The notes below the pieces were generated by a model. That model did not search any database. It was not told the origin of the DNA and was given only the letters and a program-made list of their open reading frames with translations. A stretch of DNA of 56,635 bases, counting the filler, from Dugesia japonica (lineage: Eukaryota): the NCBI GenBank assembly GCA_001938525.1. It is 5 parts of 5 records of this genome, joined end to end, with 100 filler letters (N's around TTAATTAATTAA, not from the genome) between each part and the next. Parts side by side here need not be neighbours in the genome. Positions count along the whole stretch, not along the records: positions 20,610 to 37,627 come from MQRL01606560.1; 4 more parts are not named here. One strand, 5' to 3'. The number at the start of each line of letters is the position of its first letter. Position 1 is the first letter of the stretch. The position numbers and the translations under genes are program-made. Of this stretch, positions 1 through 56,635 are shown in pieces.

Positions 1-15
1 TATATCTACCTACTC

Positions 16-192
16 ACAGTGATACAAGAAATAAAATTTACTAACTAAAGAATTCCACAATGATACAAGAAATACAATTTACTAACAAAAGAATACCACA
101 GTGATACAAGAAATAAAATTTACTAACTAAAGAATTCCACAATGATACAAGAAATAAAATTTACTAACAAAAGAATACCATAGTGATACAAA
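16..192. repeat. Tandem repeat, ~41-bp unit, ~4 copies
   Basis: Unit CACA(G/A)TGATACAAGAAATA(A/C)AATTTACTAAC(T/A)AAAGAAT(T/A)C repeated, with two alternating variants. Confidence 0.9.
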
Positions 193-364
193 AAAAAATC
201 TTCGATGTGTGCACGAATGTGGTTAGAGAAACGTGATCTTTTATCAAAACTTTCATTGCAAGTTGTGTTGTTTTCTTGTTTATACTCACAAATTTAAATG
301 TTTTTTATCTAAAAAATTTGTATAAAGTAAATTGAAATAAATTGAACTTAAACATAACTAATTA

Positions 365-710
365 AGTACATTCATAATATCAACTTGAATTTGGAAATGC
401 ATGGACTTATGAAAAGTAATTGTAAAGCATCATGTAATGCATGGGTTTTATTTAGTCCAACCAAGATAGACCTGAATGTTTTCATTTATTTCANTTACAT
501 TCCATTGTATTATGAATTTCACAAAAATTGTTAACATTGTATAATATTGGAGAAAAATCCATAAATTTTTCGTTGGTCTGGGAACAGAATAAATTAATGC
601 CCATAAAAGTATGATGAATGTATATGGAATTATCAGAATATTTGACAACAGTCTACAGTTGAGAATTATTCAAAAATAACAGATAATCGAAATTAGCTAT
701 CAAAAATATG
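365..710 (-). pseudogene. Piezo-like transmembrane exon remnant
   Basis: IIPYTFIILLWALIYSVPRPTKNLWIFLQYYTMLTIFVKFIIQW resembles Piezo LWxxLSVPRPSKxFW...KYxFQF; downstream HDALQLLFI resembles YDLxQLLxLF but needs a frameshift past a stop. Confidence 0.55.
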
Positions 711-1729
711 ATTTATTTAGAAATTATAATTATAATTAAATTAATAATAATTTATTAAAATATTTTAACCATTCCATTAGAACTAAAATATAACTCCATA
801 GCAATCACTTTTTTCAAAACATGCTTGGTTCACGAAATAAACTACGTGAGCTTTCTGTTACTACCCAATCCTGATCTACAAGATTTCGAATCAATATAAT
901 CATGAAAGAAAACCGACAAAGAAAAATATTATTTTTAGAAATGTTTTTGACTGACAGAAAATTCAATTCACATTCATATCAAAATTGTTCATATGAATTT
1001 TAAATGATTTTTCACAAATCAATTTGATTAATTATAGGTATGAACAAATAATAATAAGCTCAATAATATAATGACAATGAAAAATTACGTCACATTTAAA
1101 TAATACATTCAAAATAACTCTAATGTACCGAGTAAATAATGAATAAATGTAATTATTTTCTACTCAATCTTAATATTAATTTCAAAAACTCAATTTCAAA
1201 TTAAATTGATATTTTTGATGAAAATTCTATATCTCCTTTGATTTGCGATGATACAGTGTTTTCGATACAGTGTGATGATGGTAATTGTACCACGTTTTTT
1301 GTTACAACTCTGTCGATTAAGAAACCTTCTAATATCGTTTTCTATTTCTTCAAGGTTGTAGTCCCATATGACTTCTGGTTTTTGTACTATAATTTTAATA
1401 TAATTTTGTTGATAAATGGAGTATAATCAACAAATTTTGAAACGACAATAACCTCCAGGAAAAATGTACTATCAAAAACAAAATTTCTCTATCCAACAAC
1501 TCATCATTAACCAATCTTCAAGCGCACCTCATTCGAGTTATATCACCGTTAAAACATTTTAATAAAGGAACAAATCAATTTAGTAATGCCTTGATTAACA
1601 TTTTTCTTTGTATTAATATTATTTTTTTTAGATATTTTAATTAATTTCAACATAAAAAGTTAATAAAAAAGAAAATCCAATTCTAATATATATTTTCTAG
1701 CATCAAACAACTANGGTTAAAGCTTTTTA

Positions 1730-2260
1730 TACGATGGAATTAATCGCTTAAATTAAGATTGATATATTTCGTTCTCTTTGGGATGACACTTGTACATATG
1801 CTACTCTTCCTTTCAATTTTTTGTGTTGCCCAAATGTTGCAGTACGTTTAGTCTATGTAAACGCACTATTTAGAACGTATAGAGTTGCAACACATATTTT
1901 AAACATAATCCCTCCGGAGTTCCTTAACTCTGTCCGAATTGAATTCTTCTTAGCATTTGAATAATATTTGAGTTTCTTGAAAGTGTAGAATTTGTTCTTC
2001 AAAAAATTTGAAATTTTTCCTGAAGAAACATGGCAGTTATTTTGTTTGACATAAACATTTTCATTTCTTATGTTGTTTTGTCGGGATGCAACTTGTCAAT
2101 TTCGGCCAATTGTGCATCCCTCATTTCTTCATTTATTAATTCCTTCTTGTATCCTCCAATTTTTCCGTATGAAATTGATCCGGTTTTATTTAATCGGTAC
2201 AATATATTTTTTTATAGTATTTTTATTAAATTTGATGAGTCTTCTTCATATCCTTTCATA
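1730..2260 (-). mobile_element. Degenerate IS630/Tc1-like transposase fragment
   Basis: Minus-strand peptides YRLNKTGSISYGKIGGYKKELIN, NSDRVKELRRDYV and KGRVAYVQVSSQRERNISILI, broken by stops and frameshifts. Confidence 0.5.
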
Positions 2261-2754
2261 ATCGCTAATAAATCGCTTTATGTCAATAAAGGAAATCCTT
2301 TATTGATTGTATTAATATTTAATTAATAAATTACATTATTTTTCATCACTTTGCTTTGTTTTTATTGATTTTGTTGTTGCTTCCGAGCAGCAAGCACTAG
2401 ATATTCCAAATTAATGCAACAGACAAAATCATTGCCAGTTATAATATTCCAGCTTGGAAAGTATCAAAAGTTCAACTGTCTTTAAACTTTCAGAAAATAC
2501 GTATTATTTCAACTAATCGCCACGATTTCTTATGTCAGATTCAATATTTCGTCTTGAAAGACAATTGGCATATTAGAGGTAATTATAAAAATTTCATTGC
2601 TAACAGACCAAAAAGTTTTATAAATGATAATCAGAAATAAGTATATTAAAATAAATTTAGAATAAACTGAATTTCTTTACATAATAACAGCTTTTATAAG
2701 AATAGTATATTTCNNNNNNNNNGTATATTTCAAATTCGACGGGATATTCCATAA

Positions 2755-4668
2755 TGACATATTTTCAAAACGATGTGATATTTCACAGCAATGGTATATT
2801 TTCAAAACGATTACACGAAAATTTTATTTTTAAAAAAAAATCATAATAAATTTATTAAAACAAAACTTAACAATAAATTCGAAAATAATCATGCGAATGA
2901 AATTTTGCAACGTAAAATTAACCGCAACGTAATATGTTTAGATGTTTTCATATTTTTTTCAATTAATAAAGATGTTACGTTGTGAGAATTTTAGGCCATC
3001 TTAACCATATCACTTTCATATCAAAACAGTGAAAATCAATAACTGCACGGTGGTATCTAGTGCAATATATAACTTGAGTCAGTTAATGCGATTACCTCTT
3101 CCGATTCCAACTTGTATATTAGACTATCATCAACGACAACTCCATCGAACTGAGATTTGTTGGGCGCTAATTTCTCGATAGTTATTTAAAGTGTCTTCTT
3201 AAAATGGTTCAACGCAAAATTCGTTTTAAATATGCCTGTAAAAGTAAAAATAAAACAATTTACAATTTTATTACCAGATTGACCAATGAATATTTAAGTT
3301 CTTTTTTTCAAATCATTGAATTAGAAGAAAAGAATAATCCAATTCTGATGTCGCATTAGTTGGCAATTCGATCTTCTAAATAGTGTTGATTGAATGTTTC
3401 TTAACAAACAGATATACAGAACGGGTTTCTCATCCTCCATCATAGCCAATCTATCTGTGATTTTGTATTTTGCTTTTTAATTTACAATTTACAACAGTAA
3501 TCTGATTCTCGTTGAAATTCTGTTACTGGCACTGTTTTGATCATATTTACGCGAAAATGATTTTTGCAGCTAAGAAAGCCGTTATTTATTTTATAGTGTC
3601 GAATTTCTCCACGTATTCTTGTCCTCTTTTCATTTTTTTTTGAAAATTTTAATTAGAATGTTTCTTTGAATTATTTAAACTTCTGCCATGAAAAAAAGTT
3701 TCCTTAAATAAAAAAAGAATCGGTACAGAATAATTTTATTTCAACCAAAAAACGTTCTAACAAAATTCTTCAACCATCTTTATTTTTTTGAAATAGCAAG
3801 GACATCCAATCAATATGGGCAGCAGGTATGAATTCATTATATATGCTATCAATTACTCCCAGTAAAGAATTATGTGTATATTCATCAGAATTATTGTTTG
3901 TTATCATGTGAATTCTTTTCGATAGCCTCTTGAGAGTGGAATACTTAATAATTTGGATGAATTTATGTATAACATCCAAGTATTGCATTTTTCCAAAACA
4001 ATGACATAACAAGGATATATTTCCAAAACGATGTCATATTGCACAACNATGGTAAATTTTCAAAATGATGACATGAAAATTTTATTTTTAAAAAAAATCA
4101 TCAAAAATATATTTTAAAAAAACTTAATCATACATTCGAAAATAATCATGCGAATGAACATTTGCATTCGTCTACGATCCTTAGCCTCCACGTCCTCGTA
4201 ATTCATTGTTAAAATTCTAAAATAACTAATAAATAAAATTCAAAAGTAATTTATAAATTTACTTTATTCATGGTTGAAATTCAACTTCTCCACATTTCTT
4301 TATACTTGTTTTCCACTGTAATCTAAAAAAATTAATAATAAGAAAACTAATAAATTATCTTTTTCGCTTCCATAATTCACTTTTCTTTGAAATTAATTTT
4401 GAAATTGTCATAAAATTTATCTATTTACCTTTTATGGTTTATCAAGTGTCCAATCATACTCGAGTATGTATATATTTAAAAGATAATATTATATTTAGAT
4501 TATTTCAAAATAAATTTAATTAACCGCAACGTAGTATGTTTAGATAATTTCATATTATTTTTCATTAATAAAGATATTACACGTTGAGAATTTTTTGGCC
4601 ATCTTAACCATACCACCTTCATATAAAAACAATGAAAATCAATAACTGCACAGATGTATCGAGTGCAA
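2755..4668. repeat. Two diverged copies of a ~300-bp dispersed repeat (about 2755-3066; 4015-4166 plus 4519-4668)
   Basis: Shared blocks TTCGAAAATAATCATGCGAATGAA and ATTAACCGCAACGTA...GGCCATCTTAACCATA...GAAAATCAATAACTGCAC; the second copy has ~350 bp of extra sequence between the blocks. Confidence 0.8.
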
Positions 4669-4889
4669 TTTCACTTTTACACTACCAATAATATATATCT
4701 CCTCTGATTTGATATTTTTTATGATATAGTGTTTCTGATTCTCTGTTGTTACGTAATTGTACTGTATTTTCTGTTTCAACTCAGGCGATAGGTTCTGTCA
4801 ATCTTGAAGTTTTAATAGGAGTGCATCCTTCAAACAAATATTTTTCATCTTGTGGAATAATAACTTGGCTTTGGGCGTATCTATGTTTA

Positions 4890-5390
4890 TGTGATATGTT
4901 TAATGTCACCGGTTTTAGAAAGCTCCTGACCTTTGCTACTTCTAATATTTCGTTTCTGTTTAATGATCAACGATATAAGCAAATTGACGGAGTTGCTATG
5001 GGTTCACCTCTTGCGCCTACTCTTGCTTCATTATTTCTTTCGAATATTAGAAAAGGATTGAGTTATTATTTGAATTGTTTACGGGAATTAAGCCATTATA
5101 AGCGTTATATGGGTGATATTTTTTGGTGTTTAGTAATCAATCTAATGTAGAATCTTTTCTGAATTATATGAATTCTTGATACTCGAATATAAAGTTCACA
5201 ACTGAAATGGAACGTAATGGTAAACTTCCTTTTCTTAATTTATTAATAGAATGGAAATCTGACTATTGAGACAGAAATCTATCGATAGCCAGCTGATACT
5301 GGTTTAAATACAACACCTGGTAGTTTCTGTGAATCTNNATATAAATTTAATATGATTAAAGGTTTAATATATAGATCTTGGACTCTCTTC
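4890..5390 (+). mobile_element. Penelope-like element reverse transcriptase fragment (decayed)
   Basis: FLFNDQRYKQIDGVAMGSPLAPTLASLFL, YKRYMGDIF (degenerate YxDD), then NIKFTTEMERNGKLPFL after a frameshift. Confidence 0.85.
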
Positions 5391-7639
5391 TTATTTTTCG
5401 AAGTCGATCTTGGCTTTAAAGATTTTAAAAATGGTTTGCTACCACCAGCGTCAGACACAAGAGAACGTATCCGAAATAGTTGAATGTGTTCTTGCAGGTT
5501 TTCTCCAAAATTAGTTGTTAAACGTTGGTAGATTCTAACATCTGAGTTTTATACTGAAAATACTTAGTGTTGTCTATTAGGAGAATAGAAAAGGCAAAAA
5601 AATTAATTTATTTAGCTGAATGGTTTTTTTTCTCCTACCTCGGCTCTTACAATTCTGTTGATTATACTCCTGTTGGTTATTTTTTCCTTTTACAAATTAC
5701 TGATTGGCCAACGGGTACGGCCTACGTAGTTGGTTTTATTAGGAGAATTTATCCATAAATGTTTCGATAATTAATTATCTATTTTCAGTCCACAAAATAT
5801 TTAGGTAATTATTTTTTTCTTTGTTTATTAATTTTCCTATATGAAAAATAATTGTAGGTAATTAAATTCCTCACTAGCTAATTAATTGTTGCTTGCTACA
5901 TGAAATGATTACTAGTAAAACTCGGTATAATTATTTCCCAGTCGAAATGGATAATTGTGGGTTATTATTTCTTCAGGCTTAGTAAAAATTACTAATTGTC
6001 GTCTCGGGAAATTTTTTATTCTTTGTTNTAATTGGTGGCTAAATTGCATGATAACTATTTGATTAGATTAGATTAATTAGATTGACTAGATTAAAGGAGT
6101 AAGTAGATAGTAGCGCATTTCCCAACTTTTTAAAGCAGTTATCGTGCACCCCCTACTTTTGTGACATTTTTTCTAAGATTTTTGGGATCAAATTTTTTTT
6201 CCTAAAAATTTGTATTTTTAATTTTTAAAATTTGTGTGTTTGTGTTGCCAAGGGTGTTTTTAAAAAGTAGGTCAAGTTGAGTTTGGGTGTGTATGTGAGT
6301 GTGTGTGTGCGTGAAAGAGTGAATTTGGACTCGAGGGAGAGCTGGAGATCGTGGAAATAATTTTTTTGTAGTTTTTAAGATTTGGTTGTGGTTGGACAAA
6401 AATTCGTTCTATACATTGTCTAAAGGACTTATGAGGTTGGATGGATGGATTTTGCTAGAAGTATGGTAGTGCACTGGCACAGGCGTTTGAGTTATCGTGG
6501 GAGTGTTTTTTGGGACTATATAGGTTTGTAGGGGGTGTTGAATTTGGATAGTCGATGGGTTATTGGAAAGGTAATGTGCTGGAGAATATTTTGGATGTCG
6601 ATTGTGACTTAATTTCTGATTTTTAGGGCTTGAATTTGATTGGTTGATATTTGTAAGTAGTATAAGTGTGTTAAAAAAATTTTCGGTAGGGGTAGAGTGG
6701 TATGGGTGGAAAGAGAATTAATTATCGGATTTTTTAGAATTTATTTGAAATTTTTCTGCCAGGCGGATGTGACGTAATATTGTTTTGAAATCTTTATTTT
6801 TGGTTAAAATGCTGTATTTTGCAAAAACGCGGATAATATTTTTACTCATGTAATGTGTTATCGACCCACCCCCCATTACTACTACTGTGTTGTGTGTAAG
6901 TTTATTTACGACCTACCTACTTACTATATAATAAGATGGGGGCTTGGTAATATCTAACGCGTAATGGTGTAATTGTGTAAAATATTTTAAAAATTAGTTA
7001 AATAAGTGGTAAAATAACAAAATTTTCTTGTTTTAATTAACAAATGTTGCCATTTTTATAAAATAAATAGGAGTCGCTACATATATTTGGTAAGCAATTA
7101 TGAAAATACAAGTTTTTAAATTTATAGTTTATTTGTTTAGATTTATTAACGGTTTCTTTCCGATTCAAGAGACTGTTCAGTTTAGGATAAGTCTTTAAAA
7201 CTGATTTAAGCTCTGAAGTAAACATAACAAGTTTACTAAAATATTGATTTGAGCTTGAAGTTTTATCATCTTTAAATTTGGCAATATTAGAATCATTTGT
7301 CTTGTGTTTAGACTTAGATGACATAATTCCAACATTTCTTTTATTTGAATGACTAGAACATGGCATAATGTTAAACTGAGAAATATTTTTTTCAATTAGT
7401 TCTTTATTTATAGAACTTTCTTTATTATTATTGTAATATTTACAACAATCTCGAATAAATCATCAATAACAAATGATTGAAATGCTTGTAGAATTTTCAT
7501 TCTCTTCATAGTAGTNGAATGTATTAATGCTGTAAAGAATGATTTACTTCTTTCTAAATTCATCTTTGATTTAAATAGATAAATAATACTTAGTTGTTTA
7601 TAACATTGTCAATACACATTGAAATAATAATCTTCCTGT

Positions 7640-9030
7640 TTTTTACCATATATTTTTACCTTATTTTAAATTGATTATCCTATTTTACCATATTTTACCT
7701 GATTTACCACATTTTACCCGATTTTGCCCAATTTTCACATGGTTTGCTCAATTGCCTCTTATTTCGTCCGATTTGCCTGATTTCCTCAAATTTTGCTCGA
7801 TTTTCCTATATTTTGCTCTGTTTTATACCCCATTTACCCTATTTCTCCATATTTTATTCGCATTTATGGAATAAGCTTTGAATATCAATAATGAGACTAG
7901 GTTGAATTTATTGGATGATTACGTAACAAGATTAGCCTCTATTAATAAATTATGGTTTTTTTTATTGGATAAAGGATTAAGTCCATTACAATTTGAGATC
8001 AATATGGTTTCAACGTGAAAATAATAGGTTTATCTTGTGAAAAATAGGTATTTCTTTCAATAAATTCCTTCACATTTTGCCTTCATCCTTGCTTGCTTCC
8101 TTATTCCTTGCTTGCTCCTTGGTTCCTTGTGTGCATCTTAGCAAACCTGTGTGCACTTTGGTTTTCACGGGTTTTTGAGTAACTCAATATATAAAAACAT
8201 ATAAAACATTATAAAACAATATATTTACTCTATAAAAATCTAATAATGCTTATAAAAACCATATAAAAAGCAATATAATAACAAATAAAACCACATAAAT
8301 GCCCTATAGAAACATAAAATCCATCAATCATAAAAACCGCTATTAAAACCCTATAATTACCTTATAAAAACCTATAATAACCATATATTTACCTTGTAAA
8401 AACTTATAATGAGTCTATAATTACCATAGAAAACCATATAATAATCATATAGAAACATATAAATACCTTTTAAAACTCTATTAAATCATTCAAAAACCAA
8501 ATTAAAACATATCAACCATATAAAATTCTATTAAATTCATATACTTACCATTTAATTACCATAAGAAACCCAAATATTACCTTGCGAACTCAACAAGACT
8601 ATATAAAACACTATAAAAGTATATAAAAACGCGTATATTTACTTAATAAACGAGCTTTTGTATACTTACATTCCTATTTGCAAACCTATAATGTCTTTGT
8701 TAACTTGCACAAATATGAATCATGCTCTTTGTTCTAGTTGCATTCCTGTTGCAATGTCTTTGTTTGACTTGCATTTTATTTGTATATGTATGATTCATAC
8801 TCTTTTTAAACATGTATTTGTGTGTATGTATTGGTTCATTGTATGTGAATTAATTTATTATGTGATAAAAAACTTAATATAATTTCGATAATAGTTCGAT
8901 TATAAAACCATATAAAACACTCATAAAGCTATATAAAAAAGATTCATATAAAACCAATATTGATTTAACCCTATAATAACCACATAAACCAATATAAAAA
9001 CCATATAATAACCCATATAAAACTATGTAA
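7640..9030. repeat. Degenerate low-complexity short-period repeats (ATTTTACC-like at 7640-7870; ATAAAAACCAT-like at 8190-9030)
   Basis: Visible ~10-bp periodic, strand-skewed motifs; no credible ORF. Confidence 0.6.
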
Positions 9031-9358
9031 AATCAAATCATATTTCAATACTCAATTTCGCTTAGTAATCATCTGCATTGTATTATAGTATGATCATTGT
9101 TAGTATACGAGTTAAATTGTCTATGAATTTAGTTTTTTTNNNNNNNNNNNNNNNNNNNNNTACATGTATTGTTCATTACGCATCATTATTGTTTTGTAAA
9201 AATGAATTTTTTACTAAATAACGATAGTTCATTTATTTTAAAATTACCGCAACGTAGCATATATTATAATAATATAGATCAAATTGGAATAGTTTTGAAA
9301 TGTTTTATATTTATTTTGTTTTAATGAATCAATTAAAATAATAACAATGATATATATA

Positions 9359-9458
9359 NNNNNNNNNNNNNNNNNNNNNNNNNNNNNNNNNNNNNNNNNN
9401 NNTTAATTAATTAANNNNNNNNNNNNNNNNNNNNNNNNNNNNNNNNNNNNNNNNNNNN
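9359..9458. other. Artificial scaffold-joining spacer
   Basis: Exactly 44 N + TTAATTAATTAA (stops in all six frames) + 44 N. Confidence 0.97.
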
Positions 9459-10099
9459 CAAAGGTTTGACTGTATCACATTAAGTGTATCACCAGGTTAT
9501 TAATTACATTGTATTCGTTGGGCTGATTAATATATTAAGTTTAATGATTTGTATTGGTCTAGATAGAAGGCACACAAGTGTTGTCACATTTTACTTTGTA
9601 ATATTGAACAATTTCTAAACGATTTGACTTGTATATACGAATAACAAATTTTGGAAATTTGAAAAGATTACATTTATTGCAAACAATGAATTTAAACAAG
9701 ACATTCAAGATTTTAATACAATTAATTAATAATTTTAATTAAAATTAATTAAATACGTGGATTCATATGTTTATGTCTAAAATATGACTAAATAACCTTC
9801 AAATTTTAAGTACTCTATTGTCAAGAATCGACGGCCTGTACCCATAAAACAAATATGTAACAACTTTTATTAATCGAAAGTAAAACAAACGCATTATTAC
9901 AATAAAAATCCTTGGATATATAGGTAAATATAGTTTGAAATAGTTTATCAATGTATAACAATTTATGATGCCTGTAAAATTTTCACTCTACTCGGAAATA
10001 TTTAAATAATTTTCCTAGTATTTTACATAGGTTTTGAGAGTTTTCCAGCAAATCTCGGTGTAAATTTTCAACACTTCTAAAATAATATAGTCATTTATC

Positions 10100-10365
10100 C
10101 TTCATCATTACCATCTGCCTGCAATACTCGATGAAATGCTGGACAAGTTGGACGAAACAAAATATTTCAATTCAATAGATTTTGGAAATCAAGTATAGTT
10201 CGAAAAAGAATCTCAAGAAAAAACGGCGTTTACAACGAAGCACGGGCAATATAGTTTTAATAGAATGCCATTTGGCATCTGGAACATTTCAGGAGACGAT
10301 GACAAAAGTTGAAGGCTGAATTAATTAAGCCGTTGTATATGTTGATGATATTCTGATCATTTGAT
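10100..10365 (+). mobile_element. Ty3/Gypsy RT remnant
   Basis: DEMLDKLDETKYFNSIDF, KTAFTTKHGQYSFNRMPFG, VVYVDDILI with stops and frameshifts. Confidence 0.85.
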
Positions 10366-11052
10366 AAAATATACCAAACTTACAAATGACCAACAAAGAA
10401 GAATTATTCGTGAGCAAGGAAGATGCTGCAGCTCTGTTGAAAATTTATTATAATTATGCCCGAGTACTTTTAAATAGAATTATAAAACGTAATATTATCG
10501 ATAAAAAAAATCCAAAGATTGCAAAGCTAGATCAATTTTAACAACTGACATTCGTTCTAAAATAAATTTCATTATCTTGGATAATCTGGGAATTGACTAT
10601 GAAGGAGATTAAGCGTAAATTGGAAGTTGTGCATGTTGGTGAATTTTCAACATCAACATCCACTAGAAATAGAAGCATTGAGGAATAACATTCAATCTTT
10701 CTCAGAGTTGGATCGTATGAATTGCCCGGATGAAATTTTGATGAGAAAATAGTATGCTAGTAGTAGTTCAACAATCATATAATTAAATTAATTAATGATT
10801 AAACAAATATTTAAAATATAATATGCATATTAGATTCAATATATTTAATTGATTAAAATATAATAATAATGATATTAAAAAACCAAAAGAAATATGAAAA
10901 TAATTTTCACAATTTATTGTGGATAACAAAGTGAATAGCAAGTGAACCCCCCCAACAATAATTCCACAAATAATCGATCCAAGAGCGCCATCAATAAAAG
11001 AATAATGGATATTGAAATAACGATAGAGAGAGAGAGAGACCTAATCAACCAA

Positions 11053-12386
11053 TCACAAATTTAACAGCACAACACAAGGATCCTCAATAAACGATTTTAT
11101 CTTTCTGAGAAAGAGAACAGCCTCGCGCCCATCAATCAATCGGTGATCGTATGTGAGTGCCAAATACATCATCGGCCGGATCTCAACTTTCCCATCGATC
11201 GCAACTGGGCGCTGTTGAGTAGCGTGTATTCCGAGAATCGCTGATTGCGGGGGATTGATGATCGGAGTTCCCATCAAACTACCGAAAACTCCACCGTTGC
11301 TAATGGTGAAAGTGCCACCGTCCATATCTTCAATCGCCAACTGGCCCAATCTAGCGCGTTCTCCCAATTCGAATATTCCTTTCTCAATTTCTGCGAATCC
11401 CATATTTTGAACATCTCTCAAAACCGGCACCACCAAACCTTTCGGAGTGGCAACCGCGACGCTGATATCGATATAATCCCGATACACAATGTCACCACTA
11501 TCGATCACAGCATTAACTACCGGTTGATCCTGCAGCGCTAGGGCTGCTCCTTTGAGAAAAGCCGACATAAATCCTAATTTTACTCCGTGTTTCTTCTGAA
11601 ATGCTTCTTGATATTTTTTTCTTAAGTTTATGATGCAACTCATGTCACATTCATTAAATGTTGTCAACATCGCACACGTATTTTGTGCGTTTTTCAGTCT
11701 TTCTGCAATTCTAATTCGCATTCTATTCATTTTTACTCTTTGTTCACCGCGAGAGCCAGAAATATTCGAATCTGATGGAACAATTCGTAATTGCGGAGGA
11801 GGAAATATTTCTTTGATTAATTTATCATTTTGTAATGCTGGACTGCCTGTAAATTTTACTTCTTTCTTTTCTGTTACAGTTTCAGGTTTTTTCTCAATTT
11901 TCACTTCACTAATCACTTCTTTTTTTGGTTCAGTAACAGAGCCAAGTGAAATCTTTACTAAATCCTGATTGGCAATTACTTTGTCTCCATCTGCAACTAG
12001 TAATTCCAAAATCGTTCCATTAAATGGTGAATGAATTGGAATTGCAGTTTTATCAGTTTCTATTTCACCAACTACTTCATCAACAGACACAGTGTCGCCG
12101 GGTTTTTTAGACCATCTTACATCGCCTTCTGTAACTGATTCGGCAAAAGGTGGTGTTTTAATTATTTTATTTTCCTCAAATAGAAAAGAACTAATTCCGA
12201 TTTCTCTTTTAATTGTAAATATTCTGAAGATTAACGTTGAAAATATATCAAAATTATTCAATGCTATTACTTATTACGATTTCCATTAAATTGAGCAGCT
12301 TTATTACCAAAATTATTTATTAACACTTTATTAAATCGAAAATGAAGATTAATAGCTTTGATATTAAAAATTTTATATAAATTCAT
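11053..12386 (-). CDS. DLST: Dihydrolipoamide succinyltransferase (E2 of 2-oxoglutarate dehydrogenase), 2 exons (12386-12271, 12223-11053), ~428 aa
   Basis: Lipoyl motif [33 protein letters not shown], catalytic DHRLIDG; a 47-bp GTAATA..TTCAG intron (12270-12224) joins an N-terminal presequence-like exon in frame. Confidence 0.95.
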
Positions 12387-13209
12387 TTAAAAATCATATA
12401 TGTTTGGAAATTTATAAATTTATGCTGAAATGATTAATCATTGAAATTTTAAAACAAACTTGTTCTTCTGAAATAGTTAATGAGTTTCACGAAATAAAGT
12501 ATGACAGCTTATAATTTTTAAATAACTTATTGTTATTTCATGATAAATGGTAGAATATGGCTAATACTAATAGGTAAATTTCAGTCAATATTAGACTTGC
12601 CCACAATTTACTTTAGTTGCCAAGAAATCTACTTTTTATAGAAATAAAATTGAGGTTTCTTAAAAATAACTTAATTGTGTTAATTGAAAAACATTTGCTA
12701 AAATATTTTTACTAAATAAATACTGATAACAAACAACTTAATGAAGGTTAAATATGTTCTAAAATGAGAGTAATTAATTTAATTTGAATTACAATTAAAG
12801 GTAAAATAAAAATCCATTTACTTCTTCAAATGATATATTATTAATAATAATAAATAACTAAAAATTTTTGATTGAACAGCCTTTAAATTATATATGTATT
12901 TGGAGATTAAAATCAATGAAATAACAACATTATAGAATGGATGAAAAATAAATTTCGTTACAAAATGGGTCAAAAGTGTAAATAAATAGAAAAAATATAG
13001 AAATGAACAAAAGTCTAGTCTTGTTTAATTCATGATCACATTATTTCATGATCATAATTTTTAAAATATTCGGTATTTATTAGTATAATTCTACGATAAC
13101 TATTTGTTCAATTACATTTATATAGATAGATATATGAATTAACCGCATATCTTAAATGTGTCATGTTATTTATACAAGCTGTTAGTAAGTTAATATTTTT
13201 TCCAAATAT

Positions 13210-13845
13210 TTGTTAGGGCTGTAAGCTAGACTTACATTAATTTATCTAGTTTATAAATTATTTGTAAAATTTTATTTAATTTAATTCATAAAATTTCTGT
13301 TTGTTTAAACTTTTCTATATATTAAAACTTTCAAGGTCATTCAATTTAATAAAACGAATTTTTATAAATTACTAAAATTAGAAATAAGAAATTAATCAAT
13401 ATTTTTTTTACACTTATCGAGAAATAAATNNNNNNNNNNNNNNNNNNNNNNNNNNNNNNNNNNNNNNNNNNNNNNNNNNTAGCAAAATGAAAATTTAATG
13501 TCGATAATATATATTATTGTTAATCATGTTTTAGTTCACCTTGTTGATAATTAAATTATTTATATTGTTAGGGTTGTAAGCTAGACTTACATTAATTTAT
13601 CTAGTTTATAAATTATTTGTAAAATTTTATNTAATTTAATTCATAAAATTTCTGTTTGTTTAAACTTTTCAATATATTAAAACTTTCAAGGTCATTCAAT
13701 TTAAAAAAACGAATTTTTATAAATTACTAAAATTAGAAATAAGAAATTAATTAATATTAAATTTAATAAAAAGAATTTTTATAAAATACTAAATTTAGAA
13801 ATAAGAAATTAATCAATTATTTTTTACACTTATCGAGAAATAAAT
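13210..13845. repeat. ~220-bp near-identical duplication on either side of an N gap
   Basis: TTGTTAGGG(C/T)TGTAAGCTAGACTTACATT...CACTTATCGAGAAATAAAT at ~13210-13429 and ~13565-13845; may be an assembly artefact. Confidence 0.8.
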
Positions 13846-14877
13846 TATTACTATATTTAGTAATAATGAATATTGTCCTAATTTTTTCTTATGTGTATTA
13901 ACACACATACTTATAAAATTTAGTATAAATACTGATTGAAAATCATTAGTAAAAGAAAAGAGACATAAATTTTAGCTAAATTAGCAGTTCGGCTAATTAC
14001 TAGCAGTAAAGATTATTATTTGTTTCTCTTTAAAATTGTTGGATTTTGTCAGATAATAATACAGTGGTTCAACCACTAATATATTATCTGTGATTTGTTA
14101 TAAAATTAATTAAATACACATCTTGAAGTAACACATATGGTGAGGAAATTTAGGCCCACCATTCATAACTTATCAGGACGGTTTTGTAATACCGGTATTC
14201 ATCCTTCCATTAAAATTTATATAGGAGCAGTTTTGCACAATCCGTAAAATCAATCGTCTTGCTATTTATTGTAATTTTTATATATTTTGGTTTATATTTG
14301 ATTTATTGAAATAAAGTTTTATATAATATAACGTGTTCTCTTAGTTATTTATTGTTATTATCATATTCAATTATTATAATATAATACCTTACGCGCATAT
14401 AATTTTCTTATTAAAAAAATTTGGAGTCAGATTAAATAGTTAAATAATTAATTGTTATTTCTACCCACAAGATCTAACAATATGTTTAGCGAATTAATAA
14501 CCATATGCAACCCCAAACTGACCCAAACCATATAAAATCAATATACTAATTTTGGGGGAAGAGAAATCATCTTTCTTGCTAATAAGGGATTTCCCTTGTT
14601 ACCATTAATAGCTTTTGCCATAGTTGTTAATACCATCCTTATAAACATATACAACACACCAACAAATTTTCAGGACAATCTATAATAAAATATCATAATG
14701 ACTGCTCTTATTAACAATCTCGTCATCAACAAATCGATATGGTTATTAGCAAAACCCATCACGAGTAGGTGTGTGGATGCACTGAGTCATCCCCGCACAC
14801 TCATTTAATCACACCGGAATTTATCGTTTTATCTATTAAAACCACTTCTAACTAATTCTGCAAAAAAAAACAAAATA

Positions 14878-17260
14878 ATGAAGCCAATCATTTACGATGG
14901 AATGTATTTCAATGTAAAATGGAAATTAATAGTGATAATCTCCTTGCCGGAAATAGTAGTGGAATTGTTCATTCTAGAGGATTCTGGGGACCCCTTCAAA
15001 TATTCTCATCTAAAAGGATATTATGGTGATTGTCAATTTTCGCTAATTCATACGGGTACAGAACACGTTTCTTATCGTTGCATGTGAGTAGACTTTACCT
15101 GGCTTCCTTCGTCAACCACGTTTCGGTGAAATACCACCGTCAACTTCCAATCATCAAAATCACTATTATTATAAGAAATTATCCTGCTGGGTGGATCGTG
15201 AGAATATTTTTCTTTATTGTTAAGGAGTATATATGCATTTGTCGTTATAATTAATATATCCTTTATTTGTGTCAAACAAAATTTCTTTGTTGATCAATAT
15301 CATTAATATAATTAATTGAGATATTTGTAGGAATATTTAGATACTGTTATAATAATTTATTATGGTCATTATTATTTGTGGATAAAGATCTAATTGTCTA
15401 GTCATGGTTGCAATGATTTTCGTCTCATTAGGGGTTGAGAATAGAATACCTGTAATTATGAAAATAAATGGTTGAAGGCATTCTCGGAAAAAGTAAATTC
15501 ATCACTTCGACCAACCAGAGTAGGGTTCTAAAAATACTCCTCACTTTTACCAGTAGCAGGAAAACACTATTCAACCCGCTCGTGTTATGTGAATTTTTTA
15601 TTCACGATCCTGACTTTATAATGATATTAAACCCTGAATAAATGAGTTCCGAGATCATAAGATACTGTTATCCCAATTAATACATTTCTAGAAATGATGA
15701 CAGTTATATTATTTAATACCTGCATAAGGTAACCTGCATGCCATTTTGTTTTTATAAAATACTGATGACTAATTCTTTAGATAATGTCAGAGGAACTCAC
15801 CCTTACTCTGAGCTTAATTTGGAAAGAGAGGTGGTCGGTCCGATTGAGACAACTACTTGCTCATATCCTATCACGAGGGTATGTAGAATACCCCGACGAA
15901 ACCGACTTAGCCTGATTCGCCGAAATGTTTCCCCTAACCAATACGGTGAATTTAGATGTGGAAAACGAATCTCGCTAAACTTTCAGTTATATTTTTAATT
16001 ACGTAAAATAAAAAGTTGCTTGGATGGTTGTGTAGTTTTGATTGATGACATGGTTTATCTGTCTTATTTTTGGTAGTATATCAAATTAAACCCTATTTCT
16101 TTATTCAGTACCTGTAGGATGGAGTCTATTTGGGAAAGAACCATTGACAGAAGAACCCGTCGTATCATCTTTCGCCGGCATTCGAATCCGCATAGTCGTG
16201 ACGCCGGTATTATGTCCGATAGGTCGAACTTACATCCCGTCGAAGCCACGGTAGCTCGCATCCAGAGCTTCGGTGAGCGATTGAATTTTCGTCTGTGCAA
16301 TAGGCCAGAGCGTAACCACGCTACCTTTTTCATTACCAACCTCCAGCACACCAACCAGTAATGCAAGCCTCCGACCCGGAGGGTCGGAGGATGCCGAAAA
16401 CACCGTTCCTGCTACAGACACAACCCCTGACTCCTAATGTTTATTNNNNNNNNNNNNNNNNNNNNNNNNNNNNNNNNNNNNNNNNNNNNNNNNNNTTTAT
16501 TTTGCTGTCGTCTAAATTGATCAATAAATATGTGTTTTTACTTAGTCGTAGTCTGCTTCAACAAATCTTCAATGTACTAATTGAATTTCTTTTAGTGCCT
16601 CGCATCACTTTCCCTAATAGTATACACAGATGCCATCGCAAAATGCGCCGCCTCCTATTAGAACGTCACTTAAAGCTGAAAACCGACAGAGCACTCATCA
16701 AGCATTTTGACCAACGAGATCGCCTAATCAAAAAACTTGATCAGGTTGTGAATAAACAGAACAACCTAGCAGTGTAGACAAAAGCATTAGAGGAGGAAAA
16801 TAAATTGTTGCTGCAAAGGAAAATTGATTTCCTCAAGCAATATATATCCGATCTCTCCCGACAATTAGGAAACCCTACCTGGATTCAATGGGACGACAAC
16901 GAAGACGTCGCCGCCTTCAATTTCTTGGTAACCGACCCAGATCAGTGGTTAGATCCGGAGACACTGGATCTGATGTAATTATTTATATAAAATAAAATGT
17001 GTCTAGTTTAACTCTGTCTCACGTTTAATAAATTCGGAATAAGAGGGAAAATAATGAACCCAAATCCAAAGGCCTATGGGCGCGCTCCTCCCATTAAGCG
17101 AGAGGTCAACTACCATAAGCTGAATACCTAACCTAGGGGCGTTAGGATATATTCTTGAAAGAGTCCCCTGAGGGCTGTTTTGCCACAGCCACATTTTTTT
17201 TATCCTACTCAGGTAGAGCCCCAACATAAATATATATGCATATACAATTTTATTGAGCAT
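14878..17260. other. Cassette of short, GC-richer, decayed ORFs of unknown origin
   Basis: Blocks 15784-15978(+), 16119-16361(+), 16643-16978(+, coiled-coil-like, one internal stop) and 17003-17260(-), separated by AT-rich spacers; no domain recognised. Confidence 0.4.
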
Positions 17261-17399
17261 TAAAAGTTAATATACATAATTTATTCAAGTAAAAATTAAT
17301 AGTGCAAGCAAAAATAAAGAAATATGTTAATCCAATGAAGACTTTCGTCCGGTAATACAGTTTTGAATTGCTGGACTACTTTCCGAAAAATCTTGTGCC

Positions 17400-17760
17400 G
17401 TCAATTTTTTATTAAAAAATCTGTTATAGACAGTTGAAATTTTGATTTTTTTAAAGTTCTTTATACAACTCTTATTACCCAGCCAAACAAATCTTCATAT
17501 CTCGTTCGAATTTTAGGGCACATTCTATGTTTGGATAGATTTTTAAGAAATGATTCACCATACTTTTACCAAATGTTAGACCTTCACCAATTAAACTAGC
17601 AGTTAGTTGAAATATTTCAGGCTCCTCGTCATTATCGCTATTATGATTCTCATTATTACCACCATATTTTATTAATTCAATCAGATAATCCACTTCTAGA
17701 GGTTTATCTATCATCAATTCGTCGACGTCTTTAATTTGTATGTCCTCAAATCCTCAAACG
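17400..17760 (-). mobile_element. Tigger/pogo transposase C-terminal fragment
   Basis: VDYLIEL..GNNENHNSDNDEEPEI.QLTASLIGEGLTFGK.MVNHF is nearly identical to the copy at ~49492-49680. Confidence 0.85.
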
Positions 17761-19672
17761 TCGAACAATTTATCACAGAGAATNNNNNNNNNNNNNNNNN
17801 NNNATTTATCACAGAGAATCAAAGGAAAGGTTTTGTGAAATTTAGCACAGAAAGTCGAAAGTATTTATGTTGGATAGTCTTTGAGCATCGTTTTGGATAT
17901 CACATTATAGTGAAATAATAATTATAATAGAATTTTCGTCCCCGCCTATTTTTTCTGATGCTAAATTTAACTAGTTAATGAACTCTTGTGAAAACTCCGA
18001 AGTGGTTTGAACGGGAGAATATGGTAACATCTTATAGCGTTTGAGCTCTAGGAGTAATGGAAATAAACCTAATAGGTCACAGGCCGAAAAAACATAATTT
18101 AAATATATTTTTTTCCTATCTTATAAATAGTTTCGCTGTTTAACAAGTTCAATGGATTAGTTGATTTTATTAAAAATAAATTAAAGACTGAGCAAACAAA
18201 TATTGTGGATAAACCTTAACATCAATAAATTAAGACGCAATACCACAAAGTCTCGTTGAACCCGAGAAAGAGAGGGTCATGACACACATGTGTCATAAAC
18301 ACTTGCGGTTTCTAGGTATGCCCCCAGACTATCAAAACGAAAGTTAATGTAAAGGACAAGGGAGAAGGGGAAGAGTTGAAGCTACATGATAAAAGAATTG
18401 TTTTATTTTAAAGCCTAGAATACCAAAAAGTCCATAAATTTTCTATGATACAGTTAGTACTTACAACAATGAACCATTATTTTCTAATGTTGAAACTCAT
18501 ATTTTCAATAACGAAAACATATAATAATGTATAAGTTATAGTCAAAAGATTGATTTTACTGACTGATAATTTGGTATTTAAAAGAAAAATANNNNNNNNN
18601 NNNNNNNNNNNNNNNNNNNNNNNNNNNNNNNNNNNNNNNNNNNNNNNNNNNNNNNNNNNNNNNNNNNNNNNNNNNNNNNNNNNNNNNNNNNNNNNNNNNN
18701 NNNNNNNNNNNNNNNNNNNNNNNNNNNNNNNNNNNNNNNNNNNNNNNNNNNNNNNNNNNNNNNNNNNNNNNNNNNNNNNNNNNNNNNNNNNNNNNNNNNN
18801 NNNNNCATATTACGTAATCAACCAATAAAATAAACCATGTGTCATTATTGATATTCAAAACTTAATACATAAATATGAAAAAAATTAAGGGGAAATACAG
18901 TAAAATTGTGGTACACTAGGACAAAATTGAGGTACAATTCATCGAAATCCGGTAAATTTATGGTAAAAAATGGTCAAGAAGAGTGTCCAAGATAAATTGA
19001 CATCAACAATTTTTTTAAATATTAAATTTATTAACTCAAAATAAGTAGTTAATTTGTGAAGAGGGGTAAATATTTGTTGATATCATTTTAATAGGACGGT
19101 AACTAAAAGTGGTTGACAAATGGATAGGGGTGCTAAACAGTGCCTGAAAATTGTCGATATAATTATGGATATTCTTATGGATGTCACCTAAGGAGGAGAG
19201 GAGTCTTCATAATGGAGATACTGTGGAAGGAATGGTTCAGGTTCTTAGAACACCCTCAACACACTCTTCAATTATTACTATTTTGTGTGGGAAGGATTAA
19301 CATTTGTTGACATAATGTTATTAAAGGGGTCGCTGAAAGTTGACAATTGTTGAAACGGTTGAGTAGATAAGGATTAAATACTATCTGAAAATAAATGACC
19401 TAATGAATGGGCAACCACTAATATAATTTTCCAAAACGAAAAATTATCCAATAAAACTGAATAATCGAATTTGAATTGAGAAAAATGCAATTAATTTTTT
19501 AAATAATTAATTTAAATATTTTTGCCACTTTATAATAATAATTGAAGCTCAGAAAATAACAAATTTCAGAATATTTATTTTTTTATTATTTTTGCAACTT
19601 TGTACTAATTTATATCAGAAAAATACAAACTTCAGCATATATTTGCATTTGAATAGAAAACATCTAAATTAT

Positions 19673-20131
19673 TTATTGATTTATCTTTTCCTCGTTTGTT
19701 TTACTTTTTGCTGTCGACTGTAAGTCATGCTCATCTCTAAGAGACCTATTTAAATTATCGACAGTAGAGTTTTCTAACTCTTTCATTGTCATTTCTTTTG
19801 TATAAATATCACCAAATCCCCGAAAATGAATGACTTTGACTGGAGAATCCTCGCCTTTTGGACGAAATGATGTTTTAATAAGACTATGAGCCAACCTCGT
19901 TTCTGAATTTATAATTAGTTTTTATCCAGTTNAATTTATTGATTAAACATCATAAATAAACTCACGTAAATCTAAAGAATTTGATTCACTTTTCGAATCA
20001 GTATGCATTTTGTCTTTTGTATACCAATAAGCAGATATGAAAGTAATACCGCCCATACATAAATACAAAACCTTGTGGCGCTGTTTAAATTGATCAAATA
20101 ACAGAAATAGTTCCTTGATTTTATTGAACAT
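19673..20131 (-). CDS. Two-exon 131-aa protein of unknown function with one hydrophobic segment (exons 20131-19966, 19902-19673)
   Basis: A 63-bp GTGAGT..TTCAG intron joins ORFs 19943-20131 and 19673-19894 in phase; hydrophobic VLYLCMGGITFISAYWY. Confidence 0.7.
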
Positions 20132-20509
20132 TATACATTCAATGAAAACTAAAATAAAATGTAATTTTCTTAATTTTAAATTACTAGATTACATATTTAT
20201 ATATTAATTTTATAAACTTCAAATGAAAAATTTAAAACAAAGCAAATACAATTGCAAAATTTATAGATTCGTAAAAATAAACATTAACACAAAAACTTGA
20301 TTAATAATGAATATATATTAAATTATGATACAATTAAAAATCACCAATATTAATTAAATCTATAATAATAGTATTAAATATCTAAAAAAATTTAAAAATC
20401 AACAGCTTGCTAAAACAGCACCTCAGAGCCAATTTTCAAAATATTTTATATACTGTAAAGAAAGTGTAAAACAAAAGTTTTATTAATCAAAATAAAATAA
20501 AATATTATA

Positions 20510-20609
20510 NNNNNNNNNNNNNNNNNNNNNNNNNNNNNNNNNNNNNNNNNNNNTTAATTAATTAANNNNNNNNNNNNNNNNNNNNNNNNNNNNNNNNNNN
20601 NNNNNNNNN
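20510..20609. other. Artificial scaffold-joining spacer
   Basis: 44N + TTAATTAATTAA + 44N. Confidence 0.97.
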
Positions 20610-20610
20610 T

Positions 20611-21960
20611 AAATTGGATGTAAAAATAGCTGCATATTTTAACAATAAAATTGATTTTATTTATCATGAAATTTTGAGACAAGTAGACAGAATATATCAA
20701 GAAACAATGATGAGAAATTGTAAAATTAAACGAGAATTATTGAGGGCAAAAATGCAATGGTAGTCACAAATCCGGATCTGGTAGCACCACTCCTGTTCGA
20801 GGAAAGAGGAACATTTGGAAGAATAGTGGGAGAAACTNTAGTGAGTTTTCAATGTAAACCAGTAGCCGTTACGCTTACAGATCATGAGAAATGTACAAAT
20901 GAATTACCAGTAATATATAAGGGAGAAAAAGTGTTTCTGCTTCCCATAACAAGGATTTTAACAGATAAACATTATCAACCAAAAAGGATTGAAAAATTTA
21001 GTAACATTCTTGATCCTAAATACAAAATAAATGAAGAGGTATGCATAACAGTGTCGGATAGAAAGACAGCACCAACTCCACTAATGATGGAAATAATAGA
21101 GCTTGGTAGAACAACAGAATTAGAAAGGATTGATAATATAGAAAAGCGTGGTATTTATACGATTAACGATATTGAGAAGGCGCGAAAACATATGCTGTTC
21201 CCAATACAAAGAGAGAAAATAATATCGATTGTTAAGTAATAATAAGAGAGAGATAAGTAATGATATCAAAATATGTATTTCACAACAATGCTATGTGTAT
21301 ATATATATATATATATATATTGGGATCAGGCATAGTAATTACCCAATTGACCTTGTTAGTAATTATGTCATCAAACAGTCAAACATATCAGATTTTTCAG
21401 GCATANNNNNNNNNNNNNNNNNNNNNNNNNNNNNNNNNNNNNNNNNNNNNNNNNNCATACATGCAAACATACAATTACATAACATAAAATATTTAATTAT
21501 CATTATTATAATTAATCACATCTTACATCAATAATGGTCGATAAAGTAGCAAGAGGGAGTAATGGAGACGACTTGAATTTTGAATCACTATTGCACGCAG
21601 ATCATTTTAAAAGGGCAATGCGTAATTTCGTAGATAGAATTTTGGGGGGAATGCAATGATTTGGTAATATATTCTCATGTATCCTATTTGGATGGTATGT
21701 TTTAACATTTTTTAAATTAGCGGGTCATCAAATAATTTCTCTAAGACAATTACATTCAGTTTTTGGTTACACATGGAAATTAGGAGCATGTTTCTGCCCA
21801 TTTATTGCAAAACACATGATTGTGCAAAACCACAGTAAAAAAAATAAAAAACTTGGAAAAGCATCGAGGCGTATATACAATAAACATGGATGATGAGCAA
21901 GAGTTAAAAAAATTAAATAATGATAGATCATCAGAAACGGAATATAAACCATATAAATAA
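20611..21960 (+). pseudogene. Chuvirus/gB-type (class III) fusion glycoprotein, C-terminal half
   Basis: AYFNNKIDFIYHEILRQVDRIYQETMMRNCKIKRELL; GRIVGET.VSFQCKPVAV..HEKCTNELPVIYKGEKVFLLPITRIL; GIYTINDIEKARKHMLFP; after the insertion FGNIFSCILFGWYVLTFFKL..LHSVFGYTWKLGACF (membrane anchor). The motif order matches chuvirus-type G as I recall it. Confidence 0.8.
21230..21527. mobile_element. Nested solo-LTR-like insertion in the glycoprotein gene
   Basis: Begins TGTTAAG, ends CTTACA, flanked by TCGAT/TCAAT (5-bp TSD, one mismatch); removing it restores ...KIISIMVDKVARG in frame. Confidence 0.75.
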
Positions 21961-22027
21961 GAAAATATCGAATTAGAACAGAAAAATAGATGATTCAACA
22001 CAATATAAATATCAAAAGAATTACTCA

Positions 22028-22670
22028 ATGTCAGTCATAGATTCAGACAATAATAGACCCACAGCCGATATTATAATAAATGGAATTAGTATACCTTCGT
22101 TGATAGATACAGGAGCAGTATGCTCAATAATAAAAGAGTCATGGTTAAATAAAGCTCAAAGACAGAAAATAAAAAATTACAAACCAGAAGGTATAAAATC
22201 ATTTACAGGTCACATAATAAAAACAAAAGGCATAATTGAATGTACGGTCTCAATTGGACAAGAAATTGTTACACATCCATTTAGAGTAATGGAAGATGAA
22301 ACTCAGAATTGTATTTTAGGTATGGATTTTCTGGCAAGATTAAAAGGATACGTCATTGATTTGCAAGATAGCACACTAAAAATGGTAACATCATTACCAG
22401 TGNNNNNNNNNNNNNNNNNNNNNNNNGCAACAGAGTTAATAACAGTGGAACGCTGTAGTGAATGTATAATACCTGTACATACAGAAGTACAAAATAACAA
22501 ATCATAAATTTTTGAACCAAATGAGAAATTGATAGAGAAAGATAATTTATCAATAATGCCCGGATGTGTAGAACCAAGAAAAGGAATAATATCAATGAGA
22601 ATAGCCAACTGTAATAATTACGAGGTGATACTTAAAAAAACACAAAATTAGGAAAATTATTTGAAAATGG
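22028..22670 (+). pseudogene. Retroviral-type aspartic protease followed by a dUTPase-like spacer domain
   Basis: SLIDTGAVCSII and CILGMDFL; then IIPVHTE..LSIMPGCV..ISMRIANCNNYEVILKK.TKLGKL. Confidence 0.85.
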
Positions 22671-22957
22671 AAACGAATATGAAATATATGAAATTGTATT
22701 TGAAGAACAACAAAAGAAAGTGAACCTATAGAAGCACAATAAACAAACCCCGAATATAAAATCAACAAAAAAGGGTTGTCAACTAAATAAGCATGAACTA
22801 TTTGAGCTTATAATGAAAAAACAAGAGAAAATAGACAAAATAATTGACAAAGAACTAATAAAGCAGAAACAAACAAAATATTATGAGAAAGGAAAAATAA
22901 CAAATAAAGATCTCACAATAAATCAACGACAACAACTACAGAAATTATTAGACAAAT

Positions 22958-24265
22958 ATGAGGATGCATTCANNNAAACATGAATTTGATATGGGAGGAA
23001 CAAACATTATAAAACATATAATCGATACAGGTAATGCAAGACCAATAAAACAACGACCATATGTAGCACCATATGTGTTAAGACCGGGAATCAAAAGACA
23101 AGTAGCGGAACAAAAAGCGAATGGAATCATACGAGATAGTTTTTCTCAATGGGCATCGCCAATAGTAACAGTTAAAAAGAAAGACGATGAGATTGGAATG
23201 TGTATTGATTATAGAAAGCTTAATGAAGTCACACAAAAAGATACACACCCATTTCCAAAGATACATGAACAATTCAATAAGTTAATGAATGCAAAATACT
23301 TTGCAAGTTTAGATGCTAATAAAGGTTACAATGTAACCCCAGTACAAGAAGAGGATCGAGAGAAAACAGCATTCTGTACTGATGATGGGTTATATGAATT
23401 TATCAGATTACCGTTTGGGCTATGCAATGCACCAGCTACATTCCAGAGATTAATGAACACAGTATTAACAGGTGTTGAACATGTAGTTGTATACATGGAT
23501 GATATACTCATAGCATCTGAAACATTTGAACAACATTTGATTAATATAGAAAATGTATTGTCCAGAATTAGAAAAGAAAATATTAAATTAAAACCCACAA
23601 AGTGTAAATGGGCAGAGGAAAGTGTTTTATTTCTGGGACATATTGTATCATCAAGAGGATTAGAACCAAATCCAGAAAAGGTAAAAGCGGTCCAAGATTT
23701 TCCAGTGCCAAAGAGTGTACAAAAATTACAAGGATTTAATGAATTAGTGGGATATTATCTTAGATTCATACAAGATTTTGCAAAAATATCAGCACCATTG
23801 GTAGAATTAACCAAATGTATGAAAACAAAAGGGGAAAGTAAAAATGTCATGATTGTAGAACAACTAGATGAAAAATCAAAGAAGCCTCAGAAGAAATGGG
23901 TCCCAAAACAACAAGAAGCCTTTAATACATTAAAACAACGATTGCTAACAGCTCCAATATTAAGATATCCTGATTTTACGAAGCAATTCATAGTAATGAC
24001 GGATGCAAGTGGATATGCTATGGGAGCAGCGCTCGGTCAGGAAGACGAGAAAAATAAAGATTATGTAATTGCATATGCCAGTAGAATGTTAAAAGGAGCA
24101 GAGACAAGGTATTCAACAATTGAAAAAGAATGTTTAGCCATCATATTCGCGTTAAAACAATTTAGACCATTTATATATGGAACAGAAATAATGATTCGAA
24201 CAGATCATAAACCATTAGAGGGCCTATGGAAAAATAAAGATACATCCATTAGAATACTGAAGTAG
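22958..24265 (+). pseudogene. Gypsy reverse transcriptase + RNase H
   Basis: SQWASPIVTVKKKD, CIDYRKLN, LPFGLCNAPATFQRLM, YMDD, TDASGYAMGAAL, YSTIEKECLAI, TDHKPL. Confidence 0.97.
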
Positions 24266-24268
24266 GCA

Positions 24269-25652
24269 ATGAAAATCCAAGATATGAGCATACGTATTAT
24301 ATACAAGCCAGGTAGAGCAAATAAAAATGCCGATGCATTATCAAGAATTCCGGAAATAAATATATTAGAAATGATGTCAATTGTTATGACAGGGGCAAAC
24401 CCAAAAACGTTTCTGGAAGAGCAAAATAAAGATAAACGAATCCAAGAGATTAAAAGGATGATGCTTCAAGAAAAAATTACCAAATATAAAATGTATAAAA
24501 ATCTGCTTATGTACAATAATTTAGGGGAAAATCTGATGGTTGTACCAGATTCTCTAAAACAGTTATTATTATTACAATATCATGATGGAGCGCTCGGAGG
24601 TCACCTGTCTAGTAGAAAAACCACGTCAAGATTAATACAAAAATACTATTGGGATAATATAAAAGAGGATGTAAAGAAGTGGTGTAAAGCATGTAGTATC
24701 TGTGCTACAAGAAAAAATACAGGAACAAAAACCAAAGTTCCATTACAACCAATGCCAATACCCAGCTCACCAATGGAAACATGTGCAATGGACTTTTTGT
24801 GAAAATTACCAACAACTATTAAAGGTAATAAGCATATATTAGTATTCAATGATTATTTTACAAAGTGGGCAGAGGCATTTCCTACAAATAATGAAACGGT
24901 AGATACTGTAGCAAAGTTATTAGTTGAAAAGATAATATATAAATATGGAGCGCCAAGAAAGTTGCTATCAAATAGGGGAAAGAGTTTCCTCAATGAAGTC
25001 ATACGAGTAACAAATATGTTTGATATTAAGAAAATAAATACAACGGTTTATCACCCACAAACTGATGGGTTAGTTGAAAGATTTAACAGTACATTATGTA
25101 ATAGACTGGCAGTTTTCGTAAATAAACATCAAAATGATTGGAATCTATTTATTAAGCCAACATTGTTCATACATAATACAACTGAAAACGAAGCCACGGG
25201 ATATTCACCATTTTATCTTATGTACCTCAGACAAAATCATATGCTAATAGATATAACATTTTGAGCCAATTGTGTCACAATATATGGATAATCCAGATTA
25301 CATTACAAAAATGCAAGAAAGACTACAAGAGGTATACAAACAAGTAAAATTCAATCTAAAAGTAAAATTCAAACAGGAACAATACAAAGACTATTTTGAC
25401 AAAAAAGCTAAAGAACATAATTTTAAAGTAGGAGATAAAGTGAGGATAAAAACAACAGTTACACAAAAAGGGTTAACAAATAAACTAGCCAGANCTTATA
25501 AAGGTCCATATNAAGTAGTAAAAACAACTCCTACAAATTTACACGTAATAAAAAACAAAAAAGATGATCCCATGATTGTGGCAGTTAACCGATGCAAAGT
25601 AGCAGAAGCAGAAATTGAACCTGAAAAACAACACAAATTTAACCTTCGACCA
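24269..25652 (+). pseudogene. Gypsy integrase (H2C2, DDE core, GPY/F)
   Basis: HDGALGGH..CKACSIC; AMDF; DYFTKWAEAFP; SNRG (D changed to N); HPQTDGLVERFN; YKGPY; ends FNLRP; internal stops at 24800 and 25262. Confidence 0.95.
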
Positions 25653-25667
25653 GGATCACAAAATGAA

Positions 25668-26613
25668 TTACCACTTTTTGCACTAACTTTAGTGACATTA
25701 ATAACAGTAAGTGCAGCAAAACTAGAAAAAGAACAAAGTTTTGGTATTATAGAAAGAGTAATATATCCTAATAGTATCGTACTGAAGACATCGAATAATA
25801 TAACAATTGCTGCAACAATTAAAGAGCAAGTAATCGAATATGTCATAACAAATGAATACATCACGAGAAAGAGATATGTTTTTAAAGAAATATCAATAAA
25901 ATTTAGCAAGGGNNNNNNNNNNNNNNNNNNNNNNNNNNNNNNNNNNNNNNNNNNNNNNNNNNTAAAGAAATATCAATAAAATTTAGCAAGGGAAAAGGCC
26001 AGATAGAGATAAAAGGACTAGAAGCTGACACAACATGTAGAATTTGGATACAATATAGAATGAACGGAGTCAAATTATTGAGACAGTATATATTTACCAC
26101 GTTACCAACGAAACTGATTATACCGCAAAGACAGTTAATGAATCCTTCAAAGAAACAGGAAAAGTCGAGTACAACCAAATTACAAATAAAGACAAAATTT
26201 GTGACTATCCCTACAAGACAAGAGAAGTTAATTCCAACCAAAGAAAAAATAGAAACAATTATTCATCACAATACAAGAATATATAATAATTTTACAGTGA
26301 AAACGACAACGTGTGCGATAACAAACAAAAATCCAAGGAGAGATAGACAGACTCGGATTAATAGCATAAATTTAGATCATCAACAATTGCGACATAAAAT
26401 TCTACAGAGGTGGGTTACAACCACAATAAAACCATTTGACCTAAAATATTATATCATCCTTTTTCAATATTGGGAATAATTGCATAACTCATCCTCCTCG
26501 CTTTCATAATTACATTAACCCAAATACTTAAGCGATATAGGTGGAAGAGGCAGCGTTATCGGCGTCGCAATGCCCAACAAATTCCGAATTATGTCCGATG
26601 GACATTGGTCTGA
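25668..26613 (+). pseudogene. Type-I membrane protein in frame after integrase: signal peptide, Fn3-like domain, Thr/Lys-rich stalk, TM helix, basic tail
   Basis: LPLFALTLVTLITVSA; IEIKGLEADTTCRIWIQY..YIFTTLP; then, after a frameshift, FSILGIIA*LILLAFIITLTQILKRYRWKRQRYRRR; the duplicated ends of the gap at 25913-25962 collapse to an in-frame join. Confidence 0.65.
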
Positions 26614-26756
26614 GCACCCTATACAAAATTTGTTAAAATTCTATATCATTATTTATATATATTTTTCTTTATATTATAAGCTACTAATACATGTGGCAGT
26701 ATATAGGACTAGTCAGTCCTTAAAATCAAAAATTAATTATTACATTTTTTTTAGAA

Positions 26757-28926
26757 ATAACACTTCAAAAAAAGATATCAGAAACAAGCCAGATCAATCA
26801 ATACATTATAATATATAACAGACAAATCACAAAATACCATTCCTTTACATATTACATAATGCAGTCAAAACAGCACGTTACACACATTCAACAATCGAAT
26901 AATAATATACAGAAAACACATCAATACAAGCAAGCAGAACATAACATAACAAGAAAAGATAACAAAAATAGCGAATTAACACAGTCAATGCACAATAAAT
27001 CTACACACTCGGCAAACATTCCTTCATCCTCATCCTTAGTCACAAAAGGTGTCGCGCATTTTTATAACCATATACAAAGTTTTGTATTCAAAGATAAAGA
27101 TAGTGAACCTAGGATAGAAGTTTTTAATGGTGTAAATACAATCCCGAATGTCTTAAAGAACAACACTTTTGATAAAGACATCATTGTGATAAGATTTCAG
27201 AAAGCTCAGAGATACTCACTACAACAATTTATAGGATATATAGAAATAGAGGAAGATCCAAAAGAAGCACTATTAAATGGCAAACGATTACTTAAAGAAA
27301 TTAGATTACATGTTACAAAAACTCCTATTAGATTCTCGTAGAAAAAAAGAGATATACATATGCTGGCAAACAACACACTGATATTAGAGGGAAAAATAGA
27401 TCCAGGAGTAAATAAAATAAAAGTTGCAATACAGGATATTCCAGCCGTTCTTTGTGTAGAGTTAATTTATCATGATCGTATTTCTGCACCTTTTTCTACA
27501 TATACTGCTATAAAAGGGCATTGCGTGGTAATTTATATAGATCTGATTAACCATACATCGTTCCTCAAATATGCAATCTTAACAGAAAATGATATAGAAC
27601 AATTAATAGTATATGTAGATATGATAACAGTCAAGGATTCATATTTTAATTTGCAAGTGGTAGAGTTGACTATATTAAATAATAAAGGAGAGATTATATT
27701 GGATGAAACCCTATGTCTACGAGAAAGGATAAAGCATTTTGACACGCCAAGTACAGGGTATACCCATGAAAAGATAAAGAAATGTAAAGATGCATATCCT
27801 ATAGTTCTGAAAGCACGGCAGTTATTGTATGGGAAAATACTAGTCGGTTTTGAATTAGGAAATAAACTAACGAGTTTGCACATTAACCACAGACATGTTA
27901 TTGGTATCAGAGATCTTGCGGAAGACATATGGCGTAAGATGTATACTCCGAATGTAAAGAAGTTGAAATTGATCAACNTTATGGAAGCAGTATTTAAACC
28001 CATAAGGCAAGATAGGGTCATCAGAGATATGTTGAAAAACAGCGAGAGAAAAAGCGCAGGAATCGACAGCAAAACGAATAACATTCATAAAGATTACATA
28101 CAAACAAATAATTACTCAACAACCATGGCACGATTCTATATATCCTGGTAATAACCCGGTTATGAAAAGTATAGAAAATAATGCTGCAATATTGCAAGAA
28201 GTCATGACTAGAGAAAAGGAGAAACCAGACAGTGTAATATGGATATTAGATTCTGAACAAGATTCAGATATGGAAGAGAATGGAGAAGAGACAGATAGAA
28301 GCACAGATAGTCAATCTAATATGAGTAGTGACATAAATATAGAGTGGGACGAGGAAGACTTACCAGAAGAACTTAGACCGCATAACGACACTGGTGAGCA
28401 GCAGAGATTGATTGATGACATAATGCGACAAAGTCCTAAAGAGATACAAACAGATATGGACGCATCTGAGGATGACGAAATCCCAGAACGGACAATGTCA
28501 CAGAGAGAACAAAAGGAGTCTGGAAGTGAAACTGAATACTGGTCAGGTGAAGAAGTGGAAGATCTTAGGTTGAATCAAGTAAGAGGAGATTGCGAGTTGA
28601 TACCGTATCATACGGATAGCGACAGTGATGACCTCAGTCCTGAACCACAAATTGATATATACGAACCTGGTACGGACACAATCAATTTGAATAGAGCCCT
28701 CAAAATAGATAAGTTCGATGGAAATATTAACAATGCAAAAATAACTTTGAAAAGAATATCGGGTAAAGATATGCAATTACAGTTTGGAAAGAAACACATT
28801 AGATTAACAACCATTAAGGAGGATAGTAAGAAGACATTAAAATTTATTGTTGAAAATGTTTTGCTTAACACCATCGCTGTCACGAAAAAAGGTGCCGTAC
28901 TTACACTTTCAGTTAACAATGATTAA
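26757..28926 (+). pseudogene. ~720-codon accessory ORF with a REX4/ISG20-like DEDDh exonuclease-fold domain (~27600-28110) and an acidic linker
   Basis: IVYVDMITV..VVELTILNNKGEIILDE..IKHFDTPSTGYT..QLLYGKILVGFELGNKLTSLHINH..IRDLA follows the REX4 pattern; in-frame TAG at 27339 and a frameshift near 28050 link the three predicted ORFs. Confidence 0.7.
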
Positions 28927-29009
28927 CATAAAAAAGAAACTATCTATATTTATCTATTGTTATTATAGTATCTCTCTCTAACCCTATCATTAATATTGTA
29001 TATTTTAGA

Positions 29010-30324
29010 ATGAATCCCAGTTATCAATCACAACGATTGTTTTGTGTTACAGTCAGCACTTATAACTTTATATGAGAAACACCGGAACTTAACAAACCCT
29101 TACAATTATTGTTGGTCAGACATTGCACCAGTTACGTTACTTATCACAGATAAACCTATGTGTCCTTTATGTTACGACCAACCTATTTTACCTCGTATAG
29201 CACCATGTGGCCACTTCTTTTGTTTTGCTTGTATAACTGAATATTTTAATATAACCCACTCCGATAATTTACTTTGTCCTTCTTGAAGATCTCAACAAAT
29301 TTATGATACTAAATTACGTCGTGCAAATTTCTATTATGTTAAAAAACCTTCTGTTGGACAAATTGTCTCACTAAGCCTCATGGTTAAAATGCCGTGTAAC
29401 AATAGTACGCGCTTTGCCCATCTCACCACTTTTCTTGAACAAAAAGACATTCCTGATTGTTACGATCCTGTCAGCGAATTCCAAGACATCTCCACCCAGC
29501 ATGATTCCTTAACAATGAAACAAATTAACAATGACATTCGGACAGTCAGTTATGGTCAGTTTTCGAAAAAACAAAAACATCAGTTAATAAAAATATTGAA
29601 GGCTGAAAGAACACATTTTACGTTCCACATTAAAATATTAGATAAGCTTCAGTATGAGAAGACATTCACAGAAAAAACCATGGATGCTGCCAAATTTAAC
29701 CTTTTAGTACAGCATACTACCTTGCAAATTACTATCTTTGTGTATCAGTCTGCCGCATTCCATCGAAAATTTCTCAATGAAAAACAGAAGACACGATTTC
29801 TTAATAATCAGCCGGACAGTACCCCGTTTTGCATAAGTGGATATATTACAACAATAGATTCGATTATAGTTGATCATGAGAACCTATAAAATTTTCAATA
29901 CCATTTTCTACCCGACCATACAAAAATCCGATCGCTGTCTATCACTATTAATACGATATCTATCCCTAAATCGCTTGGCCCATTAAGTTATTTGTATACT
30001 CACGCTAAAATAACGAGAATGGCAATAGAAAAACGCAATCCAGAATTACAAGCCATTGCGAGTGAAAGCAGAGCTAGAATAGGCCAGCCTGCCAGAATAC
30101 TTACCCGTCAATCTAAAGAAAGTGCTATAGATATTTTCTCCCGAAGTCCTTCTGTTTCCCCATCCTCCATAAATCCAGAAGCCGAATTCCCGGTATGTAT
30201 TTTCAATGAACCTTGTTCCAATAATACATTTTCACCGTATCACGATATTGTCCCTATTTCGCGTTTATCCAAAGATGACGGAGCATCTATTTCGGAGAGG
30301 GAACGTTTGTTGAGGTTTGACTGA
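29010..30324 (+). pseudogene. RNF10/Mag2-like C3HC4 RING E3 ubiquitin ligase, intronless, decayed
   Basis: CPLC..PRIAPCGHFFCFACI..CPS* RING; also RNF10-like flanks (W.DIAPVTL, VGQIVSLSLM, FVYQS..KFL, TPFCISGYITTID, YHFLPDHT); ORFs 29044, 29380 and 29992 share one frame, separated by single stops. Confidence 0.75.
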
Positions 30325-30627
30325 ATGTACAGGCATATACAAGNNNNNNNNNNNNNNNNNNNNNNNNNNNNNNNNNNNNNNNNNNNNNNNNNNNNNNNNN
30401 NNNNNNNNNNNNNNNNNNNNNNNNNNNNNNNNNNNNNNNNNNNNNNNNNNNNNNNNNNNNNNNNNNNNNNNNNNNNNNNNNNNNNNNNNNNNNNNNNNNC
30501 TGACATTATATTTTTATTTTAAATTGACATTATATTTTATTTTAATTATTTTATATGTTGAACTTGAAAATTTTTACCAAATTGAACTTTATTATTATCT
30601 AACAATTTTTCTTGGACTTTGTTATTA

Positions 30628-30722
30628 TGTAATTATTATCTGGATTTTATTATTTGAATGGCAAGTTTTATCTGTAATTATTATCTGGATTTTATTATTT
30701 GAATGGAAAGTTTTATCTGTAA
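30628..30722. repeat. 45-bp direct tandem duplication
   Basis: TGTAATTATTATCTGGATTTTATTATTTGAATGG(C/A)AAGTTTTATC x2. Confidence 0.9.
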
Positions 30723-31683
30723 GTAAATCTTTTTGATTTTTATAGAATAACAATTACTAGGTCAATGCATGAGGCCTAGTGTAAAATTGACTATAAATAC
30801 TGACGTATGTCAGTTTATTTTCAGACNNNNNNNNNNNNNNNNNNNNNNNNNNNNNNNNNNNNNNNNNNNNNNNNNNNNNNNNNNNNNNNNNNNNATATAT
30901 CCCTAATAAATATTTTAAAGGTGATTATTTATTTCATTTGTATAAGGAACTATACAATATATAACTCTATTTATATTTTTAGTAAATTATCATCTATATA
31001 ATATTTGTAGTTACATACGTTGCATAATAATATTTGAAAAGATAAAACATACACAATCATATAACTATTTTAATACGAACCATAAACTTTTGTTGAGTTA
31101 AATACCCAACAATTGCCATAATGTGAAGTCGCGTTCTTTGAGTCCGATACTTTGGTCTCGAAGCCTTGCATTTTTTTTGAAGTTATGGAATCTCGTGTTG
31201 CAATGCGTTTGTGTAACGCACGCCATTTTTTCATAAGATAGTTGGTTGTGGTATTTGATGAAGTAGATTTAAATGTTGACACTGAATTGAGAAATATTAT
31301 ATTATCAATGTTCACAAGTAACACAATATATATTTAATTCATTTTGAATTAGTTTAATTTTATAATGGTGATTTCTGATTTTATTAACTCGGACAAGACA
31401 TTCTTATTATCTCTTAGGTGGTTCTTAAAAATAAAATACGAAGATATTTCCACAGAGAACCTTTTATTGTACAGATACACATGATTTTAATGATCATTAA
31501 TACTGTTAAACGGCAGTTTCGGTGTGATTTATTTCTTCGTCCAATGCGGGTAGTATTTGCTGTAGTACAATTTCAATTCTTGCCGTCAATCTTTCACATT
31601 GCATTAAGTATTTATCGATTTCAATAGTTTTTATAATTACAATTATTGTGAGAATAATTGTTGGACTTAACCATTGATCGGAT

Positions 31684-31793
31684 TTGAGATTTCATTAAAA
31701 TAAGATAAAGCTTCAAAACAAAATTTATTTGAACTTTTTTACAAATAAATTTTGTTTTGATCGAAGCTTTATCTTATTTTAATGAGATTTCAA
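31684..31793. repeat. ~50-bp-arm inverted repeat (hairpin)
   Basis: Left arm 31684-31731, 10-nt loop, right arm 31742-31793; two mismatches and a 4-nt bulge. Confidence 0.9.
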
Positions 31794-32196
31794 TAGTCAT
31801 GAAATTAGTGCTTACTGTCAACTTTGTCTATTGTCGTAGATGGTTTCGAGATCGATCAAGCAGTTTTTTTAATTCACGCTCTCTTTCATTCTGCCATATG
31901 ACGACCACCCAAGGCTCTTTTGACGCTTTTGTTCCTGGGCGTCGAGGCGTTCCTGTAAGGCATTGAGCTCAACGAGATTCTCTAGGTGTTTCCGCTCTTG
32001 CAGCAATAGTTTCTCTTCTAAGGCTACAATCTGAATATCCTCTTGATTGAGTAGATCTATCGTTATTCTTTAATCAGCCTCATCAAACCCTAGCAAATCC
32101 CATAAGTTTTGCATCCGATTGATCAGGTTCGTAGTGAATTTCCATCTTTTCTCTTTAAGATATTTTTCCATTACTATGCATGATTTTTCTGGACAT
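31775..32196 (-). pseudogene. Coiled-coil pseudo-ORF, paralogue of 32446-33353
   Basis: RWKFTTNLINRMQNLWDLLGF..LEEKLLLQERKHLENLVELNALQERLDAQEQ..VVIWQNERERELKKLL. Confidence 0.6.
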
Positions 32197-32445
32197 CTGC
32201 ATATAAGAAATTAATTTAAGAACCAGCGACATTTTAAACGAAATTAGATAAAGACGTGGATAGTTCAAACGATTTGCAAGATTCTGAGAGTAAAAGAATA
32301 AAGCGGGTCTTTGAGGAGGTGCCAAAGGGTTGAATGGTTCGTGTTTTGATTTGTCTGAACTGCAAGGTGCCGCGCTTAAATGAATAACTATGAAAAATAT
32401 TTTGATTATATGTATTAGTAATATGTTATGATCAGAGATTGATCA

Positions 32446-33353
32446 TTGTCACGCCCGATCAAGTTAAGAGAAGCCGAAGAGAGTATGAGCAACGACGGTT
32501 AGAAGTTTCAGACCAATGCAGCAAATGATATGCTTAATTTGTGGGACTCACTAGGGTTGAAAGATACCGATACCGATCCATGATTGATTATTCAGGATAA
32601 GCTGAAACAGAAGGATGAGTATATTCGCACATTGAAAGAAAAGATAACCAGACAGGAGCGACAACATGTAGATAAATTGGAACAACTCGATAATTTGCAG
32701 AAACGCATGAATAATCTGGAACAACTATATGATTAACATCTGACAACTCTCGTGATAACGCAAGAGGAATGTGAAAAGGAATTAGTAAGGTTGTTTATCC
32801 TGACTATGGAAGTCTCCAAGCATCAACAACATTTAATAAAGACAACGAGAGCCACTCAACTCGAATCCGAGGAATGCACAAAATTATCCGAAAATTTATC
32901 CACAAAGATCGAGACGACGCTCCAACAGATACTTCTTCCTCTGGATGATGGCATTATTACTATCGAAACAACAATGTGACTGTGTAAATATTCAAGTGTT
33001 TACCAATGGATTAACTGGATACTTTTGATTCAGTGTATAATGCCAGGAAAATAACGGCCAATACATCTCTGACGGATTTGCGTAAGAAATGGAGCTTCTT
33101 AGACAGGAAACTTCAAAATGAAATAACGGAGCTCTAGCACAAAAACAGCATGCTCCAAGAAAAGAACACTCAGCTAAAGGAACATGATCTTGCTCTATCG
33201 CAAACGTGCCGCATGATAGCTGATATCAATAAGACATAAACCAATCGAAAAAACATACTGATAGTAATGATGCGAACCATAACACAGACATCGAGGAAGG
33301 AGAAGGAGATTCTGAAGGAAATAGCAAAGGAAGTAATCGATTTGGATGAATAA
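32446..33353 (+). pseudogene. ~300-codon coiled-coil pseudo-ORF
   Basis: G*KFQTNAANDMLNLWDSLGL..LKEKITRQERQHVDKLEQLDNLQKRMNNLEQ..LVITQEECEKELVRLF; several stops and one frameshift. Confidence 0.6.
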
Positions 33354-34893
33354 TGAATTGTTTTTATAAATAGAAATCTTATTATCCAAAGATGTTCAAG
33401 TTTTGTCACTGTGGAGATTCATAACAAGGGTGAAATAAAACAGTAACTATAGCCAAGTAAATCGACATTGAAACTGAGACTGGTTACCTCATAGTCCTGC
33501 TTTGTCCAATTTCTGCCAGCTTCGGGGTATCTACAACTAGCAGACGCCAACACAAAGAAGAACAATATCAGTAAGAACAATTGCGAAGAAGAAAAAAAAC
33601 GTCTATCAAAAGGAAGAAGATAATAACATAAAAAACTTCGAAGCCAAACCCTATTTATAATAAATTTTACTTATCATGAGCGTTGTTATGTTAATTCTTA
33701 CCCTCGTAACTTATCAAATTATTTTATTGTTGTCATTATTATTGGGGTTTCCTAACATTCCGCATAATAAATTAATAATTGATATGAACTATAGGATATA
33801 TAAGTACCAGTTTCCGAGGAATCGGTTATTAGTTTTAATCTCTTTTTATGTGGTAAATTATTAGGTTTCTAGCTTATAAATAATGACGTTCTTTCTACTA
33901 CCATTTACTATAAAATAAATTAGCAAAAAATATTATTTCCACTACAACGAATAATTCAATAATTAATCAAAAGGATGGCCACAGGAACTCCAAAAACTTC
34001 CAGAAAAGTTAACATAATAAGTTCAAATTTGACTTCTAAGCAGCTGAGTACTCTAGATAATTAATCAAAATAAAATTATCCCTTAACGATTCTTAATTTA
34101 GCGACTAACTCAGCAAAGTTGATAATTTTCATAAATTACAATTAAAACACCACCAACCAAAATAAGAAAAATCAATAAAAATCAATTATTAAGTGACGGA
34201 TAAGTTTATTTAAAGTAATACAAAGAATTTGCAATGTACTCCAAGTATTTCCCTTAAAAAATAATATTCACAGAAGCAGGAAATTAGATCTTGATAAATT
34301 TGTTATATATTATGTGGATAATCAGTTGTTATTTGTCATACCTTTTTATTATCGATAAAATATACTTCATAATAAAATTATCCACACTACATACACATAC
34401 ACCCCAAGTGCCCATACTAGAACATTTTTTTATTGGTGACTCTCTTGGGCCTACAAATTCTTCTTCAAATAAAACTAATAAATAAAATAATAATAATATT
34501 CAAATTAAAATAAGTAGAGGTATAAATTATTAGAAAAATTTTAAAATACGTTATTTAAGGTACTCCTGTACATCCCAGTTAATTTTTCAAATTATTAATC
34601 GCTTGTATTTCTTCTGTTACCTTGTTTCGGATTTTTAATTATTCATTGTCTTTAATGTTACCTTAAAATTATTGCTTATAAAAATATCGACAAAGAAAAT
34701 TAAAAGGACACAATTTAGATTTCTTTAGATAAAGAAACTATTGAGAATGAAGATACATAACAATTTATAAACATTGTTTAATTAATTACTTTCAAAGAAA
34801 ATTTAATTCTCATCACTAGATTTTTTATAAAAATAAAACTACATTACTATTATAAACTACATATTTTCATTTCAGCAAAATATGTTTATTTCC

Positions 34894-35545
34894 TTAATCA
34901 ATCATAGTCATGTTGGTTTCAGGTGGATCAACTTCCATCTGCATAAGATCAGCATTTCTGGGAATTCCAATAATCACCGCAATAATTATTGTAGAAATGT
35001 AAAAAATGCAAAACAATCTATCCAACACCAAGCCTAAAGTTCTCCATTCCATTGTTAATTGGTTTTTTCGTTGAGCTTCTTTTTGTTTTCCAATATATTT
35101 TCGTACGTAACGAGAAATTTCCATAACATCTTTCTCTATTGAACTAGTACCACCACACACCATAATAGGAGAATCTTGAGAATTTGATACTCCTTGATTT
35201 TGTGCACCATTAATACCAATACTGGGTTTACTGTGAGACACAGATCTATGTCCATTGTTACGAGAATATTTTTGATTACCATTCTAAATGAAAAATATAA
35301 TAAATATAAAACTTAGAGTTTTTCTTTCTAAAATTTACGTTTTGAGGTAAAGATATTTCTTCTACTTGAGGAACATCAGACGCCATAAACTTATTACTAA
35401 CCAATTCAGGTACGTGTAATTTATGTTGTAATCTACCAGCTGGAGATTGAGTGACGAATATATTCCGATTACTAGGCGGTTGTGGAGGTGGAAGTGGAAT
35501 AAATTGACTAACAAATAGAAGACGTCCGATATTATCAATCATTAT
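34894..35545 (-). CDS. Nicotinic acetylcholine receptor (Cys-loop) subunit, last two exons (35545-35339, 35283-34894)
   Basis: MA-M4 signature MEWRTLGLVLDRLFCIFYISTIIIAVIIGIP; 55-bp GTAAAT..TTTAG phase-0 intron; upstream exons not found in the scaffold. Confidence 0.85.
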
Positions 35546-35705
35546 CTAGAATGGAAATAAAAATATTATTTTGCTCAAATACATGATTTCTTGATAGAAT
35601 TCCTTGATGACTATTTAAAATCTAAAAAATGGTTTTGATTTTGCACCCAGAATTTCGAAATTTACAATTAAAATATTAAATAATTTTTAAAAGATAAAGC
35701 AGTTT

Positions 35706-35900
35706 TATTAGGTTGTCCAGAAATTTCTTTCGGTTTTTTTACTATGAAATAAAAACTAATTTTTGAACACAGAAACTTTTTATTCTACAACCTATTGGTA
35801 ATTACTATCGGCAATTTATTGTCATCTTTTAGTTAATATCATTAATCCTTTTCATAAAATTTCTGATTTTGTTCAGCAAAATATGCTTCCAGGTACCGTA
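35706..35900 (-). mobile_element. mariner 3' end with TIR
   Basis: TA+TTAGGTTGTCCAGAAAT terminus; YLEAYFAEQNQKFYEK..LTKR*Q*I resembles a mariner C-terminus. Confidence 0.65.
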
Positions 35901-35999
35901 ATTCTCGGGTTATAAGTCACACAAAAAGTATATTGAAATTTAATTAACTTAATTAATAAAACCCATAAAAATTTTGATATTCGGTATCACTATGGAATA

Positions 36000-37470
36000 A
36001 CTGACATATTTCTTGTGCCAACTCATTTTTCTCTTTATCCGCGTTACTTGAGGTTTCAAAATCTTAGTAACTGTAATAATCATCATCGCTTTTATCTATA
36101 CCTTTTGAAATTCCCATTTTTATGAATCCTAATTTAATTATTTGCTCACTAATTCTGTCCCAGGCTGTTTTAACCTACTCAGATACTTCTTTAAAAGTTT
36201 CGTGCCGCATTCGACCAGTTTTTGTAAAACTGTGTTCACCATCTGTCATCCAATTTCCCCATAGTTAACGTAAAATACCTTTGAAAGTTTGATTTACAGA
36301 AATATCTGAATTGCTGTAGCATTTCAGTCATGCCTCCAAGAATAATAATTGGTAAAGTGTTTATAGATTATATCTTATTCTTTATTCGTTCTGATAAATG
36401 TGCCTGCATACTATCCATTACCAACAACGCCTTTTGTCTTTAAAAAAATCCATAAGGGCGTCTAGCCATTTTTCCATAATATGTTTATCAATCCATCCTT
36501 AAAAATCACGCTTAATAATCAGCATAGGAGGAAGCTTCTTAAAACTTGCACAACAATAAAATAAGTTTTTTTTTAATTTTTAACGATTGATCGATGGAAA
36601 TAAAAAATTAAATATTTTCAAAATTACGAAAATAAACTAAGGCGTAGATTNAAAAAGTTTCTTTTTAAAATTTTTATTAAAATAACAAAAACTTTTTCAA
36701 AAAACGTTTTTTATTTTTTCAAAATTTTCGATTTTTTCTTCTTCAGGAATTGTGTCTTCTTTTGCATTCATTGATAAAATTGATATGTTTTCTTGTTTTA
36801 CAAATTTTCATACCATTGAATAAATCCGTTCTTTCTCGGTTGATAGCACCAGTCATTGAATTATTTTATTTATTGTGAAAATTACACTTTGTGTAATTAT
36901 TCACTTTTTTAAAATTTTTAACCATTGATCTGTGAAATAAAAAATTAAATATTTTCAAAATTACGAAATTAAACTAAGGCGTAGATAAAAAAACGTTTCA
37001 AAAAAATGTTTCTTTTTAAAATTTTTTTCATGGAACTTCATCCATATTAATTATAAATACCGGAGTAGCATCAAACTCAACTATTTTGACAGTAACAAAT
37101 TTTTTAAAAATTTCAACTTTCACTACATCTGTAACACCACGAATGACCTCCAATAAAATTATCAATCTTCATTTCCTTTACCAAATCTTGTGCTTTTGAT
37201 CTTATTTTAATTGTTGAAAGTCCTCGACCTCTAGTCTTCGGGCTATTACAAAATCAAGTAATATCTTTTCTAATTCAGGTCATTTTACGTTCCTCCCACG
37301 ATTAGCTTTTTTGTCCCTTTTCATTATCGAAATAGTATCCTTGTTCTTTCTTTAATTTCTAACTAGTTTTTCATTCACTTTAAAGTTTCTTTCAGTAGCT
37401 CTGTTACGATGGTTTCAGCATATTTTATTGTTTTTGATTTGAATTCAGCAGTATAGGAGTTTTGTTTCAT
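36000..37470 (-). mobile_element. pogo-family transposase (BrkDBD + CENP-B HTH + DDE), decayed and internally interrupted
   Basis: MKQNSYTAEFK..IKYAE..NRATERNFKVNEKLVR; LLVMDSMQAHL; DISVNQTFKGILR*LWGNWMTDGEHSFTKTGRMR. Confidence 0.85.
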
Positions 37471-37627
37471 GGAGGTTTCTTACCTGATTAATTATCAATC
37501 TATAATTAATTACTAGTTTGGCATAATATTACTTTTTTAAGATTCTTTGATTATATAAACAATAAATAAATAAGATTATTAACATCAATATGTTTTTTTA
37601 TTAAATATACAAAATTTTTTATAATTT

Positions 37628-37727
37628 NNNNNNNNNNNNNNNNNNNNNNNNNNNNNNNNNNNNNNNNNNNNTTAATTAATTAANNNNNNNNNNNNNNNNN
37701 NNNNNNNNNNNNNNNNNNNNNNNNNNN
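37628..37727. other. Artificial scaffold-joining spacer
   Basis: 44N + TTAATTAATTAA + 44N. Confidence 0.97.
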
Positions 37728-38768
37728 ATTTATTTTATTTGACGTATTATAAAACTTGTAATTATATGAACTCATTTTCGATAAACTAGTCGGGAATCAT
37801 TTTCCTTTACCATGTGTCGATTATGATTTGATAAAATCCACACTATTGGAAAAGATTCATAAATAATTTTAATTCAATTCAATAATTACAGTGCAGTCTC
37901 GTTAACCTGCGGTCACTGGGGTCCATGATCTGCCCCCTTGGGTTAAGTAAAGCGCGAGTTATATTTGTCATCATCCTAAATAATGGANNNNNNNNNNNNN
38001 NNNNNNNNNNNNNNNNNNNNNNNNNNNNNNNNNNNNNNNNNNNNNNNNNNNNNNNNNNNNNNNNNNNNNNNNNNNNNNNNNNNNNNNNNNNNNNNNNNNN
38101 NNNNNNNNNNNNNNNNNNNNNNNNNNNNNNNNNNNNNNNNNNNNNNNNNNNNNNNNNNNNNNNNNNNNNNNNNNNNNNNNNNNNNNNNNNNNNNNNNNNN
38201 NNNNNNNNNNNNNNNNNNNNNNNNNNNGGACTGCACTGTATTAGGTTATTTTTATTGTTTTTAAATTTCTAGTTTAACGATTTCTACTTAATGTTACTCG
38301 TTTATATTTTACAAACTAATTAATTTATATTTAATTCACTTTAACTTTTATCTAAACTTTTATATAACTTCCAAATAGTTGTTATTTGAATATTTACTTT
38401 TAATTTACTAGAAATCTGTATTTTATTCAATTAAAATTAAAATTTATACGTTGATTTCTCGTGTTAGTATGTCAAAGTTTTTTCTTGTTTCGCTAATTTT
38501 CATTAATATTGTAAAAAAAAATAAGAGAAAAAATAATTAACATAAATTAAAAAATGGAAAATAATTTGGAAAATTTTATTAAATTTATAATGTTAAAAAA
38601 CATTATAAATATTATTACTGAATAATAAAATAATATTATCAACCAAATTTTAAAAATTCGAATTTAAATTTCAAATTTCAAACTGAACTATGGTGATTTA
38701 AATCAATATCATTTTCATTAATTCAACAACAAGGAAAAATATCAGTCGATTGAGTACCATCAAACATT

Positions 38769-39074
38769 ATGAATCGTCCTTATTATCAAATCCATTGGGA
38801 AGAATACAATCCAAAAGATCCTTCATATAATTATTCGCATTGCGCAAATAGTGATGCTCCTTGTCAAAGTTTCTGCTCATATTATGACAACAGAGCTGCA
38901 TTTCCGTTGAATGCTGAAATTCATAATAATTGTATAAATAAATTGTCAATGACCGATAAGATGGGTGTTCCATTATGTGATTGGAATCCTCACGATGAAA
39001 ACTGTGGATACAATCCTCGTAAAAATTACGGTCTACCTATCGGTAAGGAATCATGTCCAATTAATAATGCTTAA
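38769..39074 (+). CDS. Possible 101-aa Cys/Tyr/Pro-rich ORF or exon, unknown function
   Basis: Open frame with protein-like composition in an otherwise very AT-rich region; no family recognised. Confidence 0.35.
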   Translation: MNRPYYQIHWEEYNPKDPSYNYSHCANSDAPCQSFCSYYDNRAAFPLNAEIHNNCINKLSMTDKMGVPLCDWNPHDENCGYNPRKNYGLPIGKESCPINNA

Positions 39075-39769
39075 GCAAAACAATAAATCATTTCTTAAAA
39101 AAAANNNNNNNNNNNNNNNNNNNNNNNNNNNNNNNNNNNNNNNNNNNNNNNNNNNNNNAATGCGTCTCAAACAACTTTTTAAAAACGAGACTTCATTTCA
39201 ATTGGCATTAATGTTATCACTATTAATAAAATCGTTATCAAACTGAATTTCGTTTTTATTTTAAAATAATTGACAATTTTTAGATGGCTTTCACACATTG
39301 TAAATTCTATTTCAATTTTAATTGATAGAATTTTTTGTAGAAAATTAACAAATAGCATTCATCATTCTACAGTAAAATATTCATAATTGTCAGATAAAAT
39401 TAATTCATCATAAATTTCTTTTATTTCGATAACATCTAAATTCAAATTAAATAATCTATTTAATAAATAAAAAATAATTAACTTTTAATAATATAATAAC
39501 ATTTAATTGCTCAAATTATAGTTAATTATCCATTTATAAAAGTATTTTTATAGATCAGAATTTAATTAAAATTCTTGACCTACTTAACAATTTTATTTAT
39601 TTCTCGATTTGGGATAACCACAATAATATTGATGATAATAATATGACATAATTAAAACAAAATCTTTACTAAGAAGCTAATTAATTATCGAATCGATTCG
39701 TAAAATGTTTTCAATTGTAAGACATTAAAAATCCGTAAAATTTTTCCAATTAATAAGTGTTCTTTATTC

Positions 39770-40762
39770 TAGGAAATGAACAATATTGAAATTCATTACA
39801 ATAATAAAATATTTGACAAAAATTATTTAATCAAAATTCAACATGGCGTGTTATAAACATCAGGCGAAGAGGACTCTTCATTTAAAATAAATTCATTAGT
39901 TGTTAACTCAATTTTAATAAGATTTTTCAAGTCTGGAAGGTAAATACCAAATAACACATTTGGAAATTGTCACAAGATTCATTTAGAAATAGCTAAGACA
40001 CTGAATATCTCAACTGCGTGAGTATATTGTATGTTACGTAGAGAATTAGATTGAAAAAGTTTACCACAAGATTTTGCGTTTGCTCATAGTTTGTCAAAAA
40101 TTAGTAGGAATGAACATTTCTCAAGAGTGTTTAAATCGTTCTCAGAAAAATGCAAATGATTTTGTGAGAGAATTTATTTTCATAGATGAGATATGAGTTC
40201 AAAATAACACTCCTGAAACTAAATAACAGTCTACACTTGAAATATTGGTATTATCCGCATCCAAAGAACATGGTGACTATGAAATCAGATATTATGGTTA
40301 TAGCATCAATTTTTTTGGATGCCAACAAAATTCTTTTGATAAATTATCTTCTAAAAAAATAAAAGTATTAATAAAGAATACTATGCACAACTATTGAATT
40401 TAATAAATAATGAAAAATGATCAAGTTTAAAGGGAAAAAAATTATTTTTCATCAAGATTTAGCGTCCACATACTGAAAATTTGCAAATACAATGATTTGA
40501 AGAACAATCTTATTCCAAGTTTCCTTCAGACTTTTATATGTTTTCAAAGATGAAATTTTTCCTTGAGGAAAGCGTTTTCCCACAGAAAAAGACGTTCATC
40601 GTAATAAAGATAATTTTGGAAGCCTTGACTAAAACCACTTTTGGAATGGTATAATGGCAGAAGTTTGCTAATCTTAAAGGAGATTATGTAGAAAAATAAA
40701 TTTATTTTTGCTACAATAATTTTTTTCTTTTTCAATTTGCGAACTTTTTAAACCAACGTCAT
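39770..40762 (+). mobile_element. Decayed mariner element
   Basis: MNISQECLNRSQKNANDFVREFIFIDEI*VQNNTPETK*QS, IASIFLDANKILLINYL, FFHQD and C-terminal LKGDYVEK*. Confidence 0.85.
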
Positions 40763-43700
40763 AATAACAAAGATAGAAACGTTGATTTTTCTAATTAATT
40801 AAATTATTTAGAAATCCCAAAAATTGGCGAATTAAAAATAAAAATAAGCATGCAACATTGAAAACAAATTTCAAGATAAAATCCCTGGAATTCCAAATTA
40901 CCTAATAAATACTAAATATACCCTGCTAACTAAGATATGGAAAATAGCGATTCAACCAAAAATGGTTGACACATTTGAAAAACAAATATTTCAAGGTTCG
41001 GATAATGTGAATGAATGCTTAAGTATTATTGAGAGTGTAACAAACCTTGTTTGGTTGTTTCATTTCTCTGTATTGTGACCGGATCAGCAGATTATCAAGA
41101 AGCTCAGTTACACATCACTTATCTTTGAAAGAAAAAGTATTTTTCTTCGAATAAGTAATCTATGATCTGCAATCATATTTCAAGCTCATTGTGTTTGAAT
41201 TTAATTTACAGGTTCAGAATGTTGTAAAGATAGGTTAACTAAATCTGCACTTTAAAACACCAACATTTAATATAAGTGTAGTTGGAATTAATATGAAAAT
41301 AGCCAGCTGAAGTTTTCGGTAATTCTCAGAATAGACCTCAACGTCAAACTTGCACGCAGAAATTTTGAAATTACTGAAAGCAAAAGTACACCTAAGGTGG
41401 GTGAACGTTATATAAAGCTGAACTTTCTTCCAGGAATACAGAATAGAGTAGGAATTTTTTTTAATTCTATACAGATTTTTCAAAGATCTCCGTAATATTA
41501 TGGAAGTGAATTCGGTCTAAATCAACCTTATAATTATGAGCACATGTTCTTCAGCTTAAGTATACAGTTCTCTTTTGTCTTAATCTGAGCTAACAAACTT
41601 GTCTGGCTGGAATTTCTAGAAAAACCAATCAGCTATTCTGACTGCAATATTTACTAACGCTAACTTGTCTATGTAAGCTAGTACAGATAAAATGACCAGC
41701 ACAATTAACTCCTTTACCAGAGGTCTTGGGGATTTTACTAATCACTGGATTAATAGCTATTAGCCATGATAAACAGTAGTATTGACAAAGAGAAATTCTG
41801 CCAAACACCTCTTATTTGCAATGGGCTTATGAAGGTCATATTACAAATACAGTTACCAGAGCAAAATGAATATAAACTCATAGTCAAACCAGATGTAGAT
41901 AGACATAGGTAACTTATAAACTTTCGGTGAACTAGATTGAACATTATTCATTATGTTTCCATGCTACGTAATGGAAAGAAATGTGCAAATTAAAATACTT
42001 TTAACCCAATTTGAAATGCCTAATAGTTGTGCAATTATTAGAACATTTATCGGACAAAGCTAGAAAAAGCGATATTTGGTCCAACACAGAGTAGTTGGTG
42101 TTTGATTTCACTTTTTGGTTCATTAGAAAAAGTCGACAACAGGTAACGCTTCAGCTGAGCATTGTTAATTTCAGAGCAAATGCTTATGGACGTATTGCAA
42201 TATCTAGTAGGACCAAGAATTATGGGTTCTTGTGAGATTTATTATTTCCTTACAAAATATTTATTTTTTTATATATTTATATTATACGCTCATAAAACGC
42301 TAAATTCCATTGACTTCAGCGTTCATGAATTACATAATAGAAAACTGAAGTCTTTAAGTCAAGAATATCACATTTGCAAAATGTAACAAGGTAGAGTAGA
42401 GATTGGATATGAAAAATGTTTAGGTAAGTTAATTCGACAATCCCTCGGTGCTTTTTTAATTTTTGAGCAGGTTCCTGACATTAAGTTCCAGTTGAAATCA
42501 ACTTATATATTCGATTTGATTGGTAATCAATTTCATCAGATGTTCTTCTAGATCCAAATCTTTCTGACTAATCAGTTCAGAAAAGCTAGAGTGACCAAGG
42601 GTTAAACATCAATTATTGTGTTAATGATAGATTTCTAAGCACCATGCTTAGTGAAATTTGGTGATTGCTTATTCAATATAAGAAGAGCTTTGGGGTTAAG
42701 ACCAAAACAGTGAATACTTTATACTATCTAGAATTCCAACTGCTAAGGAATTTAATGATGAAGGCATATTTTATTTTCTTGAGACCTGATATTAACAGGT
42801 AACATGTTAGTTCAATTTAGCTATTGAGACACAATTTGTGTAAGTAATATGTACTGGGAGATATTTTAGTTTGGATATGATTAAAACAGAAAAGAATATG
42901 TTGAGCTTAAAATATAGAATTTAACTTGTGGCAGATTTCATCTCGACTACGAATATGAATGGTAGTGTGAGACTCACTCACGGCTAACTATGAGACGGAT
43001 GTGACCAAATATTGCAGAATCAAAAGGTATAGTTGAGGGTTTTTAGAGATAGGAATCGATTTTTAAGATGTATTTGATTGAGCCAATTATGCGCTTTAGA
43101 GATTAAAGGAAGATTAAACAGATTTAATTGGCTCCGTGAATACTTATTAGAGTCGTTAAACTTACCATAAGTTCTTTTTAAACTTTGAAAAGTGTGGAGC
43201 ATCAATTTTATGATATATTTAGTCTTATACTACCTAGATTCACTGGAAAGTAAGGATAATTGTTTTATGTAGTTATAAGATGCCCCAGATTTTCTTGATA
43301 CGCTTCCTTACTTTCGTCTCAAAACCCATGCGAAAGACTGTATTGTCAGTTTTGTAGTTTCTGTAATTATCAAATTTTCCATTAAGAATTTTGAAGGTTT
43401 GAGGTACAACAAATAGACGAGAATGTTGTAATATCTTTTATGTATATACCTTGTTCTAGGTCAACAGCATTTAATCAGTGGTTTTGCCAGTAGAAAATAA
43501 CACGGGATTCGATTCACCCACAAATTTCGTGAGCAAATCTGAAATCAATTCCCAGAAAAACTAACAAACAATTAACCATTCCATAGAATAAACTGGATTC
43601 ACTAGAATAAAATCGTGTGCAAGCTGCAAATCAGCAGTAGTAAATCAGTATTGAAATTAACAGTGAAAATCAGAGTAGAGTTCATTTGTCAAACAGTTAC

Positions 43701-44862
43701 AATATTCTCTCCCAGAAAATTTAAAGATCATTTGCCAAAGTCAATCGTGTGCAAAAACAGAGAAAAAAATGAGGAATTCTGATCAATAAATCCCAAATAG
43801 AATTATCAAAGCACATATTCAAGGAGAGAATTTCTACAATTTTAAGAAGTTTGTGTGCAGAAAACTAATTACATAATTCTTCTTCAAAATACATTTCACT
43901 CAGTAAAACTTTGCAATCGACAATGAAATTCACATTTCAACGAGAGAAGAAAATAATTAGCCATATTGATCGTAATCTTAATTTTTGGTTAGAATTTGTC
44001 TATTTTTATTTAATTTATTGCAGCTTGATCTGATCTCATCCGAGATTAATTCCTGATTATTCTTCGAAGAGATGAGAAAAATTTTTCTTACAATTACTGC
44101 CCAACCATATTCCAGATCTTCCATGAATTATTTAAGACAGTATCAATGAAAATTAAATGTCAGCAAGTGTGGTTACAAGCCACACCGATACTACTATCAA
44201 GTCTTGACTACAGAAAGTACGTGGAAAGACAAGAAAGTCCCTAAAATAATATTCCCGAACTTCACTCATAAATAATTTATTCTAAAACCTATCGAAAGAA
44301 AGATGTCTTGACAAACAACTAATATTATGATAATACTCCCACGAACGCTCCATTATCTGATATACCACCACGATTAGGTACTGATTATTTCAGAATTTAT
44401 TTAAAAATGAACAATGATTGATCTGATATTTATTATTCAATAAACATTGATTTATCGAAGTTTATTTTACTTGCATATGGGTACAGGAAAGCATCAATTA
44501 AGCATGATCAATCAAGAGATCCTAACACTCTATGCGGATTTTTTTAAAATTCAAAGTAAATCGGTATGTGTCTGCACTTCCTGGAGAAGTCAATAGTCTC
44601 ATAGCGGCCGGGTAAATCATGGACGGGTGTGACCAATGACACCTAGACAAAATATCCTAAAATATAACCACCCACATGCCAACATTTATTATTATTATTA
44701 TTATTTTAAAAAATTTGTTTAAATTATAATTGAATAATCCTTAACAAAAATGAATAATAGGAAAACTTTCAAAAATATTTAGTATGTATGAATATTTATT
44801 TTAAAATAACTATTCATTGGTTTAGACAATAAATACGGTTTCTATTTTAAAAAATTTCATTA

Positions 44863-45882
44863 TTATTCCATTATTTCACGGATTTCATCCTCTGAAATAT
44901 TGTCTAATAAACTGGTTTTTGAATTGTTATTAGTATTTAAAATACATTTACCAGAAATGGAAATTACTTCATTTCTGGCGTTATTGGATGTCATAATTGT
45001 CGGTATTTTGTCTGATACAGATTTAGAAATTTTATTTGATGGCATTTTATTACTAGCAGTATTACATGATACAGTGGATTTGTAACAATTTTCATCTTCT
45101 GATGAATCCTCAAGTTCACTCTCTTGATAAAGAGCATATTCATGACACAAATCCTCTACATTGTCGTGAGCTTCAAGGAATTCCGATTCTTCCATTCCTT
45201 CTCCAACATACCAATGAAGAAAAGCTGATCGACGATACATTGCTAAAAACTGACTGTGAACCCTTTCAAACATGTGACGTATAGATGTATTATTGGCAAT
45301 AAATGTGGCCGACACTCGAAATCCTCTTGGAGGAATATCACAAACTGCAGTTTTTACATTTGACGGAATCCAGTCTACATACTGAGATTGATGTTTGTTT
45401 TGAACTTTTAACATATTTTCTTCAACTTCTTTCGTTGAAACTCGACCCCGAAATACTGTAGCAACTGTCAGATATTTTCCAAAAGCTGGATTACAATCTG
45501 TCATCATGTTTTTCTCTTGGAACATTTCATTAATTAACATATTTACGTTTACTTCGTTTTTATATTGGCTGTTTAAACGACTTGTTAAAGGTGCAAATCC
45601 TGGAATTAAAAAATGCAATCGAGGAAATGGAACCATGTTAACTGCTAACTTTCTTAAATCAGCATTTAACTGTCCAGGAAATCTTAAACATGTCGTAATA
45701 CCCGATACTGTATTTCCCAGTAAATGATTTAAATCTTCATATGTCGGATTACTTAAACAAAGTTTGTTTCGACATATTCTATACAACGCTTCATTATCAA
45801 TACAAAAAGTTTCATCAGAGAAGGAACAAAGATAGCTAGCAGCCAACGTGCAATTGTACGGTTCAACAACCGTTTCAGATAT
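44863..45882 (-). CDS. Divergent beta-tubulin, terminal exon, with a ~73-aa C-terminal extension
   Basis: [76 protein letters not shown]; phase-0 acceptor at 45882; upstream exons absent from the scaffold. Confidence 0.93.
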
Positions 45883-46199
45883 CTTAATGAGATAATGAAA
45901 TAATATAATTATAAATTCAAATAANNNNNNNNNNNNNNNNNNNNNNNNNNNNNNNNNNNNNNNNNNNNNNNNTAGTTGAGTTTGATTCAAAGATTGTCTT
46001 TTAAATAAATATATAATACTCTTATAATGGCGATAATAATTATTGGACTTCAATAAGTTTAAATATCAGAATGTTGTTTTTTTGTTGTTACTATTGCGAA
46101 TTTACGACAATAGTCTTCTTCGGGTATTTCAGTCGATTGGAATCGTCTATAATTTGTTTATAATGTCCACTATGTATAAAGTACACATATTGTACAAGC

Positions 46200-46299
46200 N
46201 NNNNNNNNNNNNNNNNNNNNNNNNNNNNNNNNNNNNNNNNNNNTTAATTAATTAANNNNNNNNNNNNNNNNNNNNNNNNNNNNNNNNNNNNNNNNNNNN
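46200..46299. other. Artificial scaffold-joining spacer
   Basis: 44N + TTAATTAATTAA + 44N. Confidence 0.97.
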
Positions 46300-47239
46300 G
46301 GGGAATTGTTCGTTATTGCTTGAGAATTAAAATCGGACGCATTAATTAAATTCATAAAATTTATTCAAATATAAAATGATAATAAAAACCATTTTATGTT
46401 TCATTTGTTAATATTTTTATGATTTTAGTATCTTCCCTTTATTTAAAATTAATTAATTTAAAATAGTTTTTTAAACTTTAACATATTTTAATTTAAATTT
46501 TCTGTGTTGTCTTTTGTAATAAACAAACTATTAAATATTTCAGCTCTTTTCATAAATATAAAATTATAAGTAATAGAAAATTATCCGTAATTAACTCTAA
46601 AATTATCTAACCACGGCTTGAATGTTTTCACATCCATATCATTAATATTTATAACTTGATAAATTAATTTAATTCAATAAATCAATAATTAATTTCCCAA
46701 TCGATAAATTCAACAAAAAACCAAAGTTTAACGAGAAATTAAATTCTGTTAATTATCAATCAAAAAATCTTTGTAAAAATTTCATATATAAATATAATCT
46801 ATTAGATATACTAACGATTTTTATTACGATAAATTTAATTAATTAATAAAAAAATAATGACAAGTTTTTAAATGCCATTTCAAGTATTATATATTTTTAT
46901 CAAACGTTTCGACTGAAAATCCGTCATAAAACGTTTTAATCTATTTAAAAGTTCTTATTTATTAAAATTCTGGTTACATAATAAATTATGTAATCTCTTC
47001 AACAATTNATATTAATTAAAAACATTCAATAAATACCTTAAAAGACCTACCTGAACATTATTTTTTGGATCAATCGATGAAATCATCAATGCCTCGCACA
47101 GAGCTCCTTCTGAATAATCTTTATTATTTCTGCANNNNNNNNNNNNNNNNNNNNNNNNNNNNNNNNNNNNNNNNNNNNNNNNNNNNNNNNNNNNNNNNNN
47201 NNNNNNNNNNNNNNNNNNNNNNNNNNNNNNNCGTATCAT

Positions 47240-48420
47240 TTGACATATTACATAATGATATCAAGAAGAAGAATTGAAATTCAAAAATTATGGAAAAACA
47301 ATAACACCAGCTTTCGTAATATATGCATATATTAAAGCTGTTTTTTACCAGAAGAAGATGGTAGTCTAGTAAAATATGTGCCTATAGCTGTAGGGCTGTT
47401 ATTGATTCCTTTACTAGATGTAGCAAAAGAATACAAGAATTAATCGTTTTCTGGTAAAAACTGTATGGTTGAGATTTTACACTTTATTGGTGAGTTTTCA
47501 GAGAATGTTGTGGCCCCTCGGTATAAGAAAAATATCTGTACAGAAATGAACTTGAAAATAACAGAACAAGATAACCTTATGAAAAGTATATATTGCTATA
47601 TGTGTGGAAGCAAAAAAAACTAGTTCGTGATCATGATCACTATACTCGCGTGACTGTAGTACATAGAATAATTCTGTTAAAACAAGCGGAAATATTTGCC
47701 AATTGTATCAGTGCACATTTTGCAGGAAGAGCAGAATCAAAGTCAAAATTTGAAAAATATTTCTACAAATTATTAAATAACGAGCTAGATGGTAAGACAG
47801 TGGATACTTTTATAAAGAGCATGGATCTCCAGCTATCTAACAATAAGAAGAAATTTGTAATTTACACCAGCAAAATTACATTTAAAAAACCAATGGATAT
47901 CGCAGAAGAACTCAAGACTGTATTGTTAGAAAAATATACTATATATCTAGATAGGCCGAGTTATATTGGCCAGGTGGTTATAGATTTGAGTTAATTGCGA
48001 ATGTATATGTTTCAATATTGAAAAATATCGTTAATAATTTCATTGCAAATTTGATATAATTTCTAGGGATATGGATAGTTTTTTCTTATCGTGTATCGGA
48101 GTAGATAAAAACCAACTATTGNNNNNNNNNNNNNNNNNNNNNNNNNNNNNNNNNNNNNNNNNNNNNNNNNNNNNNNNNNNNNNNNNNNNNNNNNNNNNNN
48201 NNNNNNNNNNNNNNNNNNNNNNNNNNNNNNNNNNNNNNNNNNNNNNNNNNNNNNNNNNNNNNNNNNNNNNNNNNNNNNNNNNNNNNNNNNNNNNNNNNNN
48301 NNNNNNNNNNNGGGATACGTTCCATGTCATCTGAAAACCGTGTAAGATGAAATAAAGAACTATATGTAATTCGAAAACCATGTAAAAAAGGGGTGAAAAC
48401 TATAAAATATCTGATATGCA
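47240..48420 (+). mobile_element. Polinton/Maverick-type protein-primed PolB fragment, internally deleted
   Basis: PAFVIYA, CYMC..VRDHDHYT (EndoVII-like), then FEKYFYKLLNNELDGKT (motif B), LDRPSYIGQVVIDLS, RDMDSFF (YxDTDS-like) and a possible KGVK. Confidence 0.8.
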
Positions 48421-48423
48421 TAC

Positions 48424-49490
48424 TAGTGTTTCTTAAACGGGATCCTGGGATCCTGGGGGTAAAATTGAGAGCGGGATATCCCGGGATTTAAGTAATATAT
48501 CCCGGGAAACCAATTTCTTTGTTTAATTTAAACGCTTATATTTTTGGATTTCCCTTTTTATTTTACTATTCAATTTTTTACATTTGATAAATTATTTTTG
48601 TAATTATGTAAAATAGTTTATTCATAAACATAAACGAACGTGTAGAGTGCATTGCAGATTGAAACTTTGAAAAACAAGTTAGTCATTTATAGCTTATTTA
48701 ATTTATTTGAAATAATTCTAAGTTAAATGCATACATTTAAACGCATCAAAATCGAAAAGTAAGTAAGAACATTTTGTAAAAGTATTTTTGTTTTATAATG
48801 ATATTTTTATTTAATTTATCGATTATTTTATTATCTTGCGACTACTACTAGTAGTCTACTACTATAAAAAGTCGATTTAATTAGTTTTATGTTGCGATGC
48901 TAGAGAGATTCTTTGAATTAAAAACATGTGTATTAAAGGCAATGATCAATTTAAAAGAATCTCTCTATATTTCCAATATGCAGTAATGAAGACAATAACA
49001 AAGTCGTTACAGCCAATAAAAATTGGAATAGTAAGGATTGGAAGATACAATGCTACTTTACTTGACGCTGAAGGCGTATTCATATTTATCTTCAACGACT
49101 TAGCTAGAGTGAAAAATTGGATTTCTACTAAAATGCTCTAATCTGTGCAGCAAAGAATTCAAGAACGCAGAAATATAAATTTAGTTGGCTAAAACTTTTA
49201 AACAGCCCGTCAAATTATCATTATAAATCGGAAGATATCAATTCCAAATTGGTCTTGCCCGCCGAATATGCATTACATGCAACAGCTAAAAAACTTTTCA
49301 CTAGGCTTTACATTGAGGATGCTAGTGATACTTCGGCATAAAATCAAGTAATAGATTAGAGTCGTGGTTATGAAGACGACATTTCATTGATAACTCAGCC
49401 AGCTGCCTCAAGATCATTTAGTGAAGTTGATTTAACACATCGATTGAATCGGAAAGTGCGTTCTTTGCAGTGGGACTGATTAAAAAAAGA
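48424..49490 (+). mobile_element. hAT-like DNA transposon fragment (terminus plus part of the transposase)
   Basis: TAG start with clustered CGGGAT/ATCCCG subterminal motifs; LQPIKIGIVRIGRYNATLLDAEGVFIFIF..QRIQERRN. Confidence 0.65.
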
Positions 49491-49491
49491 G

Positions 49492-50620
49492 AAATGATTC
49501 ACCATACCTTTACCAAATGTTAGACCTTCACCAATTAAACTAGCAGTTAGCTGACATATCTCGGGCTCCTCGTCGTTATCGCTATTATGGTTCTCATTAT
49601 TACCATCATCTGCTACTAATTCAATCAGATAATCCACATCTAGAGTTTCATCTATCATCAATTCATTGACGTCTTTAATTTGTAGATCCTCAAATCCTTC
49701 TCCTCCGATTTCGTGTGCCAAGGCTATAATTTTAGAAGACTCCATTGATGTTTGGGGCACTGAGTTACCACTATTGACGTATTCTGGCCAAAGTACTTTC
49801 CAGCAGGCATTTAATGTTGATACTCTTAACTTCTCTGTGGCCATTGAAGCATAAGTAAAGCAATCCAAAATCGAATATTTTTTCCATGCATCAATGATTG
49901 CGACGTTGTCTTTCTTCACTGCATCTAAAATATGTTGGAATGCTCGTTGAATATAGTTAAGCTTAAACGTAGCAAGTATACCCTGATCTAATGGTTTAAT
50001 CAAGGAAGTGGTATTAAGAGGCAAAAAGGTTACTTAAACATTTGGATGCTCTAATACCGGATAACTNGGCGCATTATATACGATCAAAACCACTTTAAAA
50101 TTGAGATATTGGTGCTCCATATATTTTTTAATTTCAGGAACAAAGAATTCTTCAAACCATTCTGTAAATAGATCTGCTGTCATCCAAGCCTTTTTATTCG
50201 CCCCCTAATGAACCGGCAACTGTTGAATGTTTTTTCCTTTCAAAGCACGTGGCATTAATTCTCGGTTAATTAAAAGAGGCTTTAAAAATTTATCACCAGA
50301 TGCGTTGCTACACAGTAAAAAAAGTCACCCGATCTTTAGCAACTTTAAAACCACTTGCAATTTTTTCAGATTTTGCTATAAAGGTTCTGGCAGGCATTTC
50401 TTTCCAGAGCAGACTCGTTTCATTGGCATTGAAAATTCGTTCGGGAACATAGCCCCATTTTCAATTATTTTGGCTAGTTTTACTGGAAAGGTTTTAGCAG
50501 CCTTTTCATCTGCTGATGCAATTTCTCCATTAATGTTTAAATTATGAAATGCATTTCTTTTAAAAATCCCGTTAGCCATCCATCACTAGCAGAAAATTCT
50601 TTCCTCCTATCTTGCTTTGA
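49492..50620 (-). mobile_element. Tigger/TIGD1-like pogo transposase, decayed
   Basis: FSASDGWL, GEIASADEKAA, IFNANET, LCSNASGD, NKKAWMT..FTEWF, LPLNTTSLIKPLDQGILATFK. Confidence 0.92.
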
Positions 50621-52564
50621 TCTAAATAAAATAAAAAAACGCAAAATAAAAAATGCAAAATAAGCATTGAAGAGTTTACAGNNNNNNNNNNNNNNNNNNN
50701 NNNNNNNNNNNNNNNNNNNNNNNNNNNNNNNNNNNNNNNNNNNNNNNNNNNNNNNNNNNNNNNNNNNNNNNNNNNNNNNNNNNNNNNNNNNNNNNNNNNN
50801 NNNNNNNNNNNNNNNNNNNNNNNNNNNNNNNNNNNNNNNNNNNNNNNNNNNNNNNNNNNNNNNNATAAGATTAAAATAAATTTAAAAGTGAATGTGTGTC
50901 AATCTGAATATTAAGAATCGGATTATGCAACCCAATTCCCAAAGCCTCATACGCAATTCTTTCAAAACAGTTACCAAAACCGCTATTCAAAACTGTAAAC
51001 TCATCAATGCTTATTTTGTCTTTTTAAATAACATAGTACATGAATCATAATGAAATATTTTAAATCTATTTTTTAAATAATATGTTGAAATTATTACGAT
51101 GTTGTGAAGGAAATTATTATTACAAAAAATTATTAATAATATAAAGCAATGATAAATATATAAATATAAATGATAAAAAATATATATGACACATGCACAA
51201 GGAGCTTTGATTAAGGGGCTGCACATTTTCTTAAATTATATTTAAAATATTTTGTGCTAATTTTATTTTAAGTATTTAAAATAAACTTGATTATAAGATG
51301 TTGTAATTTATAATGATAATATGGACTAAAATTAATATGAATTTCTTTAATTGTGATTTTTCAAGCATTTTCAATGGCGATAAATTTTATATCTTACTTA
51401 ATTGGTTTCAATCGACACTTACGTTGGGTAGGTATAAATTCCTTTTTCATATAATTATCATTATATTTTCAGTATTTTAACTAAATGTAATGTAGAAAAA
51501 GTAAACAAAGATTTATTTATGGATAAGAGAAAAAGCTATCTGGTTTTGAATATCGTAAGCGAAAAGTTCAAAAGAAAATGTCCATGAAAAAGCAAAAGGT
51601 AGTTTAACAAAATATCTTACCACAGCACCTCAAGTCGAAACAATTTCGTAAAGATTAGATTACTAAATTCTTATTTTCTTATTAATAAGTCTTATTGTTA
51701 ATTAATTGAAATCGGATTTGAATCGAATTTATTGTTGATGGATTCAATGAACTGTTAAATATCANNNNNNNNNNNNNNNNNNNNNNNNNNNNNNNNCAAT
51801 ATTTTTATTATTAAATAGTTTAAAAAATAAAATGAGGCAGCAAAATTTTAATGTGAACTGGTGTCACTATTAAACTACTATTCTCGGAAGGATCTAAATC
51901 ACTAAAATGCTCCTTCATGAAATATTTTGATGATAATAAATTTAGATTAATTTTCATTTCAAAGAAAATCTTAAGTTATTTAAGCAACANNNNNNNNNNN
52001 NNNNNNNNNNNNNNNNNNNNNNNNNNNNNNNNNNNNNNNNNNNNNNNNNNNNNNNNNNNNNNNNNNNNNNNNNNNNNNNNNNNNNNNNNNNNNNNNNNNN
52101 NNNNNNNNNNNNNNNNNNNNNNNNNNNNNNNNNNNNNNNNNNNNNNNNNNNNNNNNNNNNNNNNNNNNNNNNNNNNNNNNNNNNNNNNNNNNNNNNNNNN
52201 NNNNNNNNNNNNNNNNNNNNNNNNNAGGCAATAATGAATTGTCTAATTATGTTCAGCTTTCTTTTGAAATTAAAAAACTATAATTTTTTGTTCAAATCGA
52301 TTAATAATAGATTATTTATTTTCTTAATTAGGAAAGATAATAGTTAAAAAAACATTCATTAAAAATTTCATTAATTATTCTATTCCTATTAAAATTTTAT
52401 ATTATAAAAAATTTAACGATACATTTTATAGGAGGTGCAGTTGCAATTTTGATGTTAAAACATGCACCCATGCTTTAACATCAAAATTATACTGTCTAAA
52501 TCGATTACACAAATTATATTTTAAGTATAACATTATAATTAATTTTTCTAATTTAATAATATAA

Positions 52565-52671
52565 TGAATAATAAATAAATGAGTGAATAATTAATTAATA
52601 AATGAATAATTAATAAATGAATGAATAATTAATAAATGAATGAATAATTAATAAATGAATGAATAATTAAT
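52565..52671. repeat. AT-rich minisatellite (~19-bp AATAATTAATAAATGAATG)
   Basis: Repeated units running into an N gap. Confidence 0.8.
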
Positions 52672-54439
52672 NNNNNNNNNNNNNNNNNNNNNNNNNNNNN
52701 NNNNNNNNNNNNNNNNNNNNNNNNNNNNNNNNNNNNNNNNNNNNNNNNNNNNNNNNNNNNNNNNNNNNNNNNNNNNNNNNNNNNNNNNNNNNNNNNNNNN
52801 NNNNNNNNNNNNNNNNNNNNNNNNNNNNNNNNNNNNNNNNNNNNNNNNNNNNNNNNNNNNTCATGTTTGTATTAAGCAAGATTCTGTTTGTTATCATGTT
52901 GTTCTTAGTATTGTTTTATTTACTCAGTTTCATTCTGAAAAATCTCACCAACGATCTGCAACTGTTAGAATATAATTAAAATTTTACCTAGCTAAAATAA
53001 ATATCTTATTGTAATTCGTAATTATACTGTAATATTTAGATAACCAAAGAACAAATATTATTGTAAATCAGTTCAATCAATAACTAAATTCTTATCTATT
53101 ATCAAAAATAAATTAAACTTGAAACCATATTCAAAGTTCTTCAAAACGATTGAATATTTGTATTTAGAAATTCATCAGCCGTATTCAGAAAAACAAAAAC
53201 TTACGATGACAGTAACTTTCTCATTAATATCGTTAGTTTCAATCTATCAACGAAATCGTTTCCCGTACGACTGTTTCTTTTTCCAAATTTCAATCTTATT
53301 TATTGTGATTTTATTTTTATAGAAATATTTAGAAATCAAAATTATTGGTTATGATGAAGACAATTTTTCCAATGAGATCATTTTTAAATATTCGAAATTG
53401 GTTTGGATTTCTAAACGAAAATATGGATTCTGCGACAAATCATTTCATTCTAAGTTAGTTCATATTTATAATTTTGGTGGCTTTATTTTATTTTCATTTT
53501 TTTTAATACTTTGAGGGTTTTTTTTACATAGTTTGATAGTTAATTTAAATGAAATTAATTTATTAAAATTATTTTACATTTATAATTATTATTAGAATAA
53601 TTGTTTGACTTAAGCATTGATTGCATTTTTAACTATTTATTAATATGGAAAGGATAGAAATTTTCATAAAAATGATCACCAAAGCAAATATCTGTTAATA
53701 GTAACTATAACAATTCCAAATAAATTTCCAATTAAATCTTCATTTCTAATGAATTATTTATATATCAAATTCTAAATGAATGTACAATTTGTTCGCAATC
53801 AGTGTTGTGCATGGTTTCCCACGAATGATTGCAGTATTTTTAACAAATGCGGCAGATCATTTTCTATTTAATATTACAGGTGGTTCTCATTTGGTTGTAT
53901 AGTTTTTTTCTATGGATATGGAAAATACAATCTTTCAAATGTTTTAGAATATTACAAACTAAAAAAGGATTATTATGATTGATCCCAGTTATAATCAGTA
54001 CCTACTTTGGATGATTAATTTGACAATCACCAAAATGTCACTGAAGTCAATTTAAACTGATTATTAAAATTTATTCAGTGCCATAAATGATGCCTGTAAC
54101 AATTGCTTATATTGTTGCCTCGATGGGAACAATCAAGACATAATAAACATAACTTCAATAAATGTTTCATGATGTTACNNNNNNNNNNNNNNNNNNNNNN
54201 NNNNNNNNNNNNNNNNNNNNNNNNNNNNNNNNNNNNNNNNNNNNNNNNNNNNNNNNNNNNNNNNNNNNNNNNNNNNNNNNNNNNNNNNNNNNNNNNNNNN
54301 NNNNNNNAGGAGTCACCAACATTGTCGAGAGAACCAGTCTTATGACGGCAGGATAAATTATAGGACCGTTTGCCCAAGTAAACCTAGACTGTCTATCAAT
54401 CAACAGAATAAAGATTTTTATTTCTATAAGGCAACATTT

Positions 54440-54860
54440 TATACATTCAATATAGACAATAAACTAAATACACTTAATAAGTCTATTAATAAATACATTC
54501 AATAAACCTAATACAACCAATACACTCACTAACCAAAATACGCTCAAGAGTTAAAATACAAACAATGAACTTAATAAACTCAATATAGTCAATAAAATTC
54601 ATAACCTAAATAAACTGAACAATCCAATTAAACAAAAATAAATCAAATCCGAATATAAGCAGAATACATTCAAGAAATTCAATATACTCAATAAGCCAAA
54701 TGCACTTAATAAACCAAATACACTAAAAAAGCCAAATACGCAAAATACATTTAATAAACCAAATACACTCAATATGTTAAACAGAGTCATTCAATTCTAC
54801 ACAGTCAATAAGTTTAATGCACTTAATATACCAAATACACATAATAAACCTAAGTAGGTG
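54440..54860. repeat. Degenerate 18-bp tandem repeat (AATACACTCAATAAACC(A/T)-like)
   Basis: Periodic motif; gives a repetitive LSVFGL pseudo-peptide on the minus strand. Confidence 0.75.
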
Positions 54861-55214
54861 AATATTTCAGCACTCAACACCTNNNNNNNNNNNNNNNNNN
54901 NNNNNNNNNNNNNNNNNNNNNNNNNNNNNNNNNNNNNNNNNNNNNNNNNNNNNNNTCTAGACTTTGTTTGGTTGAAATTAATTGTGTGTTTGTGCCGATG
55001 ACGTAATCATTATATAATACCTATGCAATAACTGACGATTGAAGTTTTCGTTTAAATTAACGATTTTGTTTAAATTCAGTGAAAATAATGATTTCTTGTT
55101 TAACTTAAACAAAATTAATGATTTTTTAAGTTAATTCCCTCTTACGGATGCATTAATATTAATCGCTCCGGGTAATATTAATAATAAAATAATAGTAATA
55201 ATACAAAAATTAAA

Positions 55215-56420
55215 TCAAAAGAATCTCAATATCAACTTATAGAATTTATCTATTTGGTAACGACTTGAGATCTGTATAATTACATTCTTCTAAAACTACT
55301 TCTAATCTACAATATACCCATTCCAAATCTTTGAATGATAACTTCTGGCTCAAAGTTCAAGCATACCGGTTATTTATATCGATTTATAAACTCTCTGTGT
55401 TTTCATAGCGTTTATTGATAAAGGTAAGCCAACCTCTAACTCCATCTTCAAAAAGGTGTACATGTCGATATCAATAAAAAGCTTGATTGGTTTGTTTAAA
55501 GTCCACATAGCTGATGCCCAGCTCATACCTGGAATTTCAAAGAAATTTAAGGTTTTCAGGCGGTTGTGAGCTTGGCTCGGAATTACTGAAAAAAGTCAAT
55601 TAGGAGAAAAACGTTCAAATGCATGTACACCAGCATATATTCCAGTAAATTTTTACATTCTGCATATTCATCGCTTTTTCGTATGCTTCATCACTAACTC
55701 CATTCCATTTTGGTGCCATTTACTTTGTATCAACCAGTTCATATAAACTGGTACCTTGATTGTATGGAAACATCCTTTTTGTTCTTTTATTTCTGTTGTC
55801 AGTAAATTCCTGTTAAAGAATTTGTTTTGATGGTTTTAACAGTTGAATCCAGAGATGAATTGATAAATTGAATCGTTGCTGATTTGGTTTGATGCGGAAT
55901 AAGACACAAGAATTTTTCACTTGTAGTTGGAATACAGATAATTTCCCAATGTGAGAATTAACAGAATCCATGCTTAAGAATATGGTGCATGTCGTATATT
56001 ATTAAATTATGGAATACAGATGATCATTTCATAAAAATTCTTCTGCTTAGATTGCAACTGTTGCATGCTGCGCTTATGTATTCACCTGTGAAATGATCGT
56101 GATCTCTAACAAAATTTACTTAAANNNNNNNNNNNNNNNNNNNNNNNNNNNNNNNNNNNNNNNNNNNNNNNNNNNNNNNNNNNNNNNNNNNNNNNNNNNN
56201 NNNNNNNNNNNNNNNNNNNNNNNNNNNNNNNNNNNNNNNNNNNNNNNNNNNNNNNNNNNNNNNNNNNNNNNNNNNNNNNNNNNNNNNNNNNNNNNNNNNN
56301 NNNNNNNNNNNNNNGGTCGGTCGGGATGGTATATAACGTACCTGTACGAATTTTACTGCAAAGAGGCTCATGTTTTTCAAAAGCTGCATTTTCTCGGAAT
56401 CCATTTAGAATAAACTGTTC
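55215..56420 (-). mobile_element. Second Polinton/Maverick-type pPolB fragment (EndoVII-like, exonuclease, motif A)
   Basis: RDHDHFTGEYISAACNSCNL, FHNL..YDMHHILK, IPTTSEKF, IPGMSWASAM, DMYTFFEDGVRG, IDINNRYA. Confidence 0.85.
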
Positions 56421-56635
56421 ATTCAATTATGTACAAATTAACTCTAAACTGAATGACATTTCCAATTACCATCGAAAAAATTAACTTAATTTTTATGGTT
56501 TCTATTGAATCATTTTATTTAAACATCTGAAAGAAAATAAACGTGTCTGCAATTTCAATGTCGTTATTTAAATTGTCAAATTCGAATCGTTTTTCATCTT
56601 CAAGTTTTTCAAATTTCAATTCATTATTATGATGT

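Follow-up and report, generated by a model that had tools for sequence, protein, structure and literature searches.

Background

Giant Gypsy elements of dugesiid planarians, known as Burro or GYPSM1, are described in the text of Arkhipova and Yushenova 2019 (PMC6431247) as exceeding 30 kb and carrying an ORF1 of ~4,900 aa with AIR1, Smc, MATH, BIR and ankyrin domains. According to that text, env lies in frame between gag and pol, the env-like region matches mononegavirus fusion glycoproteins and stands directly before the protease (PR), a BCL2-like domain precedes env, and a dUTPase-like domain lies between PR and the reverse transcriptase (RT). The text of Chary and Hayashi 2026 (PMC13524379) reports Gypsy elements of gB-type with a GAG-ENV-POL layout from Nematoda, Bryozoa and Platyhelminthes, including six in Schmidtea, places the ectodomains of gB-type errantiviruses between two transmembrane segments, and relates that in non-canonical nematode endogenous retroviruses (Sacco et al. 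2022) env lies before pol in a metavirus.

Here we describe a locus within a stretch of 56,635 nucleotides (the window) from Dugesia japonica, an AT-rich and gappy eukaryotic scaffold, in which the domain order is glycoprotein (G), PR, RT, RNase H (RH) and integrase (IN). We read it, with a probability of about 0.85, as a degenerate copy of a Burro-like, multicopy Ty3/Gypsy element with GAG-ENV-POL order and a class III fusogen directly before the protease, likely in one chain with gag and pol. This layout is real but already in print, both for planarian Burro/GYPSM1 and for gB-type GAG-ENV-POL elements, and the window thus contributes one further, broken, example. The novelty that an earlier sequence-only reading of this DNA had implied for an env before pol is accordingly withdrawn, the in-frame env of Burro having been reported in 2019 (PMC6431247) and gB-type GAG-ENV-POL Gypsy elements being described from three phyla in the text of PMC13524379.

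With Burro, as that text presents it, the locus shares an env directly before the protease, a protease-RT spacer, accessory ORFs and, in the relatives of the window element, a Bcl-2-like segment before env. In contrast, the text of PMC6431247 makes no mention of a cassette after the integrase or of downstream exonuclease-like, CS-like and RING ORFs such as those of the locus, and the size, LTRs, gag and AIR1/Smc/MATH/BIR/ankyrin block of Burro lie outside what the window shows. Gene order, a gB-type fold and an ectodomain between two hydrophobic segments are held in common with the gB-type errantiviruses of Platyhelminthes as there described, from which the window copy differs in not being intact; by motif comparison only, the nearest natural relative of the window G (P0003, see below) holds all five of the short motifs that were drawn from the Smed_errantivirus_3 row printed in PMC13524379. 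The nematode endogenous retroviruses come from another host phylum. We consider that the element works like Burro and is best classed, as a new, defunct member, among the gB-type GAG-ENV-POL elements of flatworms.

Dezordi et al. 2020 are said to have described BEL/Pao elements of mosquitoes that bear a chuvirus G. The glycoprotein family is shared with these, whereas the pol of the window is Gypsy-type both in domain order and in its nearest relatives, with G located 5' of pol; P0061, in which env stands behind a DUF5641 domain, falls among the stand-alone G proteins in our tree, apart from the window.

Results

The glycoprotein remnant and its damage

The region 20611-21860 corresponds to the C-terminal half of a glycoprotein of the Monjiviricetes/chuvirus type, three pieces of which match consecutive parts of the Monjiviricetes_fusion profile (PF24664, length 653), covering its positions 304-611. 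The features from the scaffold gap to the protease are:

20510..20609, no strand: scaffold gap; the G profile match begins at position 304 directly after it
20611..20760, plus strand: env/G ectodomain piece 1 (PF24664 304-348, E 5.3e-5; also found by tblastn of relatives)
20730..21236, plus strand: env/G ectodomain piece 2, in another frame (PF24664 345-503, E 6.6e-26)
21230..21527, no strand: LTR-like secondary insertion of 298 nt (TG...CA ends; 5-nt flanks that differ at one base)
21528..21860, plus strand: env/G piece 3 with membrane anchor (PF24664 503-611, E 4.1e-10, stop read as X)
21820..21990, plus strand: hydrophilic linker or tail from anchor to protease (two frame changes, one TAA)

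Piece 2 also matches BDV_G (E 3e-4) and shares 53% identity over 164 aa with P0003 (183 bits, compared with 21.9 for the best of 100 shuffles). A sequence comparison of the G piece with solved structures gave no match under E 0.1. The hydrophobic anchor (~21669-21725) is moderate only, with a KD19 of 1.67, and is followed by a weaker hydrophobic stretch at ~21750-21806 (KD19 0.96).

The copy is decayed, with frame changes, stops in G, linker and pol, and the LTR-like insertion, which splits G at profile position 503 and whose flanks are adjacent in one contig of run X4. The sequence-only reading had listed the lesions of the linker, which we recovered, and had left out the frame change near 20750 between pieces 1 and 2, the TGA at 21657 just ahead of the anchor and the insertion at 21230-21527. 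Inside this insertion lie a TA microsatellite and, at 21406-21455, an assembly gap that masks the true length of the insert. The gap at 20510-20609 removes the N-terminal half of env and all sequence 5' of it, which is why gag is not visible in the window; no CCHC motif was found in any frame of the whole window, whose 5' part of the element is missing in that gap, and no long direct repeat able to be an LTR pair was found within the window.

The linker between glycoprotein and protease

The hydrophobic end of the glycoprotein is followed by a hydrophilic tail that runs into MSVID..IDTGA, and the peptides quoted earlier for this junction were all found in the window. From the stop positions in each frame, the most direct reading route between G and protease does contain two frameshifts and one TAA; A-runs of 8 and 6 lie at the first frameshift, whereas the second, also described earlier as an A-run frameshift, has no A-run of at least 6. 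As the linker lacks homology, the exact places of both frame changes are inferred. The distance from the anchor to the catalytic Asp is 443 nt (~148 codons), which bears out the claim that there is no room for gag between G and PR. The assembly is continuous from 21456 to 22402.

The TAA of the linker does not recur in related copies (49 contigs listed, run X4), and hence does not behave as the conserved stop that would have spoken against a continuous chain. The indels listed for that run do not include the two frame changes, and a single frame across G and PR is demonstrated only for relatives ~35-50% identical.

Pol, downstream ORFs and copy number

The assignment to Gypsy made earlier is upheld by the PR-RT-RH-IN order with an H2C2 integrase. 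The features of pol and of the region downstream are:

21977..22402, plus strand: aspartyl protease, DTG at 22106 (PF13975 E 1.1e-11; PF00077 E 5.9e-8)
22427..22648, plus strand: conserved spacer between protease and RT, at the site of the dUTPase-like domain of Burro (matches P0014, E 1.1e-8, and P0010, E 1.2e-5)
22976..24262, plus strand: reverse transcriptase (YMDD) and RNase H (PF00078 E 5.9e-31, PF17919, PF17917; 51% identity to P0010)
24266..25600, plus strand: integrase, with H2C2 finger, core containing a TGA, and C-terminal domain in another frame (PF17921 E 2.3e-20, PF00665 E 3.9e-7, PF18697 E 1.6e-4)
26724..28148, plus strand: multicopy downstream ORFs, the second half weakly like the DEDDh exonuclease SDN1 (E 0.14 to 5z9x; no Pfam match)
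28036..28923, plus strand: acidic ORF with a weak CS-domain match at its end (PF04969 E 0.051; multicopy depth)
29014..30321, plus strand: C3HC4 RING ORF and its continuation, broken by stops (PF00097 E 5.8e-8; multicopy depth)

The RT is 41-51% identical to those of the retrieved relatives, and the spacer at 22427-22648 gave no Pfam match, including none to PF00692. Run X4 yielded 11,373 contig records over 30 of 30 bins, mostly 90-99% alike, and the element family is a large multicopy repeat. Depth in this run is high over G and pol alike, and from 25.5 to 30.3 kb the summed depth is ~280-16,000, compared with 11-21 in single-copy bins, which marks the downstream ORFs as multicopy and as probable components of the element. 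Counted from the middle of env, the multicopy stretch runs for at least 9.7 kb. RNA run X15 placed 194 reads on env-pol (20611-25493), 159 of them under 90% alike; ~85% of the RNA depth was antisense to the coding strand, a figure drawn from these 194 reads of related copies only, with the strand judged from one neighbouring minus-strand gene.

Other sequences were noted elsewhere in the window. A very high-copy, MITE-like short inverted-repeat element (repeat I17) lies at 31629-31793, with a summed depth above 500,000 in X4 and X1, a separate RT fragment from another retroelement at 10109-10349, and a DDE_1 transposase fragment (E 2.8e-10) at 49398-50033 on the minus strand. Host sequences, all on the minus strand, comprise long unbroken ORFs for 2-oxoglutarate dehydrogenase E2 (11053-12270) and for a divergent tubulin whose C-terminal tail is long (44863-46065), and an expressed exon with a weak ligand-gated ion channel match (34894-35545, E 0.0054), in which 31 of 35 X15 RNA reads are without 6 letters at 35236. 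For one host gene, the top match with a name comes from a monogenean flatworm, at 62% identity.

Relatives in which glycoprotein and protease form one chain

A search with P0003 across 1.84 billion representatives gave 874 matches at E 0.001, of which 150 were listed; 21 of these best 150, picked by rank and length, were scanned. G and protease were found in one chain in 10 of the 21, with RT as well in five of the ten (P0006, P0010, P0014, P0019 and P0023), and P0011 was an eleventh protein with a protease match (E 0.0018). CCHC knuckles were present in 6 of 16 proteins examined, every one upstream of G, P0016 carries Retrotrans_gag, and P0023 shows a weak match to a Ty3 capsid. From the anchor to the protease the relatives span 124-218 aa in nine of ten measured and 384 in P0005 (P0011 gave no landmark), and the linker of the window (~148 codons) fits the former range. 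The earlier proposal of a single polyprotein of G and PR with gag upstream is therefore borne out in intact relatives of the same G clade, but not for the broken copy itself.

These data bear on the possibility that env and pol are adjacent and separately framed, with Pol produced through programmed frameshifting, read-through or its own start at the methionine of MSVID. The G and protease frames do differ in the window copy, a methionine stands ahead of the protease, A-runs occur in the linker, and the text of PMC13524379 gives three ORFs for GAG-ENV-POL elements, with fusion not stated there. A single shift cannot bridge the linker, however, since both frames hold several stops there, and ten relatives run G into the protease unbroken with linkers of like length; with the TAA absent from the listed related copies as well, we regard separate framing as quite improbable.

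In a quick tree of G (116 rows), the G of the window groups with P0003 inside a group of 21 (SH-aLRT 98) that contains 11 polyprotein-embedded G and none of the 80 stand-alone G, with the G of P0019 and P0023 falling outside it. P0017, of the same clade, ends ~55 aa past the anchor without a protease, through truncation or a stop, and P0003 and P0004 are fragments. That the glycoprotein might be a separate endogenous chuvirus fragment lying, or assembled, beside a Gypsy pol could be suspected from the gappy assembly, from the gap and insertion that interrupt G and from its resemblance to chu-like virus proteins. Against this, the sequence between 21456 and 22402 is free of gaps, the G is far nearer to polyprotein-embedded than to stand-alone G, the same relatives are the best matches for both the G and the pol of the window, and depth is high across both; already contradicted by the single-chain relatives and the tree, such a juxtaposition is hardly credible.

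The relatives come mostly from metagenome contigs, and none of the listed holders is on record as being of RNA origin. A word-based search for longer relatives found P0003 only. P0010 (HBK71150.1) is filed as a protein of a Flavobacteriaceae bin; its bacterial origin is doubted, and it is likely a stray eukaryotic contig present through contamination. Two to four aspartyl protease domains per chain were observed in P0005, P0006, P0007, P0008, P0015 and P0016, one of those in P0006 following the integrase, while the window has one; such tandem copies could dimerise within one chain.

A motif that we take to be BH2-like lies 57-70 aa before the start of G in five proteins (P0003, P0005, P0017, P0018 and P0024). 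Weak matches to PF00452 (Bcl-2) were obtained for P0024 (E 7.7e-5) and P0004 (E 9.6e-4), and P0024 gave no Bcl-2 match against solved structures.

Predicted fold of the glycoprotein

The fold was computed on P0003, a natural relative, and not on the broken copy, from an alignment of 133 rows; the AF2 model has a pLDDT of 88.0 and a pTM of 0.73. Compared with solved structures, all the matches listed for this model were herpesvirus gB (best E 6.6e-14, TM ~0.44, 12% identity), and among viral models the best were glycoproteins of chu-like viruses (E 6.6e-38). Both families that had been named beforehand for the structural comparison, herpesvirus gB and chuvirus G, were thus matched by the model, and with PF24664 positions 304-611 (E to 6.6e-26) this agrees with the earlier assignment to a class III fusogen of the Monjiviricetes/chuvirus G type. 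Herpesvirus gB and chuvirus G have a fold like that of the P0003 ectodomain at identities of 11-14% and ~20%, respectively, and differ in that here G sits inside a retroelement polyprotein. By its modelled fold the P0003 glycoprotein is a class III fusogen, with a predicted fusion activity.

Env might also have ceased to yield infectious particles, the single chain then using it as a membrane scaffold for intracellular assembly only. Budding viruses do not usually make Gag, Env and Pol 1:1 in a single chain, infectivity data for these elements were not found in the texts consulted, and the family-like RNA reads are few and mostly antisense. However, a full gB-like fold and cysteines that, in the alignment, are almost invariant have been kept across deeply diverged G relatives, and we therefore judge a purely intracellular role unlikely.

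The cassette behind the integrase

Directly after the integrase C-terminal domain we found a second candidate membrane cassette:

25668..25724, plus strand: hydrophobic, signal-like stretch that continues the frame of the integrase C-terminal domain (KD19 1.87)
25725..26200, plus strand: putative FN3-like ectodomain (Atlas FN3 0.88, a lead only; FN3 strand motif also in P0010 and P0006)
26461..26560, plus strand: transmembrane segment, containing a TAA, and basic tail (KD19 2.81)

The same position is occupied in the window (25668-26560), in P0010 (2254-2568) and in P0006 (2485-2738), and P0019 has hydrophobic segments after the integrase without the FN3 motif. This strand motif occurs twice in 106,247 residues, both times behind an integrase, and Atlas gave FN3 0.92 for P0010, with a low recognition of 1633. 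The FN3 identity of the domain may be taken as a lead only: the post-integrase part gave no Pfam match, the window pieces gave no BLASTP or phmmer match to P0010 and P0006, a single-sequence fold of this part reached a pLDDT of 36.5 with no usable model, and 0 of 2640 candidates were shorter relatives of the post-integrase part of P0010. The gap at 25913-25962 results from an overlap in the assembly, 30 nt being present twice.

Discussion

Predicted topology of the polyprotein

Immediately ahead of the [YF]DC start motif, each of the 14 embedded G examined has kept a hydrophobic stretch, and in stand-alone G this motif is found at a median residue of 25, with an N-terminal signal there in 64 of the 80 that have the motif. 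Embedded G proteins have one strong anchor after the ectodomain, and this is followed by a weaker stretch (KD19 1.0-1.7) that is also present in stand-alone G (at least 1.0 in 61 of 89 and at least 1.6 in 8 of 89). As Pol must by function be cytosolic, we take the weaker stretch to be a juxtamembrane helix; if it crossed the membrane, it would put Pol in the lumen. From the hydropathy pattern we infer a membrane-tethered Pol, which the second cassette would tether at its C-terminus also, and thus at both ends.

Under the mechanism that we propose, Gag and the accessory domains would be made in the cytosol, and the former signal peptide of G, having become internal, would send the ectodomain into the ER lumen, where signal peptidase would cut. 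The G anchor would then bring the chain back to the cytosol, so that protease, RT, RNase H and integrase would form a membrane-tethered loop until freed by the protease of the element. In the subfamily of the window, a second signal would export the FN3-like domain, ending in a final anchor, and Env would allow particles to bud from and fuse with membranes. This mechanism is beyond the reach of the window copy, which is too broken for any of its steps.

The location of the BH2-like motif, 57-70 aa before the start of G, suggests that the env signal might also serve as a tail anchor of the Bcl-2 type. Tentatively, and with more doubt than conviction, we propose a single polyprotein with four membrane crossings, in which Gag and a Bcl-2-like segment would be anchored by the internal signal of env, Pol would be a cytosolic loop between the gB-type anchor and the second signal, and the FN3-like protein would be a co-translated attachment partner of the fusogen. 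In the texts consulted on these elements we found no description of membrane topology or of an FN3 cassette, although the figures, Sacco 2022, Grohme 2018 and Lee 2026 may carry one, and the words "fused", "polyprotein", "fibronectin" and "cytosol" are absent from the text of PMC13524379.

Implications

One Burro-type element (Burro1, Lee 2026) is reported, as cited in the text of PMC13465017, to support stem-cell survival, and with Burro-type elements abundant in planarians and such a role in stem cells, movement between cells is a fair question. The mechanism matters here for how one chain would deliver its class III fusogen to the lumen and keep Gag and Pol cytosolic, and also at stake is the FN3-like protein behind the integrase as a possible second entry protein. 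Should the four-crossing arrangement be true, a retroelement would undergo processing of the kind known from flavivirus or alphavirus polyproteins, would rely on two glycoproteins for entry and would organise its assembly on the ER membrane.

Follow-up and report, generated by a model that had tools for sequence, protein, structure and literature searches.

A predicted Fn3-type membrane protein in frame with the integrase in a clade of Ty3/gypsy elements, seen as a decayed copy in Dugesia japonica

A predicted membrane-protein tail, likely of the Fn3 type, fused in frame to the end of the integrase, is a real feature of a clade of Ty3/gypsy elements and is seen as a dead copy in Dugesia japonica (assembly GCA_001938525.1). 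The element is a variant of the known gB-type env-before-pol gypsy elements. The in-frame fusion is found in this copy and in four intact relatives, the tail region displays coding constraint, and in D. japonica a gB-type env gene lies upstream of pol. The predicted Fn3-type surface protein would most likely serve in attachment, alongside the gB-type fusogen, a reading to which a probability of roughly 0.45 is assigned. The DNA analyzed, here called the window, is a stretch of 56,635 nucleotides, filler included, joined from five parts, and all positions are given in whole joined window coordinates.

Structure of the element in the window

The window element is cut off on its 5′ side by a sequence gap ending at 20609. 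The first gene present, at 20614-21806 (+), is a broken gB/chuvirus-type (class III) fusion glycoprotein gene, represented by its C-terminal part including the transmembrane region (PF24664, E-value = 6.6e-26; tblastn against the env of the relative P0091, E-values = 1.2e-16 and 6.5e-5). Its position upstream of pol is that found in the GAG-ENV-POL gB-type errantiviruses. An aspartic protease is situated at 21977-22504 (+; PF13975, E-value = 2e-11) and a reverse transcriptase with RNase H at 22952-24262 (+; PF00078, E-value = 6.1e-31; PF17919, E-value = 2.8e-37). The end of RNase H and the integrase, the latter with zinc finger, core, GPY/F C-terminal domain and an FNLRP end, occupy 24266-25652 (+; PF17921, E-value = 2.3e-20, PF00665 and PF18697, and translation). 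The domain order given by Pfam over the 19 frames scanned is gB/chuvirus-type env, protease (PR), reverse transcriptase (RT), RNase H (RH) and integrase (IN). With the PR-RT-RH-IN order and the GPY/F integrase C-terminus present, the element is a decayed copy of a Ty3/gypsy (Metaviridae) element.

The frame from the RT to the integrase carries two in-frame stops and one frameshift near 25260. The uninterrupted open reading frame that characterizes an intact gB-type errantivirus (PMC13524379) is thus broken in the window by stops and frameshifts, which concerns the copy and not the family. Self-BLAST and a repeat search of the window, where the 5′ part of the element ends at the gap, gave no LTR pair. 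An identity with Troyka was considered and rejected, as Troyka is described in the available text of PMC12440569 as having neither an env nor a GPY/F motif.

The 100-nt gaps of the window (9359-9458, 20510-20609, 37628-37727 and 46200-46299) each carry a central 12-nt linker with stops in all frames. They resemble contig joins, and the sequences flanking them may therefore not adjoin in the genome. Other features of the window include a C3HC4 RING finger at 29014-29283 (+; PF00097, E-value = 5.8e-8), which may be akin to that of host RNF10. A 2-oxoacid dehydrogenase E2 subunit is found at 11053-12270 (−) as a single 405-codon frame with no visible introns (PF00198, E-value = 3.9e-81), and the C-terminal part of a divergent tubulin, with a long Ser/Asn-rich extension, at 44863-46065 (−; PF03953, E-value = 1e-36). 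A DDE_1 transposase remnant (E-value = 2.8e-10) and a second, 209-nt piece of 91% identity account for 17546-17754 and 49398-50033.

The integrase frame and its extension

FNLRP is at 25638-25652, and from there translation shows the integrase frame to be free of stops up to an N gap at 25913-25962. The frame passes through a hydrophobic stretch at 25668-25721 (KD19 = 1.87, KD11 = 2.44). The segment 25668-25718 (+) forms an internal signal-peptide-like stretch, with small residues at the likely cleavage site, and a comparable stretch is found in the four intact relatives described below (P0025, P0026, P0031 and L001). No in-frame Met is present between the integrase end and the hydrophobic core in the window, P0025 or P0026, while one is present in P0031 and L001. 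A stop that would end pol is absent from all five elements.

The signal-like stretch is followed by a single predicted Fn3-type beta-sandwich of about 100 aa at 25719-26110 (+), which is split by the 50-N gap. A sequence of 30 nt is identical on either side of the gap (25884-25912 and 25963-25992). This duplicated overlap had been noted in the initial annotation, and in two of the three contig runs available for the same organism (see below) contigs of other copies span the gap without the duplicate, which identifies it as an assembly artefact. A second frame begins past the gap and extends for 171 codons; it holds the Fn3-like motif IKGLEADTTCRIWIQY (26009-26056) and a stalk (26111-26440, +) with 15% Thr and 12% Lys, a composition to which the A-richness of the strand may contribute (AT skew 0.26-0.29). 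Between the stalk and the transmembrane (TM) region the window copy has a frameshift. The third frame contains the predicted TM helix at ~26461-26517 (+; KD19 = 2.81), interrupted by a premature stop at 26485-26487, and then an Arg/Lys-rich stop-transfer tail (26530-26613, +), where the frame ends at 26613.

The layout proposed in the initial annotation, i.e. a frame open past FNLRP into a signal-like stretch, and further on a Thr/Lys stalk, a TM helix with one stop and one frameshift, and an Arg-rich tail, is therefore borne out by translation and hydropathy at these positions. The signal and TM calls in the window are made at the level of hydropathy and motifs, and at that level both are predicted. 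With the signal-like stretch, the TM helix and the basic stop-transfer tail, the extension is predicted to be a type I membrane protein. The 257 codons of the first two frames contain no stop, compared with a mean of 19.9 stops in a dinucleotide Markov null, in which 0 of 20,000 resamples were open. The open frame past the integrase exceeds chance.

Further frames of the same element are found downstream of the tail at 26724-28926 (+). They include a degenerate DEDDh-exonuclease-like domain at ~27597-28016, which gives a weak match to SDN1 (E-value = 0.14) and is homologous to the second open reading frame of L001 (E-value = 8.4e-6). The latter matches RNase_T with an E-value of 0.0033. A DEDDh/RNase T-like domain is thus situated after the tail both in the window (27597-28016, +) and in L001 (3712-5559). 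Visual inspection shows that both lack the second acidic residue of motif I, so the nuclease-like domain may be inactive. The initial annotation had placed a second surface protein in the canonical env position. The protein does follow the integrase; however, it forms the C-terminal part of the Pol frame, there is no separate env-like open reading frame, and it is the DEDDh-like frame that comes next.

Variation among genomic copies

In three contig runs of one organism, 2,161-2,874 contigs per run align on 25513-27977, mostly with 90-99% identity. The region of the window element, at least to 27977, is a multi-copy family. The codon at 26485-26487, a stop in the window, differs in all contigs that cover it (29-48 contigs per run, in all three runs). 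Among the best-supported 40 of 434 variant rows there is no indel at a 10% share at the integrase-signal junction, and no variant there that makes a stop. A conserved stop directly after FNLRP in other copies was sought specifically: the four intact relatives show none between integrase and signal, and the listed junction variants include none.

Across 25513-26757, the summed depth of contigs amounts to 13,584-36,607 where the integrase ends, drops to 286-2,299 in the ectodomain and stalk, and reaches 7,970-111,316 at the TM helix, the tail and the next 150 nt. This profile, in which depth is not a copy number, suggests an ectodomain that is variable or often deleted between conserved ends. 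None of 43 diverged RNA reads (one RNA run, ~25% sampled) falls on 25679-26342, which is weak evidence either way.

Intact relatives

Relatives were taken from an RT-RH frame search of public metagenome proteins, as the best 120 of 374 longer proteins. The alignment extends through the integrase end in 66 of these 120; among the 66, 20 have at least 150 residues beyond it and three have a predicted TM helix there. These three, P0025, P0026 and P0031, are also the closest of the 66 to the window at the integrase end (99-101 bits vs 58.5 or less), and they are the window's three best RT-RH-IN matches among those listed, with 46-47% identity. In each, the frame stays free of stops past the integrase and encodes a signal-like stretch, then either one or two beta-domains and a stalk, and finally a TM helix with a basic tail.

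A search of JGI contigs with an integrase-end profile gave five loci, L001-L005; the same profile found no match in viral contigs. L001 displays the same intact ending as the three proteins, followed by the nuclease-like frame already mentioned. L003-L005 end just past the integrase, and in L002 the extension differs from the window tail. At 3529-5727 of L002, a clade-like integrase end is followed in the same frame by a pair of protease-like domains and a stretch resembling a zinc finger, and then by a signal-like stretch, a Cys-rich domain and a stalk rich in Thr. Just upstream of this segment is an open reading frame that by eye resembles a transposase. A word-based search with the post-gap piece of the window yielded no match among 26 candidates of 94-300 aa. 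A profile of the relatives' tails recovered two of its own three members and nothing else among 5,920 candidates, and had no match in the JGI contigs.

N-glycosylation sequons in the intact relatives number 0.9-2.0 per 100 aa in the ectodomains vs 0.2-0.5 in pol. The window ectodomain has the number expected from its composition (2 vs 2.0). Between P0025 and P0026, identity is 42-50% in the Fn3 domains and 29% in the stalk compared with 85% in pol. The Fn3 domains thus diverge faster than pol, a pattern common in surface proteins. In P0026, residues 48-230 form a second signal-Fn3-TM module before the protease, at the place where the env TM ends in related elements. This module is homologous to the domains after the integrase (0 of 300 shuffles).

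P0091 carries gag (by eye), a gB env and pol in one open reading frame that ends inside the integrase, and the L001 sequence begins in the RT. No gB gene is visible in the available sequence of the four intact tail-bearing relatives. Among the elements compared, with P0091 and L001 limited as stated, gB and the tail occur together in the window only.

In an RT-RH tree of 102 of the 120 proteins, the window falls in an open group with P0025, P0026 and P0031 whose order is not resolved, and is not joined to the tail clade. An RT-RH-IN tree of a chosen 19 of the 120 places the window, P0025, P0026, P0031 and P0091 in one clade with support of 98/97. With 18 of the 120 plus L001 and L004, the five tail elements and P0091 form a clade at 95/93, and in the RT-RH-IN tree with L001 the tail-bearing group alone has support of 80/70. 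The residue composition of the window was flagged as atypical in both subset trees.

Predicted fold of the ectodomain

A model of the P0026 tail, built from an alignment of three sequences, places two seven-stranded sandwiches between the signal helix and a disordered stalk, which leads to a TM helix, with a mean pLDDT of 50.5 (50-70 in domain 1 and about 70 in domain 2). The top Foldseek match is Tie2 Fn2-3 (E-value = 2.1e-6) and further Fn3 proteins come next; viral structural matches are mostly phage Fn3 and tail proteins. VIA-align gives Z = 9.6 both to fibronectin and to a monobody, with an rmsd of 2.9 over 80 residues. The domains of the P0026 tail are therefore predicted to have the seven-stranded Fn3 fold, as the model matches solved Fn3 structures. 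The model of the L001 tail is uninformative (mean pLDDT = 37.8).

By sequence, each of the six domains of P0025, P0026 and P0031 is recovered by the others when left out of the profile (leave-one-out, 0 of 300 shuffles in every case), and the two L001 domains score against the relatives' profile with 0 and 3 of 500 shuffles as high. Compared with the same six domains, the window domain is not significant: 41 of 1000 shuffles are as high for the right half, 93 for the read-through and 348 for the left half. With an HMM of the eight domains of the four relatives, L001 now included, the right half of the window domain scores above all 1000 shuffles. For the read-through with X at the gap 14 of 1000 are as high, and for the left half 695 of 1000. 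The window tail ranks second among 1,207 window frames with this HMM (E-value = 0.45). In the ESM Atlas, Fn3 clusters are on top for the right half (0.90, 0.90 and 0.89, with 130 shared features), a level reached by 4-10% of shuffled proteins.

Pfam fn3 (PF00041) gave no match at E-values up to 1 in the window or the four relatives, and no Fn3 entry was matched in PDB sequence searches, whether started from the motif region of the window or from the profile of the relatives. A PDB sequence match to CENP-U was set aside, since that identity conflicts with the P0026 model. The Fn3-like domain proposed in the initial annotation consequently stands in part: the C-terminal half of the window domain is modestly matched by the profile and the ESM Atlas, while the N-terminal half is without a match. 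Support for the Fn3 assignment is good at the level of the clade and moderate in the window copy, where it is confined to the C-terminal half.

Relation to known systems

The closest published elements are the GAG-ENV-POL HSV/gB-type errantiviruses of Platyhelminthes, Bryozoa and Nematoda (Chary and Hayashi, PMC13524379; e.g. Smed_errantivirus_1-6), which share with the window a Ty3/gypsy pol with an upstream gB/chuvirus-type env and a multi-copy state. However, their main text, as far as available, describes no protein after the integrase, and the terms 'fibronectin', 'FN3', 'fused' and 'exonuclease' have 0 occurrences in it. Elements with env ahead of pol have been described in flatworms, nematodes and bryozoans (PMC13524379), and Burro has this layout too (PMC6431247). 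In the giant planarian gypsy elements Burro/GYPSM1, a single polyprotein holds env in frame, with gag before it and pol after it, and there is accessory cargo; a membrane protein after the integrase or a fibronectin domain is not mentioned in the available text (0 matches; PMC6431247). These elements exceed 30 kb and carry BIR, BCL2-like and MATH cargo, with a dUTPase between PR and RT (PMC6431247). No dUTPase match was obtained in the window frames scanned, where 22505-22951 lies outside the scan and the 5′ half of the element is missing.

LTR elements of bdelloid rotifers (Rodriguez et al., PMC5408684) have TM-containing and DEDD-type exonuclease open reading frames downstream of pol, as does the window. 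In the rotifers, however, these are separate ORF3s that mostly replace env, and fibronectin is not mentioned in the available text (PMC5408684), whereas the TM protein of the window is in the Pol frame and additional to env. In the literature available, which extended neither to Sacco et al. 2022 nor to Grohme et al. 2018 or Repbase, no account was found of a gypsy integrase followed by an Fn3 membrane protein.

Discussion

In the proposed mechanism, the integrase frame would continue into a stalked type I membrane protein that likely has one or two Fn3 domains. A single polyprotein may thread the ER membrane twice, with env in the lumen, Pol in the cytosol, the Fn3 domains in the lumen and the basic tail in the cytosol. 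The internal signal would send the Fn3 part into the lumen, and the TM helix with its basic tail would stop transfer. Internal signals are cut by signal peptidase. As an in-frame Met is lacking ahead of the signal in three of the five elements, release of the surface protein from the Pol polyprotein by the host signal peptidase is likely. The freed protein might then reach particles or the surface of the producer cell and bind target cells.

A model for such a division of labor is herpesvirus gB, a class III fusogen that works with the separate binding and trigger proteins gD, gH and gL; herpes gB needs these partners, and cell entry by gB elements is unexplained in the available text of PMC13524379. 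The top structural matches of the P0026 tail show no link in sequence or fold to gD, gH or gL. A counterpoint to an attachment partner is that class III proteins, rabies G for example, can carry out both binding and fusion by themselves (PMC13681701, in the text available). The chief weakness of the partner model is that, among the elements compared, the window alone combines gB with the tail.

An attachment role has to be weighed against functions outside the entry machinery. The protein may instead have its target in the host cell, where it could imitate receptors or adhesion molecules with Fn3 domains, serve as a decoy of them, or prevent reinfection. Host receptors use the Fn3 fold, the planarian Burro relatives carry host-modulating cargo according to the available text of PMC6431247, and a degenerate nuclease frame is present in the same clade. 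The two Fn3-TM modules of P0026, at different places, and the fast divergence, which is consistent with an arms race, also fit this explanation. However, the tail is in the canonical env position and in frame with Pol, and by eye its short cytosolic part has no recognized signaling motif, so that host modulation appears somewhat unlikely. The fusion itself could be what matters, if the internal signal tethers Pol or integrase to the ER membrane for assembly at an env-bearing membrane, the Fn3 part being secondary. The in-frame fusion is kept in all five clade members with a visible tail, and in L002 the frame likewise stays open from the integrase end to a signal-like stretch further on, its ectodomain being of another kind. 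A tether would not need a folded, duplicated and sequon-bearing ectodomain or a second TM helix, though, and P0026 has a module unconnected to the integrase; such a role is considered unlikely.

It is more improbable still that the tail comes mostly from a subgenomic RNA, produced by splicing or by an internal start as for the canonical gypsy env, with the open junction being incidental. A sequence that ends at 25653, with 9 pyrimidines in 15 nt, could serve as a 3′ splice site, but the 180-nt stretch in which it lies holds eight YAG sites, which makes one there unremarkable. The Met before the signal in P0031 and L001 would suit internal initiation, but no RNA joint is seen in the one, thinly covered RNA run, and a stop at the end of pol is missing from all five elements. 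Finally, the tail could be a captured piece of host sequence that is now dead, or a frame left open by chance in a single decayed copy. The window copy is indeed broken and its domain is only weakly similar to those of the relatives. This explanation is nevertheless largely refuted and very improbable: none of the null frames was open, the region is multi-copy, the same layout is found in four intact relatives, and the eight domains of these relatives are linked by the leave-one-out or held-out shuffle tests given above.

The preferred reading therefore remains that of an attachment protein acting beside the gB-type fusogen. A wider proposal, tentative and rather doubtful as a whole, is a two-component entry machine encoded in one polyprotein of an invertebrate endogenous retrovirus clade. 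A gB-type class III fusogen would precede Pol and a fast-evolving Fn3 receptor-binding protein would follow the integrase, both released by signal peptidase.

Surveys of pol that are trimmed at the integrase would miss the tail. The placement of Pol between two lumenal proteins in one reading frame would be an unusual processing scheme for a retroelement, and a second membrane protein conserved in the same elements is a concrete candidate partner for gB. If the two-component proposal is true, it would represent a retroelement counterpart of the attachment/fusion split of herpesviruses and would supply the missing partner of errantivirus gB.

Follow-up and report, generated by a model that had tools for sequence, protein, structure and literature searches.

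The RING gene at positions 29010 to 30324 of the window, i.e., the whole 56,635-nucleotide stretch of Dugesia japonica DNA analyzed here, is interpreted as a broken accessory gene of an envelope-bearing Gypsy element, captured from RNF10/Mag2, whose intact form is predicted to ubiquitinate the 40S ribosomal subunit to the element's advantage, a reading that we hold with about even confidence. Its parts differ in strength: the identity of the gene as an element-borne, selected RNF10 derivative is held with high confidence, and a ribosomal substrate of the intact form is predicted with a confidence that stands midway between belief and disbelief.

The window is AT-rich and gappy, with scattered host genes, and holds on its plus strand a decayed retroelement extending from 20730 to 30324, in which the RING gene is the last recognisable open reading frame (ORF) (Table 1). 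By the order of its domain matches, this is an env-protease-reverse transcriptase-RNase H-integrase Gypsy element with the layout of Burro and of flatworm errantiviruses. No gag-like Pfam match was found among the 106 frames scanned, the element starting at the N spacer 20510-20609, and no LTR pair is visible within the window, where gaps cut both element ends (20510-20609 and 30344-30499). The integrase reads in frame into a hydrophobic segment and a further extension (25600-26479). Close to the 3' end, a depth peak at 30258-30340, with approximately ten times the depth of the rest of the RING gene, occurs along with partial poly-A reads from more distant copies; together with a nearby purine run, it could mark a conserved 3' signal. 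The purine run itself (30294-30303) is not claimed as a polypurine tract or LTR start, as it may be coding and the depth peak starts upstream of it.

Table 1. Features of the retroelement and of its RING gene, in window coordinates.
Feature	Coordinates	Strand	Evidence
Class III (mononegavirus/gB-type) envelope fragments, upstream of protease	20730..21893	+	PF24664 E 6.6e-26 (20730-21236), 4.3e-05 (21660-21890)
Retroviral-type aspartic protease	21977..22507	+	PF13975 E 2e-11
Reverse transcriptase and RNase H, Gypsy order	22952..24265	+	PF00078 E 6.1e-31, PF17919 E 2.8e-37
Integrase in pieces (zinc finger, core, C-terminus)	24266..26479	+	PF17921, PF00665, PF18697
ORF piece, no Pfam match	26724..27341	+	Pfam scan
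DEDD-type exonuclease-like ORF, weak	27342..28151	+	Sole PDB match SDN1 E 0.14; no Pfam match
Acidic ORF, no Pfam match, directly before RING gene	28036..28926	+	Pfam scan
T-rich spacer, 83 bp	28927..29009	+	Sequence
Compact RNF10/Mag2-like gene, broken	29010..30324	+	Frame analysis, profile searches
C3HC4 RING, end broken by first stop	29161..29286	+	PF00097 E 7e-07
Cys/His tail motif	30196..30246	+	Compact family only; pattern drawn after viewing the alignment
N gap masking element 3' end	30344..30499		Sequence

Regarding the surrounding DNA, the N spacers at 9359-9458, 20510-20609, 37628-37727 and 46200-46299 (100 nt with a 12-nt core) are artefacts. Downstream of the gap at 30344-30499, a multi-copy, decayed, coiled-coil-like ORF occupies 32450-33350, and a short MITE-like repeat with inverted ends lies at 31629-31790, with a second copy at 53572-53628 and a depth of ~776,000 in DNA run X1. 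Host sequences, on the minus strand, include a Piezo exon (451-669), a 2-oxoacid dehydrogenase E2 gene in one long frame (11053-12270), a ligand-gated channel exon with a 55-nt intron supported by RNA (34897-35547), and a tubulin gene with a long C-terminal extension (44863-46065).

A preliminary description of this DNA had reported an intronless ORF starting 83 bp after the previous one, with RNF10-type motifs on both sides of a RING. Translation of the window places all of these motifs in a single frame, 29014-30324, and the distance is exact, as the upstream stop ends at 28926 and an ATG stands at 29010; the gene is also intronless, in that its RNF10 alignment is collinear within one frame and needs no intron. 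The ORF, however, is not open: the ATG at 29010 lies in a frame different from that of the RING and meets a stop after 21 codons, and the RING frame contains two stops, at 29284-29286 (inside the RING) and 29887-29889. The copy at 29010-30324 is unable to make a full protein, and all searches with the RING gene were carried out with its read-through translation, with X in place of stops (hereafter the query). Moreover, its base make-up (33% A) is unlike that of the upstream ORFs (40-45% A), which fits a separately acquired module.

We then turned to the ancestry of the gene. A phmmer search of 1.84 billion representatives returned 356 matches with E 0.001 as threshold. Of the best 150, most span residues 25-33 to ~125 and so extend beyond the RING on both sides; when the RING was masked, 137 of the 150 scored at least 10 bits on a profile built from 30 named animal RNF10s, so that the similarity is not that of generic RINGs. 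The names of the 20 clusters examined comprise seven RNF10/RING finger protein 10, nine unnamed proteins, three generic RING proteins and one unrelated plant repeat protein; this last one, P0003, was the top phmmer row and was rejected as a spurious match. A profile of 96 matches, the rows of which were picked by likeness to the query, with proteins of <400 aa and three multi-RING rows excluded, aligned with residues 27-393 of the query at 106 bits, and the named-RNF10 profile with residues 32-246 at 73.5 bits, versus at most 33 bits for three multi-RING rows.

The similarity continues past the RING, as had been proposed, since each of the quoted motifs aligns with a conserved RNF10 block and the RING-masked query outscores its shuffles. 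It reached 31.4 bits on the 96-match profile (best of 500 shuffles, 6.7), 35.2 bits on the profile of a compact family presented below (best of 500, 5.0) and 7.4 bits on the 30 named animal RNF10s (best of 500, 6.9, a thin margin). The query possesses the C3HC4 RING, the preceding Trp strand and the following G-x-x-[IV]-x-L-x-L-M strand, as well as the downstream core (YQ, P and HLP blocks) in collinear order, and residues W34, L122, Q245, P271 and H298 are at least 90% conserved among 27 aligned sequences. Taken piece by piece, residues 93-130 had a score that none of 500 shuffles reached; the pre-RING piece alone is weak (reached by 2/200, 12/500 and 30/500 shuffles), as is the C-terminal core alone (residues 230-345; 6/500 and 9/500), and the tail past residue 346 had no match on the named-RNF10 profile.

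The query is ~20% identical to any RNF10. A word-based search with the read-through retrieved none of 2643 candidates at E 0.001, Pfam recognised the RING alone, leaving two post-RING pieces without a match, and a PDB search likewise matched only the RING, no solved RNF10 structure being found. Foldseek searches against viral (BFVD) and PDB structures matched the RING only, with no BFVD match reaching E 0.001, and no BFVD viral protein covering the RNF10 core was detected by fold; a wide fold search produced coiled-coil matches with Z <8. The two structure models (pLDDT 69.7 and 56.8) were built on our alignments and are not independent evidence. Overall, judged by these profile matches, the RING gene is an RNF10-derived member of the RNF10/Mag2 family, neither a generic RING nor an RNF10 orthologue; the label "RNF10-derived" rather than orthologue is used because both the long N-terminal region and the basic tail have been lost. 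One RNF10-like protein, P0090, is labelled archaeal in NCBI and probably represents eukaryotic DNA in a metagenome bin.

Open relatives of the gene also exist. A compact-alignment search with 2871 candidates yielded seven open clusters of 404-446 aa, all from unannotated contigs, with pairwise identities of 44-70% and 107 invariant columns. All seven present the full C3HC4 pattern, the C-P-I-C-L motif and a Lys after the last Cys, and the C-P motif and all zinc ligands are invariant among them. Their post-RING parts scored 31-48 bits on the named-RNF10 profile (0/200 shuffles), and the family aligned with a six-row RNF10 alignment, which included the query, over 276 columns at probability 99.9. 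The RING starts around residue 50 in the query and in the compact forms P0005 and P0014, versus a median of 205 in cellular RNF10s; the basic hydrophobic tail found in 97 of 123 cellular RNF10s is present in none of nine compact forms; and the RING-helix residues W (114/123) and H (115/123) of cellular RNF10s are changed in the element forms. Moreover, the residue after the last RING Cys is basic in compact forms and mostly Tyr or Phe in cellular RNF10s; a basic "linchpin" residue at this position has a role in E2 priming.

The query itself is 20-25% identical to the compact family. On compact columns 135-240 it ranks first of 273 proteins (24.9 bits, the next one having 6.8), and it ranks low on other compact segments (199/273, and 215/273 on columns 240-345). 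The Cys/His tail pattern, which is post hoc, occurs in 12 of 290 proteins, i.e., the query and 11 compact ones; a tail profile misses the query. A third compact form, P0005, was noticed on a 7015-nt Logan contig (319 aa, ~20-25% identical to both the query and the compact family). The compact alignment gave no hit in either viral contigs or prokaryote genomes, and viral contigs were likewise without hits to P0014, to the L001 integrase and to the reverse transcriptase of the window.

Locus L001, the 6071-nt contig of P0014, is the one genomic context that the analysis covered among the seven compact clusters. It carries, on one strand, the C-terminus of a Gypsy integrase, a 445-aa RNF10-like ORF and a 717-aa ORF. 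Its integrase matches that of the window with 52% identity over 90 aa and 38% over 186 aa (E 2e-51), with no match at the DNA level, and its third ORF (3723-5876) resembles the exonuclease-like ORF of the window weakly (28% over 78 aa, E 3e-04). In both exonuclease-like ORFs, the first acidic motif looks degenerate when set against the DEDD consensus. The L001 integrase also runs on in frame into a hydrophobic segment, followed by a long extension (~740-1804 in all) that closes with a second hydrophobic stretch. The order of the accessory genes is swapped, the RNF10-like gene preceding the exonuclease-like one in L001 and following it in the window. On these protein matches, L001 is a diverged related element with both accessory genes.

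The attribution of the gene to the element, put forward in the preliminary description, stands, given that the gene is multi-copy, that contigs of other copies join the RING gene to the upstream ORF and that an open relative lies behind the L001 integrase. The region that begins with the exonuclease-like ORF and closes with the RING gene was divided into 30 bins, each of which is covered in two DNA runs by contigs (1736 and 1605) that are mostly 85-99% alike; some, from other copies, span the spacer or link the acidic ORF with the RING gene. Summed contig depth, which is not copy number yet rules out a single copy, was 385-894 (X1) and 238-561 (X2) on the RING gene, versus 12-19 (X1) and 13-23 (X2) on the host exon region 34804-35600; this depth, together with the ~20% identity to any RNF10, largely refutes a single-copy processed pseudogene. 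Inside the second stop codon, most of the depth departs from the window copy (X1, 18 contigs; X2, 14), and length differences among other copies occur near the 5' end, so that the breaks look like the decay of some copies. Among poly-A/cDNA raw reads, the RING gene is almost absent (18 partial reads over 3 kb in X13, one in X12), and X16 raw reads contained none. This near-absence of RNA reads fits silencing and proves nothing; Burro elements are described as repressed by PIWI (PMC8532177). None of the data sets listed as containing the stretch is recorded as RNA, and a 586-nt contig of another copy was seen in run X9, its RNA nature being a guess.

Concerning the origin of the capture, trees were built from 62, 32, 30 and 22 hand-picked rows out of ~290 proteins. 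The query and the compact family join in all three trees holding both (85; 92/99; 92/60), with long-branch warnings and never starred; under LG the two form the sister group of flatworm RNF10s (95/95), under a mixture model they are unplaced, and the query without the compact family falls among non-animal rows. A flatworm donor was not rejected in AU tests (p 0.43 and 0.39), and a look-up by name yielded no planarian RNF10. The seven open relatives, and the segment and Cys/His tail that the query has in common with them, point to an old capture kept by selection. Therefore, of the initial proposal that the element had captured a host mRNA, RNF10 ancestry and carriage by the element hold, and a recent host mRNA is improbable, in view of the family of open relatives: the capture is likely old and selected, with trees that disagree on the donor.

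The proposed course of events would start with an RNF10 gene reverse-transcribed into an ancestral element. The captured gene would then have been trimmed, losing its long N-terminal region as well as its basic tail and keeping the core, and presumably retained by selection. Translation would start at the gene's own ATG, with a subgenomic RNA as the probable template, and the intact RING would recruit an E2; the predicted ligase would mark uS3/uS5 on stalled 40S subunits, allowing the element to clear or redirect subunits stalled on its own long or multi-ORF RNAs, and would act outside the host control of RNF10 levels. When 40S subunits are blocked during scanning or early in elongation, RNF10 is described as marking their uS3/uS5, and the mark as driving the release and decay of these subunits (PMC11604940, PMC13075771). 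The very long polyprotein mRNA invoked in the preliminary description is borrowed from Burro and would hold here by analogy, the element in the window lacking its 5' half. Since the RING with its C-P-I-C-L motif and the core are kept, and a basic residue follows the last Cys, an active ligase is likelier than a decoy. That the core has been retained in full favours the old substrate; the changed RING-helix residues and the ~20% identity argue equally well for a new target. The fullest form of the proposal, in which an env-bearing retrotransposon lineage has long carried a trimmed RNF10 that, free of host regulation, ubiquitinates the 40S subunit, remains tentative, at somewhat less than even confidence.

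The main rival to action on the 40S subunit is a gene of the same origin with a new target, namely an active ligase re-aimed at a host defence protein (e.g., PIWI or a silencing factor) instead of ribosomes. Very long branches, replaced RING-helix residues and the new Cys/His tail are in agreement with it, viral RING ligases have been re-aimed similarly, and Burro elements are described as carrying other ubiquitin and apoptosis modules (PMC6431247) and as held down by PIWI (PMC8532177). Nevertheless, the entire RNF10 core is kept in all seven open relatives, which would be costly if E2 recruitment alone mattered, and we consider such re-targeting rather unlikely. The kept core, with the N- and C-terminal regions lost, would also suit a decoy that takes the place of RNF10 on stalled 40S subunits and leaves them unmarked, so that ribosomes on element RNA are protected from disassembly and 18S decay, and herpesvirus deubiquitinases are reported to oppose ribosome quality control (PMC10721647); the invariance of the zinc ligands and of the E2-facing C-P-I-C-L and C-P motifs in the seven open relatives speaks against a protein that does not mark, making a decoy quite improbable.

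Two further explanations dispense with a function altogether. The gene could be a passenger, i.e., functionless host sequence copied along, or there could be two unrelated look-alike captures: the window copy is broken at three places, the query is only 20-25% identical to the compact family, and gene order differs between the window and L001. It is hard to reconcile either possibility with seven clusters that share 44-70% identity and 107 invariant columns and have kept frames of 404-446 codons open, with a compact-family segment in the query on which cellular RNF10s do not score, or with the fact that most depth of other copies departs from the window copy inside the second stop codon, and we judge this explanation very improbable. 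A processed pseudogene of the host RNF10 beside a decayed element would account for the lack of an intron, the deviant base make-up and the absence of a visible 3' LTR in the window; it is largely refuted by the multi-copy contigs, 85-99% alike throughout and bridging the spacer and upstream ORF in other copies, by the RNF10-like gene behind the related L001 integrase, and by the distance of the sequence from flatworm RNF10s, leaving it hardly any probability.

A captured and selected RNF10 derivative acting on the 40S subunit is the reading that we carry forward, at about even odds for the action on 40S. Titles and abstract openings in the literature gave no report of an element-borne RNF10, a RING label in Burro figures or Repbase being possible, and no parasite encoding an RNF10 ligase itself was found in the same kind of literature search or in the BFVD viral fold search; viruses are described as countering ribosome quality control with deubiquitinases (PMC10721647). 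The element type is thus a known one, and its selected, RNF10-derived gene has apparently not been reported. If the reading is true, an enzyme that writes the uS3 mark would be known from a mobile element or virus for the first time, and the ribosome-binding core would be marked out by a minimal RNF10 of natural origin. If the capture is old and selected, translation surveillance would be one of the fronts on which retroelements and their hosts are in conflict. In addition, the compact family may show the indispensable part of RNF10, which is useful as no solved RNF10 structure was found, and the open compact proteins offer natural material for a direct uS3 assay.

When compared with known systems, the predicted product is like viral RING E3 ligases (herpesvirus ICP0 and giant-virus RING proteins) in being a parasite-encoded C3HC4 ligase, and unlike them in that their BFVD fold matches stop at the RING. 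With RNF10 of animals and Mag2 of yeast, described as the uS3 mono-ubiquitin ligase (PMC11604940, PMC13075771), it shares the C3HC4 RING, its flanks and a downstream core, collinear over ~350 residues. It differs from these cellular proteins in its ~20% identity, in the position of the RING near residue 50 (median 205), in the changed RING helix, in the added Cys/His tail and absent basic hydrophobic tail, and in its multi-copy element location, ligase activity being predicted only.

The carrier was compared with Burro elements and errantiviruses by layout and descriptions. An env ahead of the protease is presented as a hallmark of planarian Burro elements (PMC6431247), and the same arrangement is described in GAG-ENV-POL errantiviruses of flatworms, nematodes and bryozoans (PMC13524379). 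As in the giant Burro/GYPSM1 elements and gB-type errantiviruses, a mononegavirus-like env is followed by protease, reverse transcriptase, RNase H and integrase, and the element is multi-copy and has additional host-derived modules. These modules differ: Burro elements, as far as the available account goes, carry AIR1, Smc, MATH, BIR, ankyrin, BCL2, SUMO-like, dUTPase and midasin-like modules, and no RNF10-like ORF behind pol (PMC6431247). Neither RING nor RNF appears in the accessible text and seven supplements of the errantivirus study (PMC13524379), nor does any RING or ubiquitin term in the accessible part of the work on the bdelloid LTR elements Vesta and Juno (PMC5408684). The latter are described as carrying a captured DEDDy exonuclease or GDSL ORF3 (PMC5408684), and the element in the window is like them in that enzyme genes, a DEDD-type exonuclease among them, have been captured behind pol.
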